NCBI GenBank assembly: GCA_965208855.1
Contig: OZ242359.1
Span: 966,237-1,030,236, forward strand
Direction: 5' to 3'
DNA from: Candidatus Azotimanducaceae bacterium
Lineage (GTDB): Bacteria > Pseudomonadota > Gammaproteobacteria > Pseudomonadales > Azotimanducaceae
Length of the DNA: 64,000 nt
Program-made: the position numbers and the translations under genes
Notes under the pieces: generated by a model
The model's database searches: none
The model's input: only the letters and a program-made list of their open reading frames with translations
Told to the model about the DNA's origin: nothing
Part shown: positions 1 to 64,000 of the stretch, in pieces
Numbering within the stretch: position 1 is the first letter of the stretch
Layout: every line of letters starts with the position of its first letter

Positions 1-212
1 AAAATATCTGCACTGCCCGCCTGCTGTCCCAATTCAAGCAGCAAAGCCACTTCATCCGGGAACTTCTCCGCCGCGTCCGCCATGCCCGCCAGCAAGGCTG
101 GCAATGCCGACCCGGCAAGCAGACCCGCCAGGGCCTCATATCGGTCCGCCGTATCACGGTCGATGGATTCGAGTTTCTCCCGCGTCTGCCGCAGAAGCTG
201 TTGCGATGTCAC
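1..212 (-). CDS. 5' end of an ORF running off the window; possibly the NorD/CbbO-type (VWA) partner of the adjacent CbbQ/NorQ ATPase
   Basis: The minus-strand frame is open from a GTG at 212-210, 1 nt after the ATPase stop at 216-214, down to position 1. My translation is VTSQQLLRQTREKLESIDRDTADRYEALAGLLAGS... The product guess rests only on the usual Q-then-O/D gene order. No motif is visible in 70 aa. Confidence 0.3.
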   Translation of the reverse strand, partial: MTSQQLLRQTREKLESIDRDTADRYEALAGLLAGSALPALLAGMADAAEKFPDEVALLLELGQQAGSADI

Positions 213-213
213 T

Positions 214-1059
214 TCAGGATGCTTTCGGGAAAATGGCGGCGGCAACTTCGGCTACCGCCTGCTGAACTTCCGCGTCATCGGACACGGCTCTGGAAATGGC
301 CGCGTCACAGGCATTCTTCGCCGGCATCCCGGCCATCATGAGCCGCCCCGCGTAAACCAACAGCCGGGTGCTGACGCCTTCATCGAAACCATGACCATGC
401 AGATTGCGAACCCTCTCTGCAAGGGAGGCAAGGCGCAGCGCAGTATCTTCCGCTACCCCGCTCTCGTGGGCAATGATCCTCGCTTCCTCTTCCAGCGCCG
501 GGTAACCGAACTCGATAGCGACAAACCTTTGCCGCGTACTGGGCTTGAGGTCCTTTAATATATTCTGGTAACCGGGGTTATAGGAAATGACCAGCAGAAA
601 GTCAGGATGGGCCGACAGTATGATGCCGAGTTTTTCAACCGGCAGTATTCTCCTGTGGTCGGTCAGGGAATGAATCAGGACTGTCGAATCTTTCCTGGCT
701 TCCACTATTTCATCCAGGTAACAAATCGCGCCCTCCTTGACGGCCTTACTGAGAGGGCCATCCTGCCAGACTGTCTCCTCGCCTTGCAGCAGGAAGCGGC
801 CAACCAGGTCCGTCGCAGACAGGTCTTCATGGCAGGCGACTGTTTGCAGGGGCTGGTCGGGTGCAGACCCGGCTGACCGACGATAAATCTTGTGCGTCAT
901 ATATTCAATAAAACGGGTCTTGCCGCAGCCGGTGGGCCCTTTCAGCAGAACCGGCAACCGCTGTTCATAAGCCGCAAGAAACACTTCCACCTCATCCGCC
1001 AATGGCAGATAGTAGGGTTCTTCTTCGAGTGTGTAACCAACGGCAGTTCCGGTGTTCAA
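214..1059 (-). CDS. CbbQ/NirQ/NorQ-family MoxR-like AAA+ ATPase
   Basis: 281-aa ORF with Walker A GPTGCGKT and Walker B-like [10 protein letters not shown]. The overall pattern ([17 protein letters not shown] ... ISYNPGYQ) is typical of CbbQ/NorQ proteins. Confidence 0.85.
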
Positions 1060-1060
1060 A

Positions 1061-1882
1061 CTATTCCCCCGTCCACTTGGGTTGACGTTTATCGAGATAG
1101 GCCCGCACCCCTTCCCGATAATCTTTGTGCCTGCTCATCTCGTCTATGAGCCGTTCACTGTCCCTGACGGCGCTGGCCAGGTCCCGGTGAAGATCCTTGT
1201 AGATCTGCCATTTGGTTTCACGCAATGAAGCAGGAGATACATTGTCTTTCATCTGCTTCACATAGGCGCGGGTTTCATCCATCAATGCTTCCGGCGCAAC
1301 CAATCGGTTGACCAGACCCAACTCATAAGCTTCGTCAGAAGTGAATACCCGGCTGGTCAGCAGCAGGTCATTGGCTCTCGGCAGCCCAATCAGCCTGGGC
1401 AACAACCATGACAAACCATATTCGGCGGGGAAATTGAGCTTGCCGTGGGCCGTGGTGAATTTGACCCCTGGCACAGAAAAGCGAATATCCGCAAAACAGG
1501 CGAGAACCAGGCCAACCCCCGCCGCCGGGCCGTTGATGGCCGCCACCACCGGCTTGCGCAGGCCAAAATGATAGGCAAAGGCGGCATCGAATTCCGCCGC
1601 CACGCCCATGCCGGGTTGGGCCAGTTCCTCCGGCGTCCCCGGGTCATAGCCGCCCTTCTCGATATGGCCTTCAAGCGCTTGGGTATCCGCGCCAACACAA
1701 AAACCCCTGCCCTCTCCCGTGACAATAATGGCCCTGACGCCATCATCCTGGTCCGCCTGCTGCAGAAGATGACGGTACTCAGTGTGCATCCTGCCCGTCC
1801 AGGCATTCATGCGGTGCGGTCGATGCAACCGGATGGTGGCAATTTCATCTTCCACCTGATACTTGATTGTTTTCAATTCCAT
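1061..1882 (-). CDS. enoyl-CoA hydratase/isomerase (crotonase) family protein
   Basis: The ORF spans 1061-1915. I prefer the ATG giving [28 protein letters not shown]. Crotonase signatures [11 protein letters not shown] and [11 protein letters not shown] are present. Confidence 0.85.
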
Positions 1883-2086
1883 GCGCGCCTCAATCCGGCA
1901 GTTTCCGACCGGCACATACCCTGGCGGCTTCCGGTCATCTGATCATGAGCGCCGCCTTGAGTATCACCCGCCTGTTCGTATAGGCCTGCCAACTCCCCCG
2001 CCGGCCTCTGGATGCTGACTTGACGCAATGTTATCTTCCCTGCAAATGCCGTAATCTATCACAACAGCCTGGAGGGTAATTGCTGG

Positions 2087-3271
2087 ATGGAACAATTTCG
2101 AGCAGAAGCAAGAAGCTGGCTGGAAGAAAACTGCCCGCAGAGCATGAGAACCGCCGGTGGTGAAGATGAAGCCGTCTGGGGCGGCAGAAACGCCACCTTC
2201 CCCAATCCCGACGCCAAAGCATGGCTCGATGCCATGGGCGGCAGGGGATGGACCTGCCCAACCTGGCCAAAAGAATATGGCGGCGGTGGTCTCAACCACG
2301 AGCAGAACATGATTCTGCAAACCGAGCTTCGCCGAATCAACGCCCGGCCAGCACTGGTTTCTTTCGGCATATCCATGTTAGGCCCGGTGCTTTTGGAATA
2401 TGGCAATGAGGCGCAGAAGCTTGAACATCTGCCCAAAATTGTGCGTGGTAAAATCAGATGGTGCCAAGGATACAGCGAACCAGGCTCCGGCTCCGACCTC
2501 GCCAGCCTGCAAACCCGCGCCGTAAAGGACGGTGACGATTACATCATCAATGGCTCGAAGATCTGGACGTCTTACGCCAATTCCGCCGACTGGATTTTCT
2601 GCCTTGTTCGCACAGACCCGGATGCGCCCAAACATGAAGGTATCAGCTTTGTCCTTTTTGACATGGCCTCTGCCGGCGTTTCCACCAAGCCAATCAAACT
2701 TATCAGTGGGTCATCACCCTTCTGCGAAACATTTTTCGATGATGTTCGCGTACCCAGGAAAAATCTGGTGGGCCGGGAAAACCAGGGCTGGACCATCGCC
2801 AAAAAACTGTTGCAGCACGAACGCAACATGGTTGCCGGCATGGGTGCCAGAGGCAACAGCAAAAACCCCGAGTACCTTATGGAGAACCAGGCTAAAAAGT
2901 ACCTTGGGGAAGAAAGCGGACGCATCGCCGATGCTGCGTTGCGAGGTCACATCACCCGGCACAAGATGGACAGCCAGGCTTTTACGTTGACATTGCGCCG
3001 GTCCGCCGCCGAAATGAAAACCATCTCCGCCCCCTCGCCCGCCTCATCCATGTTCAAGTACTACGGCACGGAACAAAATAAAAAACGATATGAAGTGCTG
3101 CTGGATATTATGGGCAATCAGGGCACGGGCTGGGAGGGCGACGAATTTACCCAGCGCGAACTGTCAACCGCCAGAGAATGGCTGCGGTCCCGGGCGAACT
3201 CCATTGAAGGCGGCTCCTCGGAAGTACAGTTGAACATTATTGCCAAGCGAGTCCTGGGTTTACCTGACTGA
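2087..3271 (+). CDS. acyl-CoA dehydrogenase family protein
   Basis: 394-aa ORF with the WCQGYSEPGSGSD middle-domain signature and the C-terminal IEGGSSEVQLNIIAKRVLGLP, both typical of ACADs. Confidence 0.85.
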   Translation: MEQFRAEARSWLEENCPQSMRTAGGEDEAVWGGRNATFPNPDAKAWLDAMGGRGWTCPTWPKEYGGGGLNHEQNMILQTELRRINARPALVSFGISMLGPVLLEYGNEAQKLEHLPKIVRGKIRWCQGYSEPGSGSDLASLQTRAVKDGDDYIINGSKIWTSYANSADWIFCLVRTDPDAPKHEGISFVLFDMASAGVSTKPIKLISGSSPFCETFFDDVRVPRKNLVGRENQGWTIAKKLLQHERNMVAGMGARGNSKNPEYLMENQAKKYLGEESGRIADAALRGHITRHKMDSQAFTLTLRRSAAEMKTISAPSPASSMFKYYGTEQNKKRYEVLLDIMGNQGTGWEGDEFTQRELSTAREWLRSRANSIEGGSSEVQLNIIAKRVLGLPD

Positions 3272-3308
3272 CCGGCATCGGCGGGAAACACTGTCGGCGA
3301 GGGGGAGC

Positions 3309-4166
3309 CTATTCATGCCTGAGGGCGGCTCTGAGTTCCAATGCAACTTCTCTGATTTTCATCTGCAACCGGCGAGTGTTTTCCGGCCCCATCCTGATCA
3401 TCTGTTTCTGTGCCGCGTTCAGCTTCTCCATGCGCTCATCCTCGAATCTGTACATAACGACAGGGCGCACCAGGCGGACGGGTTCATCAATGGCCGGCGT
3501 TTCAAGCAGCCTGCCGATAGCCAGAAAGATGACATCATCAAAAGGCCTGTCTTGATAACCCAACTCCGCATAAGCCCGTTGTGCCAATGGCCGCAGCAGC
3601 CGATAGAAATCCACTGCTCGCCTGGCATCTACTGAAACGGCTATCTCTGTGAAAAGGTTGTAACGATCATAAGAAGCGGGGTCCAACTCAAAGGTCTTGT
3701 CATCAAGTTTCTTTACGAGAAATGCGCCTCTCGGTGCCAGTGGCCGCACGGCTTCTTTGGCAACCTGGCCCCGGGCGATATTGTCCACGAAAACGACAAA
3801 TTTCCTGATCAATTCGCTCGATGCCAACCAGGCATTGATACCCTCATGACGTGTCAGGCTCACCACGCCGTCCCTGACAAGTTGGTCGCTATCGTCGAGC
3901 CGCGGCAAAACAAAAGCCGATTCCTGCTCTGTTGGCGCATCTTCCTGCGCAGCGCCCCGCGCCGCAATGGGTTCCTCGACCGGCTTCGGTACCTCTTCGA
4001 TTGTCGGCGGCGCGGGCTTTGCATCGGGGATGCGAACTGCTTCACTGGTCACCGGCGCCGGCCTCATAACATAGATGAAATAGCCGGCCACGCCCACAAT
4101 CGCCAACAGAACTATCGCCAGCGTGATCAGAATGGGTTTACTCTCCAATAGTGTGTTGTTTGCCAT
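3309..4166 (-). CDS. membrane-anchored protein, DUF3014-like
   Basis: 285-aa ORF with one N-terminal TM helix (PILITLAIVLLAIVGVAGYFIYV), a Pro/Glu-rich linker, then LPRLDDSDQLVRD... The family call is from memory of DUF3014 proteins only. Confidence 0.5.
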   Translation of the reverse strand: MANNTLLESKPILITLAIVLLAIVGVAGYFIYVMRPAPVTSEAVRIPDAKPAPPTIEEVPKPVEEPIAARGAAQEDAPTEQESAFVLPRLDDSDQLVRDGVVSLTRHEGINAWLASSELIRKFVVFVDNIARGQVAKEAVRPLAPRGAFLVKKLDDKTFELDPASYDRYNLFTEIAVSVDARRAVDFYRLLRPLAQRAYAELGYQDRPFDDVIFLAIGRLLETPAIDEPVRLVRPVVMYRFEDERMEKLNAAQKQMIRMGPENTRRLQMKIREVALELRAALRHE

Positions 4167-4180
4167 TTGCCTTGCTTACC

Positions 4181-4233
4181 CTCTTGGTTCTATTCTCTTG
4201 GTTCTATTCTCTTGGTTCTATTCTCTTGGTTCC
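4181..4233. repeat. 14-bp head-to-tail tandem repeat (CTCTTGGTTCTATT, about 3.8 copies)
   Basis: Read directly. Perfect copies lie at 4181, 4195 and 4209, with a partial copy at 4223. The array sits between the cimA stop (4263) and the DUF3014-like start (4166). Confidence 0.9.
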
Positions 4234-4262
4234 AGTCTGCCTGACCCGTTTCATCAGTCTGA

Positions 4263-5912
4263 CTATACTTTGATGGCGTCAGTTTTCTTTGTCTCCGCCA
4301 ACTCCTCAACAAATTCTTCATGCCGCATAAGCGCATATTGGTAAGCCTCGATCAGCGCATTCCAACTGGCCTGGATGATATCGACATTAACGCCAACCGT
4401 GCCGAATTTCTCACCCTCGAAGCTGTGCTCCAGGTAAACTCGAACCTTGGCCGCCGTTTCCTCGGTGCTGTTGATCACCCGCACGGCATAGTCCGTCAGG
4501 TGCAGATCCTTCACCACCGGAAATTGCTCGATCAGCGCCTTCTGCAATGCCTGATTGAGAGCGTCTACCGGGCCATTCCCTTCGGCGGCGCAGAGACACA
4601 TTGCATCGGCGACCTCCAGCTTTACGCTCGCCTCAATCAGGCTGTCGGAATCAGGATGCTCCTCGTTACTGGGAGAATAAATACGATAATAGACGGGCTC
4701 AAAGCTGGGTCTGTATCTGCCGATATGTCGGCGAACGATCAAATCAAAACTGCCATCAGCGTTTTCAAATGAATAGCCGGCATGTTCCTTGTCCTGTATG
4801 TCGCCAAGGATGGCCTTGACGACATTACCGTCTTCCAGTTCCGGATAGCGGTTCGACAGTTTGGCTTTCAAGTTTGAGCCCCCGGCCAACTCGCTGATCA
4901 GTATTTTTCTCGCGTTGCCGACCAGCCCCGGGTCAATATGCTCATAGGTCTCAGGGTTACGCTGCACCGCGCTCACATGCACGCCGCCCTTGTGTGCAAA
5001 AGCGGACGGGCCGACGAAGGGTTGCCCGGACGGCCCTTGTATGCCGAGGTATTCCCACACCTTGCGGGAAAGGTCGGTCAAGTCTTTCAACCGACCTTGC
5101 GGCAGGCACTCGTAACCCATTTTGAGTTCCAGATTGCCGAGAACGCTGGTCAGGTCCACGTTACCGCATCGCTCACCTATGCCGTTTATGGTGCCGTGCA
5201 CCTGCACCACACCTTCCTCGATGGCTCTCAGGGTGTTGGCGACGGCAAGGCCGCCATCATTGTGTACATGAATGCCCAGCTTGGTGCCGGGTATTTCCTT
5301 GCGTATCTCGCGGATGGCGGCGCCCACTTCATGAGGCATGACACCGCCATTAGTGTCACACAGTATGATCCGTTCAGCACCGCCTTCAACGGCTGCCTGC
5401 AAGGTCGCCAGCGCATAGCCCGGGTCGCTCCTGAAACCATCGAAAAAATGCTCGGCGTCATAAAAGACAGGTTTCGCCGTGGCTTCACGCAGGTGGGCGA
5501 GGGAATTGCGAATCATCTCCAGGTTGCGGTCAGGCGTTACTCTTAATGCCTGTTCCACATGCAAGATCCAGGACTTGCCGAAAATGCAGGTGACATCCGC
5601 CTTGGCCGCCACCAACTGCTGCAGGAAAAAGTCTTCCGCAGGCTTCGCATCGGCACGGTGTGTCGAGCCAAAGGCGACAATCCGAAGATGTTTCAGTTCC
5701 AGCGTCCTGACCCGCTGGAAGTATTCATCGTCCTTGGGGTTGGAGCCGGGCCAGCCGCCTTCAACAAAATCAACGCCAAGCGCGTCCAGTTCCCGGGTGA
5801 TATCCAGCTTGTCCCCAAGAGAAAGGTTGATGCCCTCCCCCTGGTTGCCGTCACGCAGAGTCGTGTCAAATATCTCGATCTTTTTCCTTGCCATCTTCTG
5901 TTTCTCAGGCAT
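4263..5912 (-). CDS. cimA: citramalate synthase (CimA-type member of the 2-isopropylmalate synthase family)
   Basis: The ORF spans 4263-5954. It has KIEIFDTTLRDGNQGEG and HVHNDGGLAVANT and a long C-terminal regulatory domain, resembling CimA more than LeuA. The start could be ATG 5912 or 5894. Confidence 0.8.
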   Translation of the reverse strand: MPEKQKMARKKIEIFDTTLRDGNQGEGINLSLGDKLDITRELDALGVDFVEGGWPGSNPKDDEYFQRVRTLELKHLRIVAFGSTHRADAKPAEDFFLQQLVAAKADVTCIFGKSWILHVEQALRVTPDRNLEMIRNSLAHLREATAKPVFYDAEHFFDGFRSDPGYALATLQAAVEGGAERIILCDTNGGVMPHEVGAAIREIRKEIPGTKLGIHVHNDGGLAVANTLRAIEEGVVQVHGTINGIGERCGNVDLTSVLGNLELKMGYECLPQGRLKDLTDLSRKVWEYLGIQGPSGQPFVGPSAFAHKGGVHVSAVQRNPETYEHIDPGLVGNARKILISELAGGSNLKAKLSNRYPELEDGNVVKAILGDIQDKEHAGYSFENADGSFDLIVRRHIGRYRPSFEPVYYRIYSPSNEEHPDSDSLIEASVKLEVADAMCLCAAEGNGPVDALNQALQKALIEQFPVVKDLHLTDYAVRVINSTEETAAKVRVYLEHSFEGEKFGTVGVNVDIIQASWNALIEAYQYALMRHEEFVEELAETKKTDAIKV

Positions 5913-6477
5913 GGCTGAGCTTCTCCGCCACCTTCCTGACTTCCGACGCAGCACTCAACAGGCTATCGAGGGGATCATAGGTTCCAGTGAGAAAAGCCTC
6001 AAGGGTCGATGCTTTCATCGTTACAGGATAGACGGCATTGGCGCAGACCACCTGCATGGCCTCCAGGTCGATAATAATCTCCGCATCCGGATTCGCCGTC
6101 ACATCCGCCGCCAGCCTTGCCCGATGCTCTTTGCTCATGACCACACATGGGATACCCAGGGTCGTGCAGTTGCCTTGAAAAATTTCCGCAAAAGAACCGG
6201 CTATCACCGCCTTCAGGCCAAACTTCATGATGGCCTGGGGCGCGTGTTCACGGCTGGAACCGCAACCGAAGTTGGCATCGGTTATCAATATCTCCGCACC
6301 CTTATGCTGCTTCGCGTCGAGTACATGATGCCTTGCGCTGCCATCTTCGTTGAAACGCTCGTCATGGAAAAGAGAAGGCCCCAACTCATCGAAGGTCACG
6401 CACTTCAGAAAACGCGCCGGGATAATCCTGTCCGTGTCTATGTCATTGCCCTGCACATAAACACCGCGACCGGCCAT
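5905..6477 (-). CDS. leuD: 3-isopropylmalate dehydratase small subunit
   Basis: The ORF spans 5905-6723, but the LeuD-like sequence begins at MAGRGVYVQGNDIDTDRIIPARFLK (ATG 6477, about 20 nt after the leuC stop). GCGSSREHAP is present. Confidence 0.85.
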   Translation of the reverse strand: MAGRGVYVQGNDIDTDRIIPARFLKCVTFDELGPSLFHDERFNEDGSARHHVLDAKQHKGAEILITDANFGCGSSREHAPQAIMKFGLKAVIAGSFAEIFQGNCTTLGIPCVVMSKEHRARLAADVTANPDAEIIIDLEAMQVVCANAVYPVTMKASTLEAFLTGTYDPLDSLLSAASEVRKVAEKLSHA

Positions 6478-6500
6478 TTTTACCCTGCCTGTCACGCTGC

Positions 6501-7922
6501 TCACGATGAGCCTCCCGTCAGTCCGAATACTTCCCGGGCATCCGCCACCTTGCCTTCGACCGCCGCCGCCGCCACCATGATAGGGCTCATCAGAATGGTG
6601 CGGCCTCTGGGAGAGCCCTGGCGACCAATAAAGTTCCTGTTTGAACTGGACGCGCAGACCTGGTCCCCCACCAGCTTGTCCGGATTCATCGCCAGGCACA
6701 TGGAGCAGCCCGGCTTGCGCCACTCGAATCCCGCCTGCTCGAATATCTTGTTCAGACCCGCCGCCCTGGCCGCCTTGTCAACCTTTTCCGAGCCGGGCAC
6801 GGCCAGAGCGCGAACATTATTCGCCACTTTTTTACCGGCAATGACCTTCGCAACTGCCGCAAAGTCGCTCAGGCGGCCATTGGTGCAGCTACCGATAAAA
6901 GCTACATCTATCTTTGTACCCTTGATGGGCGTACCCGGTGCAAGCTGCATGTAACCCAGCGCATCCGTGACAAGATTCTTCTCCAGGCCATCGACCTGCT
7001 CCGGGCCGGGCACCAACTCCTCAATAGAGATGGCCTGAGCCGGAGTTACACCCCAGGTCACCGTTGGCTTGATACTGCCCGCATCGATAACCACTTCATC
7101 ATCATAGGTGGCGTCCGCGTCACTGGCATAGGACATCCATCTTTCACGGGCCGCATTGAAGTCGGCGCCGGACGGCACGCGTTCGCGCCCCTTGAGAAAT
7201 TCAAACGTAGTTTCATCGGGCGTGATATAGCCGCAACGCGCGCCGCCCTCAATGCTCATGTTACAGACGGTCATGCGCTCTTCCATGGTCATGGACTCAA
7301 TCGCGGAACCCGCATATTCGTAGGCAAAACCGACACCGCCGTTCACACCGAGGGTTCTGATAATATGCAGTATCACGTCTTTGGCGGTGACCCCGACCGC
7401 CAGCTTCCCTTCAACGGCAATGCGCCTGACTTTCAGCGGGTCCATCGCCAGGGTCTGGCTGGCCAGGACGTCACGCACCTGGCTCGTCCCTATACCCAGG
7501 GCAATGCAGCCAAAAGCGCCGTGGGTTGCGGTGTGACTGTCGCCGCAGCAGATTGTCATACCCGGCTGGGTAAGACCCAACTCAGGGCCGACAACATGGA
7601 CGATACCCTGTGAACCTGATTCCGGCGGAAAGAACTCAATACCATGTTCTTCTGTGGCATCGCTCAACACCCGGACCATCTTCTCCGCCATATCGTCAGC
7701 CAGAGGCCTGGCCTGATTATCCGTGGGAATAATGTGATCGACAGTCGCGTAGGTTCGCTTCGGGTAAGCCACCTTCAAACCCTTGTCTTTGAGCATCCCG
7801 AAAGCCTGCGGGCTGGTCACCTCGTGAATAAGGTGCAGGGCCATGAATAGCTGATACTGGCCATTATCCAGCCGCCGTATAACATGGTCATCCCAAACTT
7901 TCTGAAAAAGATTCCTGCCCAC
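6501..7922 (-). CDS. leuC: 3-isopropylmalate dehydratase large subunit
   Basis: 473-aa ORF with [15 protein letters not shown], the aconitase-family cluster ligand region [15 protein letters not shown], and GSCTNGR. Confidence 0.9.
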
Positions 7923-8118
7923 CGGACCAGGCTCCGCGTAAAAAGGGCGGCAATTCTACCATGAAACCCGCTGGCTATTGGTTGTATGGGCTGGGATTGT
8001 GATAACCGGAGTGCCGAGAATGACGGCGCGGGGCCGAGGATGACGGGAAAAAATACTCGTCATCCGCACCTGTTCATGCGTAAATACAGCGGCCACATTA
8101 CACAATCGAAGAATTCAG

Positions 8119-8676
8119 TTGAACACTCACGCCCCCGTCCCGCTTTCATTTGAAACGGAAAGATTCCTTATTCGCCGATACAGGGAAGCGGACGCAGACC
8201 TTCTCTATGCAGCAGCCATCGCTTCGATTCCCGAGGTGTTTGAATTCCTGCCCTGGTGTCACCCGGATTACACCAGGCAGGACGCCGCCGATTGGCTGAA
8301 CGCCATAGAAACCAACTGGGAAAAGAACAACACCTACAGCTTTGCCATCTTCGATAAGGATGGCTCTGAGTTTCATGGCGGCTGTGAAATCAACCGTGTT
8401 GATGAACACCCGGTCGGGAACCTCGGCTACTGGGTCAAAACACCCAGCATCGGCAAAGGCGTCGCCACGGAGGCAAGCATCCATCTGGCGCGTTTCGGCT
8501 TGCGGGAACTTGGCCTGCAAAGAATCGAGATCATCATGTCAGTTGAAAACGCCGCCAGCCAAGCTGTCGCGGCATCAATGGGTGCCAAGTTTGAAGGCAT
8601 ACTGCACTCTCGGCTGCTACTTCACGGCAGGCCCCACGATGCCCGCATCTATTCAATCACATGGGACGATATATAA
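8119..8676 (+). CDS. GNAT family N-acetyltransferase (RimJ/RimL-like)
   Basis: 185-aa ORF with a TTG start. It has ETERFLIRRYREADADLLY and the GNAT motif A region GKGVATEA. Confidence 0.8.
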   Translation: MNTHAPVPLSFETERFLIRRYREADADLLYAAAIASIPEVFEFLPWCHPDYTRQDAADWLNAIETNWEKNNTYSFAIFDKDGSEFHGGCEINRVDEHPVGNLGYWVKTPSIGKGVATEASIHLARFGLRELGLQRIEIIMSVENAASQAVAASMGAKFEGILHSRLLLHGRPHDARIYSITWDDI

Positions 8677-8739
8677 CTCCGAGGGGGATATTTTGCTACA
8701 CTGTCACCTCAAACACCGAAACGAACAAAGAGGCTCACT

Positions 8740-10149
8740 ATGAACACTGCAGAACCCACCCGGGAAGATATGCTGACGGTTCTGAACCGCCAGAAAAAGG
8801 CCTACCTCGCCGATGGAGAGGTTCCCGCCCAGCTACGGATTGACAGGATTGAGCGGGCTATTGACCTTCTCAAGAAGCACGGCGGCAAACTGAATGAAGC
8901 CATGGCCGCAGACTTCGGCCACAGGTCCATGGAGCAGTCGAAGATGACCGATATAGACGGCTCCATCGGCCCCCTCGAACACGCCAGGAAAAATGTTCGC
9001 CGCTGGATGCGGCCCGAAAAACGAAAGGTCATGTTCCCTCTGGGCCTGCTTGGCGCCAAAGGCAAGGTTGAATATCAGCCTCTCGGCGTTGTCGGCTGCA
9101 TCAGCCCGTGGAATTTTCCGGTGCAACTGACCTTCAGCCCTCTTGCCGGGATTTTTGCCGCCGGCAATCGCACCATGATCAAACCGTCAGAGTTCACCGC
9201 CCAGACCTCGGCGTTGATGAAGGAAATCTTTGCGGAAGCATACGACGAAGATGAAGTGGCGGTATTTACCGGCGGCCCGGATGTCGGCGGCGCCTTCTCA
9301 AGGCTGCACTTCGATCACCTGTTGTTCACCGGCGCAACTTCCGTTGCAAAACATGTGATGAAAGCGGCGGCGGAGAACCTTGTTCCCGTTACACTTGAAC
9401 TGGGGGGTAAGTCCCCGGTAATCATTGGCCGCTCTGCCGACCTGTCTCTCGCCGCCACCAATATCATGGCGGGCAAGACTATGAACGCGGGCCAGATATG
9501 CCTCGCACCGGACTATGTATTCCTGCCGGAAGAAAGCCGCGACGAATTTGTCGCGGCCGCCGGCGAAGCGGTTGCCACAATGTTTCCGAACATCAAGGAC
9601 AACCCGGATTACACCTCTATCATCAACGAGCGCCATCATGACCGGCTGAACGGTTATCTGGATGACGCCAGGGAGAAGGGAGCAGACATCGTGGAATTCA
9701 ATCCCGCGAACGAGGATTTTTCACAGCAGGAGCATCACAGGATTCCCCCCACCATCATTCTCGACCCAACAGACGACATGAAGGTGATGCAGGATGAAAT
9801 CTTCGGCCCTCTGCTGCCCGTCAAGCAATACAAAGACGTGGATGAAACCATTAACTATGTTAATCAACATGACCGCCCCCTTGGCCTTTACTATTTCGGC
9901 AAGGATGGCAAGGAAGAACGCAAGGTACTGACCCATACGACATCCGGCGGGGTGACCGTGAACGATGTCATCATGCATGTGGCGCAGGAAGACATGCCTT
10001 TCGGCGGCGTCGGCCCCAGCGGCATGGGCTCATATCACGGTCACGACGGCTTCAGAAATTTCAGCCACGCCAAGACTGTGTACAGCCAGTCGAAAATGGT
10101 GTCAAAGCTGGCGGCGTCCATGCGGCCTCCTTACAAGAAGGCGTCATAG
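8740..10149 (+). CDS. NAD(P)-dependent aldehyde dehydrogenase (coniferyl-aldehyde dehydrogenase-like)
   Basis: 469-aa ORF with ELGGKSP, the catalytic Cys context GQICLAPDY, and EIFGPLLP. Confidence 0.85.
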   Translation: MNTAEPTREDMLTVLNRQKKAYLADGEVPAQLRIDRIERAIDLLKKHGGKLNEAMAADFGHRSMEQSKMTDIDGSIGPLEHARKNVRRWMRPEKRKVMFPLGLLGAKGKVEYQPLGVVGCISPWNFPVQLTFSPLAGIFAAGNRTMIKPSEFTAQTSALMKEIFAEAYDEDEVAVFTGGPDVGGAFSRLHFDHLLFTGATSVAKHVMKAAAENLVPVTLELGGKSPVIIGRSADLSLAATNIMAGKTMNAGQICLAPDYVFLPEESRDEFVAAAGEAVATMFPNIKDNPDYTSIINERHHDRLNGYLDDAREKGADIVEFNPANEDFSQQEHHRIPPTIILDPTDDMKVMQDEIFGPLLPVKQYKDVDETINYVNQHDRPLGLYYFGKDGKEERKVLTHTTSGGVTVNDVIMHVAQEDMPFGGVGPSGMGSYHGHDGFRNFSHAKTVYSQSKMVSKLAASMRPPYKKAS

Positions 10150-10186
10150 CAATTGCTTTTATAACACCGGTTTTCATAGCACCGGC

Positions 10187-11386
10187 TTACCCGGCGGTCA
10201 GCACCAGTGTCCCCGTGGTCGAAAGCATGCCGCCCGTACCGTTCACCACGCAGGTGCGGGCATTGGTCTGCTTGCCCGCTATGCCGTTGACACCATCTTC
10301 CGCGGTGCCGCTCAACTGGCGGTAAGCTTCCACCAGAAGCTGCATCCCATACATGCCCGAGTGATTGAAAGACAGGCCGCCGCCGTTTGTATTGATGGGC
10401 AATTTGCCGCCGGGGGCCGCCGCTCCATCCTTCCACAACTTGTAGCCTTCCCCTCGCGGCGCCAGCCCCAGCATCTCCGTGGTCATGGCGGCGGTTACCG
10501 TGAAGGAATCGTAGATCAGCGCCAGTTCCATATCCTTCGCCGTCAACCCCGCCATTTCATAAGCAGTCCTGGAGGAGCGAAAAGCCGAAGTGGCGGTGAA
10601 ATCTTCCATCTCCAGCATGTTGGCATGGCCCATGCTCTCACCTGCGCCGGCAATCCACACCGGATTGGTCGACAGGCTTTTTGCTATTTCCGGCCTTGCC
10701 ACAATCACCGCCCCGCCATGGTCGGTCACCAGGCAGCAATGCAACATGGTCAGCGGCCAGGTAATCAAGGGTGCCCGGTTTACTTGTTCGGTGGTTATCG
10801 GGCCGCCAAACTCATGAGACTTCCTGTCGAACATGGCCGCCCGCGGGTTTTTTGTCGCCCATTCCCTGGTGACGACGGCGACATGAGCAAAATCTTCCGG
10901 CGTCGTGCCGAAATCGTGGTTATATCTGACCATGGCATGAGCATAGTGCGAGGGAGCGCCAGCAAAGCCGTAAGGAATGGACATCTGCGCACCGGGTGCG
11001 TCACGCCTCATGGGGTAGGCGGGCCCGCCTTCCGGGCCTACGCGCCTTGAGGACCAACCATTCTCTCCGTGGCTTACCAGGGCGATATCTATGACCCCGG
11101 CGTGAATGGCGCACAGTGCATGGTGAACATGAATTTCAAACGAACAGCCGCCAACGGAAGTGGTATCTATGTACCGGGGATGCAGGCCAAGATGTTCTGC
11201 CAACTCCGAAGACCAGCCGGTTGAAAACACGCCCTGGATATCGGCAATGGGTATGCCCGTCTGGTCGCTGACATTCTTGATCGCCTCTATGTGAAGCTGC
11301 AAGGAGGTGACAGGCTCCTCCAGGTATCCGATATTATTACTCTCGGCGGCGCCAACTATGGCGGCGGCTTTTGACAGGGCGCTCAC
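10187..11386 (-). CDS. thiolase-fold protein (SCP-x / lipid-transfer-type thiolase)
   Basis: 399-aa ORF. It overlaps the stop of the upstream DUF35 gene by 4 nt. The glycine-rich C-terminus NTNGGGLSFNHSGMYG is typical of this thiolase subgroup. Confidence 0.8.
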   Translation of the reverse strand: MSALSKAAAIVGAAESNNIGYLEEPVTSLQLHIEAIKNVSDQTGIPIADIQGVFSTGWSSELAEHLGLHPRYIDTTSVGGCSFEIHVHHALCAIHAGVIDIALVSHGENGWSSRRVGPEGGPAYPMRRDAPGAQMSIPYGFAGAPSHYAHAMVRYNHDFGTTPEDFAHVAVVTREWATKNPRAAMFDRKSHEFGGPITTEQVNRAPLITWPLTMLHCCLVTDHGGAVIVARPEIAKSLSTNPVWIAGAGESMGHANMLEMEDFTATSAFRSSRTAYEMAGLTAKDMELALIYDSFTVTAAMTTEMLGLAPRGEGYKLWKDGAAAPGGKLPINTNGGGLSFNHSGMYGMQLLVEAYRQLSGTAEDGVNGIAGKQTNARTCVVNGTGGMLSTTGTLVLTAG

Positions 11387-11802
11387 GATGCTTGCTCCAT
11401 CCGCCAGAAGGGAATGAAAATGCCATCGTCCGCTTCTTCGAACTCCACTTTGACCTCCGCGCCTATGGCTATGGATTCCGGTTTACGCGGATCAACCCCG
11501 CGTAACACGGTGGCCATCCGGTCACCTTCCGCCAGATCTATGTAGGCGGTGACGAAGGGCACCTCTTCCGCCCAGCCGCCGAAGGCGCGATACTGAACAG
11601 CAAAGGTGTGAATCCTGCCCTTGCCGCTACCTTCTACCCAGGTGAGGTCCATGGCGTGGCAGTGAGGGCAGATATATCTGGGGTACCAATGCACCCGGTT
11701 ACAAGCGTTGCAGGATGGCAGCATCAGCTTGCCTTCCCTGGTTCCCTCCCAGAAGACTCTGGTCAGCGGGCTCGGTTGCGGTAGCGGTTTTTTCCCGGGC
11801 AT
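11383..11802 (-). CDS. Zn-ribbon/OB-fold protein (DUF35 family)
   Basis: 139-aa ORF with the four-Cys ribbon CNACNRVHWYPRYICPHC followed by an OB-like C-terminus. It is translationally coupled to the thiolase gene. Confidence 0.8.
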   Translation of the reverse strand: MPGKKPLPQPSPLTRVFWEGTREGKLMLPSCNACNRVHWYPRYICPHCHAMDLTWVEGSGKGRIHTFAVQYRAFGGWAEEVPFVTAYIDLAEGDRMATVLRGVDPRKPESIAIGAEVKVEFEEADDGIFIPFWRMEQAS

Positions 11803-11813
11803 TGAACTTCCGG

Positions 11814-12665
11814 TTATCTACCGGTGAACTCCGGCTTTCTTTTTTCCAGAAAAGCCTGCACGCCTTCCTGAAAATCATCGCTCTTGAACATGCCGCCCAG
11901 ATGCACCATCAGGTGGTCCACGGAGGTATCATAAGATTCTTCAAGGCCCATGCGCATCATGCGCTTGGTCGTCTGCACCGCCATGGGCGCGTTATCGGCA
12001 ATCTCCCCGGCCCATTGCATCGCCGTGTCCATCAACTCGTCATCGGGAACCACAGTATTGACCAAGCCGAGCTCCATACATTCCTCAGCACCGACGACTC
12101 GTGCGCGGTAGTAAAGTTCCGCCGCCTTTGCCCAGCCGATCAGCCTTGGCAGCAGCCAGGTGCCACCGCTTTCCGGCACAACGTTTCGCTTCGCCGTCAC
12201 CGCGGCCATCTTTGCTGATGCAGCGGCAACCCGGATATCACACAGCAACGCCAGGTCCATCCCATAGCCAGCGGCGGCGCCATTCAAAGCACAAACAATC
12301 GGCGTGTCTATATTCCACATGACATTGACGGGTGCATCCCGCAGGTCGAACAATTGCTTCGGCGGGCGGTTACTGCCCTTGGCCTTGCCTTCCCCGGAGC
12401 CAATGCCGCCTTCGCCAACGCCCACCAGGTCCAGGCCGGCACAAAATCCCTTGCCCGCGCCAGTCAACAGAATACATCGGATCTCCGGGTCCTTGTTTGC
12501 CTCCACCATTTTTGCCGACAGTTCATTGAGCATGTCGGGGCTGATGGCATTAAGGCGGTCCGGCCGGTTCAGAGTCATCACCGCAATTCTGCCCCGCGTC
12601 TCGACGAGTAATTCCTCTGTATTGGATTCACTTAGCGCCACGATTCTCCCCCTTGAATGCATCAT
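11814..12665 (-). CDS. enoyl-CoA hydratase/isomerase family protein
   Basis: 283-aa ORF with GAGKGFCAGLD and ALNGAAAGYG crotonase signatures. Confidence 0.85.
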   Translation of the reverse strand: MMHSRGRIVALSESNTEELLVETRGRIAVMTLNRPDRLNAISPDMLNELSAKMVEANKDPEIRCILLTGAGKGFCAGLDLVGVGEGGIGSGEGKAKGSNRPPKQLFDLRDAPVNVMWNIDTPIVCALNGAAAGYGMDLALLCDIRVAAASAKMAAVTAKRNVVPESGGTWLLPRLIGWAKAAELYYRARVVGAEECMELGLVNTVVPDDELMDTAMQWAGEIADNAPMAVQTTKRMMRMGLEESYDTSVDHLMVHLGGMFKSDDFQEGVQAFLEKRKPEFTGR

Positions 12666-12720
12666 TGAATGGACAACTGTATAACATGGATCAGCAGATG
12701 ATTGCGACCATCGCCCACCC

Positions 12721-12977
12721 CGTCATTCTCGCCGAGGCCGAAGGCCGAAGGCGGGAATCCAGAGTTGCGGTTCCGCGAAGCGGGAGCGCAATGGGTGCTG
12801 AAGCTACCACTGCGTCACCCCTATGGCGGCTACGCCGCCACTCTGGATTCCCGGGCTACGCCTGGAAACACTGTCGGCGATGGGAACAACCCCATCGCCT
12901 GGAAACACTGTCGGCGATGGGAACAACCCCCCATCGCCTGGAAACACTGTCGGCGATGGGAACAACCCCATCGCCTG
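12721..12977. repeat. REP-like mosaic cluster (module C, module B, then 3 tandem copies of module A)
   Basis: Module A is the hairpin GGCGATGGG-loop-CCCATCGCC with a GGAAACACTGTC flank. Module B is GGCGGCTACGCCGCC followed by ACTCTGGATTCCCGGGCTACGCC. Module C is CGTCATTCTCGCCGAGGCCGAAGGC..GGCGGGAATCCAGAGTTGCG...GCGCAATGGG. All were read directly. Confidence 0.9.
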
Positions 12978-13035
12978 GCCCGGCGGGATTTTGGTAGACT
13001 GCCGAGCAGGCCGATAAAAAAGGTGACACAAGAGC

Positions 13036-14211
13036 ATGAAAATTATAGGTAGCATAGCGCAGAGCCAAAATGAAATGACCGACTGGCGGCGTGATATACA
13101 CGCACATCCGGAAATCGCCTTCGAAGAACACAGGACGGCGGGAATCGTAGCGGAAAAGCTCGCAGCTTTCGGCATGGAAGTGGCAACCGGCATTGCCGGT
13201 ACGGGCGTTGTCGGCACCCTGACCCGGGGCCGTGGCAACCGCGCCATAGGCCTGCGGGCAGACCTGGACGCCCTGCCCATAGAGGAAGCGAATGATTTTT
13301 CTCACCGCTCCCAATACCCGGGCAAGATGCATGCCTGCGGTCACGACGGGCACACCGTCATGTTGCTGGGCGCCGCAAAATATCTTGCGGAACAGGGAGA
13401 GTTTGAAGGAACCGTCTATTTCATCTTCCAACCGGCGGAAGAAAACGAGGGCGGCGGCAAGGCCATGGTTGAGGCAGGGTTGTTTGAGCGATTCCCGATG
13501 GAAGCCGTGTACGGCATGCACAATATACCCGGCATACCGGTTGGCGCCTTTGCCGTCAAACCCGGGCCGATGATGGCGGCCTTTGATATTTTTGAATTGA
13601 CGGTTACCGGCAAGGGTGGGCATGCCGCCATGCCGCACCTGACGATTGACCCTATTCTTGTCGGCAGCAAAATTATTGACGCCTACCAGGCGATAGTCAG
13701 CCGGGTCATCAACCCCCAGGAGCCGGTGGTATTATCCGTCACCCGGTTTCACGGCGGCGATGCTTATAACGTGATTCCCAATGAAGTGGACATCAGCGGA
13801 TGTACCCGCTGCTTCTCCCCCGGTGTGCAGGAAACACTGGAATCACAAATGAAACAGATTGCGGAAGAAATTTGCGCTGCATACGGCGCAACTTGCGAGT
13901 ACAAGTATGAACGGCGATACCCGCCGACTATCAACTCGGAGCAGGAAGCTCACATGGCAGGAGAAGTCGCGCTGGATATAGTGGGGGCAGACAAGGTTAA
14001 CCTGCAACCGAGGCCCTCCATGGGCTCGGAAGACTTTGCCTATATGTTGCAGGAAAAACCGGGCGCTTATGTCTGGATAGGGAACGGCGATGGCGAGGGT
14101 TCCTGCATGGTTCACAATCCGGGCTATGACTTCAACGACAATATACTGACCCTGGGCGCCACCTGGTGGGCCCGCCTCGCGGAAAAGGAACTGCCGCCCA
14201 TCAGGAAATAG
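13036..14211 (+). CDS. M20-family amidohydrolase (hippurate hydrolase / N-acyl-amino-acid amidohydrolase-like)
   Basis: 391-aa ORF with MHACGHDGH and FQPAEE metal-ligand motifs. Confidence 0.85.
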   Translation: MKIIGSIAQSQNEMTDWRRDIHAHPEIAFEEHRTAGIVAEKLAAFGMEVATGIAGTGVVGTLTRGRGNRAIGLRADLDALPIEEANDFSHRSQYPGKMHACGHDGHTVMLLGAAKYLAEQGEFEGTVYFIFQPAEENEGGGKAMVEAGLFERFPMEAVYGMHNIPGIPVGAFAVKPGPMMAAFDIFELTVTGKGGHAAMPHLTIDPILVGSKIIDAYQAIVSRVINPQEPVVLSVTRFHGGDAYNVIPNEVDISGCTRCFSPGVQETLESQMKQIAEEICAAYGATCEYKYERRYPPTINSEQEAHMAGEVALDIVGADKVNLQPRPSMGSEDFAYMLQEKPGAYVWIGNGDGEGSCMVHNPGYDFNDNILTLGATWWARLAEKELPPIRK

Positions 14212-14212
14212 C

Positions 14213-14284
14213 TAGTTGACTGTCTAATTAACTGTCTAGTTGACTGCCTAGCTGGCTGTCTAGTTGGCTATCTAATTAACGGTC
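14213..14284. repeat. degenerate 12-bp tandem repeat, 6 units (TAGTTGACTGTC-like)
   Basis: Read directly. The units are TAGTTGACTGTC, TAATTAACTGTC, TAGTTGACTGCC, TAGCTGGCTGTC, TAGTTGGCTATC and TAATTAACGGTC. They fill the convergent gap between the amidohydrolase and korB. Confidence 0.85.
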
Positions 14285-15291
14285 CAGGTATGACCGCTGC
14301 GCAGCAGGCTATCCATGTCCGCCGTCTTTGTTTCCCGCACCAGCACACGTTGCTGGTAAACATCGTCCGTATAACTCGGTGCAGCGGGTTCGCAATAAAT
14401 AATGCCTATGGGCTCGGGAAAATCCGGCGACTTAAGGCCGGCAAGCATTTGCGCCAACACCTTGTTGGTTTCATCGTGAACAACCAGGTCATCTTCCGTC
14501 ATGCCATCTTCCCCGATGGTGACCACCTCAAGCTGCAAGGCCTTGGCGTTCAGGCGGATGCCTTTGTTATTGCCCTCGCCGAATATCAGCGGTTTGCCAT
14601 GCTCCAGCACCAGCCGGGTTTCTGCGGCGGTTTTCTTGTTCTTGATGTAGTCAAAAATACCGTCATTGTAGACCGGGCAGTTTTGATATATCTCGACAAA
14701 GGCGGCGCCCTTGTAACCGTGGGCGCGGGTCAATATCGGCGTCATGTGCTTGGCTTCCGTATCGATGACCCGGGCAACAAACCTGGCACCGGCACCCAGG
14801 GCAAAAGAGCAAGGGCGAAGCGGCATATCGACGGAGCCGTCCGGTGTTGACGGAGATGTGGTGCCCACTTTGGACGTGGGCGAATACTGCCCCTTGGTCA
14901 AGCCGTATATCTCGTTGTTAAACAACAGTATCTGCAAATCAACATTGCGGCGCAGTACATGCATCATGTGGTTGCCGCCAATGGAAAGGCCATCACCATC
15001 GCCGGTTATCACCCAGACATCCAATTCCGGATTGGCCAGTTTCACGCCCGTGGCAATCGAGGGCGCGCGGCCATGAATGGTATGAAACCCGTAAGTGTTC
15101 ATGTAGTAAGGGAAACGCGCTGCGCAGCCAATGCCGGAAACAAAGACCTGATTTTCCTTGGACACGTCCAATTCCGGCATCAGCTTCTGAATTGTTTTGA
15201 GGATGGCGTAGTCGCCGCATCCCGGACACCAACGCACTTCCTGATCGGAGGCGTAGTCTTTGATTGTTAATTTTTCAACGGGCGCATTCAT
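14272..15291 (-). CDS. korB: 2-oxoacid:ferredoxin (acceptor) oxidoreductase, beta subunit
   Basis: 339-aa ORF with CPGCGDYAIL, the TPP-binding GDGDGLSIGGNH, and a start directly abutting the alpha-subunit stop. Confidence 0.85.
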   Translation of the reverse strand: MNAPVEKLTIKDYASDQEVRWCPGCGDYAILKTIQKLMPELDVSKENQVFVSGIGCAARFPYYMNTYGFHTIHGRAPSIATGVKLANPELDVWVITGDGDGLSIGGNHMMHVLRRNVDLQILLFNNEIYGLTKGQYSPTSKVGTTSPSTPDGSVDMPLRPCSFALGAGARFVARVIDTEAKHMTPILTRAHGYKGAAFVEIYQNCPVYNDGIFDYIKNKKTAAETRLVLEHGKPLIFGEGNNKGIRLNAKALQLEVVTIGEDGMTEDDLVVHDETNKVLAQMLAGLKSPDFPEPIGIIYCEPAAPSYTDDVYQQRVLVRETKTADMDSLLRSGHTWTVN

Positions 15292-17157
15292 CTATGACTC
15301 CATCAGCGACTTGATCGCTGCTTCAACTTCACGAATTTTGAACGGCTGCCCGGATACCTTGTTGAGTTGTTGTGCGTCTATCAGGTATCTGGCGCGCAGC
15401 AAATCGACGAACTGGCCGGTGTTCATTTCCGGCACCAGCACATTCTCATAGGCAGAGAGCAGTTCACCCAGGTTTTTCGGCAGAGGGTTCAGATAACGCA
15501 CATGGATGTGCGACACGTCCAGCCCTTCCTGACGACATCGCCTGACCGCCTGATAAATGGCGCCATAGGTCGAACCCCAGCCAACCACCGCCAGTTTCCC
15601 CTTAGGGTCTCCTACTGACACTGCCTGATGCGGTATGAAGTTCTCAATGTTGTCTATTTTATTTTTACGCACATCGGTCATCTTCTGGTGGTTGTCCGCA
15701 TCGTAGGAAATATCGCCGGTTTCATAGCTCTTCTCGATGCCGCCGATACGATGCTCAAGACCGGGCGTGCCCGGCTTCGCCCAGACCCGCGCCAGGGTTT
15801 CCGGGTCTCTGTTGACCGGGGTAAACCCTTCCGGATTGTCGGCGAACGCAACAGGGAAGGCTTCGTAATCAGCCATGTTCGGCACCAGCCAAGGCTCGGA
15901 TGCGTTGGCCATGTATCCATCGGAAAGCAGGATAACCGGCGTCATGAAGCTGGTCGCCAACCGAATAGCTTCTATGGCAACGTCAAAACAATCCACCGAA
16001 CTACTGGCGGCGATGACCGGCAACTGGGTGTCCGCATGGCGGCCAAACAGCGCCTGATTCAGGTCTGACTGCTCCGTCTTGGTTGGCAGGCCGGTGGATG
16101 GGCCGCCGCGCTGGGTGTTGACGACCACCAGCGGCAATTCAGTCGCACAAGCAAGGGAAATGCCCTCCCCCTTCAGCGATATGCCCGGCCCGGAACTCGA
16201 TGTTACGCCAAGCGAGCCCGCAAAGGAGGCGCCTATGGCGGCACATACGGCGGCAATCTCGTCTTCGGCCTGAAAGGTCACCACGTCAAACTGCTTCTGG
16301 CCGGCCAAGGTGTGCAGCAAGCTGGAGGCCGGGGTAATCGGGTAGGAGGCAAAAGTAATGGACAGCCCCGCCAGTTGACCACCGGCAATCAGCCCATAAG
16401 CCAGCGCTTCCGTACCGGTGGTATTACGATACAGGCCGGGCGCCGATTTCGCTCTCGGCACCTTGTAAACCGCCACGCCCGTGGGCATCTCGGCGGTTTC
16501 ACCATAGGCATGGCCGGCATTCAGCGCCGCTATGTTGGCCTCCGCAATCTCGGGAATCTTCGCAAATTTCTTCTTCAGATTTGCAATGGTTGCGATGCGG
16601 TCCCTGTCGAACAGCCACATGACAAGACCCAGAGTCCACATGTTCTTGCAGCGCACCGCGAACTTGTGAGAGAGCCCGAAAGGTTTTACGGATTCAAGCA
16701 CCTGCTTCGTAATTTCGATGGACACAACGCGATAGGCATCGAGAGAACCATCTTCGATGGGGTTGGACTTGTAGCCCGCTCGGGTCATGTTCCTGTCCGT
16801 GAAGGCGTCTTTGTCTACGATCACCAGCCCGCCTGGCAGCAAATCCTTGAGATTGGTAATCAACGCCGCCGGATTCATGACGACCAGCACATCCACATCA
16901 TCGCCGGCTGTGCTGACATCCTCGGAACCAAAGTAAATCTGGAAGGCGGACACGCCGAAAGTGGCCCCTGCAGGCGCGCGTATCTCCGCCGGAAAATCCG
17001 GGAAAGTGGACAGATCATTCCCGTAGAGCGCAGTCGCCTCTGCAAAGTTACTGCCGGTCAACTGCATGCCGTCGCCTGAGTCTCCGGCAAAACGAACAAC
17101 GACCTCGCTAACCTGAGTAGCGCTGCCCTGACTGGTGATTTCTTCGACTACAGACAT
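15292..17157 (-). CDS. korA: 2-oxoacid:ferredoxin (acceptor) oxidoreductase, alpha subunit
   Basis: 621-aa ORF with the fused gamma/alpha-type architecture (N-terminal FAGDSGDGMQLTG, central SYPITPAS). Confidence 0.85.
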   Translation of the reverse strand: MSVVEEITSQGSATQVSEVVVRFAGDSGDGMQLTGSNFAEATALYGNDLSTFPDFPAEIRAPAGATFGVSAFQIYFGSEDVSTAGDDVDVLVVMNPAALITNLKDLLPGGLVIVDKDAFTDRNMTRAGYKSNPIEDGSLDAYRVVSIEITKQVLESVKPFGLSHKFAVRCKNMWTLGLVMWLFDRDRIATIANLKKKFAKIPEIAEANIAALNAGHAYGETAEMPTGVAVYKVPRAKSAPGLYRNTTGTEALAYGLIAGGQLAGLSITFASYPITPASSLLHTLAGQKQFDVVTFQAEDEIAAVCAAIGASFAGSLGVTSSSGPGISLKGEGISLACATELPLVVVNTQRGGPSTGLPTKTEQSDLNQALFGRHADTQLPVIAASSSVDCFDVAIEAIRLATSFMTPVILLSDGYMANASEPWLVPNMADYEAFPVAFADNPEGFTPVNRDPETLARVWAKPGTPGLEHRIGGIEKSYETGDISYDADNHQKMTDVRKNKIDNIENFIPHQAVSVGDPKGKLAVVGWGSTYGAIYQAVRRCRQEGLDVSHIHVRYLNPLPKNLGELLSAYENVLVPEMNTGQFVDLLRARYLIDAQQLNKVSGQPFKIREVEAAIKSLMES

Positions 17158-17172
17158 TAAACCTATGAACCC

Positions 17173-17208
17173 TCAATCAAACCTTCGATCAAACTCTCGA
17201 TCAATAAA
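17173..17208. repeat. three degenerate 12-bp tandem units (TCGATCAAACTC-like) just upstream of korA
   Basis: Read directly. The units are TCAATCAAACCT, TCGATCAAACTC and TCGATCAATAAA. Confidence 0.6.
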
Positions 17209-17352
17209 ACACGCACATGGCGTATAGCGAATCACGCTTGCGCCAGATAGCCCGAACCTTCTGACGGGCAACAAGTGTACAAAAAAACAAGCCCTTGGAC
17301 TAGCTAACCGCTGATGATACAGCCTCCTTCTACCACTCTATCACCCTATCAC

Positions 17353-18900
17353 TCACAGTTTCGCCTCTATCAGCGAAGGCCCCTCCGCGGCAAAACTCTG
17401 TTGCAAAGCCGCCGTAAATTCCTCCGCGCTGGCAACGGCTTGGCCCGGGACCCCCATACCAGCCGCCAGTTTAACATAGTCAATGGCCGGTCGAGACAGG
17501 TCAAACAGGTCCGCCGCCCTTTCGCCCACCTCATTGACGCCCAGCCTCAGATACTCGGTCTCCAGTATCCCGTACTTACTATTATTGAATATCACCGTGG
17601 TCACGTTCAGCCCTTCACGCGCCTGAGTCCAAAAGGCCTGATTGGTGTACATGAAGGCGCCATCGCCGAGCAGCGCGAGTACCGGCCTTTCCGGGCAGGC
17701 CACGGCGGCACCAACGGCAACCGGCCCGCCCTGACCAATGGCACCGCCTGTCAGATTGAGCCAGGTATTTGGCCTGCTGGACTGAACCGGCGCGAAAGCT
17801 GCGCCACCACCACCGGAATCACCACAAATAATGGCATTTTCCGGCAGAAGCGCGGCAATGGAAGTGGCGATGGAAGCAGTGGAAAGCTTACCGGCGGGTA
17901 ACTCCGCCTGCCGGTAATCACGCACAGCATAATCGCCGGATGCAACGCCCATCAAATCCGCCACGGCTTCAAGCGCCGCTATTGTATCCTCCCCTGGCCC
18001 GGAAAGCCTGATAACCTCGCAATCGTCCGGCGTCAGAGAACTCGGCGTGTCGGGATACGCAAAGAAACTGACCGGCGCATTCGCACCGGCGAGTATTATC
18101 TTCTGCACGCCTTTCAACATCCCCATCACCTGCTCCGGGAAATACAACATACGCTCCGTGGCGGGCGTACCCGCACCCCCATCGACACGGGCGGGGAAGG
18201 TGGCCAGGCAAACCCGGCAGCCCGTTTTTGCAGCAACACGACCTGCCGCCCTTCTCGCCTCAAGAGACAGGCCATCCCTGTCGAGCAGAAGCAGCGAGCC
18301 ACCATCGAGTGCATCAGCAACCGCCGTAATAACCTTGTCTTCAACCTGGGTCGGCCCGGCTACGGCCAATGGCCCTGCGACATCAGTGGCCGCCTGCCAA
18401 CAGGCATCCGCCGGAACAATCAGGGTCGCCACCTGCCCCCCGGAGCCCACTGCCGGCGTCATGGCCGCCTGTAATGCCAGCATCCCGTCACCCGCAAGGC
18501 TGCCCGCCGTGGAATCACTTTTTATCCAACAGGAAACATTTTTTGCGAGCGTCTCAATATCGGACGTCAGGAGCGCATCATAGGCGATATGGTAAAGCGG
18601 ATGATTGCCGACGAGATTGATGACGGGCGTGGAGGCGCGCCTGGCGTTATGCAGATTTGCAATGCCATTGCCGAGGCCGGGGCCAAGATGCAGGAGCGTT
18701 GTCGCCGGCGACCCTTTCATCCGGCCATAACCATCAGCGGCACCGGTACAGACACCTTCAAACAAAGAGAGTACGCCGCGCATTTCCGGGACGGCATCAA
18801 TGGCCTGCACGAGATGCATCTCCGATGTCCCCGGGTTGGCAAAACATACGTCAACACCCGCCGCCGTCAGCGACCGGAGCAGACTCTCGGCTCCATTCAT
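17353..18900 (-). CDS. thiamine-pyrophosphate enzyme of the acetolactate-synthase large-subunit family
   Basis: 515-aa ORF with N-terminal GVDVCFANPGTSEMH and the C-terminal TPP motif GDGAFMYTNQAFWT...NN. Confidence 0.8.
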   Translation of the reverse strand: MNGAESLLRSLTAAGVDVCFANPGTSEMHLVQAIDAVPEMRGVLSLFEGVCTGAADGYGRMKGSPATTLLHLGPGLGNGIANLHNARRASTPVINLVGNHPLYHIAYDALLTSDIETLAKNVSCWIKSDSTAGSLAGDGMLALQAAMTPAVGSGGQVATLIVPADACWQAATDVAGPLAVAGPTQVEDKVITAVADALDGGSLLLLDRDGLSLEARRAAGRVAAKTGCRVCLATFPARVDGGAGTPATERMLYFPEQVMGMLKGVQKIILAGANAPVSFFAYPDTPSSLTPDDCEVIRLSGPGEDTIAALEAVADLMGVASGDYAVRDYRQAELPAGKLSTASIATSIAALLPENAIICGDSGGGGAAFAPVQSSRPNTWLNLTGGAIGQGGPVAVGAAVACPERPVLALLGDGAFMYTNQAFWTQAREGLNVTTVIFNNSKYGILETEYLRLGVNEVGERAADLFDLSRPAIDYVKLAAGMGVPGQAVASAEEFTAALQQSFAAEGPSLIEAKL

Positions 18901-18984
18901 GGCTAGTGCCCCTTTGCATTGAAAGAAAACGCCATCATAACGGTAAGAGAATGGTTTATCATGCGGCGATGCATCCCCCGCGGT

Positions 18985-19435
18985 CCTTCCCGCCGAAGGC
19001 GGGGATCCAGTTCTTTTGTCGTCATTCTCGGGCGTAGCCCGGGAATCCAGAGTGGCGGCGTAGCCGCCATGCCGTTTACTGTCATCCCAGGCGATGGGGG
19101 GTTGTTCCCATCGCCGACAGTGTTTTCAGGCGTAGCCCGGGGATCCAGAGTGTTTTCTCCCGTCATTCTCGCCGAATCCAGCCGTACCGCCTTCGGCGGG
19201 ACGCCTGGGTTCGGGGGGAATCCAGGCACGGCGAAGCCGCGTATTAATAAGTCCGGCGTAGCTGGACACTTTGTTTATGGCGGCTCCGCCGCCATGCCGT
19301 TTACTGTCATCCCAGGCGATGGGGTTGCTCCCATCGCCGACAGTGTTTCCCGCCGAGGCCGAAGACCCACCCACTCCGTCATTCTCGGGCGTAGCCCGGG
19401 AATCCAGAGTGGCGGCGTAGCCGCCATGCCGTTTG
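18985..19435. repeat. REP-like mosaic cluster (modules A, B, C in mixed orientation)
   Basis: Two module-A hairpins lie near 19087-19125 and 19310-19350. There are several GGCGGCGTAGCCGCC and GGGAATCCAGAG units. Confidence 0.9.
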
Positions 19436-19454
19436 CTGAGGCTGTGGCAGTGGC

Positions 19455-19482
19455 TTGACAAGCATGTAAAGTATGGGAGAAT
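19455..19482 (+). promoter_or_regulatory. candidate sigma70 promoter (TTGACA, 16-nt spacer, TGgGAGAAT extended -10)
   Basis: TTGACA lies at 19455-19460. A TGG at 19474-19476 immediately precedes GAGAAT at 19477-19482. Confidence 0.4.
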
Positions 19483-19488
19483 ACGCCT

Positions 19489-19556
19489 ACCGCCCCGCTG
19501 GCATCCTTCACAGGACCCACGGACCGACAGCCGCCACTAACGCGGCTGTTTTTTTA
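19489..19556 (+). ncRNA. candidate small RNA of about 65 nt (unknown family)
   Basis: It is bounded by the promoter above and a strong intrinsic terminator. There is no plus-strand ORF between or upstream. It lies exactly at the GC-rich to AT-rich transition. Confidence 0.35.
19527..19555 (+). terminator. rho-independent terminator
   Basis: An 8-bp perfect stem pairs ACAGCCGC (19527-19534) with GCGGCTGT (19542-19549). The loop is 7 nt and the stem is followed by a run of T residues to 19555. Confidence 0.7.
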
Positions 19557-19620
19557 TGGCTTTGTATTTCTCCGTATCCTGATTCCTGCCTGATATCCCA
19601 TAGCAGTTGAAAACATCGTT

Positions 19621-19797
19621 TCAAACATCCTTTCCAGGCAATGGCCTATCCTTGCGAATTTTACGTTGCCAGGCAGCAGGGTCTTTAATATGCGAGAACA
19701 AGTTTTTGGACTCTACTTCCTGCATGAGTAGAGCAAGCCTTGTACCACTAGGCTCTTCCTTTGGCAGTTTCTTTTTGTCTTTAGTCATTTTTTTCAT
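19621..19797 (-). CDS. small hypothetical protein (58 aa, basic)
   Basis: This is my own translation, below the ORF-track cutoff: MKKMTKDKKKLPKEEPSGTRLALLMQEVESKNLFSHIKDPAAWQRKIRKDRPLPGKDV. It is AT-rich and no family is recognised. Confidence 0.3.
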   Translation of the reverse strand: MKKMTKDKKKLPKEEPSGTRLALLMQEVESKNLFSHIKDPAAWQRKIRKDRPLPGKDV

Positions 19798-19948
19798 ATT
19801 ACTGAGTTGTTTGCCGAATTGGCTTATGAGTGTATCGTTTTTATTGAAAGATTAATGCAGCAATTTCAAAGACTCGGCAAGGCAAGATACACAATCCACC
19901 ACTGAGTAGCTGCTAAGGGCTACCACCTTTGTATTTCTCCAGGCTCCG

Positions 19949-20018
19949 TCAATCCCAGGCGATGGGGGGTTGTTCCCATCGCCGACGGTTCCTCCCGCCG
20001 AAGGCGGGAATCCAGAGG
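19949..20018. repeat. single REP unit (module A hairpin plus CCCGCCGAAGGCGGGAATCCAGAG)
   Basis: Read directly. It is embedded in AT-rich island DNA. Confidence 0.85.
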
Positions 20019-20140
20019 AATAAACAGCACTACCTTACCAGCCTCGTCTAGCCCGCTAGCGACTCTTTGCTATTGGGGGAAAAGGCTTCTTTCAATACCG
20101 CTTGCATCAGTTGTTTGGAATGGGTTTGGCTGGTCATTTT

Positions 20141-20512
20141 TTAATCGATATACACAAAAGATTGAGGTGCCTGTTTTATATTGAAATCTTGTAATTCTTT
20201 GTGTTTCTCATATTTTTTTGGGCTTTTAACCTTGATTGCATGTCCAATATCTCGTCCGCTGAAATACTCATCATAAAAATCTTTATCAACTCCCGCATGC
20301 TCCATAGTTTGCTTCCATAAGTCTGAGATGTCTGAAGATATAATATCCTCTACTTTAAATTCACCAATAACCTTACTTATCGGGCTTGACGCATAAACAA
20401 CTACTTTTTCTACAGAACGAACACGGAAAATAACCTTTCTAAACTCATAATGCTTTTTACCTGAAAATATTAAATTTGCATATTTTGGTTTAATCGATAA
20501 TAAAACCTTCAT
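20141..20512 (-). CDS. stand-alone ASCH-domain (PUA-like) protein
   Basis: 123-aa ORF. MKVLLSIKPKYANLIFSGKKHYEFRK...VVVYASSPISKVIGEF...PQSFVYI matches my recollection of COG4933-type ASCH proteins. It overlaps the upstream gene by 23 nt. Confidence 0.75.
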   Translation of the reverse strand: MKVLLSIKPKYANLIFSGKKHYEFRKVIFRVRSVEKVVVYASSPISKVIGEFKVEDIISSDISDLWKQTMEHAGVDKDFYDEYFSGRDIGHAIKVKSPKKYEKHKELQDFNIKQAPQSFVYID

Positions 20513-22004
20513 CTGCTTCTGACTCCCGTAATATTAATTCAAATTGTTCTTTGGTAATTGGTTCAAATCCTCTTGGGGCGCTATCTATATCTTTTATGAC
20601 TGTTAGTTCTATTAATTTGTCTAAATTTAATCTTTTAGGGAAAAAATATAAGTACAGAAATTTAACAACAAACGGTCTGTTTTGAGGGTCACGGTCCCAG
20701 TGTTTCAAAAGCTCTTCATCGGAAAATACACTGCGTTTTTGACATAAGTTAATAAATTCCTCTTGGGTTTTGATGTCTATAAAAACATTATCAACAACAC
20801 CAATAGTTGTTATAACACTTATGTGACGCCCACCAGTTCGATAAAACAAAATAATATCGCCTTTGTTTATATTTTTCTTCCAAGATCTAGAAATATAAAC
20901 CTTTTGTATTGCATTTCTATGAGGTTTATCATCGATAAAATTTTCAGGGTTTTCATTATTTAACATCGAATCTGGCAACAAATCGGTATGGTATTCTGGG
21001 TAAATTGGTACAAGAAAGAATTGTCTATTTTTATCTATAATTGGATGGGTTGATTTTGGATTATCTCTATTTGGTGTTGGGTGAAAATCTTTTATGTATA
21101 CTTGCTCATCGCCCGTGGGTGTATTCTTTATTCCATGATGTGTGAAACCCCAATCTTCTAATAATGCAATAAGAATTTGGTGGTTGTCTGTTTTGTTGAA
21201 AACGGTGACATAAATCTCATCAACATGATTTATTAAGGCATTGTCGAATATAATTTTTAAGAATCTTTCTCCTAGTTTATACCCAGTAGATACGACTTTA
21301 AAAGTTCCAATTTTTAATCTTTTCTTCGGAAGTAATAGCGGTTGTATGTCGTTATAATTTTCTTCCTCTGTTTCAGTTTTTATATATAAAAACGCTACAA
21401 TTTCATCCGCTTGAGATTTGCATACATAAGCATCCTCCTCAGACTTTGAATTAAACCATTTGTCAAATTCTTGATAGTCATTACGGAAAGAATCAAAGAA
21501 AGAATCTTTTATATTTAAATTTCCAAAATGTTTTCTTCGTACTGATAGAGTTTTATAGTCAGACAAACCTGGATTTTCAGCAGTTGATTTTTCTATGAAA
21601 TCATTAATTGAAAATATCTTGTGTTCAATATTTAGCCTTGTTGCTTTCTTATGAATCCCTCTATCTTCGGTGATTAAGTAATCAACTCGGTTTTCAAGAA
21701 CTTCTTTCAATAATGAAGTGTCTATTGCATCATTTTCATTTGTATCAATATCATTTCTTATCGATTGAATTGCATCAGATTCTGGTGCTTCTGTTTTAAG
21801 TAAATTGTAGTTTTGAATTTTGGTTTCTATTGTTTTGACAACTTTCTTGTCTTTGTGTTTTTTTATTTCATCTATTGATAATGGCGAAATACATTTTTCA
21901 TAACGTAATTTATCCAGCCAATTGAATAAAATGCCGATATCTTTATTTGTAACCCTACTAGCCTCTCTGTGAAGCAATATATTGGTATCTAGAAGAACTT
22001 TCAT
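20490..22004 (-). CDS. multidomain protein: N-terminal PIN-like nuclease, central GNAT-like acetyltransferase, C-terminal PUA-like (EVE/ASCH-like) module
   Basis: The ORF spans 20490-22025 with a TTG start. I prefer the ATG at 22004 (MKVLLDTNILL), 1 nt after the kinase stop. PIN acidic residues appear in LLDTN, DAIDTSLL and ITEDRG. The GNAT-like stretch is EIVAFLYIK...GYKLGERFLKIIFDNA...LEDWGF. The C-terminal stretch is KGDIILFYRTGG..ISVITTIGVV. The domain calls for the middle and C-terminal parts are by eye. Confidence 0.65.
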   Translation of the reverse strand: MKVLLDTNILLHREASRVTNKDIGILFNWLDKLRYEKCISPLSIDEIKKHKDKKVVKTIETKIQNYNLLKTEAPESDAIQSIRNDIDTNENDAIDTSLLKEVLENRVDYLITEDRGIHKKATRLNIEHKIFSINDFIEKSTAENPGLSDYKTLSVRRKHFGNLNIKDSFFDSFRNDYQEFDKWFNSKSEEDAYVCKSQADEIVAFLYIKTETEEENYNDIQPLLLPKKRLKIGTFKVVSTGYKLGERFLKIIFDNALINHVDEIYVTVFNKTDNHQILIALLEDWGFTHHGIKNTPTGDEQVYIKDFHPTPNRDNPKSTHPIIDKNRQFFLVPIYPEYHTDLLPDSMLNNENPENFIDDKPHRNAIQKVYISRSWKKNINKGDIILFYRTGGRHISVITTIGVVDNVFIDIKTQEEFINLCQKRSVFSDEELLKHWDRDPQNRPFVVKFLYLYFFPKRLNLDKLIELTVIKDIDSAPRGFEPITKEQFELILRESEADEGFIID

Positions 22005-22005
22005 A

Positions 22006-22542
22006 TCATTGCTCCAAATCGCCAATGAAGTTCAAAATTTTATTGGTTCCATTATTTATATCAAGCTCAATATAAGGTATTTGTAAACTAGCCGCTACAC
22101 TTTTTGAATATTTTAATTCTTCATTCTGAAATGACAATAACAAACCACGATCGTATGGTATTCCATCTCGCTTGGCATTTTTTCTTTGTATATTATCAAT
22201 TCTATCATGCAGAGTTATGATTGCTTTAGGCGATATGGAATCAAAAGTTTTTTGTGGTATGCGTTTTATATTACGCTCGGGGTCTAGCAAGCAAAAATGT
22301 CCATCCAGCAAACAGAGTCGAGTGTTATCGACATGATTATCAATCGCTGTTATTAAACTATTCTGATTTCCTTCAATATCTACGACTGACTTGTTGTCTT
22401 TGTTGATTGAGTTTGAGTTCAACATACCAATAAGGTTGCTGGCAGAATAATAATTCGCATCAACATCCACCAAAATTTTATCGCATAGCGTCGTTTTTCC
22501 TACACCATGAATACCACCGATAAATATTATATTTCTAGTCAC
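22006..22542 (-). CDS. small P-loop NTPase / nucleotide-(or RNA-)kinase-like protein
   Basis: 178-aa ORF with a GTG start and Walker A GGIHGVGKTT. A candidate Walker B-like hydrophobic strand ending in Asp is LCLLDGH. The size fits the adenylate-kinase-like fold. Confidence 0.65.
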   Translation of the reverse strand: MTRNIIFIGGIHGVGKTTLCDKILVDVDANYYSASNLIGMLNSNSINKDNKSVVDIEGNQNSLITAIDNHVDNTRLCLLDGHFCLLDPERNIKRIPQKTFDSISPKAIITLHDRIDNIQRKNAKRDGIPYDRGLLLSFQNEELKYSKSVAASLQIPYIELDINNGTNKILNFIGDLEQ

Positions 22543-22612
22543 GATGTTCTCTTGTAAATTTTCGCTCCAACTCGGTCAGGGACGATAGTTATAATTCTAT
22601 CGCTATTCTATT

Positions 22613-23887
22613 TCACTGCTGTCCCGCTAACGGTTTAATAAAGGAGGCCAAGCTTTCCCTTAATTGATACAATAAGTTTCGACAACACATTGTTTCAAAA
22701 AGGAAAAACTGGCCATGGCACATTGTAATACGATTCTTTCACAAATACTAAAACTAATACCAAAACATGAATTTGAGATCCTTGCAAAACAGCATCATTC
22801 AGGCCGATCTTTCCGAACGGCTTCCCGCTGGTCACAGTTTGTTACCATGACCATTGGGCAATTAGCGGGACGAAATAGTTTGCGTGATATCGTTGAAAAT
22901 ATATCGGCACAAACTCACAGGCTTTACCATTTGGGCAGTGCAAAGCTTTCTCGATCTAACTTGTCTCGCATTAATGAAGATAAACCCTACGCTCTTTATG
23001 AAGCCTTATTTGGAAAGCTATTGAATCGCTGCCAAGCGACGACTCCGGAACATGGTTTTCGTTTTAATAACCCACTGTATTCGCTTGATGCATCCACGAT
23101 CGATCTCTGTTTATCCACTTTTCCGTGGGCTGATTTCCGTTCAACAAAAGGCGCTGTTAAACTTCACGTAGGCTTGAATCATGCTGGATATATGCCAGAG
23201 TTTGTCACGATTACTGAAGGTAAAACCAGTGACATTGAAGTGGGTCGAACCTTAAGTTTCCCTAAAGGCAGTATCGTTGCCATAGATCGCGGTTATAATG
23301 ATTATTCCTGGTTTAACTCACTGACAAACAAGGGTATTTTCTTTGTTACTCGGCTGAAGTCCAATGCCAAAATACGCACAGTCCGTCGTCATGCCATAGC
23401 GTCTGGAAAAGGTTTGACCAGCGACCAAACTATTGAGTTTACAGGCACTCAAACAGCAAAAAAGTGTCCTGTTCAGCTGCGCCGTATTGGATATAAGGAT
23501 GCTGAAACAGGTAAGCACTACGTGTTTTTAACCAACAATTTCAAGTTGTCGGCTAAAACCATTGCTGATATTTATAAGTCGCGCTGGCAGGTTGAATTAT
23601 TCTTCAAATGGATTAAGCAAAACCTTAAAATCAAGTCTTTTGTCGGCACCAGTAAAAATGCGGTTATGACACAAATCTGGATTGCGTTATGTGTTTACTT
23701 ACTCGTTGTGTTTCTTAAATTCCAGTCGAAGTTAACCAAAACGTTGCAACAAATGTTACGTATCTTGCAGCTTAATTTATTTGAAAAACGCGATCTGATA
23801 GCCTTGATTAGGGGCGACCCGATTAAAGATGTTAACTTTGATCCCTGTCAGATGATTTTAATGTGAAAGTTAACGGGACAGCAGTGA
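22613..23887 (+). mobile_element. IS4-family insertion sequence (1275 bp)
   Basis: The terminal inverted repeats are TCACTGCTGTCCCGCTAAC (22613-22631) and the reverse complement of 23869-23887, TCACTGCTGTCCCGTTAAC, matching at 18 of 19 positions. There is a single transposase ORF. I found no clear target-site duplication. Confidence 0.85.
22715..23866 (+). CDS. IS4-family DDE transposase (DUF4372-type N-terminus)
   Basis: 383-aa ORF. The N-terminus KHEFEILAKQHHSGRSFRTASRWSQFVTMTIGQLAGRNSLRDI is typical of this IS4 subgroup. DRGY and YKSRWQVELFFKWIKQ motifs are present. Confidence 0.9.
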   Translation: MAHCNTILSQILKLIPKHEFEILAKQHHSGRSFRTASRWSQFVTMTIGQLAGRNSLRDIVENISAQTHRLYHLGSAKLSRSNLSRINEDKPYALYEALFGKLLNRCQATTPEHGFRFNNPLYSLDASTIDLCLSTFPWADFRSTKGAVKLHVGLNHAGYMPEFVTITEGKTSDIEVGRTLSFPKGSIVAIDRGYNDYSWFNSLTNKGIFFVTRLKSNAKIRTVRRHAIASGKGLTSDQTIEFTGTQTAKKCPVQLRRIGYKDAETGKHYVFLTNNFKLSAKTIADIYKSRWQVELFFKWIKQNLKIKSFVGTSKNAVMTQIWIALCVYLLVVFLKFQSKLTKTLQQMLRILQLNLFEKRDLIALIRGDPIKDVNFDPCQMILM

Positions 23888-24154
23888 CCTGCTTTACTGA
23901 TATTGCAACCAACTGAATACCGTGGCGACATGAACTTCGCTCAATTTAATAAGCGATTACCTCAAATTCTACAAAATACCAATGAAATTCACCATCCATC
24001 ATACGCGTGGCAAAGCCCGATGCGGGCAGATGGATGATGGGGTCCACTTCAAAATTAATTGCTAAACTATTCAAATATTTGTTATCACTCCTTTACTCCG
24101 TATCTTTTTTTGAACTATTAGATAAATGATTAGCAAAGTATGCGATTCTCCAAA

Positions 24155-25216
24155 TTAACGCCATAAAAATGCCCAAATAATTTTTATAACTCCTAACAAT
24201 CCTGACCATACTATGAGCCCTATCCACTTCATTCCTTCACTCAAGTCTTGCTCAATTCCTTTTCCAACCAACTGTCCAAAGGCCAGCCTAAATTGTGCTT
24301 TCGTATGTCCCTGCTTCGCAGCTTTCCTATACCAATACATTGCTTCACGCTCATCCTTTATAACTCCTTCACCATTAAAGTATGCAACACCTAAATCATA
24401 TTGCGCTTTCATGTGTCCCTGCCTTGCAGCTTTACTATACCAACCCACTCCCATATCCTTGTCTTGTTCAACACCCTTACCATTAAAATATGCAACACCT
24501 AAATCATATTGCGCTAAAGGGAACCCGTTTTCGGCAGCTTTGCGATACCATCGATTTCCTTCACGCTTGTCCTGCGCAACGCCTTCTCCATTGAGATATG
24601 CTAAACCTATACCGTATTGTGCTAACGCAATCCCCTGCTCCGCTGCCTTGCGAGTCCAGCGCACTCCTTCACGCTTGTCCTGTTCAACGCCCTCGCCATT
24701 AAAATATGCAAGACCTAAATTATATTGCGCTGTGGCAAGTCCCTGCTCCGCCGCCTTCCGGGTCCAACGTACTGCCTCACTTTTATCCTGCGAAACACCT
24801 TCTCCAGTGAAGTATGTAACACCTAACCAATATTGTGCGAACGCAACCCCCTGTTCAGCAGCTTTACGCCACCAATAGGTTGCTTCATGCTTATCTATCT
24901 CAACACCATACCCATAAAAGTACATAAACCCTAAACTTTGTTGCGCTAACGGCGTTCCCTCTTCCGCATCTATATAAAGCTGACGCAATCCCTCACCCTT
25001 AGCGTATCTAATACTTTTTAGATATTTTTCAATATCTGAAATAGATGACGATGTAAGCTTTGCAATTTCTTCTTCCGTCCATGATTTTGTTAATGCTATC
25101 TCTTCTTTTGTGTACTCATCACCTTTCATGGTTTCCACAATAAATAAAATCGTTGGCATAATAATCACGATTAATGCCAACAATGCTCCAATTACTTGAG
25201 CAATATTTTTAAACAT
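24155..25216 (-). CDS. Sel1-like repeat (SLR) protein with N-terminal membrane anchor
   Basis: 353-aa ORF with an N-terminal hydrophobic helix and about 7 tandem 36-aa units of the form AEQGxAxAQYxLGxAYxNGEGVxQDKxEGVRWxRKAA. Confidence 0.85.
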   Translation of the reverse strand: MFKNIAQVIGALLALIVIIMPTILFIVETMKGDEYTKEEIALTKSWTEEEIAKLTSSSISDIEKYLKSIRYAKGEGLRQLYIDAEEGTPLAQQSLGFMYFYGYGVEIDKHEATYWWRKAAEQGVAFAQYWLGVTYFTGEGVSQDKSEAVRWTRKAAEQGLATAQYNLGLAYFNGEGVEQDKREGVRWTRKAAEQGIALAQYGIGLAYLNGEGVAQDKREGNRWYRKAAENGFPLAQYDLGVAYFNGKGVEQDKDMGVGWYSKAARQGHMKAQYDLGVAYFNGEGVIKDEREAMYWYRKAAKQGHTKAQFRLAFGQLVGKGIEQDLSEGMKWIGLIVWSGLLGVIKIIWAFLWR

Positions 25217-25353
25217 TGTTTTATTTCCCTTATTTTTCCCACGTGACTTGTAAGAATGTAAGAGTGTAATAATTACTTTTTAGCTCGTTACATTAGCCAC
25301 AAAGAAAGATGCAATTATCAATGCTATTTAGCCCGCATCAGATTTTCTGCAAG

Positions 25354-26145
25354 TTACTCCACAAGATTTTCAATCGCTTCCAACCGTCTCTCTGTTTCTT
25401 TCCGTGCATCGCGGATTTCATTTTGTGACAGAGACCAATTATCGGGAAAATTATTTGCCGCTAATTTATTGCCACTGGCCTTGGAAATGGAAAGCCAGAT
25501 ATAGGCTTCATATTCATCGGTGATAACGCCATCCCCCACTAAGTATGAAACACCTAACCTAAATTGCGCAGCCGCATCTCCCTGCTCCGCAGCTTTGCGA
25601 GTCCAGCGCACTGCCTCACGCTTGTCCTGCGCAACGCCCTCGCCTTTATTGTATGCAAAACTTAACCTATATTGCGCTTTCGCATCTCCCTGCTCCGCTG
25701 CCTTGCGAGTCCAGCGCACTCCTTCACGCTTGTCCTGTTCAACGCCCTCGCCATTAAAATATGCATAACCTAAATTATATTGCGCTTCTGCAACTCCCTG
25801 CTCCGCAGCTTTTCGAATCCAGCGCACTGCCTCACGCTTGTCCTGCACAACGCCCTCATCATAATAATATACACCTAAATTATATTGCGCTTTAGCAAAT
25901 CCCTGTTCCGCCGCTTTGCGCCACCAACGCACTCCCTCACGCTTGTCCTGTGCAACATCCTCGCCATGATAGTAGGCATTACCTAAATTATATTGCGCTT
26001 CTGCAACTCCCTGCTCCGCCGCTATTTCAAATTGCGCTATTTCTTCCTCTGTCCACACAACATGTTTTGTCGTTTGCGAAACAAACACCACGGACACCAC
26101 AGACACCAACAAAACCCCAGCTACCAAAACAATTTTTTTAAACAT
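25354..26145 (-). CDS. Sel1-like repeat (SLR) protein with N-terminal membrane anchor
   Basis: The ORF spans 25354-26193. I prefer the ATG at 26145 (MFKKIVLVAG), which has a GAGGAG RBS 8 nt upstream. It has 5 SLR units. Confidence 0.85.
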   Translation of the reverse strand: MFKKIVLVAGVLLVSVVSVVFVSQTTKHVVWTEEEIAQFEIAAEQGVAEAQYNLGNAYYHGEDVAQDKREGVRWWRKAAEQGFAKAQYNLGVYYYDEGVVQDKREAVRWIRKAAEQGVAEAQYNLGYAYFNGEGVEQDKREGVRWTRKAAEQGDAKAQYRLSFAYNKGEGVAQDKREAVRWTRKAAEQGDAAAQFRLGVSYLVGDGVITDEYEAYIWLSISKASGNKLAANNFPDNWSLSQNEIRDARKETERRLEAIENLVE

Positions 26146-26230
26146 TGTGTTACTCCTCTTTGTTTGTTGGATATTCAAGCCTGAAACCCTCACGAGGTAG
26201 GTCTACATAGTAGCGTTTTTCTACTTTAAC

Positions 26231-26480
26231 TAAGTGCGTGCCCCGCGTCACTCCCATTGCAGTTTCGCTTCGCGGAACCGCAACTCTGGACCCCCGGGCT
26301 ACGCCTGGGAAACACTGTCGGCGATGGGAACAACCCCCCATCGCCTGGAATGACGGGAAGGAACTGGATCCCCGCCGGCGGCGAGGACGGTAAGGGGCAA
26401 GCCGGGCACATTGTTAATGGCGGCTTACGCCGCCACTCTGGATTCCCGGGCTACGCCCGACAAGAATGACGGGAAAAAGC
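26231..26480. repeat. REP-like mosaic cluster (modules C, A, B)
   Basis: It contains TCACTCCCATTGC...GCGGAACCGCAACTCTGGA, one module-A hairpin (about 26300-26345), and GGCGGCTTACGCCGCCACTCTGGATTCCCGGGCTACGCC. Confidence 0.9.
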
Positions 26481-26583
26481 AAACCCGAGGATGGCGGCAA
26501 GCGGCAAGCCCGCCTCTGCGCCACTAGAGCGGAATGGACGGAAAGCGAGCGGGCCGTGTGCCCTAGATGGGCCTGTTGTCCGC

Positions 26584-26808
26584 CTAGTGATAGGTGAACA
26601 CAAGGGACAGCTTGGTTTCATTCGTCAGGTTCCGGTCTGCGGCATGAAACAACTTGCTATGAAAGAAGAGCGCGTCTCCCTGAATGAGCAGGTTGTCGCT
26701 GCTCGGGTCACCATAAACCCCTTTCCCCGCAGTCTCCAAAATGCGGTATGGCACTTGTTCCGATGCCTTGATGTCGTCCTTTCGGGTGAGCCAGTTCAGC
26801 GTCGGCAT
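26584..26808 (-). pseudogene. chimeric remnant: N-terminus of an N6/N4 DNA methyltransferase (type III Mod-like) fused to a degraded duplicate of the phyH 3' end
   Basis: MPTLNWLTRKDDIKASEQVPYRILE...DNLLIQGD is the canonical start of Mod-type methylases. From QGD onward, ALFFHSKLFHAADRNLTNETKLSLVFTYH* parallels the end of the intact gene at 28466-29236. Nucleotide similarity continues down to about 26520. Confidence 0.7.
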
Positions 26809-26811
26809 GAT

Positions 26812-28101
26812 TCAGGTTTCTTGTTCGTTATCGGGTTTTGGTTCTTCAAGCAGCTCAGGTTTGCGTTGTTTAATCTCCGCTTCTATTTCGTCGGGTAGTT
26901 TTGCTTGATATAAGGTTTTTGCTGTCAATAATTGTTCAGTGGTTAAATTGTTAGCGCCTGTTAAATCTGCTCCTTGTAAATTAGCATTCTGTAAATCGGC
27001 CCCCTCGAAATCAGCATTCTGTAAATCAACCTCCTCGAAATAAGTGTCTTGTAATTTAGCACCGATGAAATTGGCATCCTGTAAATTGGCTCTTTCGAAA
27101 TGAGATTTTCGCAATACAGCCTTATTGAAAATGGCCCTATATAAATTAGCGTTGAGGAAATAAGCACTTTGTAAATTGGCTTCCCCGAAATTAGCTCTCT
27201 GCAATTTAGCGCTAACGAAAGTCGCGCTATTAAACTTAGCATTGTGGAAATTAGCATCCTGTAAATCGGTCTCATCCAAAATAGCTCTCTGCAATTCAGC
27301 GCCATAGAAAGTGGTGCTATTTAAATTAGCATTGCGGAAATTAGCATCCTGTAAAACGGCTCCCCCGAAGTTAGCTCCCTGCAATTTAACGCTAATGAAA
27401 AGGGCGCTATTTAAATAAGCATAGGCGAAACAAGCACTCTGTAAACCGGCTCCCTCGAAATTAGCGCCTTGTAAATTAGCTTTGAGGAAAACAGCATGCT
27501 GTAAGTTAGTATTCCCTAAAGTAGTCGCTTTTAGCTCTGAATGCTCTAAATTAGCTGTAAATTCTGTATAGATGTCACATCCTGGAGAGTCAATGAACAA
27601 CAATTTCAATATGCTTTGGATTTCAATGTTTGGTTGAGAAAACATTTCAGAATTTTCCTCTCCTATTTGTATCATTCTCGGCTTATATCCATCCTGCGTT
27701 GTTGTGTCTCTGATATGTCCGCATAGTATTTCCAATATTCGCTCCCGGTATTCTTTCTCATCTTGCGCAATATGATGCAAGGCATAGATGCCGCCCAAAC
27801 GGACGGATGGGGATTCATGCCCCAGGTGCTCAATGGCGTTCTTGAAGCGTTCGGCAATGTTGCCTTTTTCGGTTGAGTCTGCCGTTTTTTGCATTGCCTT
27901 AGCAGTTTCGTCTGCCGCATTAGCGCGTTGGCTGGAAGCCATGACTTGCCACAGTAACAATCCACCGCCGGTCAAATAGGCAACGAATTTTGCAAGTTCC
28001 GGGTCATATCGGAACGAAACAATAAGCCCCACTATTCCAACAACCCCTACGACAATGAGTATGCCCTTCCAGGCACCAATCAATTGTTCCTTAAAGTCCA
28101 T
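26812..28101 (-). CDS. membrane-anchored pentapeptide-repeat protein
   Basis: The ORF spans 26812-28161 with a TTG start. ATG 28101 (MDFKEQLIG) is preferred, but the start is uncertain. It has two N-terminal TM helices, a helical linker, then about 35 A(D/N)LxG-type pentapeptide repeats (ANLQGANFEGAGLQSA...). Confidence 0.8.
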   Translation of the reverse strand: MDFKEQLIGAWKGILIVVGVVGIVGLIVSFRYDPELAKFVAYLTGGGLLLWQVMASSQRANAADETAKAMQKTADSTEKGNIAERFKNAIEHLGHESPSVRLGGIYALHHIAQDEKEYRERILEILCGHIRDTTTQDGYKPRMIQIGEENSEMFSQPNIEIQSILKLLFIDSPGCDIYTEFTANLEHSELKATTLGNTNLQHAVFLKANLQGANFEGAGLQSACFAYAYLNSALFISVKLQGANFGGAVLQDANFRNANLNSTTFYGAELQRAILDETDLQDANFHNAKFNSATFVSAKLQRANFGEANLQSAYFLNANLYRAIFNKAVLRKSHFERANLQDANFIGAKLQDTYFEEVDLQNADFEGADLQNANLQGADLTGANNLTTEQLLTAKTLYQAKLPDEIEAEIKQRKPELLEEPKPDNEQET

Positions 28102-28212
28102 AATCACTAATGACCTACTTTCATATGCTGCATATAGATTGAGAAGGGGATTATGTAGCAAAGTGCCTACATAGTGTTTGATAGAATGGCACTAAATGCC
28201 CTTCCCTTATTC

Positions 28213-28460
28213 CGTCATTCTCGCCGAGGCCGAAAGCCGCAGGCGGGAATCCAGGCGCGGCGTAGCCGCGTATAATAACGAGTCCGGCGTAGCCGGGACA
28301 TTGTTAATGGCGGCTTGCGCCGCCATTAATTAAGCAGCGTGCCCCCCGTCAACTCCCATTGCGCTCCCGCTTCGCGGAACCGCAACTCTGGATTCCCCCC
28401 GAACCCAGTCGTCCCGCCGAAGGCGGTACGGCTGGCTGCGGCGAGAATGACGGGAAAAAG
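28213..28460. repeat. REP-like mosaic cluster (modules C and B variants)
   Basis: It contains CGTCATTCTCGCCGAGGCCGAAAGCCGCAGGCGGGAATCCAGG, GGCGGCTTGCGCCGCC, and AACTCCCATTGCGCTCCCGCTTCGCGGAACCGCAACTCTGGATTCCC. Confidence 0.9.
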
Positions 28461-28465
28461 CACCA

Positions 28466-29236
28466 CTAGAGCGGGATGGACGGAAAGCGAGCGGACCGGG
28501 TGCCCTGTATGGGCCTGTTGTCCGCCTGGTGGTAGGTGAACACCAGCGACAGCTTGGTTTCATTCGTCAGGTTCCGGCCAGCGGCATGAAACAGTCTGCT
28601 ATGAAAGAAGAGCACGTCTCCCTGCTTTAACTCTACGGCACTTGATTGTTCGATCATGGTCTTGTTCTCCGGCAAGTCAGGCCGCAGGAAGAGGGCCGCA
28701 TCAAACCGCCCCGGTTCCGGTTCCAACCTATGCGAGCCGGGTATCACTCGCAGGCAGCCATTGCGTTTATTTTCATCGCCCAGCGCCAGCCAAACGCTAA
28801 CCAGGTCTTCGCGGTCAAAGGACCAGTAACGGTTATCCTGATGCCACAGGGTCACGCTACTGTAACCCGGTGTCTTGGTCATAATGCAGTTATGGTGGCA
28901 TTGAGACAGCATCATCTGGCCGGGTTCTGCAAACAGCCCGTGCAGCACATCCCGGACCTCGGCGCAGGTGGCCCATTGGCGGATGGCTTGGTCACGGGCA
29001 TATGCCTGTAACAATCTTCGCGAAGTCTTTGCTTCAGGAGAGAGGGGGTCCAACGGGGCGCCCGGGTAATGCACATCAATTTCGTATTCGACCGGCGCAA
29101 TCAGTTGCGCCAGGTGGCTGGATGAAATGGCGGCAAGCGCCTCGCACTTTTCCCGGCTAACGAGTGAAGAAACCGCCAGATAACCATCCCGCCGAAACGC
29201 AGCCTTGTCTATATCTGTCAGTCGCGCTGGTTTCAC
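28466..29236 (-). CDS. phytanoyl-CoA dioxygenase (PhyH) family Fe(II)/2-oxoglutarate oxygenase
   Basis: 256-aa ORF with the HQD iron-binding triad element (LWHQDNRYW) and the distal FFHSRLFHAAGRN. Confidence 0.85.
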   Translation of the reverse strand: MKPARLTDIDKAAFRRDGYLAVSSLVSREKCEALAAISSSHLAQLIAPVEYEIDVHYPGAPLDPLSPEAKTSRRLLQAYARDQAIRQWATCAEVRDVLHGLFAEPGQMMLSQCHHNCIMTKTPGYSSVTLWHQDNRYWSFDREDLVSVWLALGDENKRNGCLRVIPGSHRLEPEPGRFDAALFLRPDLPENKTMIEQSSAVELKQGDVLFFHSRLFHAAGRNLTNETKLSLVFTYHQADNRPIQGTRSARFPSIPL

Positions 29237-29250
29237 AAGTCCATGCTCTG

Positions 29251-29949
29251 TCAGGTCATCATCGAGGATGCGGACTCTACTGCGTCCAGATGGCTTGTAT
29301 CATTGAACCCGCGAACAATAATCCTGCTGCCATCCAGAACGATGCGAGAAATGGAGCCATTGTCACAGCCGTTGAATGCAAAAGGCGATGCGCCCGCGGC
29401 AGTTGCAATGATATGGCCGATAACGCCGCCGTGAGCCACCACTACGACCAGTTCGTCCGGGTGGCTGGCGGCAATGTTCCGCAACCCCCGGAACACCCTC
29501 TCCCCCAATGCTGCCGTGGATTCGGCACCAGGAATGACATCCCAGCGCTGTTGCTCGTGCATCTGTTGGAATATGGGGTCCTGCTCGTGCGCCTTGATGC
29601 GCAGGATACCGCCTTCCCATTCACCCAGGTAAACCTCCCGTAAATCAGCTTCAACCCGGTAATCGATATCAAGATGCTGGCAAAGCGGCGCCGCTGTCTC
29701 CACCGTGCGCTTGAGGTTTGTCACATATATGGCACCAACAGGGAGGGCCTTGAGTCTTTCACCCACGGCAAGAGCCTGCTGGCGGCCCTGGGGTGCCAGT
29801 TCCGGGTCGCCGTGCCCGTCTACCAGGGGGAAGGGGTCTTCGGCGGTGGCCGGCCTCGACTCACCATGACGCACTAACAAGATTTCCGTGGCCCCCGGCG
29901 GCCGTTCAAACCTGTGTTGTCTGTACTCCTTCGGCATAATGGCACCCAT
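29251..29949 (-). CDS. histidine phosphatase (phosphoglycerate-mutase-like) family protein
   Basis: The ORF spans 29251-30030. The likely start is ATG 29949 or 29937. The catalytic LVRHGES motif and the downstream VVVAHGGVI are present. Confidence 0.8.
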   Translation of the reverse strand: MGAIMPKEYRQHRFERPPGATEILLVRHGESRPATAEDPFPLVDGHGDPELAPQGRQQALAVGERLKALPVGAIYVTNLKRTVETAAPLCQHLDIDYRVEADLREVYLGEWEGGILRIKAHEQDPIFQQMHEQQRWDVIPGAESTAALGERVFRGLRNIAASHPDELVVVVAHGGVIGHIIATAAGASPFAFNGCDNGSISRIVLDGSRIIVRGFNDTSHLDAVESASSMMT

Positions 29950-30030
29950 AAAGACACGAGGCGGCAGTGTACCGAAATTGTTATGATCGGATAAGTCCCG
30001 TACCCCGGGAAGTTGAAGGAGAATAATCAC

Positions 30031-30444
30031 ATGAATATTGCTTACCAGACCGCAAGAATCCTGGTGCTGTTGTTTGCCCTGCTGTTTCTCGTCATGGGAA
30101 TGCAGTGGATGTTTGTCCCGCAGAACATGATCGGAGATGTTTCCCTGCTCCCCGTCGGTATCCCGGGATTGGCCATTCTGCGGGCGGATTTGGGCTCCTT
30201 TTTTCTGGTTGCGGGTATTACCGCCGCTTTGGGCGCTTCCGGTATACGCAACGCCAACGGTTATCTTTTTTGTAGCGGCCTGCTGATAGGTTTTGCGGCC
30301 ATTGGTCGTTTGGCGGGCTTTGCGCTCGACGGCATTGTTGAAGAATCCTTCACGCCATTCATCATTGAATTGGTCATCATTACCCTCTATGTGGGCCTTG
30401 CGGCGGCTCGCGGGCGCATCGAAAAGAAGACCGCAGATACATGA
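30031..30444 (+). CDS. small integral membrane protein (about 4 TM helices), function unknown
   Basis: The ORF spans 30013-30444. The ATG at 30031 gives MNIAYQTARILVLLFALLFLVMG. Hydrophobic periodicity is the only evidence. Confidence 0.5.
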   Translation: MNIAYQTARILVLLFALLFLVMGMQWMFVPQNMIGDVSLLPVGIPGLAILRADLGSFFLVAGITAALGASGIRNANGYLFCSGLLIGFAAIGRLAGFALDGIVEESFTPFIIELVIITLYVGLAAARGRIEKKTADT

Positions 30445-31991
30445 GCTGGCGCAAGGAAGTCGCCGAGCTGCATCTGCGCAGCGGGCTTGCGGAAAAGATG
30501 GGCGGCGAAGACAAGGTCGCCCGGCAACATGAGTTTGGCAAGCTCACCATTCGCGAAAGAATCGACAGAATCGCTGACCCAGGCAGTTTTCACGAGATAG
30601 GCAAGCTGGCGGGGGTCGGGGAATATGACGACCAGGGGGAGATGCAAAGGTTCACGCCCTCCAATTTCGTATTTGGCACGGCGGCGATAGACGGCAGGCC
30701 GGTGATTATTTCCGGTGATGATTTTACCGTGCGCGGCGGTTCCGCGGACGCTTCGATTGCCGGTAAACGAATGCAGTCGGAAGGGCTGGCGGCGGAACTT
30801 CGCCTGCCCCACGTCCGGCTGGTGGACGGCATGGGCGGCGGGGGTTCGGTCAAGACGATTGAAACCGCCGGGCGAACCTACATCCCGAGAGTCGCCGGCT
30901 GGGATGTTATTGTTGGTCATCTTGGCATAGCGCCTTCCGTGTCTCTTGCGCTGGGCAGTGTTGCCGGTATCGGTGCCGCCAGAGTTGCTTCCTCGCACTA
31001 TTCCGTCATCGTCAAAGACACGGCGCAAATGATGATTGCCGGGCCTGCCCTGGTGGGTTGGGCAAGCCTCGGTGACGTGAGCAAGGAAGAGTTGGGCTCC
31101 AGCAAGATACATACCCGCAACGGCGCTATTGATGATGAAGCGTCATCCGAGGATGAAGCCTTTGCCATGGCGAAGAGGTTTCTCAGCTACCTGCCGGAAA
31201 ATGTTGATCAACTGCCCGAGCGCACCCCCGGCAATGACCCGACGGACAGGCGCGAGGAGTTCCTTCTGGAAGTGGCGCCCAGGGACCCGAGGAAGGTCTA
31301 CAAGATGCGCTCAGTTATCGAGGCGGTGACAGACAAAGCATCATTCTTCGAGATTGGCCGCAAGTGGGGCAAATCCATCATTACGGGGCTTGCGCGGCTG
31401 GATGGCATTCCCATTGCCCTGTTTGCGGAAGACCCCATGATATATGGCGGCGCCTGGTCAGCGGATGCCTGCCGAAAGCTGATCAGGTTTTGTGACCTTG
31501 CCTCCACCTTCCACCTGCCCCTGGTGCATCTGGTTGATTGCCCCGGCTTCCTGATTGGCAAGCAGGCCGAAGAAAGCGCAACGATTCGCTTTGGTTCTCA
31601 AGCACTCGCCGCCCTCGGCCAGGCGACTGTGCCCTTCTGCAGCGTCGTCGTGAGAAAAGCGTTTGGCGTCGCTGGCGCAGCAAACACCAAGCCCGGCAGC
31701 CACCATTTCAGGTTTGCCTGGCCATCCGGCGACTGGGGTTCTCTGCCGATAGAAGGCGGTATAGAGGTGGCCTATAAAGCGGAGTTGGAAAAAGCGGCAG
31801 ACCAGGATGCGCATCTTGCCGACATCAAAGAGAGGCTCAACAAGCTGCGCTCACCTTTCCGCTCCGCCGAATATTTTGAAATAGAAGACATCATTGACCC
31901 CAGAGACACACGCCCCAACCTTTGTCGTTGGGCAAACATCGTTTACCGCGCCCTGCAACCCGGTGCCTCGTCTTTTACTTATCGGCCATAG
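30441..31991 (+). CDS. acyl-CoA carboxylase carboxyltransferase (beta) subunit family protein
   Basis: 516-aa ORF. ERIDRIADPGSFHEIG, GDDFTVRGGS and the later FAEDPMIYGGAW are typical of the carboxyl-transferase domain. Confidence 0.85.
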   Translation: MSWRKEVAELHLRSGLAEKMGGEDKVARQHEFGKLTIRERIDRIADPGSFHEIGKLAGVGEYDDQGEMQRFTPSNFVFGTAAIDGRPVIISGDDFTVRGGSADASIAGKRMQSEGLAAELRLPHVRLVDGMGGGGSVKTIETAGRTYIPRVAGWDVIVGHLGIAPSVSLALGSVAGIGAARVASSHYSVIVKDTAQMMIAGPALVGWASLGDVSKEELGSSKIHTRNGAIDDEASSEDEAFAMAKRFLSYLPENVDQLPERTPGNDPTDRREEFLLEVAPRDPRKVYKMRSVIEAVTDKASFFEIGRKWGKSIITGLARLDGIPIALFAEDPMIYGGAWSADACRKLIRFCDLASTFHLPLVHLVDCPGFLIGKQAEESATIRFGSQALAALGQATVPFCSVVVRKAFGVAGAANTKPGSHHFRFAWPSGDWGSLPIEGGIEVAYKAELEKAADQDAHLADIKERLNKLRSPFRSAEYFEIEDIIDPRDTRPNLCRWANIVYRALQPGASSFTYRP

Positions 31992-32003
31992 ATGCAAGCC
32001 CGG

Positions 32004-33125
32004 CTAGAGCCTGCCCTTACCCAACTCCAATCTTCCCCTGGCGATATTCAGGCGCAGCAGGTCACTGGCACCTTCCATAAATCGCAGTGACCTGACCTCC
32101 CTGTACAGCTTTTCAAGCGGGTGCCCGACAACCAGCGCCTGACCGCCAAACAACTGCACACCCATATCCACGACGCGCCCCGCCGTCTCGGTGGTGAAGA
32201 CTTTGGTTGCCGCCGTTTCATTGACCGAATTCTCCTGTGAATCCACAATTCGGGCGGTGCGATAGAGTAGGCTGCGGGCGGCAAACGTTTCTATACGCAT
32301 ATCGGCGAAGCGCATCCTCACCCCTTCCCTTTCCCCCAACGGCGAGCCGCTGCGGTGGGGGGCCTTCAGGTGATTTTCAATAAAGTCGAGTACCCAGAGA
32401 CACATCCCCATCGCCTGTGCAGACACCATCATCCTGACATGACCGATATTGACGAGAGCTCTTGGCATACCTTCGCCCGGTTTGCCAATGATGCGATTCA
32501 TCGGCAGACGAATATCTTCAAACTTGAGGGACACATGCCCGCTGCCATCCAGTGACTTGAATTCACGGTCCACCACCAGGCCGGGGGCGTCTTTGTCAAT
32601 CACCACCATGGCGGTGCCGGCCTTGCCGCCATCGGCGTTTTCAACATTGATCAGCGCGGATATAAAGTCGGCGGTGTCGCCGCCGGTAACATAGGATTTT
32701 TGCCCATTGACGATGAGCGTGCCCCCGTCAATCCTGCCCCAGGAAGGGCGCGGCGCCGAATCCGGCTCTGTAAACGCGAAGGCGCCCCGCTTTTCGCCGC
32801 GTAATACCGGCTCAAGATAGCGGGTTTTCAGTTCCCCTTCCGCCTGATGCAACAGGCCGGGGCCTGGCCCGAAAATATAACGGGTAAGCGGGCTGTTACA
32901 TGACGCAAACAGTTCACGCAGGACGGTCAGTTCAAGCGTATCGGCCGGTCTGCCGCCAAATTCTTCCGGCTGGGTTTTATAGAAGAAGCCCGCCTCTCTG
33001 GCAGCGTCTTGCACGCGAGCCACCGCTTCCGGCGTTTCTTCCGGCAGCGGGCGAATAACGCTTTCGATAAAATTCCCGGCCTCTCGCCTGGCATTCAAGA
33101 TGGTCTCGGGCAGGTTGTCCGGCAT
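32004..33125 (-). CDS. acyl-CoA dehydrogenase family protein
   Basis: 373-aa ORF with AFAFTEPDSAP, a C-terminal GASDLLRLNIARG, and ACAD-like length and layout. Confidence 0.85.
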   Translation of the reverse strand: MPDNLPETILNARREAGNFIESVIRPLPEETPEAVARVQDAAREAGFFYKTQPEEFGGRPADTLELTVLRELFASCNSPLTRYIFGPGPGLLHQAEGELKTRYLEPVLRGEKRGAFAFTEPDSAPRPSWGRIDGGTLIVNGQKSYVTGGDTADFISALINVENADGGKAGTAMVVIDKDAPGLVVDREFKSLDGSGHVSLKFEDIRLPMNRIIGKPGEGMPRALVNIGHVRMMVSAQAMGMCLWVLDFIENHLKAPHRSGSPLGEREGVRMRFADMRIETFAARSLLYRTARIVDSQENSVNETAATKVFTTETAGRVVDMGVQLFGGQALVVGHPLEKLYREVRSLRFMEGASDLLRLNIARGRLELGKGRL

Positions 33126-33250
33126 GGCAATTCCTCCGTTTTTCTCCAGTCAATCAAACACCCTTGCCTATCATACCGCAAGTATGGGCCGCCGGATCTT
33201 TGACTAACAATTCAAATATGGTGCGAAACCTTGTTATGACGGCTCTCATT

Positions 33251-33460
33251 CGTCATCCCAGGCGATGGGGGGTTGTTCCCATCGCCGACAGTTCCCCCAG
33301 GCGATGCGGGGTTGTTCCCATCGCCGACAGTTCCCCCAGGCGTCACCCCTATGGCGGCTACGCCGCCACTCTGGATTCCCGAGCAAGCTCGAGAATGACG
33401 GGCTGGGGCATGGCGGCTACGCCGCCACTCTGGATTCCCGGGCTACGCCCGAGAATGACG
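33251..33460. repeat. REP-like mosaic cluster (2 module-A hairpins, 2 module-B units)
   Basis: Read directly. CCAGGCGATGGGGGGTTGTTCCCATCGCCGACAG occurs twice and GGCGGCTACGCCGCCACTCTGGATTCCCG occurs twice. Confidence 0.9.
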
Positions 33461-33585
33461 ACAAAAGAAAACGCAAGCCGGACCATGACGACGGAGGGGA
33501 GCGGCGGGGTTTCTTTATATGGGCCAACAAATCCCTGCGCCGGTCAAAAATGGTATTCTTCGCAAAAGAATCTTAAGGAGCGCAC

Positions 33586-34641
33586 ATGAGAACTGCCATC
33601 GGCATCGGTAGCGCCTACTACAATGGCGAGGACTGGGATCAACTGGTGGAACACACCATCGAGGCGGACAGGATGGGCGTGGATTTCGTCTGGTCTGCGG
33701 AAGCCTGGGGCATGGACGCCGTCGTACCTCTCGCCTACATGGCCGCAATGACCGAGAACATTACGCTTGGCTCCGGCATCATGCAGATCAGTGCCCGCGT
33801 CCCTTCCATGATTGCCATGACAGCCCAGAGCATGGCGGCTGTATCCAATAATCGCTTTGTCCTTGGCTTGGGGGTCAGCGGCCCGCAGGTTGTAGAGGGT
33901 TTACACGGCGCACCCTTCGCCCACCCTCTTCGGAGACTGCGGGAATGCCTGGAAATAATCAGGCTGGGCCTGAACGGAGAACGGCTGCAATACGAAGGTC
34001 AACATTATGTGTTGCCCAGGCCCGGCGGCGAAGGCAAGCCCATCAAGCTGTCGCAACCGCCAAGAAAAGACCTGCCTGTCTACCTCGCAACTCTGGGCCC
34101 GAAATCTCTTGAAATGACCGGCGAGCTTGCCGATGGCTGGCTCGGGACATCCTTTATTCCCGAACATGCGGACGTATTCCTCGACCCGCTCAGGAAGGGC
34201 CTGGCAAAATCCGGCAGAACGCTTGCCGACATGGACATACAGATTGGCGGCAGCTTTGAAATCGGCGACGATGTGGAGCCCATGATCGCGGCGCGTAAAC
34301 CCGCCATGGCATTTACCCTCGGGGGCATGGGCAGCGCCAAGACCAATTTCTACAATGACGCCTTCCGCCGGAGCGGCTACACGGATGTGGCGCAGGAAGT
34401 TCAAGACCTGTGGGTCAAGGGCAGGAAAGAGCAAGCCGCCCAGCGGGTGCCGGATGATATGATTCTGAAAACCAACCTGATCGGCACGGAAGACATGGTG
34501 CGCGAAAGGCTCCGCATTTATCGCGATGCGGGGGTAACAACACTCAGGCTCAGTACCGGCGGCAAGAACTGGAAGGAAAGAACCGATAGCCTTGCGGAGG
34601 CCGTCGATCTTGTTAAATCAGAATCAGAATCCTGGAATTAA
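33586..34641 (+). CDS. LLM-class (luciferase-like) flavin/F420-dependent oxidoreductase
   Basis: 351-aa ORF with SAEAWGMDAV and LGLGVSGPQVVEGLHG, typical of the LLM family. Confidence 0.85.
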   Translation: MRTAIGIGSAYYNGEDWDQLVEHTIEADRMGVDFVWSAEAWGMDAVVPLAYMAAMTENITLGSGIMQISARVPSMIAMTAQSMAAVSNNRFVLGLGVSGPQVVEGLHGAPFAHPLRRLRECLEIIRLGLNGERLQYEGQHYVLPRPGGEGKPIKLSQPPRKDLPVYLATLGPKSLEMTGELADGWLGTSFIPEHADVFLDPLRKGLAKSGRTLADMDIQIGGSFEIGDDVEPMIAARKPAMAFTLGGMGSAKTNFYNDAFRRSGYTDVAQEVQDLWVKGRKEQAAQRVPDDMILKTNLIGTEDMVRERLRIYRDAGVTTLRLSTGGKNWKERTDSLAEAVDLVKSESESWN

Positions 34642-34645
34642 CAGC

Positions 34646-35518
34646 ATGAATCAATGGCAAATTGGCAAGGTGAAAATTACCCGGGTGATTGAAATGGAAA
34701 TCTCTGGCGGCTCCCGTTTCATTCTTCCCCAGGCCACCCGGGATATCGTCAAGGAAATCGACTGGCTGGCACCGCATTTTGCCGACGAAGACGGCAATCT
34801 GATTATGAGCATTCACGCGCTGGTGATAGAGACGCCGAACCGCAAGATGATCGTGGATACCTGTATAGGTAACGACAAACAACGCAACATTCCCACCTGG
34901 AACAATCTTCAGCTTCCTTTCCTCGAAGACCTGGCCGCCGCCGGCTATGACCGCCACAAGATAGACACTGTCATGTGCACGCATCTACATGTTGATCATG
35001 TCGGTTGGAATACCATGATGGTGGATGGCGAATGGCTCCCCACCTTTCCCAACGCCCGCTACCTGATGGGCGAGGAAGAATATGAATACTGGGATCAAAT
35101 CTCCCCGGAAGACCCCAACAGTGCCGTCATGGGGGATTCCGTCCAGCCCGTCTTCGATGCCGGTCTGGTGGACCTGGTGGCAATGGACTATCGGATTTGC
35201 GACGAGGTATATCTGGAGCCGACAACCGGACACACCCCCGGCCATGTCAGCGTCCATATCGAATCGGAAGGCCAACAGGCATTGATAACCGGCGACTGCA
35301 TTCATCATCCCTGCCAGATAGAACGCCTCGAATGGTCAAGCGCCGCCGACTTTGACCCGGAAGAGGCTTTCGTCACCCGGCAATACCTGATGGACAAATA
35401 CGCCGACCAGGACATACTGATCATCGGCACCCACTTTGCAACGCCAACGGCCGGGTACCTGAAATCCAGGGGAGATGGCTACTGGCTGGATGTCGGTGAA
35501 TCATCCGGCCAGGAATGA
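34646..35518 (+). CDS. MBL-fold metallo-hydrolase
   Basis: The ORF spans 34592-35518. The ATG at 34646 (MNQWQIGKVKITRV) is preferred. The HxHxDH motif is THLHVDHVG. Confidence 0.8.
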   Translation: MNQWQIGKVKITRVIEMEISGGSRFILPQATRDIVKEIDWLAPHFADEDGNLIMSIHALVIETPNRKMIVDTCIGNDKQRNIPTWNNLQLPFLEDLAAAGYDRHKIDTVMCTHLHVDHVGWNTMMVDGEWLPTFPNARYLMGEEEYEYWDQISPEDPNSAVMGDSVQPVFDAGLVDLVAMDYRICDEVYLEPTTGHTPGHVSVHIESEGQQALITGDCIHHPCQIERLEWSSAADFDPEEAFVTRQYLMDKYADQDILIIGTHFATPTAGYLKSRGDGYWLDVGESSGQE

Positions 35519-35524
35519 TAATCC

Positions 35525-36634
35525 ATGACCACGGGCGATAACGACATCCGGTATCCCTTCCGGGAGGTGCCGACTTACGGCGACATCCTTGAGGTGGCGC
35601 AGGGCGTTTACTGGCTGAGAATGCCGCTGCCCATGTCCCTCAACCATATCAATCTCTATCTCCTGGAAGGCGGGGATGGCTGGACCATCGTCGATACCGG
35701 GATACGCGGCGAGGAAACCCGGGGCCACTGGCGCACCATCTTCGCGAACTGTCTCGGCGGCAAACCGGTCAACCAGATTATCTGCACACACATGCACCCG
35801 GACCACACCGGCCAGGCGGGTTTCCTGACGCACCACTGGCGTGCGCCTCTGTTGATGAGTCATGGCGAGTATTATCAGGCTCGCGTGATGAACACCATGA
35901 TGCGTGAGGGCAACGCCTGGCAAATGAGTGAATACTTTGAACGCGCAGGCGTAGCCGCCGATTTTCTGGCGCGCATGGCGGAAATGCGCAGCAGCTTCAT
36001 GCCGGAACCGGAAGACCTGCCCATGCCGGCTTCTTACATCCGCTTGAGCGACGGCGGGCAAATCAGGATTGGCGACCATACCTGGCGCATAGTGACCGGC
36101 AACGGACATTCTCCGGAACATGTCTGCCTGTATTGCGAAAAACTCAAACTGCTGATTTCCGGAGACCAGATTCTGCCGGTTATTACATCCAACGTCAGCG
36201 TCATGCCCACCGAGCCATTCGGCAACCCGCTGGTGGGGTGGATAGCGTCCCATGAGAAGTTCAAGGCGATGCTGCCGGATGATCTGCTGGTGCTGCCGGC
36301 GCACAATGAGCCTTTCCATGGTGTACAGGCAAGGCTGCAACAGTTGATAGACCACCATGAAGACAGGATGCTGCTGCTCGAAGAAAACTGCGTGAAGCCG
36401 CAGTTAGCCGTGGACCTCTTGCCGCATCTGTTCAAGCGGAAACTGGATGGGCCTTCCATGTTCATGGGGCTTGGAGAATGTATCGCGCACCTCCACTGCC
36501 TGATGAGCCGCAACCGCATTGAAAGAACCCTCGGGGATGGCCGTTACTATTACCACGCCGTAGACCCGACATTGCCGAAGCGGGCCAGGCCGGGCCGGCA
36601 TGAAGAAGCGGATGATGCTCCACTGATGATCTGA
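35525..36634 (+). CDS. MBL-fold metallo-hydrolase with C-terminal extension
   Basis: 369-aa ORF with the HxHxDH motif THMHPDHTG and the downstream GNGHSPEH. Confidence 0.8.
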   Translation: MTTGDNDIRYPFREVPTYGDILEVAQGVYWLRMPLPMSLNHINLYLLEGGDGWTIVDTGIRGEETRGHWRTIFANCLGGKPVNQIICTHMHPDHTGQAGFLTHHWRAPLLMSHGEYYQARVMNTMMREGNAWQMSEYFERAGVAADFLARMAEMRSSFMPEPEDLPMPASYIRLSDGGQIRIGDHTWRIVTGNGHSPEHVCLYCEKLKLLISGDQILPVITSNVSVMPTEPFGNPLVGWIASHEKFKAMLPDDLLVLPAHNEPFHGVQARLQQLIDHHEDRMLLLEENCVKPQLAVDLLPHLFKRKLDGPSMFMGLGECIAHLHCLMSRNRIERTLGDGRYYYHAVDPTLPKRARPGRHEEADDAPLMI

Positions 36635-36690
36635 CCCGCCCAAGCCCTCCATGCTAGGCTAGCGGCCCGAAATTCAGGAAAGGAGACGCC

Positions 36691-37797
36691 ATGCTCTCTT
36701 CACGAGGGGTTCTGTTGGCGGTTACAGTAGCCTTTATAGTCGGGCTGATAAGTAGCCTTGCGATTCGTCCGCCGGGCGACACTGAATCCACAGTAACGCA
36801 ACGGGCCGGAGAAACGCCGACGAGAATCCGCTGGCGGGTTCCGATTGCGAGTTCCAGCAACCTGCCGGTGGTTGGCGACAATTCAACTTACATCAGCGTT
36901 ACGGCGGCACAAACCAGCGGCGGCGCAATACGCCTTGATATGTTCGAGCCGGGGGAAATTGTGCCCGCCTTTGCGATTTCAGACGCGGTTCGCGACGGCA
37001 AGGTCCCTGCAGGATATACCTGGCTTGGCTATGACCAGGGGAAAATTCCCGCCGCCACACTTATAGCGGCCGTACCTTTCGGCATGGAACCCTGGGAATT
37101 CAGCGCCTGGTGGTTCGAGGCGGGTGGCCGTGAACTGGGCGAGGCCCTTTACAGGCCCCACAACATCCACCCCATCTACTGCGGTGTCACCGGCCCTGAG
37201 ACTGCCGGCTGGTTCCGCGAACCGATTACTAAACTATCTGATATGTCCGGGCTGAAAATCCGTTTCGCCGGCCTGGGGGGCAAAGTCATCGAACGTCTCG
37301 GCGCTTCCGTGACCATGTTGCCTTCCGGGGAGATATTCCAGGCGCTGGAAAAGGGTGCCATAGATGCAACTGAGTTTGCCCTGCCGATTGTTGACGAGGC
37401 GCTTGGTTTCAACCGGGTCGCAAAATTCAACTACTACCCGGGATGGCATCAGCCATTCACCGCTAACCATCTGATTATAAACCTGAAATCATGGGCGGAG
37501 CTCCCGCAGACTGACAAGCATCTGCTGACCACGACCTGTACGGCGGCGGTGACCCGCAACCTTGCCCGCTCAGAGGCGTTGCAAGGCAGGGTTATCATCG
37601 GCTTTCCGGCTATCGGCGTTACCGCCAGCCGCCTGCCGGAGGACCTGCTCCGCGAACTGGCGAAGGTATCCGAGGAGGTGCTGGCGGAGGAAGCGGCAAA
37701 GAATACCGACTTCGCGGCAATACTCGCCTCCCAGCAAAAATTCAAACAGGAATACTTTCACTGGAAACGCCTCGCCTACCTTCCTCGTGACTTCTGA
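36691..37797 (+). CDS. TRAP transporter solute-binding subunit (DctP-type, COG4663-like)
   Basis: 368-aa ORF with an N-terminal signal/anchor. It is followed by the small and large TRAP permease genes, with overlapping stop/start codons. Confidence 0.8.
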   Translation: MLSSRGVLLAVTVAFIVGLISSLAIRPPGDTESTVTQRAGETPTRIRWRVPIASSSNLPVVGDNSTYISVTAAQTSGGAIRLDMFEPGEIVPAFAISDAVRDGKVPAGYTWLGYDQGKIPAATLIAAVPFGMEPWEFSAWWFEAGGRELGEALYRPHNIHPIYCGVTGPETAGWFREPITKLSDMSGLKIRFAGLGGKVIERLGASVTMLPSGEIFQALEKGAIDATEFALPIVDEALGFNRVAKFNYYPGWHQPFTANHLIINLKSWAELPQTDKHLLTTTCTAAVTRNLARSEALQGRVIIGFPAIGVTASRLPEDLLRELAKVSEEVLAEEAAKNTDFAAILASQQKFKQEYFHWKRLAYLPRDF

Positions 37798-38315
37798 TGC
37801 GGAACCTGCCTGACACGGCCCTCTCCCGCCGCATAGACCCCCTGCTGACCAGAGTCGGGCAATCCATATCCTGGGTCTGGCTGCTACTGCTCGCCATTAT
37901 TGTTTTCAACGTGGTGCTGCGGTATGTATTCGACGAAGGGAGAATCGAACTGGAAGAAATACAGTGGCATCTCTATGCCACGGGTTTTCTCCTCGGTATA
38001 GGTTACACCTTTCAGGTGGATGGTCATGTTCGCGTGGATGTCCTGCATGAAAAATTGCCGCCAAGAATCCAGGCATGGCTGGAGCTTTACGGCATACTGC
38101 TATGCGTCCTGCCATTTACCACTTTGGTGCTGATATATGCCGCACCTTTCATTGCCTCCAGCTATGCACTGGGCGAGGTGTCCGCATCCCCCGGCGGCCT
38201 GCCCTATCGCTGGCTGATCAAAAGTATGCTGTTCATCGGCTTTGCACTGTTACTGCTTGCAGCCATATCCCGGCTGAGCCGCGTCTGGGCATACCTGCTT
38301 GGGAGGGCAACTTGA
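37797..38315 (+). CDS. TRAP transporter small permease subunit (DctQ-type)
   Basis: 172-aa ORF with 4 hydrophobic helices. Its start overlaps the stop of the binding-protein gene (TGATG). Confidence 0.75.
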   Translation: MRNLPDTALSRRIDPLLTRVGQSISWVWLLLLAIIVFNVVLRYVFDEGRIELEEIQWHLYATGFLLGIGYTFQVDGHVRVDVLHEKLPPRIQAWLELYGILLCVLPFTTLVLIYAAPFIASSYALGEVSASPGGLPYRWLIKSMLFIGFALLLLAAISRLSRVWAYLLGRAT

Positions 38316-39664
38316 GCCCGAACGAGGTGCTGGCCCTGTTGATGTTTCTCGGCTTCATTCTGTCGGTGTTTACAGGTTACCCGGTGGCCTGGTTGCTGGC
38401 CGGGCTGGCGATATTGTTTACGGCCCTCGCCATCATTATGGAGGTCGATTTTCACATTCCCGTTGGCGTCGATTGGGCTTATACATCCCTGACCGTTGAC
38501 CGCATCTGGGGCGTCATGGAGAACTGGGTCATGGTGGCGCTACCCATGTTTATCTTCATGGGGCTGCTGCTCGACAAGTCAGGTATCGCCAACCGGCTGA
38601 TGACCAGTTTCGCCAGGCTGCTGGGGCCGGTTCACGGCGGGCTTGCCATTACTGTCACCATCATCGGCCTGCTGCTGGCGGCCACCACGGGGATTATCGG
38701 TGCCTCAGTGGTGTTGTTGGCGCTGCTCGGGCTGCCGGTCATGATGAAACAGGGATACGACCACCGGCTTGCGGCAGGTACGGTATGCGCCGTAGGCGTC
38801 CTGGGCATTCTGATTCCGCCGAGCATCATGCTGGTACTGATGGCAGACAGGATGGCGATGAGCGTTGGCGACCTCTTTCTTGGCGCGGTTTTCCCCGGCG
38901 CTCTGCTGGGCGGGCTCTACATCGCTTACATCTTCATTTACGGATTGCTCAGGCCGGACCTGGTCCCGGCTTCCGAATATGAAGCCATTGACCTTGCCGC
39001 CATTTGGGAACTTTTCAAGGCCATAGTGCCTGCCGCCTTCCTCATCCTGGCGGTTCTCGGCAGCATCTTTCTTGGCCTGGCAACACCAACGGAGGCGGCC
39101 GGCGTTGGCGCGGCCGGTGCTCTGCTGCTGACATTCCTCAACGGTGCCCTCAATATGCAGGTAATGCGGGAAGTGCTGTACGAGACCACACGAACCACTG
39201 CTTTTATATTTGCCGTGCTGTTGGGTGCCACCGCCTATTCACTGGTGCTGAGGGGGCTGGGCGGAGACGAGTTGATTGAGCGGGCGCTGCTCGGCCTGCC
39301 CTTTGAACCATCCGGTATCATCATCAGTATCCTGTTCGCCACTTTCATACTGGGCTTCTTTCTTGACTGGATAGAACTGACGCTGATCATCCTGCCGCTT
39401 GTCTCGCCGGTCGTGGTCAATCTGGGATTCGACCCTGTCTGGTTTACGGTGCTCTTCGCGGTTTGTCTGCAAACCAGCTTTCTGACGCCGCCGGTTGGCT
39501 TCGCCATCTTTTATCTGAAAGGCGTGGCGCCGCCAGAGATAGACCTGGCGACCATTTACCGGGGCGTGTTGCCTTTTATCCTGCTGCAACTGGCGGGGCT
39601 GGCCATTATCTTCAACTGGCAGGCGCTGGTGACCTGGCTGCCCGCCCAGGCTTACGGGCACTGA
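38312..39664 (+). CDS. TRAP transporter large permease subunit (DctM-type)
   Basis: The ORF track starts at 38075, inside dctQ. I place the start at TTG 38312, which has a GGAGG 5 nt upstream and forms a TTGA overlap with the dctQ stop. The product is 450 aa and polytopic. Confidence 0.85.
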   Translation: MSPNEVLALLMFLGFILSVFTGYPVAWLLAGLAILFTALAIIMEVDFHIPVGVDWAYTSLTVDRIWGVMENWVMVALPMFIFMGLLLDKSGIANRLMTSFARLLGPVHGGLAITVTIIGLLLAATTGIIGASVVLLALLGLPVMMKQGYDHRLAAGTVCAVGVLGILIPPSIMLVLMADRMAMSVGDLFLGAVFPGALLGGLYIAYIFIYGLLRPDLVPASEYEAIDLAAIWELFKAIVPAAFLILAVLGSIFLGLATPTEAAGVGAAGALLLTFLNGALNMQVMREVLYETTRTTAFIFAVLLGATAYSLVLRGLGGDELIERALLGLPFEPSGIIISILFATFILGFFLDWIELTLIILPLVSPVVVNLGFDPVWFTVLFAVCLQTSFLTPPVGFAIFYLKGVAPPEIDLATIYRGVLPFILLQLAGLAIIFNWQALVTWLPAQAYGH

Positions 39665-39845
39665 CTGGCACAGATGCGGCATTGCACCATAAGCCGAAGT
39701 TAGTTGCCCTTATTCCCAGAAACTGCTTTTATTGACCGGGCTGGTCTCTGGTTTTGCCTGGTTCTGGTTCGCCGGGAATATTGTAATCTGGTATCATTGG
39801 ATGGCGAACTACAACACACAACAAATCTCCTGAGAGGGAACCCAC

Positions 39846-42212
39846 ATGAACATCTCAAAAATATCCGGCTTCGGTCTGCTACCGACAATATGTATCCTCT
39901 TGATAACACTTGCTCCCCCCGCATTAGCGGCGGATAGCGGCCTTGCCATCGAGGAAATCATCGTCACCGCAACCAGGCATGAAGAATCCTCACAAGATGT
40001 ACCCATCGCCATTACGGCAATATCAGAAGAACTCACTAACGCCACCATCAGGAGCCTGCAAGACCTGAACGGTTTTGCCCCCAACGTCATCATCGGTGAA
40101 GACGGCTCGCGCGGCGGCGGCGGGGCCAGTATCAACATTCGAGGCATCAGCCCCACACGTACGGACGACAATTCCTTTGACTCACCCATTGCCGTTATGA
40201 TCGATGGCATATACCTCGGCTCCCTGGCGGGCCAGCTTATAGAAAATTTTGACCTGGAGCGCATAGAGATATTACGCGGGCCCCAGGGCACACTCTTCGG
40301 CAAGAATACCGTGGGCGGCGTCATCCGGGTCATCCGCAGCCGACCCACCGGGGAATTGGGCGCGCGTGTCAAAATAACCTTGGGTGAAAACGAGCAGCAG
40401 GAGTTGCGCACCGTTCTAAACACGTCGCTCATTGACGACGAACTGGCCGCCAAATTCTTTTTAACCGCTCAGAAAGCCGATGGCGCATGGAAGAACATCA
40501 CCACGGGAAAAGATCAACCGGTAGTGGACTATCAGAATTATGGCGCCACCTTTTTGTGGACCCCCAACGACTCATTCGAGGCGCTACTGACCGTTGAAAA
40601 GTTTGAGGACCAGAGTGACCTGAACGCTTACCATACCAATTACAACGTCGGCCCGGGTGTTATTTCGAAGCCGAGTGACCCAGGCCAGAGCGACTACAGC
40701 GGAGGCTTTACGGCTTGCGCAATATTCCCGGATACTTGTCGCACTGATCTGAAGAATCCCGGCGTCTCCGAAAATGACAAGCGCAATAGCGCCGAACTGG
40801 ATACCGATGCCTACACCCTCAACATGCGGTATGAACTGAGTGACAATCTTACGCTGGTATCGACAACGGGTTACCGTGATATGTTCGAGTATCGGATCTT
40901 TGATTTCGACGCATCCAGCGCACCTTTCATCACGATTGAACGCCTGAACGACTATGACCAGTTCAGCCAGGAAATACGCCTGGACGGCAACTGGGAAACC
41001 GTCAAGTTCTCCGGCGGCCTCTACTATTTTGAGAATGATTTCACTCAGGACTGGTACACGGGAGACGCCTTCTGGGCGACTCTATTCGGCGCCGTTGCTG
41101 CTAATCCGGCTGTCTATGGCGTTTGTGCGACCGTCGGGCTTAATCCGACCAGATGCGATGCAGGGCTGTCGTCCATCCCGGCCGGCTCCACCATCTACCA
41201 GATCTTGTACGAAACCCAGCAAACCAGTTCCATTGCCGCCTTCTTCCAGGCGGACTGGCAACTGGCCGAGCAATGGACCCTGACGGCCGGGCTTCGCTGG
41301 ACGAGAGAGGAGAAGGACTTTATCGCTGGCCAGGCGTATCTCACCAACGAGGCAAGACGGACCCTGCGGAACTTTCCGGAATATGCCGAGTTGGATAATG
41401 AGTGGATAGAAACCTCGCCGAAGCTGGGGTTGACCTACCAGATCAATGACGACTCGATCATCTATGCTTCTTACGCGGAAGGTTTTCACTCCGGCGGCTT
41501 CTTCGGCGTCAACCAGAATACAAGAGACTTTATCCGTGACCAGTATGACCCTGAGTTCGCACAATCCTGGGAAGCCGGCTACAAGAGCATGCATCTGGAC
41601 AACCGCCTGAGGCTGAACGTCACCGCCTTCTTGAATGATTTCAAAGACAAGCAGGAATCCTTCGTTGCCCTTGACCCAGACACCAAAACAGTCGCCACCG
41701 TGTTCGACAACGCGGGCAACGTCCAATACAAGGGCATTGAACTCGAAATGGAATATGTCTTCAGCGAATACTTCAGGGCATTTTTCAACTACGGCTATCT
41801 GGATGCGGAATACAAAAAATTCGAGACTGATATCAACGCAACCGACGCTATGACCATTATCGAAGATGCCACCCATCTGTCCCCAAGAAACGCGCCGGAA
41901 AATACCTTCGGCATCGGCGGTACGCTGACCGTTCCGATGGCCAATGGTCATCTGGAGGTCTATGCCAAGTACTCGAAAATCGACGATGTTGAAACGGACT
42001 TGCTGAACACGCCCCTCGCCCATCTCGATGAACGCGAGGACCTCACGGCGGCAATCGGCTACCACACGGAAAATTGGTCCTTATCCATGTTCGGTAAGAA
42101 CCTGACGGACGAACAACATGAGACCTTCTTCCCTATCGCAACACTGTTTGCCGTGGGAACCGTCGTCAACGGGCCAAAGACAGTGGGCTTGGAACTCCAG
42201 TACGAGTTCTAG
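39846..42212 (+). CDS. TonB-dependent outer-membrane receptor
   Basis: 788-aa ORF with a signal peptide ending ALA, a TonB-box-like IEEIIVTA, a plug motif (IEILRGPQGTLFGKNTVGG), and a C-terminal aromatic residue (..LQYEF). Confidence 0.9.
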   Translation: MNISKISGFGLLPTICILLITLAPPALAADSGLAIEEIIVTATRHEESSQDVPIAITAISEELTNATIRSLQDLNGFAPNVIIGEDGSRGGGGASINIRGISPTRTDDNSFDSPIAVMIDGIYLGSLAGQLIENFDLERIEILRGPQGTLFGKNTVGGVIRVIRSRPTGELGARVKITLGENEQQELRTVLNTSLIDDELAAKFFLTAQKADGAWKNITTGKDQPVVDYQNYGATFLWTPNDSFEALLTVEKFEDQSDLNAYHTNYNVGPGVISKPSDPGQSDYSGGFTACAIFPDTCRTDLKNPGVSENDKRNSAELDTDAYTLNMRYELSDNLTLVSTTGYRDMFEYRIFDFDASSAPFITIERLNDYDQFSQEIRLDGNWETVKFSGGLYYFENDFTQDWYTGDAFWATLFGAVAANPAVYGVCATVGLNPTRCDAGLSSIPAGSTIYQILYETQQTSSIAAFFQADWQLAEQWTLTAGLRWTREEKDFIAGQAYLTNEARRTLRNFPEYAELDNEWIETSPKLGLTYQINDDSIIYASYAEGFHSGGFFGVNQNTRDFIRDQYDPEFAQSWEAGYKSMHLDNRLRLNVTAFLNDFKDKQESFVALDPDTKTVATVFDNAGNVQYKGIELEMEYVFSEYFRAFFNYGYLDAEYKKFETDINATDAMTIIEDATHLSPRNAPENTFGIGGTLTVPMANGHLEVYAKYSKIDDVETDLLNTPLAHLDEREDLTAAIGYHTENWSLSMFGKNLTDEQHETFFPIATLFAVGTVVNGPKTVGLELQYEF

Positions 42213-42290
42213 GTTAAGACAGAGGCGCCCAATGGGCGTGGAACTCCAACTCTCGAGTTCTAGGTTAAGACAGAGGCGCCCAGTTGCCGT
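42191..42290. repeat. imperfect tandem duplication (about 50 bp, 2 copies) spanning the 3' ends of two convergent genes
   Basis: Copy 1 (42191-42239) and copy 2 (42240-42290) share GAGTTCTAGGTTAAGACAGAGGCGCCCA. The receptor stop lies in copy 1 and the oxygenase stop lies in copy 2. Confidence 0.85.
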
Positions 42291-43674
42291 GGAAGCCAAA
42301 GGGTACCCGATGATCCAGGTAGGCCTTGGCCAGAGGTTCACCTTCCAGATTCTGGGCGTCCAGTATCAGCAGATGACTGGCCTTCCGGTTGGCGTCATAG
42401 ATGTTCGCCATCAGGAAGCCGTCGCCTTCCTCAGCCGCCTCTGAGCGGGGCACGAATATCGGCTCGTTGGTCGCACAGGCTTTACCCACGTCGTGGACCG
42501 CCAGCTTGCCAGTCTTGTGGTCCCGTCGGCCAATACCGTTAAAGCCGCCAACATTGAAGTCCGGGTTGGTGTCGCAAGCAAAGTATCCATAGCGGTAATT
42601 GGTGGCGATAAACCGCTCATCCAATCTGGGAAACTCGCAGGCCAGGTCATCCAGGCGTTCCCACTGATAGTCGTCGCTGTTCCGGGACATATCGAAAGTC
42701 CACCGCGTGAGCCTTGGAATTGCCTTTTCCGGGTCTCCCGGAGTGCCGTCCACCAAGGGGAAAAGCGGCGCCTGCTCAAATTCACAGACATCACAGGTGA
42801 CGATGTCGCCGTCTGTATGTGCGTTCATCGGATGGAACACGAATGCGGGGTCGCCCTTGAACCAGCGAAGCTCCTCGACACTGCCATTTCTGGGCATGAT
42901 GCCGATGTGTACGCCCTTCTCCGGCTCCCAAGCGTAAGCCGGCTCCCCGTTCATCGCACGCTCCATCGAACCTGTCAGCGGCATGATCGGAAAGATCACA
43001 TGTTCACGGGTCACCATAAAATCATGGACCATGGCCGCATAGGGGGCCTTGAAGGTTTCAGACCGAACAAGCTTGCCGTTCTTGTCCACGACATGAAACG
43101 CCATGTGTTCGGAAATCAGCCCATCAGCATTGTAGCCAAAGAACAGCATCTCGCCATTTTCAGGGTCGATCTTCGGATGCGCCGTCATGGGGCCACTCAG
43201 TTTGCCGCCAAAGGTGCAAGGGCCGATGGAATCAAGGGTCATGGGGTCCAACTCGAAGGGTGCATGGCCTTCTTCGAGGGCAAGTAACTTCCCGGCATGA
43301 TAGACAATGTTGGTATTGGCCAGGCCGTCTGTCTCCATGCCGGCAACACTTTCATCGGAATCAAGCGGGTTGAATGCCGAGAAGAGTGCGCGCCCTGCTT
43401 CATGCTCCTTCTGCCATTTCATCGTGCGGACATAACGATTCTTGTAGGACACCTTGCCGTCTGCCAGGTAGAAACCATGGATCATCCCGTCTCCACCAAA
43501 CCAATGGTAATCGCCACGGGGGGCAAACTGTGGATTCGGCCCGTTACGGAAAAATACGCCGCGCAACTCAGCGGGGATTTCACCTTCTACGACCAGGTCC
43601 GGCGCGTCGCATTCCATTTGAATGGGAGCGAACCCCCCTTCCAGATTCGGATGGCTTGGAAATGGTTGGGCCAT
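42265..43674 (-). CDS. carotenoid-cleavage oxygenase family protein (apocarotenoid / lignostilbene dioxygenase-like)
   Basis: 469-aa ORF. FAPIQMECDAPDLVVEGEIPAELRGVFFRNGPNP, HWFGGDGMIHGF and conserved His contexts (MVHDF, FHPMNAH) are present. Confidence 0.85.
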   Translation of the reverse strand: MAQPFPSHPNLEGGFAPIQMECDAPDLVVEGEIPAELRGVFFRNGPNPQFAPRGDYHWFGGDGMIHGFYLADGKVSYKNRYVRTMKWQKEHEAGRALFSAFNPLDSDESVAGMETDGLANTNIVYHAGKLLALEEGHAPFELDPMTLDSIGPCTFGGKLSGPMTAHPKIDPENGEMLFFGYNADGLISEHMAFHVVDKNGKLVRSETFKAPYAAMVHDFMVTREHVIFPIMPLTGSMERAMNGEPAYAWEPEKGVHIGIMPRNGSVEELRWFKGDPAFVFHPMNAHTDGDIVTCDVCEFEQAPLFPLVDGTPGDPEKAIPRLTRWTFDMSRNSDDYQWERLDDLACEFPRLDERFIATNYRYGYFACDTNPDFNVGGFNGIGRRDHKTGKLAVHDVGKACATNEPIFVPRSEAAEEGDGFLMANIYDANRKASHLLILDAQNLEGEPLAKAYLDHRVPFGFHGNWAPLS

Positions 43675-43832
43675 GATATGTTTCTCCTTAGTTTCCTGGT
43701 TGATGTTCGTTAAAGCCGTGAGTCTACTTGACTAGGACATTGGACTCAAACTTGTGTCCTGGCCCCTGGTGTCCCCTCATCCCAGCCGATGGGGGATAAA
43801 AGCGCGAGAATGACGAATAAGATCCAGCACCC

Positions 43833-44852
43833 CTAACCAAGCACCAGCCCGGCAAATGTTCGCAGTTGATCTGGGTCGCGAGTTGAGACCATGATCGAGG
43901 TTACCGGCGTTTCCCGCCAGGCGTCCAGCCTTTCCCGGATGCGCTCCATCGGCCCGGCAAGGGAAATTTCATCGGCAAAGGCGGTTGGCACGGCCTGTAC
44001 CGCCTCGTCCTTTTTACCAGAGAGGAAAAGCTCCTGTATCTTTGCGGCTTCCGCCTCGAAACCCATCCTTTGCATTAACTCGTTATGGAAATTCCTGGAT
44101 TGCGCGCCCATGCCGCCAATATATAAAGCCAGGTTGCGCTTGACCGGCATCAGCGCCTCTTCAATATCATCACCGATGTTCACGGATACGCCCTGCATAA
44201 TCTCAAAGCCCGGCCTGGCGTGAGCAATCTGGTCCGCGTAGACCTCCTGCCGATAAGGTGAATAGTAAAGCGGCAGCCAGCCATCGGCGATCTCCGCCGT
44301 CATGGCAACATTCTTCGGCCCCTCTGCACCAAGGAAGATCGGTAGGCTCTCCCGCAGTGGATGCGTAATTGACTTGAGGGGTTTACCCAGCCCCCAAGAC
44401 CCTTCGCCTGTGTAGGGTAGCGGGTAATGCACGCCATCGTTGGTAACGGGCTCTTTACGTTGCAGCACCTGGCGCACGATATTGACATACTCACGGGTTC
44501 TGGCCAGGGGTTTGCCGAAGGGTTGGCCATACCACCCTTCGACGACCTGCGGGCCTGAAACGCCCATGCCGAGAATCATCCTGCCACCGGAAAGATGATC
44601 CAGCGTCAACGCGGCCATGGCCGTTGCCGTCGGCGCCCTTGCGGACAGTTGCGCGATACCCGTGCCCAGGCGAATCTTCGAGGTATGAGCGCCAATCCAT
44701 GCCAGAGGCGTAAAGACATCAGAACCCCAGGCCTCGGCAGTAAACACCGCGTCATAACCCAGCTTCTCGGCTTCCTGAGCCAACTCAACCATTCTCGGGT
44801 CCGGGCCGGCGCCCCAGTAACCCAACTGCAAACCAATCTTGAGATCTTTCAT
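43833..44852 (-). CDS. LLM-class (luciferase-like) flavin/F420-dependent oxidoreductase
   Basis: 339-aa ORF with TAEAWGSDVFT and LGMGVSGPQVVEGWYG. It is a paralogue of the 33586-34641 product. Confidence 0.85.
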   Translation of the reverse strand: MKDLKIGLQLGYWGAGPDPRMVELAQEAEKLGYDAVFTAEAWGSDVFTPLAWIGAHTSKIRLGTGIAQLSARAPTATAMAALTLDHLSGGRMILGMGVSGPQVVEGWYGQPFGKPLARTREYVNIVRQVLQRKEPVTNDGVHYPLPYTGEGSWGLGKPLKSITHPLRESLPIFLGAEGPKNVAMTAEIADGWLPLYYSPYRQEVYADQIAHARPGFEIMQGVSVNIGDDIEEALMPVKRNLALYIGGMGAQSRNFHNELMQRMGFEAEAAKIQELFLSGKKDEAVQAVPTAFADEISLAGPMERIRERLDAWRETPVTSIMVSTRDPDQLRTFAGLVLG

Positions 44853-44871
44853 TGCTGCTTCCCTTTATATG

Positions 44872-46443
44872 TCATATGGATTTGTCCCGTGAAGCCCAGT
44901 AAGGCTCACGCACGATGCGGCGCTGCATCTTGCCTGTAGGCAGCCGGGGCAGGTCTGCCGCGAAATCAACCGTCTTCGGACATTTGTAATGCGCCAGCCG
45001 TTCACGCGCAAAATCAATCAGTTCCTCAATCAGCGCCTTGCCGGGTTCAAACCCCGGTTTCAACTGTACCACCGACTTCACCTCTTCTCCCCATTCATCA
45101 TTGGGTACGCCTATGGTGCATACGTCCTGCACCGATGGATGCTGCATCAGGGCGCTGTCTATTTCCTGGGGATAGATATTGACGCCGCCGGAGATAATCA
45201 ATTCAGCCGTTCTGCCGGTCAGGAAGAGGAAACCATCCTCGTCAAAATAGCCCATGTCCCCCAGTGTGAAATAGTCTCCCCGATAGGACGATGCTGTCTT
45301 GTCGCCATCCTTGAAGTATTCAAACCGACCCGATTCGGGAGCCCGCATATAAATGGTGCCGACCTCGCCCCGGGCAACATCCTTGCCTTCGTCGTCGAGA
45401 ATCTTGTTGTCGAACTCCGGGCCGGGGCAGCCGACACTACCGGGCTTTTGCAACCATTGGTGTGAATCAATGATGAAGCCCCCACCGCCTTCCGTGGCGG
45501 CATAGTACTCCACCAACACCGGGCCGAACCATTCAATCATGTGATGTTTCACATGCACGGGGCAGGGCGCCGCGCCATGCATCACGCGCTTGAGGCTGGA
45601 AACGTCATATTTCTCTTTCACCGCATCATCGAGTTGCAGTAATCGGTGGAACATGGTCGCCACCAAGTGGCAGTGTGTGACTCTGTACTCATCAATCAAC
45701 CGCAGGGTCCGCTCCGGGTCCCATCTATCCATCAGCATCAGGGAAGCGCCGGAAACCAGCGGTGTCAGCACATCTATGACCAGCGGGGCCGCGTGATAGG
45801 CCGGCCCCGTACACAATGCCACCTCGTGACCTTCCCCGTATCCCCGTTCGGTGAAGTCGGGCAGGGTCGGCGGCCTTTCCTTGCGGTACACGCCTTTTGG
45901 CCTGCCGGTCGTGCCGGAGGTATACAGCATGCCGCCGCCATGTTCCGGGTTCTCGATATTGTCGCCGGAATAGCCGGCAATCGCTTCGGTAAATGGCTCG
46001 AAGCCAGCAATGCCCGCGCCCAGAGAAAGATGTGCCCTGAGCTTGCCGCTCATGGCCGCAGCTTCAATGGCGCTGCCCGCAAACAGGCCATCCGCCAGGA
46101 ATGTCTGCGCATCACAATTATCAAGGATATAGCCAATTTCTTCCGCCGTCAGACGCCAGTTGATCGGCGTAACCCTGACGCCACAGCGAAGCGCCGCCAT
46201 GAAGACAACGATAAACTCAACACGGTTACTGCACAGCAAGGCCACACCATCATCCCTGCCAAGCCCCATGGACCGAAAATAGCGGGCCAGCCGGTTTGCC
46301 TGTTCGTTCAACTCCGCCCAGGTCAGCTTCCCGCCCTGTTCATCGCGTACAGCAATAACTTCCGGCTTGCTTGCCGCATGCACGGCTGCAGCCATGCCCA
46401 CGAGCGCAGCTTCCTCCACTGGCATGGTGGCGTAGTTTGTCAT
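44872..46443 (-). CDS. AMP-dependent acyl-CoA synthetase/ligase
   Basis: The ORF spans 44872-46575. The ATG at 46443 (MTNYATMPVEE) is preferred. The AMP-binding motif YTSGTTGRPKGV and the C-terminal LPRLPTGKMQRR are present. Confidence 0.85.
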   Translation of the reverse strand: MTNYATMPVEEAALVGMAAAVHAASKPEVIAVRDEQGGKLTWAELNEQANRLARYFRSMGLGRDDGVALLCSNRVEFIVVFMAALRCGVRVTPINWRLTAEEIGYILDNCDAQTFLADGLFAGSAIEAAAMSGKLRAHLSLGAGIAGFEPFTEAIAGYSGDNIENPEHGGGMLYTSGTTGRPKGVYRKERPPTLPDFTERGYGEGHEVALCTGPAYHAAPLVIDVLTPLVSGASLMLMDRWDPERTLRLIDEYRVTHCHLVATMFHRLLQLDDAVKEKYDVSSLKRVMHGAAPCPVHVKHHMIEWFGPVLVEYYAATEGGGGFIIDSHQWLQKPGSVGCPGPEFDNKILDDEGKDVARGEVGTIYMRAPESGRFEYFKDGDKTASSYRGDYFTLGDMGYFDEDGFLFLTGRTAELIISGGVNIYPQEIDSALMQHPSVQDVCTIGVPNDEWGEEVKSVVQLKPGFEPGKALIEELIDFARERLAHYKCPKTVDFAADLPRLPTGKMQRRIVREPYWASRDKSI

Positions 46444-46575
46444 GGCGGGCTCCAACTGTCTCAGGCTTGCAGAATGCCGGAACCCTTGATGCCAAATCAA
46501 CCCACCATCTATCTGTGGGAATTGCCCCGCCAATGATTGCGAATTCCGCCAGAGCGGTGTTAGTCTAATTGGCAT

Positions 46576-47946
46576 GTGGATAATTCAGAGCAGATGATGA
46601 GCGGAGTATTTCTGGGCAGCAGCGACGAGGAAAGAAAATCACTCGTCACAAGAGCACGGGCAGGGGACATGACCGTCTCCAACAAGGCGCTTCTCAACGC
46701 CTTTGCCATCAATCCTCACTATGATCCTTACTCGATACCACTGGATGAAATGGACCCGTCTCACCCGGCCCTGTTCGTGCATGACACCCTGTGGCCGCAC
46801 TTCGAGCGGCTCCGCAGGGAAGACCCGGTGCACTATCATGAGAACAGCATATTCGGGCCCTACTGGTCTGTTACGAAGTACAAGGACATCATGTATGTGG
46901 ATACGCATCACGACCTCTTTTCATCTCATCAGAAGAAAGGCGGCATAGCGCTGGGCGGTGTCGCTGACAGTGAAGCCGAGTATACCCTGCCGATGTTCAT
47001 ACAGGAGGACCCGCCCAGGCATGATGCTCAGCGCATGGTGGTGACGCCGCTATTCGTACCGAAACAGTTGACCAGCCTCGAACCATTGATCCGTGAACGC
47101 GCCGGCCTCATCCTCGACAAGCTGCCACGCAACGAGGAATTCAACTGGGTGCGAGCCGTGTCCGTGGAATTGACCGCGCAGATGCTGGCCACACTGTTTG
47201 ACGTGCCCCAGGAAGACCGAATGAAGTTGATCGAGTGGTCCGACACCATTCAGGACCTGGGAAACCCGGAGGTTTTTGAAACCCCGGAAGAAGGCTTCCA
47301 GGTATTGTTCGAATGCCTGGCCTACTTTCAGGAAATTTATGAACGGCGCAAGAAGGAGCCCCCCAAATTCGATCTGATTTCCATGCTGGCGCATGATGAA
47401 TCGACCAACAACCTGGAGCCTCAGGAATTGCTTGGTAATGTCATGCTGCTGATTGTCGGCGGTAATGACACCACGCGAAATTCCATTTCCGGCGGTGTAC
47501 TGGCGCTGAACCAGCATCCGGAACAGTACGAGAAGCTGCTGCAGAACCCCGGGCTAATTCCAAAGATGGTGCCGGAGATTATTCGCTGGCAATCCCCCGT
47601 GGCCCACATGGCAAGAACCGCCAATCAGGACACGGAGCTCGGCGGCAAACTCATCAAGAAAGGTGACCGCGTCTGCATGTGGTATATCTCCGGCAACCGG
47701 GATGAAGACGCGATTGCAAACCCCGACCAATTTATTATCGATCGGGACAACCCTCGCCAGCATACGGCCTTCGGTTACGGTATTCATCGTTGCGTGGGTA
47801 ACCGCCTTGCAGAAATGCAGTTGCGCGTGATCTGGGAAGAGATCATGAAACGCTTCCCAAGGGTGGAGGTCACCGGCGAACCAAAATTCCTGGCGTCAAG
47901 TTTCATCCACGGGATCAGGGAGTTACCTGTAACACTGCGCGATTGA
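46576..47946 (+). CDS. cytochrome P450, CYP153-like
   Basis: 456-aa ORF starting at GTG 46576, with an alternative ATG at 46594. The heme loop is FGYGIHRCVGNRLA and the I-helix is LLIVGGNDTTRNS. There are long stretches that I recall from CYP153 alkane hydroxylases (FNWV..VS.ELT..MLATL, IIRWQ(S/T)P, PDQFIIDR). Confidence 0.85.
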   Translation: MDNSEQMMSGVFLGSSDEERKSLVTRARAGDMTVSNKALLNAFAINPHYDPYSIPLDEMDPSHPALFVHDTLWPHFERLRREDPVHYHENSIFGPYWSVTKYKDIMYVDTHHDLFSSHQKKGGIALGGVADSEAEYTLPMFIQEDPPRHDAQRMVVTPLFVPKQLTSLEPLIRERAGLILDKLPRNEEFNWVRAVSVELTAQMLATLFDVPQEDRMKLIEWSDTIQDLGNPEVFETPEEGFQVLFECLAYFQEIYERRKKEPPKFDLISMLAHDESTNNLEPQELLGNVMLLIVGGNDTTRNSISGGVLALNQHPEQYEKLLQNPGLIPKMVPEIIRWQSPVAHMARTANQDTELGGKLIKKGDRVCMWYISGNRDEDAIANPDQFIIDRDNPRQHTAFGYGIHRCVGNRLAEMQLRVIWEEIMKRFPRVEVTGEPKFLASSFIHGIRELPVTLRD

Positions 47947-47953
47947 ATCGCGA

Positions 47954-48409
47954 ATGTGTGCAGGCAGCCTTATGACGCAACAAGAAAGTCCGCAAACACC
48001 CTATGAAATCCTGGGTGATGGTGGCATCAAGCAACTGGCAAGTGCTTTTTATGATGTGATGGATGAACTGCCGCTTGCCGCCGATATTCGCGCCATGCAC
48101 GTGGAAAATCTGGATCACATCAAGAGAATGCTGGCGGCCTACCTGACCGGCTGGATGGGCGGCCCGCCCGTGTATCTGGCCATGAAAGGAACCCTATGCC
48201 TTACCGAACCTCACGAAGCCTTCCGCATAGGCCCAAAAGAGCGGGACCAATGGCTTGCCTGTATGGACGAAGCCCTTGAACGTACTGGCGCCAGCGACCA
48301 GCTTAAGTCCATGCTGAAGAAACCCATGTATCAGGTCGCCGAGACCGTCCGTAACTGTGAGGATTCCACGCCGAGAAACAGAGGCCCGGGGATTATTGCC
48401 GTTGGTTGA
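47954..48409 (+). CDS. group II truncated hemoglobin / YjbI-like globin
   Basis: 151-aa ORF starting 8 nt after the P450 stop. PYEILGG-like start, YLTGWMGGPPVY and RDQWLACMDEAL parallel B. subtilis YjbI-type trHb as I remember it. Confidence 0.65.
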   Translation: MCAGSLMTQQESPQTPYEILGDGGIKQLASAFYDVMDELPLAADIRAMHVENLDHIKRMLAAYLTGWMGGPPVYLAMKGTLCLTEPHEAFRIGPKERDQWLACMDEALERTGASDQLKSMLKKPMYQVAETVRNCEDSTPRNRGPGIIAVG

Positions 48410-48517
48410 AGCCCTGGCGGGCGTCAAATGTATACCCTCTCGCAACAGGAACCAGAATGAAGTCAGGCGTTTCACTACCGATTCGGGAATACGGCTCGGG
48501 AATACGGCTCAGGAATA

Positions 48518-49444
48518 ATGAACAAAACAACTGAAGGCTCATCCCGCCCTCTCCCCCTGCTGGAAAAAAGTATCCGGGTCCGGGACATACACCTCGCTTA
48601 TGTTGAGCGCGGCGAGAGCTTCCGGGGCATCGGGCCAACGCTGCTGTTTGCCCATGCCACCGGCTTTCATGCCCGCATCTGGGACAAGATCATCGACGGG
48701 CTGGGAAACTTTCATTCAATATCCGTGGATATGCGGGGGCATGGCAGGAGCGGGAAGCGCCGAATTCAACATTGGGATGAACTGATTGCCGACCTGACGG
48801 AGTTCATCCCGCAACTTGACCTGAGCAATATCATCGGCATTGGCCACAGCATGGGCGCTCACGCCCTGGTTGGCGCCGCCGGCCGCCACCAGAGCCGCTT
48901 CCTGCGGCTGGTGGCCATAGACCCGGTCATCCCGGCAGAAAATGACTTTCTAGACACCGACTCGCCGTTTTCCGGCGGCGTTGAAGACCATCCAACCGTG
49001 AATCGTCGCAATGAATTTGATTCACCGGAACAGATGGCGGAGCGGCTAAGGTCGAAAGGCTCCTTCGGCCTGTTCCATCCCGACATACTGATGGACTACT
49101 GCACTCACGGGCTGATGCCTAACGAGAAAGGTAAGGGATATGTTCTGGCCTGCCCCCCTGATGTGGAGGCCGGTATCTATATGTCGAGCCGTTCAAATCA
49201 CAGCATCTATGAGGCGGTTCACTCTCTGGTTATTCCCGTACTCATACTGAGAGCCAAAGAACCCGCCGCCGACAGAAACCTGATGGACTTTTCCAGTTCT
49301 CCCACCTGGCCGGGGCTTGTGGGTGAGTTCCAGCAAGGCAGGGAAATTTTCTTCCCTGACAAGAGCCACTTTCTGCCTATGCAGATTCCCGACAAGGTCA
49401 CGAAGATCATCGCCGACGAAATCAATGCGGAAGCCCGCCAATAA
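48518..49444 (+). CDS. alpha/beta-fold hydrolase
   Basis: 308-aa ORF with an HATGFH oxyanion region, the nucleophile elbow GHSMGA, and a C-terminal HFLPMQ (catalytic His). Confidence 0.8.
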   Translation: MNKTTEGSSRPLPLLEKSIRVRDIHLAYVERGESFRGIGPTLLFAHATGFHARIWDKIIDGLGNFHSISVDMRGHGRSGKRRIQHWDELIADLTEFIPQLDLSNIIGIGHSMGAHALVGAAGRHQSRFLRLVAIDPVIPAENDFLDTDSPFSGGVEDHPTVNRRNEFDSPEQMAERLRSKGSFGLFHPDILMDYCTHGLMPNEKGKGYVLACPPDVEAGIYMSSRSNHSIYEAVHSLVIPVLILRAKEPAADRNLMDFSSSPTWPGLVGEFQQGREIFFPDKSHFLPMQIPDKVTKIIADEINAEARQ

Positions 49445-49446
49445 AG

Positions 49447-50280
49447 TTATTCCAGGCCGCGTTTACCCGCCTCGGCCATGAACGGCTCATATTTCGCAAA
49501 AGGCGGTTCGTCACCTGCGCCAATCGTCAAGCCGGCGTCCGTTGTCAATGTATGGCCGGAGGTGTAACCGGATTCATCACTGGCAAGCCATAGCGCCGCA
49601 TTCACCACGTCGTCTGCCAGGCCGGCCCGGCCTTTCAGAGGCGAGGTTTTCGCCAGGTCTTTCACCGTGCCTGCAATATCGTTGGGGTCCCCGGACAGAG
49701 CGGCGACCATGGGTGTCGCCATGCCAGCGGGGGCGATGCAGTTGGCGCGAATGCCATACCGCCCAAGCTCCGTCGCAACGCTTTTGGTAATGCCCACAAT
49801 GGCGTGCTTCGCTGCGGTATAGGCGTGGGGGCCAAGGCCGCCCAGAATGCCCGCCGTACTCGACATGCTGACAATGGACCCGGTTCCTCTCGGTATCATA
49901 ACGCGAGCCGCGTGTTTGCATCCGTAGAAGCAGCCGCTGACATGCACATTGATCGTCCTGTGCCATTCCTCTGCGGGCGTTGTGGCGATAGGGCCGACAG
50001 CGCCAATCACACCGGCATTGTTATATATGATGTCCAACTGGCCAAACCGGGAAACGGCAGTGTCAACAAGATTAGCCACGTCATCTTCGCTGGTGACATC
50101 GCAATGGACATAGACGACACTGTCGCCTAGCTCATCCGCCAATGCCTGCCCGGCCTCATGCTGGATATCCCCCATCACAACCTTCGCGCCCTCGGCGACA
50201 AACCGCCTCGTTGCCCCCGCGCCAAATCCACTGGCCGCGCCGGTAATCGCAGCAACCTTCCCTTCCAATCGACCCGCCAT
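49447..50280 (-). CDS. short-chain dehydrogenase/reductase (SDR)
   Basis: The ORF spans 49447-50586, but the SDR sequence starts at ATG 50280 (MAGRLEGKVAAITGAASGFGAG). The catalytic YTAAKHA is present. Confidence 0.85.
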   Translation of the reverse strand: MAGRLEGKVAAITGAASGFGAGATRRFVAEGAKVVMGDIQHEAGQALADELGDSVVYVHCDVTSEDDVANLVDTAVSRFGQLDIIYNNAGVIGAVGPIATTPAEEWHRTINVHVSGCFYGCKHAARVMIPRGTGSIVSMSSTAGILGGLGPHAYTAAKHAIVGITKSVATELGRYGIRANCIAPAGMATPMVAALSGDPNDIAGTVKDLAKTSPLKGRAGLADDVVNAALWLASDESGYTSGHTLTTDAGLTIGAGDEPPFAKYEPFMAEAGKRGLE

Positions 50281-50353
50281 ATTCCCGTACCTTGTCATGC
50301 AATAAAATGAGGGGCCATTAAAGCAAAAACGGCGCAGTTTTGCCGCAACATCA

Positions 50354-51874
50354 ATGCAGCGTATACTCAAGAATATGGAAGTTGATCCTACGAGTAGAAC
50401 GTCGGCCATGCGACTAAGCGGCCAGGACGCCGCCTTCCTGTACACGGAAACCGCCAGTGGGCCCATGCAAACGGCGGGCATTGCCATCATTGACGGGGAG
50501 CCCTCATTCAGGGAAATTTTTGAACACCTGGCCGCACGCATCCATCTGGTATCCAGGTTACGGCAACGCCTCGTGTTCGTGCCCATGAACCTTGCGCATC
50601 CTCAGTGGATGGAAGACCCGGGCTTTGATATCAACAATCACATTGTTCACCACGAGATGCCCGCGGGCAGCAGCATACAGGACGCCCTGGATACCATCTG
50701 CCGATTGAATGAAGGTGTCATGGACAGGAGCAGGCCGCTCTGGAAATTCTTTGTTGTCACGGGCGTGAAAGATCATATCCTGATTCTGCAACAGGCCCAT
50801 CACGCCATGCTCGATGGCGCCTCCGTCATCCGGATGTCAACGCTACTGTACGATTTCGAACCGGATGCGCCGCCGCCGGAGCCGCCCGGTGAATGGGCAC
50901 CGCCTCCCCTGCCCGGCCCCATGGCGCTTATAACGGAAGCCTTGCAAGAGAACACAAAGGCGATGCTGACGACCAATCTTGCCGCCAGCTTCTCCCCCAT
51001 ACCCGACCTCCAGGATCATTTGCGCCGTGGCATCATGGCAATGTCCCGTTTTTTTACGGAGTTGGCGATTACCGCTCCCTGGAATGCCTCCCTGCTGGGG
51101 CCGGAGCGCAAGCTGGTGTTCTCGGTTCACGAGTTGGCAGACTGCCGGGAAATTCGCCGTACTCTAGGGGGAACCATCAACGATGTCGTGCTTACCGTGG
51201 CCACCGAGGGTGCTGCCAGGTATCTGGAGGAACAAGGTGAATATACGGCAAATCTGAAATTCCGCCTGATGTGCCCGGTGAGTGTCCGCACGGAATCCGA
51301 GGCGGGCGACCTGGGCAACCGGGTATCCGCCATCTTCCCGATGCTGCCGGCCTATTCACTGGACCTGGAGACCCGCCACCGAAAGGTCTGCGAGGAAACA
51401 AACCGCGCAAAATCCAATGGCGAGGCTCAGGTCATGACAGTCATGCAGGAAAACTCCATATCTATACCGCCCTTCCTGATGGCACCCTCGCTATTGGTGG
51501 GAACGCCCTTCGACCCGACAAGAATAGCCGCCGCGAATCCTCCTCCCGTGTTACCGGCTATCGGTATGCGCCCTCTCGGCCCCGGCATCAACTTTGTACT
51601 CACGAACGTGCCCGGTGTGCAGGTGCCTCAGTATATCGCCGGCCGCCAGGTATCTCTCACCACCGCCATCATGATGATTAGCGGGAATCTCGGGCTTGGC
51701 ATGACCATTTGCAGCTTCAACCAGAAACTGATCTTCAGCCTCACCGGCGAACCACGCTTGATGCCGAATCTGGAAATGCTCAACAATCACATGATTGATG
51801 TCTTCAATGAACTACTGGAACTGACCCGCCAGCAAGATGGCGCGACCGCCCAGGCAAATCAGGGAACCCCATGA
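50354..51874 (+). CDS. wax ester synthase / acyl-CoA:diacylglycerol acyltransferase (WS/DGAT) family
   Basis: 506-aa ORF; the start may be 50354, 50375 or 50408. The catalytic HHAMLDG (HHxxxDG), N-terminal LSGQDAAFLY and C-terminal NVPGVQVPQY are present. Confidence 0.8.
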   Translation: MQRILKNMEVDPTSRTSAMRLSGQDAAFLYTETASGPMQTAGIAIIDGEPSFREIFEHLAARIHLVSRLRQRLVFVPMNLAHPQWMEDPGFDINNHIVHHEMPAGSSIQDALDTICRLNEGVMDRSRPLWKFFVVTGVKDHILILQQAHHAMLDGASVIRMSTLLYDFEPDAPPPEPPGEWAPPPLPGPMALITEALQENTKAMLTTNLAASFSPIPDLQDHLRRGIMAMSRFFTELAITAPWNASLLGPERKLVFSVHELADCREIRRTLGGTINDVVLTVATEGAARYLEEQGEYTANLKFRLMCPVSVRTESEAGDLGNRVSAIFPMLPAYSLDLETRHRKVCEETNRAKSNGEAQVMTVMQENSISIPPFLMAPSLLVGTPFDPTRIAAANPPPVLPAIGMRPLGPGINFVLTNVPGVQVPQYIAGRQVSLTTAIMMISGNLGLGMTICSFNQKLIFSLTGEPRLMPNLEMLNNHMIDVFNELLELTRQQDGATAQANQGTP

Positions 51875-52449
51875 ATAAAACAGCAGCTTTCCCCCAGACA
51901 ATCACCCTCGATGGCAAAACCATAGAAATCAGGCTGATGACCGCCGAGGACCGAGAGGCCATACTCGAGTTTGCTGGTGCCCTGCCGGAGGAAGACCTGC
52001 TCTTTCTTCGGGTTGACCTGACGGACCCGGCCGTCATAGATGGCTGGATTGCCAACCTGGCGTCGGGGCTGTCCACCTCGCTGGTGGCTTATGACGACGC
52101 GGGCCTGGTGGGTTACGCTTCCGTACACCGCGCCCAGGCTCACTGGACGCGAAGAGTCGGGGAAATTCGTGTCAATGTATCGCGCAACTATCGCAGCAAG
52201 GGCCTTGGCAAGTTCCTGACCAGCAGGATATTTGACCTTGCCCGGGCGCTGGGCCTGCGTAAACTCATGGCCAATATGACCGCTGACCAGAAGAACGCCC
52301 AGGCCGCCTTCCGCAGACTCGGCTTTGTGCCTGAAGCCATTCTTGCAGACTATGTTGAAGACAGGACCGGCAAATCCCGTGATCTGGTCATCATGTCCCA
52401 TGACATAGATGGCCACAATGATCAGATGGGCGAGCCGGTCAGAATATAA
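51871..52449 (+). CDS. GNAT family N-acetyltransferase
   Basis: 192-aa ORF. Its ATG overlaps the WS/DGAT stop (ATGA). The motif A is RSKGLGKFL. Confidence 0.75.
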   Translation: MNKTAAFPQTITLDGKTIEIRLMTAEDREAILEFAGALPEEDLLFLRVDLTDPAVIDGWIANLASGLSTSLVAYDDAGLVGYASVHRAQAHWTRRVGEIRVNVSRNYRSKGLGKFLTSRIFDLARALGLRKLMANMTADQKNAQAAFRRLGFVPEAILADYVEDRTGKSRDLVIMSHDIDGHNDQMGEPVRI

Positions 52450-52467
52450 ACACCCGGGAGCAAGAAT

Positions 52468-53004
52468 ATGAATCAACTCACTCTGCCCGGTCACCCATTT
52501 CAATACGCCTGGCATGTCCCGGATATGGAAAAAGCCATAGACTACTGGGCCGAGATTCTCGGTGTTGGCCCTTTCTTCATCACCGAGTTTGACAGTAACG
52601 CCACCGGCGGCATCCTGTATCGTGGCAAAAAGAGTAACTTGCAGATGCGGGTTGCCTGGGCCCAGGGCAAGGAGGGGCAAATCGAATTGATCGAGGTCAA
52701 TTCATCCGCACCCAATGTCTACCATGACCTGGTAGACCCGGCCAGAGTCGCTTTCCATCATGTTGGCATCTGGTCGGCGGACTACCAGCAAGACAGAGCC
52801 CTGCTCGAATCCCAAGGTCTGGAAGTAGCCATGGACATGGCGCCCAGCAATATCTGCTATTTCGACACGGCTTCCCGCAATGGCGCCATGCTGGAATTGA
52901 TCGAGCGCAATGACGGCATTGTCGGGCTCTTCGGCATGATCGCCAAGGCCGCGGAAGCATGGGATGGCAGCCAGCCTGCACGGGCCCTGACGGACCTGAC
53001 ATGA
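52468..53004 (+). CDS. VOC (glyoxalase/bleomycin-resistance/dioxygenase) family protein
   Basis: 178-aa ORF with paired beta-alpha-beta-beta-beta modules and HHVGIW and MLELIE metal-ligand contexts. Confidence 0.7.
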   Translation: MNQLTLPGHPFQYAWHVPDMEKAIDYWAEILGVGPFFITEFDSNATGGILYRGKKSNLQMRVAWAQGKEGQIELIEVNSSAPNVYHDLVDPARVAFHHVGIWSADYQQDRALLESQGLEVAMDMAPSNICYFDTASRNGAMLELIERNDGIVGLFGMIAKAAEAWDGSQPARALTDLT

Positions 53005-53069
53005 CACCGCCTCTGGGCGTGACATCCGGTAGCCTGGGCATACTCGGACCAAAAACAATCACCGACCTT

Positions 53070-53222
53070 GCCTTCTTTCCTGGCTTCCTCAATCAATTCC
53101 TTGACGTTGGCCTCGATGACATCGGCAATCTTCAGTACTACCTGCTTGCGTTCATCAATGCTCTTCTCGCTCCAGGCGGGGAAGGCGGCCTTGGCCGCGC
53201 TGACCGCATCATTTATGCGAAC
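53070..53222 (-). pseudogene. remnant of an aldehyde dehydrogenase gene (N-terminal ~50 codons only)
   Basis: My minus-strand translation after a TAG is PVRINDAVSAAKAAFPAWSEKSIDERKQVVLKIADVIEANVKELIEEARKEGK. This is the classic ALDH N-terminal helix pattern (AV.AA..AF..W......R...L.K.AD.IE). It degenerates into unrelated sequence downstream. Confidence 0.45.
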
Positions 53223-53255
53223 CGGCTATCTATGCGCTAACTATTTATGCACTGA

Positions 53256-54437
53256 CTAACTATGCACCGATAGGGCGTTGTAGCTGAACAGCCGTTTTAT
53301 TGCATTGCCCGAAGCCCTGTTTGCCGCCAGGTTTCTCAGGCGGGCCCGGACGCCGCGCAGATGAAACACCTTCCCATTACGTCTGGACCCGCGCTGGACC
53401 CAGGCTGTGCGCGCCCGCCGCAGGTCTTCATACTGCCGCAATCGCGCCTCGATGGCGCCCTTCTGCGCAAGACAGCGGGCCAACACAGCACCGTCTTCCA
53501 TAGCCATGGCCGCACCCTGGGCCATGAACGGCAGAGTCGGGTGACAGGCGTCACCCAGCAGAGTTGCCAGACCTCGCCCCCACCTGTCCATGGGCCTCCG
53601 GTCAAACAAGGCCCACTTGAACAATGAATCCCTTTCCACATGCGCCATCAGGGTTTGAATGTCCTCGTGCCAACGGGCGAAATCAGCCTTGAGTTCTTCA
53701 TAATCACCCGGCTCATGCCAGGACTCGACCTCCCACCCCGCCTTCTCGATAACGCAAACACAATTGACCAGTTCGCCCTGGCGTACATAATAATGAACAA
53801 AGTGGCCGCCCGGCCCCCACCAGACGGTGGTTGCAGGGCGCACCAGGCCTTCAGGCAAACGCTCGGCAGGTGCCAGCGCACGCCAGGCGACATGCCCGGT
53901 AAAGGTTGCCGCCGCCGGGCCAAACAACTGCTCTCTGATGACAGAGTGAATGCCGTCGGCGCCAATGAGCAGGTCGCCGTCAAACTGACCCTGGGATGTC
54001 GTCAGTTGCACCCCGGCAGATGTTTGCTCCGCAGCCGTAACCTTGCAGTCAGTTCTGAGTTCAATCCCGCCATGCTCCCGTACCGAGGTTACCAGTACAC
54101 GGATAAGGTCGGCGCGATGAATATGAAAATAGGGAAAGCCGTAATCCTTCTCGACTGCCTCGCCCAGCGTCGAAGAGGCAATAATTTTGCCGTTCTTCCA
54201 ATCACGAATTTCTGCGCCTTCAGGAAGAAAAGCCATCGCCCGCAACGGTTCTTCCAGGCCAATATCGAACAGCACCCTGTTGCAGTTTGGGCTGAGTTGA
54301 ATTCCCGCACCTGTATCGCCAAACGCCGGCGCCTGTTCAAACAGGGCAACATCAAACCCCTGCCCGGCAAGAGAAAGAGCAGCGGCAAGGCCGCCTATAC
54401 CACCGCCAACAACAAGAACCGGCCTGTCCATCATCAT
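53256..54437 (-). CDS. FAD-dependent aromatic monooxygenase (salicylate / 3-hydroxybenzoate hydroxylase-like)
   Basis: 393-aa ORF with the dinucleotide fold VVGGGIGGLAAA, DGIHS, and GDACHPTLPFMAQGAAMAMEDG. Confidence 0.85.
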   Translation of the reverse strand: MMMDRPVLVVGGGIGGLAAALSLAGQGFDVALFEQAPAFGDTGAGIQLSPNCNRVLFDIGLEEPLRAMAFLPEGAEIRDWKNGKIIASSTLGEAVEKDYGFPYFHIHRADLIRVLVTSVREHGGIELRTDCKVTAAEQTSAGVQLTTSQGQFDGDLLIGADGIHSVIREQLFGPAAATFTGHVAWRALAPAERLPEGLVRPATTVWWGPGGHFVHYYVRQGELVNCVCVIEKAGWEVESWHEPGDYEELKADFARWHEDIQTLMAHVERDSLFKWALFDRRPMDRWGRGLATLLGDACHPTLPFMAQGAAMAMEDGAVLARCLAQKGAIEARLRQYEDLRRARTAWVQRGSRRNGKVFHLRGVRARLRNLAANRASGNAIKRLFSYNALSVHS

Positions 54438-54457
54438 TATCCATCGCCTTCCCCACC

Positions 54458-54522
54458 GTCATTCTCGCCGCAGGCGGGAATCCAGAGTGGCGGCGCAGCC
54501 GCCATTGCCCTTTCCCCGTCAT
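54458..54522. repeat. REP unit (module C/B variant)
   Basis: CGTCATTCTCGCCGCAGGCGGGAATCCAGAGTGGCGGCGCAGCCGCC, read directly. Confidence 0.85.
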
Positions 54523-54545
54523 CCAAGGTTTCAAACTTTTTGATT

Positions 54546-55646
54546 TTATTTTGTTTTACCAAGCGACGGCTGCTGATCCAGTATATGCGTCATGAAACTG
54601 GGAATGCCAGGTTCATATAAAATTGACTTCTGTGATTGCCAAATGAAATCATTATCAATAAATGTTTGTAGTCGTTCAAAATCTGATTGTGTATTCAATG
54701 AATCAACTGACAAATTGTCTCTAATAATTTCCATAATCATATCCTTTGACATTTCTTTTGTATCTTGAAATGCTCTTGCTATAGCAACGGCGGTTGGTCG
54801 CAATTCAAGTTTTGTTAATTTATCTCTACGGTCATTATAAAAATCCTTTTTTATAATGGTGATATCTGGCTTTACAACGGCAACCTGTTCCTCAGTTATG
54901 CATGTCACATTTTCTTTGTCTGCTTCATCCCATAAAGAACTGCCCCACAATTGTAAAAAGTATGGATAGCATTGACTGTCTTCAACGATAATGGATAAAG
55001 CATCTTCAGTTATTTGTATACCCTGTTCCTGGAACGGTTTACTTATCGCATCCGCTGAGGCCTGTTCATCCAAGCGCCCAACGCCAATATATCTGGCACG
55101 CTCAATAAATGAAGCCCCTACATTGGATAGGAAATGTCGCAATCCAGGAGTGCCAGCCAAAACCAACATAAAAGGAGCGTCAAAACTAATCCTTTGATGG
55201 AGGTTTAATAAATGATTACACACATCTGAATCCATGCGGTGCGCTTCATCTATTAAATATACCAATGGGCGTTTTTTGCACTGCTTAATTAAATCTTCTT
55301 GAACTGTTGATCTTGACAAATTATGTGATTTCCAAATTGATGGATTTAACAAAGATTTCCATAAATCAGATTGTGATTCAAGCGCATTAGGCACTGTCTT
55401 AACCACACGTATTTTATTCTTCTTTGCCCCACCCTGCTGAACTTCATCTTCAAACCAATTCAACAAGACTGTTTTCCCCACCCCTCTTGGCCCATATAAA
55501 ATTATTGGAGCAGAAGGCGATCTACCAGCAGACATGTTGGCTAAATTATTTCTAAACAAATCTTGCTCATCTGCTCGGCCAGCCAGATAAGGCGGAATCG
55601 CCCCAAAACCCGGAGTAAATGGATTTGAATATTTGGTTGGTTTCAT
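54546..55646 (-). CDS. orphan AAA+ ATPase, ORC/Cdc6-like (AAA_16/Arch_ATPase-type)
   Basis: 366-aa AT-rich ORF with Walker A GPRGVGKT, Walker B VYLIDEAH and a sensor-like LAGTP. The C-terminal ~120 aa could be a winged-helix domain. Confidence 0.75.
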   Translation of the reverse strand: MKPTKYSNPFTPGFGAIPPYLAGRADEQDLFRNNLANMSAGRSPSAPIILYGPRGVGKTVLLNWFEDEVQQGGAKKNKIRVVKTVPNALESQSDLWKSLLNPSIWKSHNLSRSTVQEDLIKQCKKRPLVYLIDEAHRMDSDVCNHLLNLHQRISFDAPFMLVLAGTPGLRHFLSNVGASFIERARYIGVGRLDEQASADAISKPFQEQGIQITEDALSIIVEDSQCYPYFLQLWGSSLWDEADKENVTCITEEQVAVVKPDITIIKKDFYNDRRDKLTKLELRPTAVAIARAFQDTKEMSKDMIMEIIRDNLSVDSLNTQSDFERLQTFIDNDFIWQSQKSILYEPGIPSFMTHILDQQPSLGKTK

Positions 55647-55719
55647 AACGGTCTCTTAGTGTTCAAATGGACCCCCGCAGTTTTAATCTTATCAAGTTTT
55701 CTTGATAATTCCCCAAATA

Positions 55720-56130
55720 ATGACGGGGCGGGGTAGGGCGGCCTCGTTCGGCCGAAGGCCCCCCACCCCCGTCATCCCAGGCGATGGGGGGGTTGTTCCC
55801 ATCGCCGACAGTGTTTCCAGGCGATGGGGGGGTTGTTCCCATCGCCGACAGTGTTTCCAGGCGATGGGGGGGTTGTTCCCATCGCCGACAGTGTTTCCAG
55901 GCGATGGGGGGGTTGTTCCCATCGCCGACAGTGTTTCCAGGCGATGGGGGGTTGTTCCCATCGCCGACAGTGTTTCCAGGCGATGGGGGGTTGTTCCCAT
56001 CGCCGACAGTGTTTCCAGGCGATGGGGGGTTGTTCCCATCGCCGACAGTGTTTCCTCGCCGAGGCCGAAAGCCGTAGGCGGGAATCCAGAGTGGCGCTTT
56101 CTCGAAGCGAAAGCGCAATGGGAGTGACGA
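55720..56130. repeat. REP-like cluster with a 7-copy head-to-tail array of the module-A hairpin (55777-56056), then module C
   Basis: The unit CCAGGCGATGGGGGG(G)TTGTTCCCATCGCCGACAGTGTTT has a 40/39-bp period with starts at 55777, 55817, 55857, 55897, 55937, 55976 and 56015. It is followed by TCGCCGAGGCCGAAAGCCGTAGGCGGGAATCCAGAG...GCGCAATGGGAGTGACG. Confidence 0.95.
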
Positions 56131-56171
56131 AGGACCATCTATCAACTACTTAAATACGGCATACAAACTCT

Positions 56172-57395
56172 CTATGCATCACTTTGAATCGCAGTGGCAT
56201 AGACAGCAATATCCGTTGCGCTCATACCCAATTGGCGGGCAGTGTTCTGCCAGCCTTTCAGGGCGGCAGAGACCTCAAGGATGATGGCTTCAGCCTGGTC
56301 TTCCTTCAACGAGAAAAACGGCGCCGCCCGGCGTGCGATATCAATATCCGCATCCGGCCCTTCATCCGAAATCCAAGTAGTTAATTCACGTGCCTTTTCT
56401 TCCAACGGCACAGGGTTCAGATCATAGGCTGGCGACAGCCTCCATTTATCGTCCTTGTCATACAAAAATCCATGATTACGCAAATGGTCATCGAGATTTC
56501 CAATCAATACTCCAAAGACAATTCGCCGCCACAGTTCGTGCAAATCCGTGGCTGGTTCGCTTGAATGCATACGTATACATTCAGCAATGTCGATATAGGT
56601 CGCTTCGTCTCCGTCATTCAGGCCCAAGAAACTCATCGCTGATAAAAAGGGAATGCGTTGCCCGTCACGGCGGTCAAAACGCTTAATCAAGGCTACGTGC
56701 CTACCCGCTACGTTCTGTAGCCTTGCATCTGCAACGTTCAACTTCGCCTTGGCGGCAAGCGTCATCGCCAACACTTCTCCCTGCGTGATGCTACGAGCAT
56801 CATCTTGTTTGGGAAACTTGGCGATAGCCAAAGTGTCGTCATTATCTACCAGTGCCGATTTCGGGCGAGCACCACCAAGTGGTGAGCCTTCATTCAAAAG
56901 TAACTTTAGGTCCTCCGCCGTTTCGGTATTAGCCTGAACTGCATCGGCGGCATTCATAAGCGCCGGTAGCCGGAGCAATGGTGGAACACGATAGTGCCCA
57001 ATGTCGTGCTCGAAACTGTCTTCAGTTTCACGCTTATAACGCAACGCGCCTATTCGGGTTTTATCTGAAATCGCCAAAAGGTAATCTATTTCAGATAAAA
57101 CGCGTTCTTCCCCGGCTTTACGAAAGGCACGTTTGATCAATTGCTGCCCCCAACGATCAGGTGCCGTATCTCGCAACGCGCCAGGGAGTGCTGACTTATC
57201 TGACGTGGTGTAAATCGGAGCGCCATTCAACGGCAGATTTGCCGGATCAAGGGCAAACGCATTCGGGTTGTTGAGCCACGCGTCCGCGTATTCAAAAACT
57301 GAACTCTGACCACGGCGCTTGGCGATATACCGACACCGGCCGACCAAATGCACCTCACCGGCATGCTCAATGTAGATTTCAATGGTATCGGTCAT
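56172..57395 (-). CDS. hipA: type II toxin-antitoxin system HipA-family kinase toxin
   Basis: 407-aa ORF. The N-terminal coupling domain (IYIEHAGEVHLVG...FEYADAWL), the GGARPK-type motif (LGGARPKSAL) and the catalytic-loop region GNLDDHLRNHGF are present. Confidence 0.85.
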   Translation of the reverse strand: MTDTIEIYIEHAGEVHLVGRCRYIAKRRGQSSVFEYADAWLNNPNAFALDPANLPLNGAPIYTTSDKSALPGALRDTAPDRWGQQLIKRAFRKAGEERVLSEIDYLLAISDKTRIGALRYKRETEDSFEHDIGHYRVPPLLRLPALMNAADAVQANTETAEDLKLLLNEGSPLGGARPKSALVDNDDTLAIAKFPKQDDARSITQGEVLAMTLAAKAKLNVADARLQNVAGRHVALIKRFDRRDGQRIPFLSAMSFLGLNDGDEATYIDIAECIRMHSSEPATDLHELWRRIVFGVLIGNLDDHLRNHGFLYDKDDKWRLSPAYDLNPVPLEEKARELTTWISDEGPDADIDIARRAAPFFSLKEDQAEAIILEVSAALKGWQNTARQLGMSATDIAVYATAIQSDA

Positions 57396-57757
57396 GCTGG
57401 TTTCTGCTTACGATGGCGCGGCTGTATTTTTTTGGGTAGCCGGTCTTCGTCAATATCCAGTCCCAGGGTATCGATGCCACGATCGGCTACATTTCCGAGA
57501 CCTTCAATCAACCCCAGGATAGAGAGCACCGTCGCATAGATACCCATTGAGACCGATGGATCACCCTTTTCAACTTTATAGAGTGTGCCTCGGCTGATGA
57601 ATGCGCGCTCCGCCATCGAAACCGTTGAGATACGACGCTTCTTACGCGCAACAGTAATGTCCTCACCTAATTTGATGAGGGCTTTCCGGGCCGCTCTCGG
57701 CAACGTGCTTGTGGCCTGAGTTTTCATAGAATGTCTTATATAATGAACAATATGCAC
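57392..57757 (-). CDS. hipB: XRE-family helix-turn-helix antitoxin (HipB-like)
   Basis: 121-aa ORF; the start may be ATG 57727. The HTH is ISTVSMAERAFISRGTLYKVEKGDPSVSMG. There is a 4-nt overlap with hipA. Confidence 0.75.
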   Translation of the reverse strand: MHIVHYIRHSMKTQATSTLPRAARKALIKLGEDITVARKKRRISTVSMAERAFISRGTLYKVEKGDPSVSMGIYATVLSILGLIEGLGNVADRGIDTLGLDIDEDRLPKKIQPRHRKQKPA

Positions 57758-57853
57758 CTTAATTGATGTTAATATAAGACACTATGACTTATGAGCTCTG
57801 CAACGTCCAGTCTTTGTATAGGTTCTTGGATTCAGCACTCATAGCATATTTTC

Positions 57854-57912
57854 CGTCATTGTCCGAGCAAGCCGGACAATGACGGCGGCGGAAGGTGCGG
57901 CGGGAATCCAGG
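57854..57912. repeat. REP-like hairpin unit
   Basis: CGTCATTGTCCGAGCAAGCCGGACAATGACG is a perfect 11-bp stem (CGTCATTGTCC pairing with GGACAATGACG). It is followed by GGCGGGAATCCAGG. The same GTCCGGGCAAGCCGGACAATGACG variant recurs at about 62188-62212. Confidence 0.8.
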
Positions 57913-57959
57913 ACTTCGGACACATTGCGGCAACAAGCCGGTTATGGTGTTATCCGCAC

Positions 57960-58172
57960 ATGAATCAACAACCTCTTGACGACATTGTCGTTCTTGATTT
58001 CGGCCAGGTTTACAACGGACCTTACTGCGGCTTTCTGCTTGCCCAGGCCGGCAGCCGCCATCCCGCGAAAGCCCTAGCCCTGGGTGCGGACACCAACCAT
58101 ATCCTGATGGAACTGGCCGGCGTGGACGAAACCGACCTGCCGGGGCTTCGGAGCAGGCAGGTTATAGGCTAA
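57960..58172 (+). pseudogene. CaiB/BaiF (family III) CoA-transferase gene with a large internal deletion
   Basis: The 70-codon frame joins the canonical N-terminus MNQQPLDDIVVLDFGQVYNGPYCGFLLAQAG to a canonical C-terminus GADTNHILMELAGVDETDLPGLRSRQVIG. About 330 aa of a normal enzyme are missing. Confidence 0.55.
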
Positions 58173-58196
58173 CGGAGAAAGACAGGAGATGGCGCC

Positions 58197-59480
58197 ATGA
58201 TGCCGCAGCAGAACACAGACAACTTGAAACTGTTGATGGAGTTTGAGGCGGGCCGAACGGAACCGCCAAAGGGTTTCCCGGCATTGCCGGACCTGCCTGC
58301 AGGCCGCTATACGGACCCGAGATACTATGCTCTGGAAAAAGAATATCTCTGGAACAAAAGCTGGCTTTTCGCCGCCCATATCGATGAAGTGCCTGAACCC
58401 GGCTGCTTCATGTTATGGGACAACACGGGAGACCCGCTGGTTATCGTTCATGCGGAAGACGGCGGGATCAACGCTTTTTACAACACCTGCCAGCACCGGG
58501 GCGCACCCGTGGTCACCGATCAAACCGGGAAAAAGCCGCGGCTGACCTGCAAGTATCATGGCTGGAGTTACACCCTCGATGGAGACCTGGTCGGCGTCCG
58601 GGACCTGGAGGACTTTCGTGATCTGGATTTTTCCTGCCGGTCTCTGAAGTCCGTGCGCTGTGAGCGCTTCGGCAACCTGATATTCATCAACTTTGATGAC
58701 GATGCGCCTTCCCTGCTGGACTGGCTGGGGCCCATTGCCGAAGAGTGGCGGGAATTTCAGTTTGATAACTGCCGCCTGGTGAGCCGCAGGTCCTTCGACC
58801 TTCACTGCAACTGGAAGATAGCGATGGAGGCCAACACGGAGGTTTACCACGTTCCGGCAATACACCCGACAACGGTCGCCCCCATGCTCGATGATCGGCG
58901 TAATGTGAACACTTTCTACGCCAACGGCCATGGTCGCATGGTGGCACCGAGCAGACTCAATCGGGAGCAAATGGACCTTCTGCCCCGCAGCGTCTTCCCG
59001 GAAATTGAAACAGTGGGAGAAATAGGCCGAACCTGTACACAATCCTATGGCATCTTCCCCAACTGGGTATCACCGCTTAGCGATAGAACCCTGCCCCCTC
59101 TGTTGTTCTGGCCCACCAGCATCAAAACCACCCGCTTCGAAGTGTGGACCCTTTGCCGGGACTGGGGTGGCGGCCCCATGCCTGCCGAATTCAAAAACAT
59201 CTGGACAACCGAGGATGACCAGGAGTTAACCCAGGTGCTACAGGAAGACACCTTGTTTGGCCCCTGGATTCAGAAGTCGATGGAATCAAAAGGGTTCCGG
59301 GGCGTGCCTCTCAGTTATCAGGAAGCCCGCATCTATCATTGGAACCAGTGGGCAGACCGCATTATCGGCATCGAGAACATCCCCGAAGAACTCCGGGTAC
59401 AGCAGGTTATCGGCGACGAATGGTTGGCGCCGAACGACCCCAGGCTGGAAGAAATCGGTGTCAACCTGAAGGCAGGCTGA
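58197..59480 (+). CDS. Rieske-type aromatic ring-hydroxylating oxygenase, alpha subunit
   Basis: 427-aa ORF with Rieske ligands CQHRGAPV and CKYHGWSY, and a mononuclear-iron region (EANTEVYHVPAIHP). Confidence 0.85.
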   Translation: MMPQQNTDNLKLLMEFEAGRTEPPKGFPALPDLPAGRYTDPRYYALEKEYLWNKSWLFAAHIDEVPEPGCFMLWDNTGDPLVIVHAEDGGINAFYNTCQHRGAPVVTDQTGKKPRLTCKYHGWSYTLDGDLVGVRDLEDFRDLDFSCRSLKSVRCERFGNLIFINFDDDAPSLLDWLGPIAEEWREFQFDNCRLVSRRSFDLHCNWKIAMEANTEVYHVPAIHPTTVAPMLDDRRNVNTFYANGHGRMVAPSRLNREQMDLLPRSVFPEIETVGEIGRTCTQSYGIFPNWVSPLSDRTLPPLLFWPTSIKTTRFEVWTLCRDWGGGPMPAEFKNIWTTEDDQELTQVLQEDTLFGPWIQKSMESKGFRGVPLSYQEARIYHWNQWADRIIGIENIPEELRVQQVIGDEWLAPNDPRLEEIGVNLKAG

Positions 59481-59497
59481 CAACACCGACTGGCGGA

Positions 59498-60064
59498 TTA
59501 TGGCCCGCTCTCTTGGCTCTCGCTGACTTTGCCGAATGGCAGCATGCGCCTCAGCGCGTCATCCTTCTGCCAGAAGTGATGGTACAGGGCCGCAGTAACA
59601 TGCACGATAACCAAGAGACTGATGATCGTCGCATTGAGCCCGTGGGCAATGTGAAAAATCCGCGCCAGGTGTGCATCGTCCGCCGCCAGACTCGAATAGT
59701 TGATGATGCCAAAGGCAAGCACCTCGTACTCCGTGATGAACATGGCCTGCATGATGCCAAAAATCGGCTGTAACAGGAGCAGCACATAAAAACTCCAGTG
59801 CACACCTCTTGACAACCGTGTTTGCCAGGGCCCCATGGCGGGGGTCGGGCCGGGCACATCATGTGTCAGCCGCCAGCGCCAGCGAAACAACATGAAAAGC
59901 AGCACCAGTGTCCCCAGGCCGGAATGCCCCATGATCATCTGCTGGCGCTCATCCAGCGGCAGGTCTTCAAGACCCAGCCCGAATATCAGCATGACAATAA
60001 CAATGAACGCCACCAGCCAATGTAACCATTTTGCCGTCTTGCCGTATTTCAATACCTTAGCCAT
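59498..60064 (-). CDS. cytochrome b561 family protein (CybB-like)
   Basis: The ORF spans 59498-60094. The ATG at 60064 (MAKVLKYGKTAKWLHWLVAF) is preferred. It has four TM helices with conserved His residues. Confidence 0.8.
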   Translation of the reverse strand: MAKVLKYGKTAKWLHWLVAFIVIVMLIFGLGLEDLPLDERQQMIMGHSGLGTLVLLFMLFRWRWRLTHDVPGPTPAMGPWQTRLSRGVHWSFYVLLLLQPIFGIMQAMFITEYEVLAFGIINYSSLAADDAHLARIFHIAHGLNATIISLLVIVHVTAALYHHFWQKDDALRRMLPFGKVSESQESGP

Positions 60065-60333
60065 ACCTTGCCTCCTGCTGTTGTCTTCTCTCAATCCTCT
60101 TGCCCGGTTATACCAAACTCTGCCAATATCTCCGCCCTGTGTTCACTCAGTAGCGGCGGCCTGCGGTAAAAACCCGTGGCTGTTTTTGTGTACTTGTATC
60201 GGCGAGCCGACAATCGCCACTTCAGACTATACCCGGAGTATGAAAAAATGAGTATCCCCAGGCCCCGCCCGGGAGCGCGAAATATGCTAGACTGTGCGCC
60301 TGCGCCAACCCACGGAATCGGTAGAGGAGCCAA

Positions 60334-60912
60334 ATGAACGAAGAGCAACAGGATTGGAAATTGCCACTCATCAGCTTCATGGATGAAAGGCTTTTCAAAT
60401 CCAGGTCCATAGCCATCTTTGGTCACATCAATGAACGTACTGCACGAACAGTGACAGAGCAACTGCTGGGCATGTCCGCAGAGAGCAACGACCCCATCAC
60501 CATTTATATCAGTTCACCCGGCGGGCATGTTGAATCCGGCGATGTCATTTACGACATGATCAAGTTCATCAGCCCGGATGTTCGCGTGGTCGGCACAGGC
60601 TGGGTCGCAAGCGCCGCAACTATCATCTACCTCGCCGCCAGCAAGCAAAACCGCTATTCATTGCCGAATACCCGTTACCTGGTGCATCAGCCAAGCGGTG
60701 GTTCTCAAGGCGACGCGACAGATATCGCCATACAGGCGGAGCAGATACTGAAAACCAAGGCGCGCATCAACAAGATCATCGCGGAAGAAACCGGGCGCCC
60801 CTTGGAACAAGTCGAGAAAGACACAGACCGTGATTACTGGATGTCCGTCGAGGAAGCCATTGAATACGGCATCGTTACCAAGGTCGTCAAATCCGTCTCG
60901 GAAATCCGCTAA
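60334..60912 (+). CDS. clpP: ClpP-family serine protease subunit (stand-alone paralogue)
   Basis: 192-aa ORF. YISSPGGHV, a Ser in GWVASAAT, a His in LVHQPSGG, and DTDRDYWMSVEEAIEYGIV match the ClpP triad contexts. Confidence 0.8.
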   Translation: MNEEQQDWKLPLISFMDERLFKSRSIAIFGHINERTARTVTEQLLGMSAESNDPITIYISSPGGHVESGDVIYDMIKFISPDVRVVGTGWVASAATIIYLAASKQNRYSLPNTRYLVHQPSGGSQGDATDIAIQAEQILKTKARINKIIAEETGRPLEQVEKDTDRDYWMSVEEAIEYGIVTKVVKSVSEIR

Positions 60913-61066
60913 GACGCCCGCGCGGTGAACACACGGGCCGAACAGGAACTGCCGCCGCGCCTGGGTTCTGGGTCGCTGATATTATTCTTGACTACCCGCC
61001 CTACTTGACAATTCCGGCAAACGTCATCATATATAGCTACTCATCACGGTCTTCGAGAAACACAGT

Positions 61067-61978
61067 ATGACAAGGATTTTTCTGTTCCTGGCAACCAACA
61101 TTGCCATCCTGGCGCTGATCAGTATTACTTTTCGGATACTCGGCATAGAAGGTCTGCTGTCGGCAAACGGTGTTGACCTGAACCTGTACGCATTACTGGT
61201 TATGTCCGCCGTCATCGGCTTTGGCGGCAGTTTTATTTCACTGGCGATATCCAAATGGTCCGCAAAACGCGCCATGGGTGTTCAGGTTATCGAATCACCG
61301 ACTCAACCACAGGAAAAATGGTTGGTTGAAACGGTCGCACGGCAGGCAAGGCGGGCGGGCATTGGTATGCCGGAAGTGGGCATCTTTCAATCCGATGCCG
61401 TGAATGCTTTTGCAACCGGGATGAACCGAAACAAAGCGCTGGTTGCCGTGAGCACGGGGCTTTTGCAGACCATGACCGCCGATGAGGCGGAAGCGGTCCT
61501 CGGCCATGAAGTGAGCCACGTCGCCAACGGCGACATGATTACCATGGGGCTGATTCAAGGGGTAATCAACACCTTCGTTATCTTCCTGTCACGCATCATT
61601 GGCTTCTTTGTTGACCGGGTAATTCTGAAAAATACTCGCGGCCTGGGTATTGGTTATTTCCTGACTTCCATTGTCGCTCAGATCATACTTTCCATTTTTG
61701 CCACCATGATTGTCATGTGGTTCAGCAGGCAGCGTGAATTCCGTGCTGATCAGGGCGGCGCCGAGCTTGCCGGCAAGCAGAAGATGATTGCCGCACTGAA
61801 GCGGCTTCAGGGTGGTGCCGCTGAAGACCTGCCGGCTGAATTAGCCGCCTTTGGCATCAACGGCGGCAGACCCACCGGGTTCAGGGCGCTGTTTATCAGC
61901 CACCCGCCCATCGAAGACAGAATTGCAGCCCTGGAAGGTTCATCAAGAAAACGGCGACGCATGGTTAGTCGAAGCTAG
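61067..61978 (+). CDS. htpX: membrane zinc metalloprotease HtpX (M48)
   Basis: 303-aa ORF starting MTRIFLFLATNIAILAL. HEVSHVANGD (HExxH), EFRADQGGA and SHPPIEDRIAAL are present. Confidence 0.9.
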   Translation: MTRIFLFLATNIAILALISITFRILGIEGLLSANGVDLNLYALLVMSAVIGFGGSFISLAISKWSAKRAMGVQVIESPTQPQEKWLVETVARQARRAGIGMPEVGIFQSDAVNAFATGMNRNKALVAVSTGLLQTMTADEAEAVLGHEVSHVANGDMITMGLIQGVINTFVIFLSRIIGFFVDRVILKNTRGLGIGYFLTSIVAQIILSIFATMIVMWFSRQREFRADQGGAELAGKQKMIAALKRLQGGAAEDLPAELAAFGINGGRPTGFRALFISHPPIEDRIAALEGSSRKRRRMVSRS

Positions 61979-61980
61979 AA

Positions 61981-62290
61981 GGGAACCCACCCCCCATCGC
62001 CTGAAAACACTGTCGGCGATGGGCCCAGCAGCGCCTCCCGCCGAGGCCACCCCTCTTTTTCGTCATCCTCGCCGAGGCCGAAGGCCGAAGGCGGGGACCC
62101 AGAGTTGCGCTTTCGCGAAGCGAAAACGCAATGGGAGTGACGGGGCACGCTGCTTAGTTAATGGCGGCTCACGCCGCCACTCTGGATTGTCCGGGCAAGC
62201 CGGACAATGACGGGAAAGGGGGGACGGCGAACTACATGGCGGCTACGCCGCCACTCTGGATCCCCGGGCTTCGCCCGAGGATGACGGAGG
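61981..62290. repeat. REP-like mosaic cluster (modules A, C, B, hairpin variant, B)
   Basis: It contains CCCATCGCCTGAAAACACTGTCGGCGATGGG, CGTCATCCTCGCCGAGGCCGAAGGCCGAAGGCGGGGACCCAGAGTTGCG...GCAATGGGAGTGACG, and GGCGGCTCACGCCGCC / GGCGGCTACGCCGCCACTCTGGAT. Confidence 0.9.
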
Positions 62291-62305
62291 GGGGGGATGG
62301 CCTGG

Positions 62306-64000
62306 CTAGACCGTGTAACCTTCCTCGATCAATGGCATCTTCCTGACTCTTTCACCGGTTGCCGCATATATGGCATTTGCCACTGCCGGTGCCAGCGGTG
62401 GCAGTGCCGGTTCACCCAGGCCCGTCGGGTCATGGTTGCTTTGGATAAAGTGCACGTCTACTTCCGGCGCGGCATCAATTCTCAATACCGGATACTGGTG
62501 CAAATTAGTCTGCTGGATGCGACCCGCCTCCATGGTGATCTTCTGCCCCACCATGGTGCTGAAACCGTCGATGATGGCGCCCTGCACCTGCGACACGGCG
62601 CCGCTCATGTTAATGATGGGCCCGACATCCACCGCCGCTGTTACCTTGTGAAGGGTCAGCTTCTTATTCCGGTCAACGCTGACTTCCGCCACCTCCGCGA
62701 CATGTGCTGCGTGACAAAAATAAAAAGACAAACCCAGCCCTCTGCCTTCCGGCATCTCTTGACCCCAGCCGGCTTTCTCTGTCACCAGGCGAATCACGTC
62801 AATGGCTCTGCCGGTATTCAGTGTGCGGATATCATCCGGCTTCAGCCAGCGTCGCTCGCCGAGCATTTCAACCAACAACTCGGCATGGTCGCGCCCGCTG
62901 GCAACCGCAAGCTCATGAATAAAACCCTGGGTCACAAACGCATGGGTGTTTGACCAGGGTGCGCGCCAGGGTCCGCAAAGGGTATTCATCTCCATCAGTG
63001 TTTGCGTGCCGCGAACCGGCGACATATTGGCAAGCGGGAAGGCGCTATCTCGAAAGCCGGAGCCTATGACCCGCTCGTCGTTTTGTTGCACGCCGATGGC
63101 GTGTTCATCCCAGCCCACGATTCGGCCTTCCGGGTCCAGGGCCGCACGGATTTTCTGGAAGCCGCCCACCCGGAAAAAGTCGTGCTTCATATTGTCTTCC
63201 CGGGACCAGGTGAGCTTGACCGGCCTGCCGGACATTTTGGAGAGTTCAACCGCCTCACACACATATTCGCTACTGGTGCGACGCCCAAAACTCCCTCCCA
63301 TACGCATGACATGAATGTTCAGTTGATCTTTTTCAAGACCATAAAGTTTTGCGGCGACCTGCTGAGACCCCGGCCCACTCTGTGTAGGCAACCAGAGTTC
63401 AAGGCTGTCCTTGCCGCCGTTTTCGCCCTTTTTGTAATGCGCCGTACAATTCATCGGCTCAAGACACAAGTGAGTCACATAAGGAAACTCATAGTCGCTT
63501 TCAATAACCCGGTTGTTGTCATCCGCAAAGGCGCCATCGACGTCACCGCGGGCGACAACCGTATCCGGCCCGGCAGGCGCATCAACGGCAGCCGCCAGTT
63601 TTGTGAAACCGGCCCAGCTATCCTTTGAGGCTTCGGCTTCATCCCATTTCACACCCAGCTTTTCACGCGCTTTGAAAACCGCCCAGGTACTTGTGCCGAC
63701 AATACCGACGCCATCCATCAGTTCGCGTACATTACCGTTGCCGCGAATAATGTAGGCATCGACTATGCCTGGCTGTTTTTTTATCTCGGCAATGTTGGCG
63801 CTAACGATTTTACCGCCCACTGCCGGGCATTTTTCATAAGCGCCGTACAGCATATCGGGCACACGAGTATCAATGCCGTAATCGCCCTGACCAGTGACAA
63901 TCTCCAGGCTGTCCACTTGGCTCTTGGCGGTGCCGAGAATCTTGTAATCTTCGCGCCCCTTGTAAACCAGCGTATCCGGGTCCGGTACGGGCTGCCTGTA
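62306..64000 (-). CDS. molybdopterin-binding subunit of a xanthine-dehydrogenase-family hydroxylase (IorB / aldehyde-oxidase beta-like), 5'-partial
   Basis: The track ORF starts at a GTG at 63916, but the frame stays open to the window edge (...EDYKILGTAKSQVDSLEIVTGQGDYGID, the typical N-terminal region). The C-terminus GLGEPALPPLAPAVANAIYAATGERVRKMP is characteristic. Confidence 0.85.
   Translation of the reverse strand, partial: YRQPVPDPDTLVYKGREDYKILGTAKSQVDSLEIVTGQGDYGIDTRVPDMLYGAYEKCPAVGGKIVSANIAEIKKQPGIVDAYIIRGNGNVRELMDGVGIVGTSTWAVFKAREKLGVKWDEAEASKDSWAGFTKLAAAVDAPAGPDTVVARGDVDGAFADDNNRVIESDYEFPYVTHLCLEPMNCTAHYKKGENGGKDSLELWLPTQSGPGSQQVAAKLYGLEKDQLNIHVMRMGGSFGRRTSSEYVCEAVELSKMSGRPVKLTWSREDNMKHDFFRVGGFQKIRAALDPEGRIVGWDEHAIGVQQNDERVIGSGFRDSAFPLANMSPVRGTQTLMEMNTLCGPWRAPWSNTHAFVTQGFIHELAVASGRDHAELLVEMLGERRWLKPDDIRTLNTGRAIDVIRLVTEKAGWGQEMPEGRGLGLSFYFCHAAHVAEVAEVSVDRNKKLTLHKVTAAVDVGPIINMSGAVSQVQGAIIDGFSTMVGQKITMEAGRIQQTNLHQYPVLRIDAAPEVDVHFIQSNHDPTGLGEPALPPLAPAVANAIYAATGERVRKMPLIEEGYTV

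Follow-up and report, generated by a model that had tools for sequence, protein, structure and literature searches.

The window, i.e., the whole stretch of 64,000 nucleotides that was analysed, contains on its minus strand the genes korA and korB for the two subunits of a 2-oxoacid:acceptor oxidoreductase, and both ends of this gene pair are occupied by arrays of 12-bp tandem repeats (Table 1). This agrees with the initial annotation, which had described korAB as flanked on both sides by such repeats; six units at the end of korB and three in front of korA were confirmed, both arrays are detected by Tandem Repeats Finder (TRF), and both go beyond what is found in simulated genomes (see below).

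Concerning the genes themselves, KorA matches the Pfam domains POR, POR_N, and PFOR_II and scores 625.6 bits against NCBIfam TIGR03710, above the cut-off of 482.75. KorB exhibits a clear match to Pfam TPP_enzyme_C (102 bits) and reaches 249.2 bits against TIGR02177, slightly below the cut-off of 261.9, with 192 of the 286 profile positions covered. On the basis of these profile matches, the predicted genes stand as korA and korB; the models passed are of subfamily level only and none of the KorAB matches reached an equivalog cut-off, such that 2-oxoglutarate is a putative substrate. In a search of genome contigs with KorA, relatives (Pseudohongiellaceae and other MAGs of Gammaproteobacteria) were found with at most 73% identity. 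An exact-protein look-up of the M20 protein encoded next to korB returned no record other than that of the window.

Table 1. Features of the korAB locus (positions in window coordinates).
Feature	Position	Strand	Basis
M20-family amidohydrolase gene, convergent with korB; the final unit of the 3' array adjoins its stop codon (14209-14211)	13036..14211	+	Gene call and profile matches
3' array, six head-to-tail 12-nt units (14213-14284 in the register of the initial annotation)	14212..14283	-	TRF and reading in the korB frame
Proposed seed unit of the 3' array, the final Thr-Val-Asn codons of KorB and the TAG stop	14272..14283	-	korB frame; KorB ends of relatives
korB, beta subunit of 2-oxoacid:acceptor oxidoreductase, 339 aa	14272..15291	-	Gene call and profile matches
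korA, alpha subunit of 2-oxoacid:acceptor oxidoreductase, 621 aa (ATG at 17157)	15292..17157	-	Gene call and profile matches; start MSVVEE kept in relatives
5' array, three 12-nt units (TTGATCGAGAGT, TTGATCGAAGGT, TTGATTGAGGGT), followed by TCATAGGTTTA and ATG	17169..17204	-	TRF; comparison with relatives
GAGGG, Shine-Dalgarno-like box within the start-proximal 5' unit	17170..17174	-	Genus-wide conservation (GTGAGGGTT..ATTTA ATG)
Terminator-like hairpin and T-run, immediately preceding the 5' array	17209..17225	-	Matches hairpin and T-run that precede korA in 9 other species
Degenerate copy of a genus-conserved promoter-like motif (in relatives TTGTTC-N17/18-TGTAAAAT), 64 nt upstream of the T-run	17273..17312	-	Comparison with relatives
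Gene for a thiamine-diphosphate enzyme (acetolactate-synthase-like large subunit), upstream of korA and co-directional	17353..18900	-	Gene call and profile matches

In the frame of korB, the units of the 3' array read ACC GTT AAT TAG, ATA GCC AAC TAG, ACA GCC AGC TAG, GCA GTC AAC TAG, ACA GTT AAT TAG, and ACA GTC AAC TAG, which is translated as TVN*, IAN*, TAS*, AVN*, TVN*, and TVN*. As stated by the initial annotation, the array includes the stop codon of korB (14272-14274, minus strand) and fills the gap behind this gene, its five downstream units (14212-14271) extending over the entire distance to the M20 stop codon. That each unit begins with a stop triplet, as was also noted there, applies to the plus strand; more is learned from the minus strand, on which the units end in TAG in the korB frame. 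TRF detected the array at 14212-14274 with a period of 12 (5.2 copies, 80% matches, score 77) and additionally called it with a period of 24 (score 90). Nine of the ten differences between the units are transitions, a pattern expected for unselected decay. The array was also considered as coding sequence, and this was rejected: stops occur in all three frames of the minus strand and in two of the plus strand, and the sole open plus-strand frame comes after the M20 stop and is interrupted in three strains by a 13-nt unit. No intrinsic terminator is recognisable between korB and the convergent M20 gene, and the array sets the spacing of the two.

The 5' array is situated 12-47 nt upstream of the korA start codon; its units correspond to the three 12-mers previously placed 16-51 nt upstream, which is the same array in another register, and TRF called it at 17168-17204 (3.1 copies, score 53). 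Each of the units holds a purine-rich, Shine-Dalgarno-like box (GAGAG, GAAGG, or GAGGG), GATC sites are present in the units as well, and the distance between the GAGGG box and the ATG is constant in all five strains compared. The array probably forms part of the 5' UTR, and given this position its copy number could alter translation or mRNA stability. Neither the arrays nor their surroundings yielded a promoter in a sigma-70 scan, a comparison with Rfam that covered arrays and leader here and in seven relatives gave no match, inverted repeats are absent from the arrays, and the predicted RNA folds of both arrays are no better than those of shuffled sequences.

A search for further occurrences of the two 12-mers in the genome (2.9 Mb) was unsuccessful: each has a single exact match, and the sites that differ by one mismatch occur singly and dispersed. 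In total, TRF reported 456 rows for the genome, and 87-92 arrays have a period of 9-15 and at least three copies. Three simulated genomes of the same size (Markov-3) yielded between 9 and 14 TRF rows, with top scores of 61-68, and in none of the three did an array of period 9-15 reach three copies, such that both korAB arrays exceed chance. More than half of the arrays with period 9-15 (56%) are situated in or at non-coding DNA, which itself constitutes 13% of the genome, and 79 of the 2159 intergenic gaps carry such an array. Several of the other arrays also repeat a stop codon in frame (e.g., MLE*/TMLE*/TMLE* at genome position 2518618). Pairs of arrays two genes apart were observed five times, with 2.8 expected (p=0.16); arrays at both ends of a two-gene unit do not exceed the chance level.

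For the comparison of strains, five contigs of one species were available, the other strains having been located by exact-protein look-ups. Across these contigs, korAB is 98.8-99.2% identical over 2883 nt and shows no coding indel. Repeat numbers are polymorphic at both ends, with five different counts in the 3' array (4, 5, 6, 7, and 11 units) and three in the 5' array (2, 3, 5, 2, and 5 units), which bears out the slippage-prone spacers that had been among the earlier suggestions. In the 3' array, order and sequence of the units vary as well, and its smallest allele (4 units, found in one strain) measures 49 nt; allele sizes of the 5' and 3' arrays do not co-vary between strains. The 13-nt unit present in the 3' array of three strains rules out a coding constraint on this array, with the proviso that the other contigs are metagenome assemblies, one of them at 5x coverage, in which single-base details such as this unit could be errors. 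Whole-unit differences with altered unit order are unlikely to be assembly errors. In a 13.7 kb alignment of three strains, all indels of at least 6 nt fall within arrays detected by TRF, and strains also deviate from one another by one unit in the 14-bp array at 4181.

Both arrays are thus quite probably locus-specific VNTRs (minisatellites), neutral or nearly so, that were copied by slippage or unequal exchange from the ends of korAB; they combine head-to-tail copies beyond chance, a unit number variable among strains, and a unit confined to one locus. Replication slippage or unequal exchange would have duplicated short stretches of korAB's own ends, and slippage together with neutrality is the most likely interpretation. 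The 3' array would have grown from the 12 nt that encode the last three residues of KorB and its stop. Every copy carries its own stop and translation halts at the first, such that gain or loss of units leaves KorB unchanged. The 5' array, in turn, would have grown from the stretch bearing the Shine-Dalgarno-like GAGGG box; its start-proximal copy keeps the spacing, and units would be gained or lost distally or through duplications just ahead of the fixed TCATAGGTTTA-ATG. The two belong to the roughly 90 arrays of this kind in a genome prone to repeats and are most likely neutral or nearly so.

The further possibilities raised by the initial annotation, protein-binding arrays and insertion scars left by acquisition of korAB as a unit, are not supported. 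That the arrays are scars left when korAB was inserted or horizontally acquired as a cassette is extremely improbable. The immediate flanking genes of korAB, which in this genome are unlike those of most relatives, would fit such an event; however, korB is found in 17 of the 18 genomes of the genus (76-86% identity), the sole exception being only 57% complete, and a LeuC-like neighbour gene exhibits the same identity range and is located 10-25 kb from korB in most of these genomes. GC content (55.9% in korAB vs. 54.3% in the genome) and GC3 (0.66-0.67 vs. 0.62 +/- 0.09) are typical for the genome, there is no integrase, inverted repeat, or target duplication at the locus, and the two arrays are unrelated in sequence, each being built from korAB's own ends. 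Judged from these comparisons of sequence, korAB is inherited vertically and lies in its ancestral neighbourhood. In 17 other species, the 12-mers are absent from the korAB flanks, and KorB ends in TV[S/N/D/E]-stop without an array. This absence from the orthologous loci, together with the uniqueness of the 12-mers in the genome, also argues against binding sites of a regulator recognising direct 12-bp repeats (operator or iteron-like), which is highly improbable despite the regular and direct arrangement of the repeats, the GATC sites in the 5' units, and the motif GTTAATTAG in two of the 3' units, which we take to resemble an ArcA-type half-site. This motif simply represents the Val-Asn-stop codons of korB, number and order of the units differ between strains, the 3' array is located behind the operon, and a period of 12 bp fails to hold sites on one face of the helix.

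It is very unlikely that the 3' array constitutes a Rho loading site on the korAB transcript, with one YC per 12 nt of untranslated RNA replacing the absent hairpin terminator. YC dimers do occur at array positions 2, 17, 29, 41, and 65 (spacing 12-15 nt), their 10-nt linkers are within the range of 9-13 nt for Rho primary-site motifs (PMC6144790), and the RNA of the array is without significant structure (z = -1.4). However, the C>G skew, among the most relevant descriptors in a Rho model (PMC6144790), is absent (16 C vs. 15 G in 73 nt), [(YC)N9-13]6 motifs arise by chance about 3.5 times per kb in E. coli (PMC6144790), one strain possesses only four units, and other species have no such array. 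Somewhat different, and unlikely, is a role of the arrays as expression tuners similar to contingency loci, in which Shine-Dalgarno-like boxes and 12-nt steps of the UTR at the 5' end and spacing at the 3' end would lead to heritable differences in KorAB level between strains. The copy number is different in every strain examined, each 5' unit contains a Shine-Dalgarno-like box and is situated between the leader hairpin with its T-run and the start codon, and korB is not separated from the convergent gene by an intrinsic terminator, all of which would suit such tuning. Against it, about 80 further intergenic gaps, next to unrelated genes, carry arrays of this type, the 5' and 3' allele sizes lack co-variation, the start-proximal Shine-Dalgarno geometry is constant in all strains, and neither a -35/-10 spacer nor the reading frame contains the 12-nt steps, such that the classical on/off mechanism is inapplicable. 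It is quite unlikely that both arrays are selected for heritable fine-tuning of korAB, the 5' boxes and leader length setting translation and the 3' array setting the convergent buffer and possibly the length for Rho loading; in that case, the rapid gain and loss of units would be adaptive and not neutral.

As presumably neutral VNTRs, the arrays can be compared to the minisatellite loci used for MLVA typing, e.g., the ETR/MIRU-VNTR loci of M. tuberculosis or the 12-bp vrrA of Bacillus anthracis. Common to both are head-to-tail units of about 10-100 bp, restriction to one locus, whole-unit differences between close strains, and a mostly intergenic location, whereas the korAB arrays differ in that their seeds are visible: the last codons with the stop for the 3' array, the Shine-Dalgarno region for the 5' array. 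Simple-sequence contingency loci, which underlie phase variation in Haemophilus, Neisseria, and Campylobacter, consist of units of 1-8 nt inside a reading frame or between -35 and -10, where a change by one unit switches the gene on or off. They share with the korAB arrays the slippage-prone, gene-adjacent repeats with copy numbers varying between cells or strains, whereas the korAB units are 12 nt long and are situated after the stop codon (3' array) or in the leader, between its hairpin with T-run and the constant Shine-Dalgarno-ATG stretch (5' array), and can therefore provide no on/off switch. Iterons and operators keep both their sequence and their number and are met again wherever the binding protein acts. 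Despite the general similarity to such arrays in having direct repeats at regular intervals close to one helical turn, the korAB arrays are degenerate, variable among strains, and restricted to a single locus, and their motif was encountered neither at orthologous loci nor at other targets. They also differ from dispersed elements of the REP/MITE type, the 12-mers being unique and showing no inverted repeats and no significant fold. No description of either korAB array was found in the literature searched, in which minisatellites are described as the smallest class of strain-variable segments (PMC2884548).

The korAB arrays are common, rapidly changing repeats, most likely products of copy slippage, and no feature identifies them as sites of regulation or as acquisition scars. 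They are uninformative on the acquisition or regulation of korAB and of small import for korAB biology. With five alleles in five contigs, they are usable as strain-typing markers for this uncultured species, and the 3' array constitutes a clean example of why tandem duplications spanning a stop codon survive. For annotators, regular repeats beside genes of this genus are the mark of a mutational habit of the whole genome and not of a binding site.

The genes korA and korB (see table) are predicted to encode a two-subunit oxidoreductase, a call that holds to subfamily level. KorA exhibits the Pfam domains POR, POR_N and PFOR_II and passes the NCBIfam model TIGR03710 (2-oxoacid:acceptor oxidoreductase alpha subunit; 625.6 bits, cut-off 482.75); KorB possesses a clear TPP_enzyme_C domain and scores just under the cut-off of TIGR02177 (249.2 vs 261.9 bits). 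The 12-nt arrays reported in the initial annotation on both sides of korAB, i.e., after korB (3' array) and ahead of korA (5' array), were confirmed by Tandem Repeats Finder (TRF) and exceed simulated genomes: three whole-genome Markov-3 simulations, run through TRF as null model, yielded 9-14 rows each with top scores of 61-68, and none contained an array of 9-15 nt period with at least three copies, such that both arrays are real.

Features at korAB and at compared loci (window positions unless a contig or the genome is named)
Feature	Position	Strand	Remarks
korA	15292-17157	minus	621 aa
korB	14272-15291	minus	339 aa; co-directional with korA
M20 amidohydrolase gene	13036-14211		convergent with korB; stop codon 14209-14211
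3' array	14212-14274/14284		TRF: 12-nt period, 5.2 copies, 80% matches, score 77; at 24-nt period, score 90
5' array	17168-17204		TRF: 12-nt period, 3.1 copies, score 53
Terminator-like hairpin and T-run	17209-17225	minus	directly upstream of 5' array
Promoter-like motif and hairpin/T-run leader	17209-17312	minus	also upstream of korA in relatives (loci L104, L105, L109, L111, L114 and others)
In-frame stop array	genome 2518618		MLE-stop/TMLE-stop/TMLE-stop
In-frame stop array	genome 1878852		ALL-stop/VLV-stop/VLV-stop
In-frame stop array	53226-53267 (genome 1019462)		between convergent genes; 15 nt x 2.8; units supply in-frame stop codons for both genes
In-frame stop array	genome 2027434		between convergent genes
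REP-like palindromic unit arrays	12859-12978, 33257-33342, 55777-56055		
Island	19500-28200		PIN-GNAT/ASCH cassette, IS4 element, Sel1 genes
Island	L120 (same-species contig) 1-6850		type I restriction-modification system, AAA_13 and NYN genes
Island	L121 (same-species contig) 1-7100		N6_N4 methylase with ResIII helicase, pentapeptide-repeat genes

On the strand and in the frame of korB, the 3' array is preceded by ...CAT ACC TGG and consists of the units ACC GTT AAT TAG, ATA GCC AAC TAG, ACA GCC AGC TAG, GCA GTC AAC TAG, ACA GTT AAT TAG and ACA GTC AAC TAG, followed by CTA; their translation is TVN, IAN, TAS, AVN, TVN and TVN, each with a stop. Unit 1 is the true end of KorB and the last unit adjoins the stop codon of the M20 amidohydrolase gene (CTA on the korB strand), and thus the 60-nt gap between the genes equals five units exactly. 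KorB of 17 other species in the genus terminates in TV[S/N/D/E]-stop without a following array; the korB end is thus the ancestral seed, and the array consists of tandem copies of that end. Transitions account for nine of the ten differences between units, and units 1 and 5 have the same two changes in common (GTTAATTAG); the unit differences fit copying followed by unselected decay. Genome-wide, CTAG occurs at half its expected number (1360 observed vs 2746 expected), and four CTAGs are found within 72 nt of the 3' array (roughly nine-fold the average density in the genome).

The 5' array reads on the korA strand TTTTA / TTGATCGAGAGT / TTGATCGAAGGT / TTGATTGAGGGT / TCATAGGTTTA, then ATG. Since in relatives this place is taken by GTGAGGGTTGAGATTTA-ATG or a close variant, the start-proximal unit holds a Shine-Dalgarno (SD)-like GAGGG box conserved in the genus; the distal units repeat it in diverged form, with the boxes GAAGG and GAGAG. 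The window also has, 64 nt upstream of the T-run, a degenerate version of a promoter-like motif (TTGTTC-N17/18-TGTAAAAT); in 10 of the 12 species examined this motif precedes a hairpin and T-run by 53-102 nt, and the korA start comes another 52-167 nt on. This conserved combination, for which Rfam contained no match, could constitute a korAB leader with attenuator or a small RNA gene. Species of the genus differ greatly in the length and sequence of the stretch from T-run to SD box, and the 5' array sits within this unconstrained spacer.

Other strains were found by exact-protein look-up (four same-species contigs, two ENA metagenome assemblies). Checked for repeat-number polymorphism, both arrays proved variable among the five contigs, with 4-11 units in the 3' and 2-5 units in the 5' array (L120, 4 and 2; L144, 5 and 5; window, 6 and 3; L121, 7 and 5; L143, 11 and 2, respectively). 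The korAB coding sequence (2883 nt) is 98.8-99.2% identical among the five versions, with no indel, and TCATAGGTTTA-ATG with the adjoining GAGGG-bearing unit is constant in all five. One 3' unit measures 13 nt in three strains, and therefore coding constraint on this array is absent; as the strain contigs were assembled, one of them from 5x coverage, differences of whole units are more secure than details of single bases. In an alignment of three strains (13.7 kb, 201 variable columns), all indels of at least 6 nt lie within TRF-detected arrays. In a comparison over 17 kb against one strain (L119), a perfect array upstream of the DUF3014 gene (14 nt x 3.7, window 4181-4232) has one unit more in that strain. 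At window position ~3301, where the window has no detected tandem array, L119 is longer by 41 nt.

Arrays of this kind are widespread in the genome, which contains 456 TRF rows in 333 loci and 87-92 arrays with units of 9-15 nt and at least three copies; among those listed, all units are mutually different. Genes were called roughly (2160 genes, 86.9% coding); on that basis, 49 of 87 arrays are situated in or at non-coding DNA (about 4-fold enrichment) and 13 touch a stop codon. Several whose period is a multiple of three carry copies of the stop codon in frame, as at korB. A dispersed palindromic unit of 37-40 nt (REP-like hairpin, G-rich loop) is also tandemly arrayed at several loci, in 2-7 copies each; the array at 12859-12978 exhibits a difference of 27 nt in L121. 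G015, another small-genome species of the genus, possesses a different array (four copies of 11 nt followed by three of 22 nt; locus L018) beginning on its own korB stop codon. The G015 genome is exceptionally array-rich: array loci per 200 kb sample number 85 in G015 (sample loci L132-L141), 18 in the genome under study and 13 in a further genome (G018). The G015 density is about 5 times that of the genome under study and roughly 100 times that of simulations of genome size (2.9 Mb, 9-14 TRF rows); 68 of the 85 array loci have 9-15 nt units.

Concerning the initial suggestion that korAB was acquired as a unit, the evidence speaks against it: 17 of the 18 genus genomes have korB (76-86% identity), the exception being only 57% complete; a neighbouring LeuC-like gene exhibits the same range (78-87%), with G015 and another genus genome (G013) lowest for both, and in most genus genomes it shares a contig with korB at a distance of 10-25 kb (7 kb in the window). 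GC content (55.9% vs 54.3%) and GC3 (0.66-0.67 vs 0.62 +/- 0.09) are near genome values, and between species only the genes immediately beside korAB differ. Upstream of the TPP-enzyme gene, an island differs in content in each of three strains and looks like a hypervariable defence island. The framing itself is within chance for this genome, since 79 of 2159 intergenic gaps bear a 9-15 nt array and array-bearing gaps two genes apart number 5 vs 2.8 expected (p = 0.16).

Further copies of the 12-mers did not turn up: each matches exactly only once within the 2,906,700-nt genome, one-mismatch matches are scattered single sites, and neither motif was found at the korAB flanks of other species. 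The arrays had no Rfam family match, did not fold more stably than shuffled controls (z = -1.4, -0.7, +0.3), and neither contains an intrinsic terminator or sigma-70 promoter. The 3' array was considered as a Rho-loading site, as its YC dimers recur at 12-15 nt, with linkers inside the 9-13 nt range applied by Nadiras et al. (PMC6144790); however, YC motifs with such 9-13 nt linkers occur by chance about 3.5 times per kb in E. coli (PMC6144790), a C>G skew is absent (C 16, G 15), and the array is only 49 nt long in one strain. The 5' array may have a putative role in tuning expression via extra SD-like boxes and leader length. Most likely, both arrays are ordinary and presumably neutral VNTRs that would have arisen by slippage on korAB's own sequences, the 3' array on the stop codon and the 5' array on the SD sequence, and would be tolerated since neither the first stop codon nor the proximal SD box is disrupted. 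VNTRs of this kind are already known, and the korAB locus is simply a new example.

Follow-up and report, generated by a model that had tools for sequence, protein, structure and literature searches.

The minus strand of the 64,000-nt stretch of DNA analysed here (the window) holds a cassette of three intact and coupled open reading frames, g1, g2 and g3 (Table 1). The TGAtATG junction and the 23-nt overlap that the original prediction had described are both present. The mechanical ORF of g2 begins at a TTG (22025..20490), but translation probably starts at the ATG at 22004-22002, as do the homologs and the PADLOC profile. The overlap of g2 and g3 implies translational coupling, and a Shine-Dalgarno-like GGAG is found 7 nt 5' of the g2 start codon and 10 nt 5' of the g3 start codon. 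Among related loci, the 23-nt overlap is kept in 45 of the 63 called pairs, while the commonest form of the g1/g2 junction is a 4-nt overlap (ATGA), seen in 26/52. Every family-invariant residue of the three proteins is retained in the window copy.

Table 1. Positions in the window of the cassette genes, the g2 domains, the gene junctions and the adjoining insertion sequence.
Feature	Position	Strand	Remark
g1	22006..22542	(-)	178 aa, GTG start
g2	20490..22004	(-)	504 aa from ATG (likely start); PIN-GNAT-EVE fusion; PADLOC PDC-M11A
g2 PIN domain, aa 1-145	21570..22004	(-)	acidic quartet D6, E46, D92/D95, D114
g2 GNAT-fold domain, aa 155-335	21000..21542	(-)	invariant loop G241..G245-E246-R247 after strand RLKIGTFKV
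g2 inter-domain segment, aa 336-363	20916..20999	(-)	PEYHTDLLPDS...PHRNAIQK
g2 EVE (PUA-like) domain, aa 364-504	20493..20915	(-)	hallmark GDIILFYR (GDxxxFYR)
g3	20141..20512	(-)	123-aa ASCH protein; PADLOC PDC-M11B; ZmASCH subfamily
g1 stop/g2 start junction TGAtATG	22002..22008	(-)	read from sequence
g2/g3 overlap, 23 nt	20490..20512	(-)	read from sequence
IS4/IS5-type insertion sequence	22613..23887	(+)	19-nt terminal inverted repeats; flanks the cassette, context and not component

The cassette sits in a decayed low-GC island adjoining an insertion sequence (IS). The GC content is 0.30-0.37 at 20-23 kb versus about 0.57 elsewhere in the window, and the bin at 21-22 kb is the lowest, in agreement with the earlier description of this DNA as the most AT-rich of the window. 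The IS, whose transposase (22715-23866) matches DDE_Tnp_1 (1e-30) and DUF4372, is bounded by inverted repeats at 22613-22631 and 23869-23887, and no obvious target-site duplication was found at its ends. As predicted, 70 nt separate its left repeat from the start codon of g1, and these are all the upstream DNA left before the gene. Expression of the window copy is uncertain, since the IS cuts the native upstream region to this length. A promoter scan upstream of g1 gave a score not above the shuffled expectation. Inside the IS end, a promoter-like site reads outward. The other flanking genes encode Sel1-repeat and pentapeptide-repeat proteins and a fragment of a type III methyltransferase (Mod). 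The fragment corresponds to the truncated DNA methylase that had been placed about 4 kb away: an ORF at 26808..26584, which is about 4.1 kb away from g1, resembles over its first 47 aa the N-terminus of a type III methyltransferase (E=3.3e-11). The surroundings of the cassette in the window contain neither a type I restriction-modification (RM) operon nor an intact RM partner. In the same island, a PhyH 3' end is present in duplicate.

The g1 protein, predicted to be a kinase-like P-loop protein, matches AAA_17 (4e-13) and AAA_18 (5.6e-7) in Pfam, the latter of which we take to be the Fap7/AK6 family. It carries the Walker A motif GGIHGVGKTT (nt 22489-22518; G10-x4-G15-K16-T17) and the family-invariant motif LLDGHFCLL. 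In a profile search of the PDB it matches the adenylate kinases AK5 and AK1 and UMP-CMP kinase, and its AF2 model (pLDDT 93) resembles archaeal adenylate kinases in Foldseek with TM of 0.72-0.79 (OdinAK 7owe, 1.3e-11, TM 0.78). On this modelled structure, g1 is a P-loop NTPase with an adenylate/NMP-kinase fold, which bears out the prediction and refines the published term 'AAA+ ATPase'. Its kinase activity is uncertain, because most of the conserved arginines with which the NMP site and LID of true adenylate kinases carry out phosphoryl transfer are missing: R125 is the one invariant Arg (D126 is almost invariant), and the DGFPR-like motif reads DGHFC, with no Arg.

The g2 family is large, with more than 5,152 homologs in 2,336 clusters at 50% identity. 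The protein is 54-77% identical (best segment) to relatives in 80 species from many bacterial phyla and some archaea, and a close relative in another genome is 89% identical. The division into PIN, GNAT and PUA-like parts, which had been proposed from motifs, was upheld by profiles, invariant acidic residues and the AF2 model (pLDDT 79 overall). The N-terminal region matches PIN_3 at 2e-5 and 25.8 bits, 1.2 bits below the Pfam cutoff of 27, and also PIN_12; a PF13470 flag is precomputed on a protein identical to g2. Strands and helices alternate in the AF2 secondary structure of this region, and no PIN structure is among the best 50 Foldseek matches listed. The PIN domain is likely an active nuclease because its acidic residues D6, E46, D92, D95 and D114 are invariant in 81/81 sequences. 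The characterised members of VapC-type PIN families are RNases.

The central domain of g2 has, in its model, a GNAT fold, and its acetyltransferase activity is putative. Foldseek matches include Naa60 (5icw, 2.4e-5), NatA/NatC, SpeG and others in the range of 2e-5 to 5e-4, a fold similarity with E about 1e-5 at only 12-20% identity. The protein matches PHROG 13728 'acetyltransferase' (3.7e-22), and no GNAT match was found for it in Pfam. The C-terminal domain resembles in Foldseek the EVE domain of THYN1 (5j3e, 5e-5) and ZmASCH (5y6c, 2.8e-4), its Pfam EVE match (2.7e-4) lies below threshold, and Y388 and R389 of its hallmark are invariant. The family of g2 falls in the GNAT-fused EVE cluster of Bell et al. 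(PMC7641849). The most conserved stretch of g2 is the segment between the GNAT and EVE domains, with 13/28 invariant positions and a mean majority fraction of 0.85 vs 0.73-0.76 in the three domains. This segment is also the lowest-confidence part of the model (pLDDT <50 at 337-363), and its motif is retained in GevT, a PIN-less phage homolog. This observation goes beyond the published accounts of PIN-GNAT-EVE proteins that were consulted.

As predicted, g3 is a stand-alone ASCH protein, with a Pfam ASCH match above threshold (1.8e-5). Its profile reaches ZmASCH in the PDB (5GUS/5GUQ, 1.6e-20) and also lists TTHA0113, and YqfB (1TE7) is absent from that search at E<=10. Conversely, ZmASCH itself matches PDC-M11B at 3e-29. 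The cleft residues Tyr47, Ser128, Gln127, Tyr90 and Arg32 of ZmASCH correspond to Y40, S118, Q117, Y83 and R25 of g3, all invariant in 31 sequences. The two proteins differ at Lys53, which is off by one position, and at Trp15, which is Lys8 in g3; a further difference is that ZmASCH is a stand-alone gene, whose upstream neighbour is unrelated to g2. The close homology of g3 to ZmASCH in sequence is a link that goes beyond the published accounts of PIN-GNAT-EVE consulted. The original prediction had looked instead to YqfB and an eraser role, which the motif G18-x-K20-x-x-E23-x-R25 (GxKxxExR) weakens: the invariant E23 stands where YqfB presumably carries its catalytic Thr (GxKxxTxR), and g3 shows no profile relation to 1TE7 at E<=10. 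The ZmASCH protein is reported to bind nucleic acids, ssRNA among them, and to cleave ssRNA, not DNA, in vitro, an RNase activity that was weak and needed a large excess of protein to be observed (Kim et al. 2017, PMC5615036). Its cleft has no conserved acidic or nucleophilic centre, according to its authors (PMC5615036).

ASCH domains of this type also occur in fusions. The NCBIfam family PRK12279 joins a g3-like ASCH to ribosomal protein L22 (2.4e-19), one PIN-GNAT-EVE protein (P0269) bears a g3-type ASCH at its C-terminus (hhalign 99.9%), and many g2 relatives of about 620 aa have an N-terminal ASCH domain. The fusions of ASCH to g2-type proteins are an addition to the published accounts consulted.

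The co-occurrence of the trio, suggested earlier as a check, was examined in 80 related loci, each from a different species and archaea included. A g3 gene adjoins the g2 homolog in 78 of them and a g1 gene in 53, g1 being missing from a third, and no other neighbour is conserved across the 80 loci. Overall, the cassette genes are found side by side in hundreds of species of bacteria and archaea. In two loci (L001 and L002) they are embedded in a type I RM operon with the order hsdM-hsdS-g1-g2-g3-hsdR, at least 6/80 loci lie near HsdM by BLAST, and the neighbours of relatives include N6_Mtase, HsdS, HsdR, HEPN and DUF1016. Homologs of the cassette are found in 16 phage records and 33 plasmid records. 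A PIN-less pair follows cI directly in a lambdoid phage, and 275/5,426 complete genomes of E. coli carry it. The reading as a mobile conflict or toxin-antitoxin-like module, already put forward in the original prediction, fits these changing neighbourhoods, the presence of copies within type I RM operons and the carriage on prophages and plasmids.

On balance, we lean towards a mobile toxin-antitoxin-like or abortive-infection module that acts on modified RNA. In such a module g2 would be the effector. Its EVE domain would dock on a modified base, and the nucleic acid that carries this base would be a universally conserved one, in all probability an RNA (tRNA or rRNA, for example); the docked substrate would be disabled by the PIN nuclease, by GNAT acetylation or by both. 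The g3 protein, made in step with g2 via the overlapping frames, would stay bound to g2 as a subunit that binds nucleic acid, and would restrain or direct it, and g1 would be an optional accessory adenylate-kinase-fold NTPase. In RM-embedded relatives the module may, by analogy with PrrC and EcoprrI, serve as a second line when restriction fails. The analysis shows the gene structure, the domain folds, the invariant PIN residues, the conserved order of the genes and their mobility. We infer the RNA or tRNA target and the writer/reader logic, as the published predictions do, and we also infer toxicity, acetylation and what g3 and g1 do. The leaning towards RNA comes from the likeness of g3 to ZmASCH, which cuts ssRNA and not DNA, from their shared cleft residues and from the L22-ASCH fusion. 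A universal target is suggested because g2 is so conserved across 80 species of many phyla and archaea. That g3 would work with g2 is suggested by the ASCH fusions to PIN-GNAT-EVE proteins at either end, and such fusion in cis speaks against an antitoxin of the classical labile kind. The characterised prokaryotic EVE domains read modified DNA. Against an RNA reading, Bell et al. argue that ASCH binds modified DNA and report HTH-ASCH and HsdS-ASCH fusions (PMC7641849).

These fusions, and the copies that lie within type I RM operons (L001, L002; PMC7641849), are consistent with DNA-directed modification sensing. The EVE and ASCH domains would then read modified DNA bases, be it the hypermodified bases of phages or the methylation marks of RM, while PIN cuts DNA and GNAT acetylates a DNA base, an idea of Iyer et al. 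(2013) as cited by Bell et al. (PMC7641849), or a DNA-bound protein, so that the cassette accompanies type I RM as a type IV-like or epigenetic system. The THYN1 EVE structure matched by the g2 C-terminus is bound to 5mC DNA, and the PUA domain of PUA-Cal-HAD senses m6-dAMP from degraded host DNA (bioRxiv 10.64898/2026.01.15.699771). We consider this reading unlikely. The g2 PIN matches the VapC-type families PIN_3 and PIN_12, in which the members characterised so far are RNases, and the cassette comes without a helicase or translocase. ZmASCH, the closest relative of g3 with a solved structure, cut ssRNA but left DNA uncut, and g2 is very highly conserved across domains of life, in contrast to the EVE domains that serve restriction enzymes as readers and evolve fast (PMC7641849). 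A writer/eraser pair like DarT/DarG, in which GNAT N-acetylates a nucleobase or aminoacyl-tRNA and ASCH is an antitoxin that hydrolyses the mark, would draw on the same two folds. YqfB, an N4-acetylcytidine amidohydrolase with ASCH topology, provides the precedent (EcoSal review, PMC12707154), and the strict co-translation of g2 and g3 and the depositor's label 'GevA antitoxin' on an ASCH partner point the same way. Against it stand Glu23 at the presumed position of the YqfB catalytic Thr, a g3 profile that reaches ZmASCH and, at E<=10, not YqfB, the ZmASCH cleft without a conserved acidic or nucleophilic centre (PMC5615036) and cis ASCH fusions that fit a subunit equally well, and we regard such a pair as quite unlikely.

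The small-subunit rRNA toolkit Nob1/Fap7/Kre33 is mirrored by the set of PIN, adenylate-kinase-like NTPase, GNAT and PUA-like domains, and the cassette might process or acetylate rRNA or tRNA as housekeeping RNA maturation rather than in conflict. The AAA_18 match of g1 (presumably Fap7/AK6), the likeness of g3 to the L22-ASCH family and the strong purifying selection on g2 would suit this role. It is nevertheless highly improbable in view of the patchy distribution with flanks that are not conserved, the low-GC island beside an IS, the embedding in RM operons, the prophage and plasmid carriage and the absence of g1 from a third of loci. For the copy in this genome, it is also conceivable that the IS and rearrangement have cut it off from its RM or mobile context and left a remnant that is no longer expressed. 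An IS end 70 nt before g1 without target-site duplication suggests later rearrangement, the island has decayed, as seen from the Mod fragment and the duplicated PhyH 3' end, and the promoter scan agrees. Such silence is decidedly improbable, given three intact ORFs with all family-invariant residues, the g2 relative at 89% identity in another genome and the promoter-like site reading outward from the IS end.

The module of modified-RNA effector and ASCH partner favoured here can be compared with several known systems. With VapBC, g2 has in common a PIN domain of VapC-like families with a complete acidic site, but unlike VapC this PIN is fused to GNAT and EVE, and in place of the small upstream DNA-binding VapB there is the kinase-fold g1 upstream and the ASCH partner downstream. 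The GNAT toxins TacT/AtaT/ItaT, which acetylate aminoacyl-tRNA, share the GNAT fold and a mobile two-gene context; they have no reader domain, whereas g2 does, their RHH/DUF1778 antitoxin partner is absent from the cassette, and they are not among the best 50 Foldseek matches of g2. The possible writer and partner logic recalls DarT/DarG, a toxin that modifies nucleic acid paired with an enzymatic eraser antitoxin, which also acts in phage defence, by analogy only, as the chemistry and folds differ and the g3 motif gives no support for an eraser role. PrrC/EcoprrI, an anticodon nuclease in a type I RM operon, has no homology to the cassette, but its effector gene lies between hsdS and hsdR as the cassette does in L001 and L002.

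The closest counterparts are already on record, contrary to the original prediction, which had recognised no named defence system and had listed a match to a described one among the outcomes that would refute it. The g2 protein matches PADLOC PDLC04422 (PDC-M11A) at E=5.5e-216 (aa 8-510 of the TTG ORF, profile 1-500 of 501), and g3, which adjoins g2 on the same strand, matches PDLC04425 (PDC-M11B) over its full length at E=1.3e-48. PDC-M11 has no model for a g1-like kinase, and g1 gives only weak P-loop matches; PDC systems are described as candidates (PADLOC). GevT and GevA of lambdoid E. coli phages (GenBank PV340567.1) both match PDC-M11. GevT shares 38% identity with g2 aa 154-503 and GevA 46% with g3, and the pair has the same 23-nt overlap, but GevT lacks the PIN domain, has no kinase gene beside it and lies next to cI in prophage. 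The names 'GevT toxin / GevA antitoxin' come from the depositor's annotation of that 2025 phage record, and a literature search found no experimental paper on any PIN-GNAT-EVE protein or on the GevT/GevA label. Operons of (PIN)-GNAT-EVE, ASCH and AAA_17 were described by Bell, Wolf and Koonin (2020, PMC7641849), who credit Iyer et al. (2013) with first noting PIN-GNAT-EVE operons. The cassette shares with them the fusion architecture, the ASCH partner and the frequent AAA_17 gene, while their tendency to associate with type I RM is seen in its relatives and not in the window. Judged by these matches, the cassette is a typical copy of a catalogued candidate phage-defence or toxin-antitoxin module and not a discovery.

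The three coupled genes of the cassette, g1 (kinase-fold NTPase), g2 (PIN-GNAT-EVE fusion) and g3 (ASCH protein), belong to a family that is already catalogued. In PADLOC, g2 is matched by PDC-M11A (5.5e-216) and g3 by PDC-M11B (1.3e-48), the PDC systems being "phage defence candidates" derived largely from genes within BREX, DISARM and type I RM loci (bioRxiv 10.1101/2024.01.29.577857). The same operon was described by Bell, Wolf and Koonin, with an ASCH gene almost always and an AAA_17 ATPase often, which is exactly the arrangement of this cassette (PMC7641849). The original prediction, that this composition is not a named system, is thereby overturned. In their survey, the PIN form is tied to type I RM and defence islands and the PIN-less form is found in prophages, and none of these modules is characterized (PMC7641849). 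The first description and the idea of DNA-base acetylation are credited there to Iyer et al. 2013 (PMC7641849).

A PIN-less pair from Escherichia phage PhiR47_2 (PV340567.1) is labelled "GevT toxin" and "GevA antitoxin" in GenBank. Both proteins match PDC-M11, and the pair is positioned directly after cI with a 23-nt overlap as in g2/g3; GevT shares 38% identity with g2 aa 154-503, and GevA shares 46% with g3. Of 5,426 complete E. coli genomes, 275 (5%) carry that pair. Literature searches found no publication that accounts for the Gev names, a single inventory line mentioning PDC-M11 and, for GNAT-EVE/ASCH antitoxins, nothing beyond inventories, Bell et al. and unrelated work, with no mechanism reported. 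The cassette is thus typical of its family, which is catalogued but experimentally undescribed in the literature found. The copy in the window is no new kind of system, and its value is that of one more intact example.

The ORF listing and the sequence bear out the three minus-strand ORFs with their two tight junctions. A TTG at 22025 is the mechanical ORF start of g2, but the ATG at 22004 is taken as its start because the homologs and the PADLOC profile begin there. A GGAG motif stands 7 nt upstream of the g2 start codon and 10 nt upstream of that of g3. The cassette indeed lies in the most AT-rich DNA of the window (GC 0.30-0.37 vs about 0.57).

Features of the cassette, its low-GC island and a second low-GC patch
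Feature	Position	Strand	Description
g1	22542..22006	minus	178 aa, GTG start
g2	22004..20490	minus	504 aa, ATG start
g3	20512..20141	minus	123 aa
g1/g2 junction	22008-22002	minus	TGAtATG (sequence)
g2/g3 overlap	20490-20512	minus	23 nt (sequence)
GNAT-EVE inter-domain segment	20916-20999	minus	g2 aa 336-363, PEYHTDLLPDS...PHRNAIQK (conservation)
Lysine-rich ORF	19621-19797	minus	58 aa, no Pfam match; just downstream of cassette, in low-GC DNA
IS4/IS5-type element	22613-23887		1,275 bp; DDE_Tnp_1/DUF4372 transposase; 19-nt terminal inverted repeats 22613-22631 and 23869-23887
Two tandem Sel1-repeat proteins	24155-25216, 25354-26193	minus	N-terminal hydrophobic segments, 108-nt internal periodicity
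Pentapeptide-repeat protein	26812-28161		449 aa; same low-GC island as Sel1-repeat genes
AAA_22/AAA_16 ATPase	54546-55646	minus	
HipA-like kinase	56172-57395	minus	
121-aa gene	57392-57757	minus	immediately upstream of HipA-like kinase, 4-nt overlap

The domain assignments proposed for g2 (PIN, GNAT and a PUA-like fold, here EVE) are supported by sub-threshold Pfam matches, invariant residues and fold matches. The N-terminal part matches PIN_3 just below the Pfam threshold, and its residues D6, E46, D92, D95 and D114 do not vary across 81 sequences. For the middle part, Pfam gives no GNAT match; by fold it resembles many GNAT structures (Naa60 at 2.4e-5, NatA/NatC, SpeG), and it also matches a PHROG acetyltransferase family. 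The C-terminal part has a sub-threshold Pfam EVE match and resembles by fold the EVE domain of THYN1 (5e-5) and also ZmASCH, a solved stand-alone ASCH protein. As the g2 profile matched nothing among PDB sequences even at E<=10, fold comparison alone was informative there, using an AF2 model with a pLDDT of 79. The segment between GNAT and EVE is the most conserved stretch of the protein, with 13 of 28 positions invariant. Despite this conservation, AF2 pLDDT stays below 50 across it; no Pfam model matched it, and phage GevT keeps the motif.

The g3 protein passes the Pfam ASCH threshold, in agreement with its first assignment, and a profile of 31 g3 sequences matches ZmASCH (PDB 5GUS/5GUQ) at 1.6e-20. 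Judged by sequence, the two belong to the same ASCH subfamily. The ZmASCH is a nucleic-acid binder with weak Mg-dependent cleavage of ssRNA and no cleavage of DNA, in which Tyr47, Lys53 and Ser128 were implicated through mutagenesis (PMC5615036). Its Tyr47, Ser128, Gln127, Tyr90 and Arg32 correspond to the invariant g3 residues Y40, S118, Q117, Y83 and R25. An origin of ZmASCH from a GNAT-EVE operon was considered and rejected; its upstream 375-aa neighbour is unlike g2 (hhalign probability 0.2%) and has no PADLOC match, and ZmASCH is a stand-alone gene. Furthermore, g3 matches the C-terminal "unknown domain" of the L22 ribosomal-protein fusion family NCBIfam PRK12279 at 2.4e-19, and therefore an ASCH domain of the g3 subfamily is naturally fused to ribosomal protein L22.

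The reading of g1 as a P-loop kinase-like NTPase is upheld by matches to Pfam AAA_17 and AAA_18, by profile matches and by fold. A profile of 29 homologs matched the adenylate kinases AK5 and AK1 (4e-7 to 1e-5) and UMP-CMP kinases in the PDB, and archaeal adenylate kinases superpose on the full length of the AF2 model (pLDDT 93; OdinAK at 1.3e-11, TM 0.78). The invariant residues include the P-loop and LLDGHFCLL, which resembles the LLDGFPR motif carried by adenylate kinases, and R125 is the only invariant arginine. On the strength of the profile and fold matches, the DGHFC-type motif and the single invariant Arg, we call g1 a predicted adenylate-kinase-fold NTPase with an unproven acceptor.

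Homologs of g2 number more than 5,152 in a 90%-clustered collection, and clustering at 50% identity leaves 2,336 representatives. When a single genome was scanned for each species, at least 592 encoding loci were obtained, archaea included. From these, 80 loci were kept, covering many bacterial phyla and archaeal MAGs with g2 identities of 54-77%; the closest named relative is that of a Candidatus Ruthturnera MAG (77%). The trio does co-occur in these loci: g3 adjoins the g2 homolog in 78 of 80 and g1 in 53 of 80, where g1 mostly lies directly upstream and in three cases downstream. Among 63 g2/g3 pairs, 45 have the 23-nt overlap. When 945 flanking ORFs were clustered all against all, no further conserved neighbour was detected; type I RM subunits, HEPN and DUF1016/YhcG nucleases are among the genes nearby. 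A conserved trio with variable flanks is what characterizes a self-contained mobile cassette. Homologs also occur on 16 phage and 33 plasmid records. In the archaeal Methanothermobacter phage psiM100 (AF301375.1 / NC_002628.3), a PIN-containing g2 homolog at 8233-9549, 31% identical over aa 1-436, sits in the "inserted fragment IFa". Two Hymenobacter loci have a roughly 360-aa gene between the g2 and g3 homologs (L034, 7524-8603; L060, 7524-8645), with no Pfam or PADLOC match.

In several family representatives (P0269, P0290, P0293, P0295 and P0312), an ASCH fusion was noted. In P0269, PIN-GNAT-EVE is followed at the C-terminus by a g3-type ASCH (hhalign 99.9%). Among the top 150 representatives, about 15 have a length near 620 aa and align with the profile only beyond about residue 120; in the three whose N-terminal extensions were tested, the extension is an ASCH of a different type (Pfam ASCH about 1e-9). 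These fusions support a physical and functional partnership of ASCH and effector, and an ASCH fused in cis fits awkwardly with a labile antitoxin.

Upstream of the cassette, the predicted IS end 70 nt from the g1 start codon was recovered, with terminal inverted repeats and a DDE transposase. No target-site duplication is visible at the ends of the element, which suggests that the region was rearranged after insertion. The truncated DNA methylase some 4 kb off proved to be a fragment of 47 aa from the N-terminus of a type III Mod (E=3.3e-11). In ORF 26808..26584, this fragment is fused in frame to the downstream copy of a duplicated PhyH dioxygenase 3' end, a 165-nt direct repeat (26518-26682 and 28460-28624, 90% identical) whose copies flank the pentapeptide-repeat gene on both sides. 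GC-rich REP-like repeats at 18900-20050, 26230-26480 and 28200-28460 bracket the low-GC island segments, for example with inverted 45-nt arms at 19952-19996 and 26307-26351, and give rise to many spurious ORFs. Promoter and terminator scans did not exceed the shuffled expectation. No Rfam family and no tRNA were found in or near the island; nothing points to an RNA antitoxin or to integration at a tRNA. A second lower-GC patch of the window (54546-57757, minus strand) holds a 121-aa gene and a HipA-like kinase that probably form a HipBA-type toxin-antitoxin pair.

Taken as a whole package of effector, ASCH subunit and optional kinase-fold protein, the cassette is somewhat favoured to be a mobile toxin-antitoxin-like or abortive-infection module. 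The reader domain would target the PIN-GNAT-EVE protein to a modified, universally conserved nucleic acid, which the protein would inactivate by cleavage, acetylation or both, with g3 as a co-translated nucleic-acid-binding subunit and g1 as an optional accessory. The target perhaps leans to RNA, a tentative preference based on the PIN of VapC-type families, the action of ZmASCH on ssRNA, the L22-ASCH fusion and the unusually high conservation of g2 between bacteria and archaea. In two loci (L001 and L002), the gene order is hsdM-hsdS-g1-g2-g3-hsdR, and this position between hsdS and hsdR recalls, by analogy only, the effector gene PrrC in EcoprrI.

Among the rivals, a DNA-directed system in which reader, modifier and nuclease work in alliance with RM is rather unlikely. 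A DarTG-like writer/eraser pair is unlikely, being weakened because g3 lacks a YqfB-type motif and its profile shows no similarity to YqfB, the E. coli ASCH amidohydrolase. A housekeeping role in RNA maturation is contradicted by the mobility of the cassette and seems very improbable. As the IS has replaced the upstream region, expression of the window copy is in question, and there is a small chance that it is silent.

In the literature found, we did not see the kinship of g3 and ZmASCH, the ASCH fusions, the adenylate-kinase fold of g1 or the invariant inter-domain motif of g2. The family is large and widespread and, as a whole, an attractive experimental target; its nuclease, acetyltransferase, two modified-base-reader folds and kinase fold could reveal new ways of marking or destroying nucleic acids in phage-host conflict. 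One speculative joint reading, which we consider improbable, sees the cassette as an immune or addiction system that works by acetylating nucleic acids. Here, an EVE-guided GNAT would N-acetylate a conserved modified RNA, or DNA, at a base or an aminoacyl group, and the PIN would cut the marked molecule, while the ASCH subunit would gate or reverse the mark; the adenylate-kinase-like g1 would sense or convert a modified nucleotide as trigger, and the invariant, low-confidence PEYHTxLxPDS...PHRN segment would contribute to a composite active or substrate site. If true, immunity would rest here on a new chemistry, with ADP-ribosylation in DarTG as its analogue.
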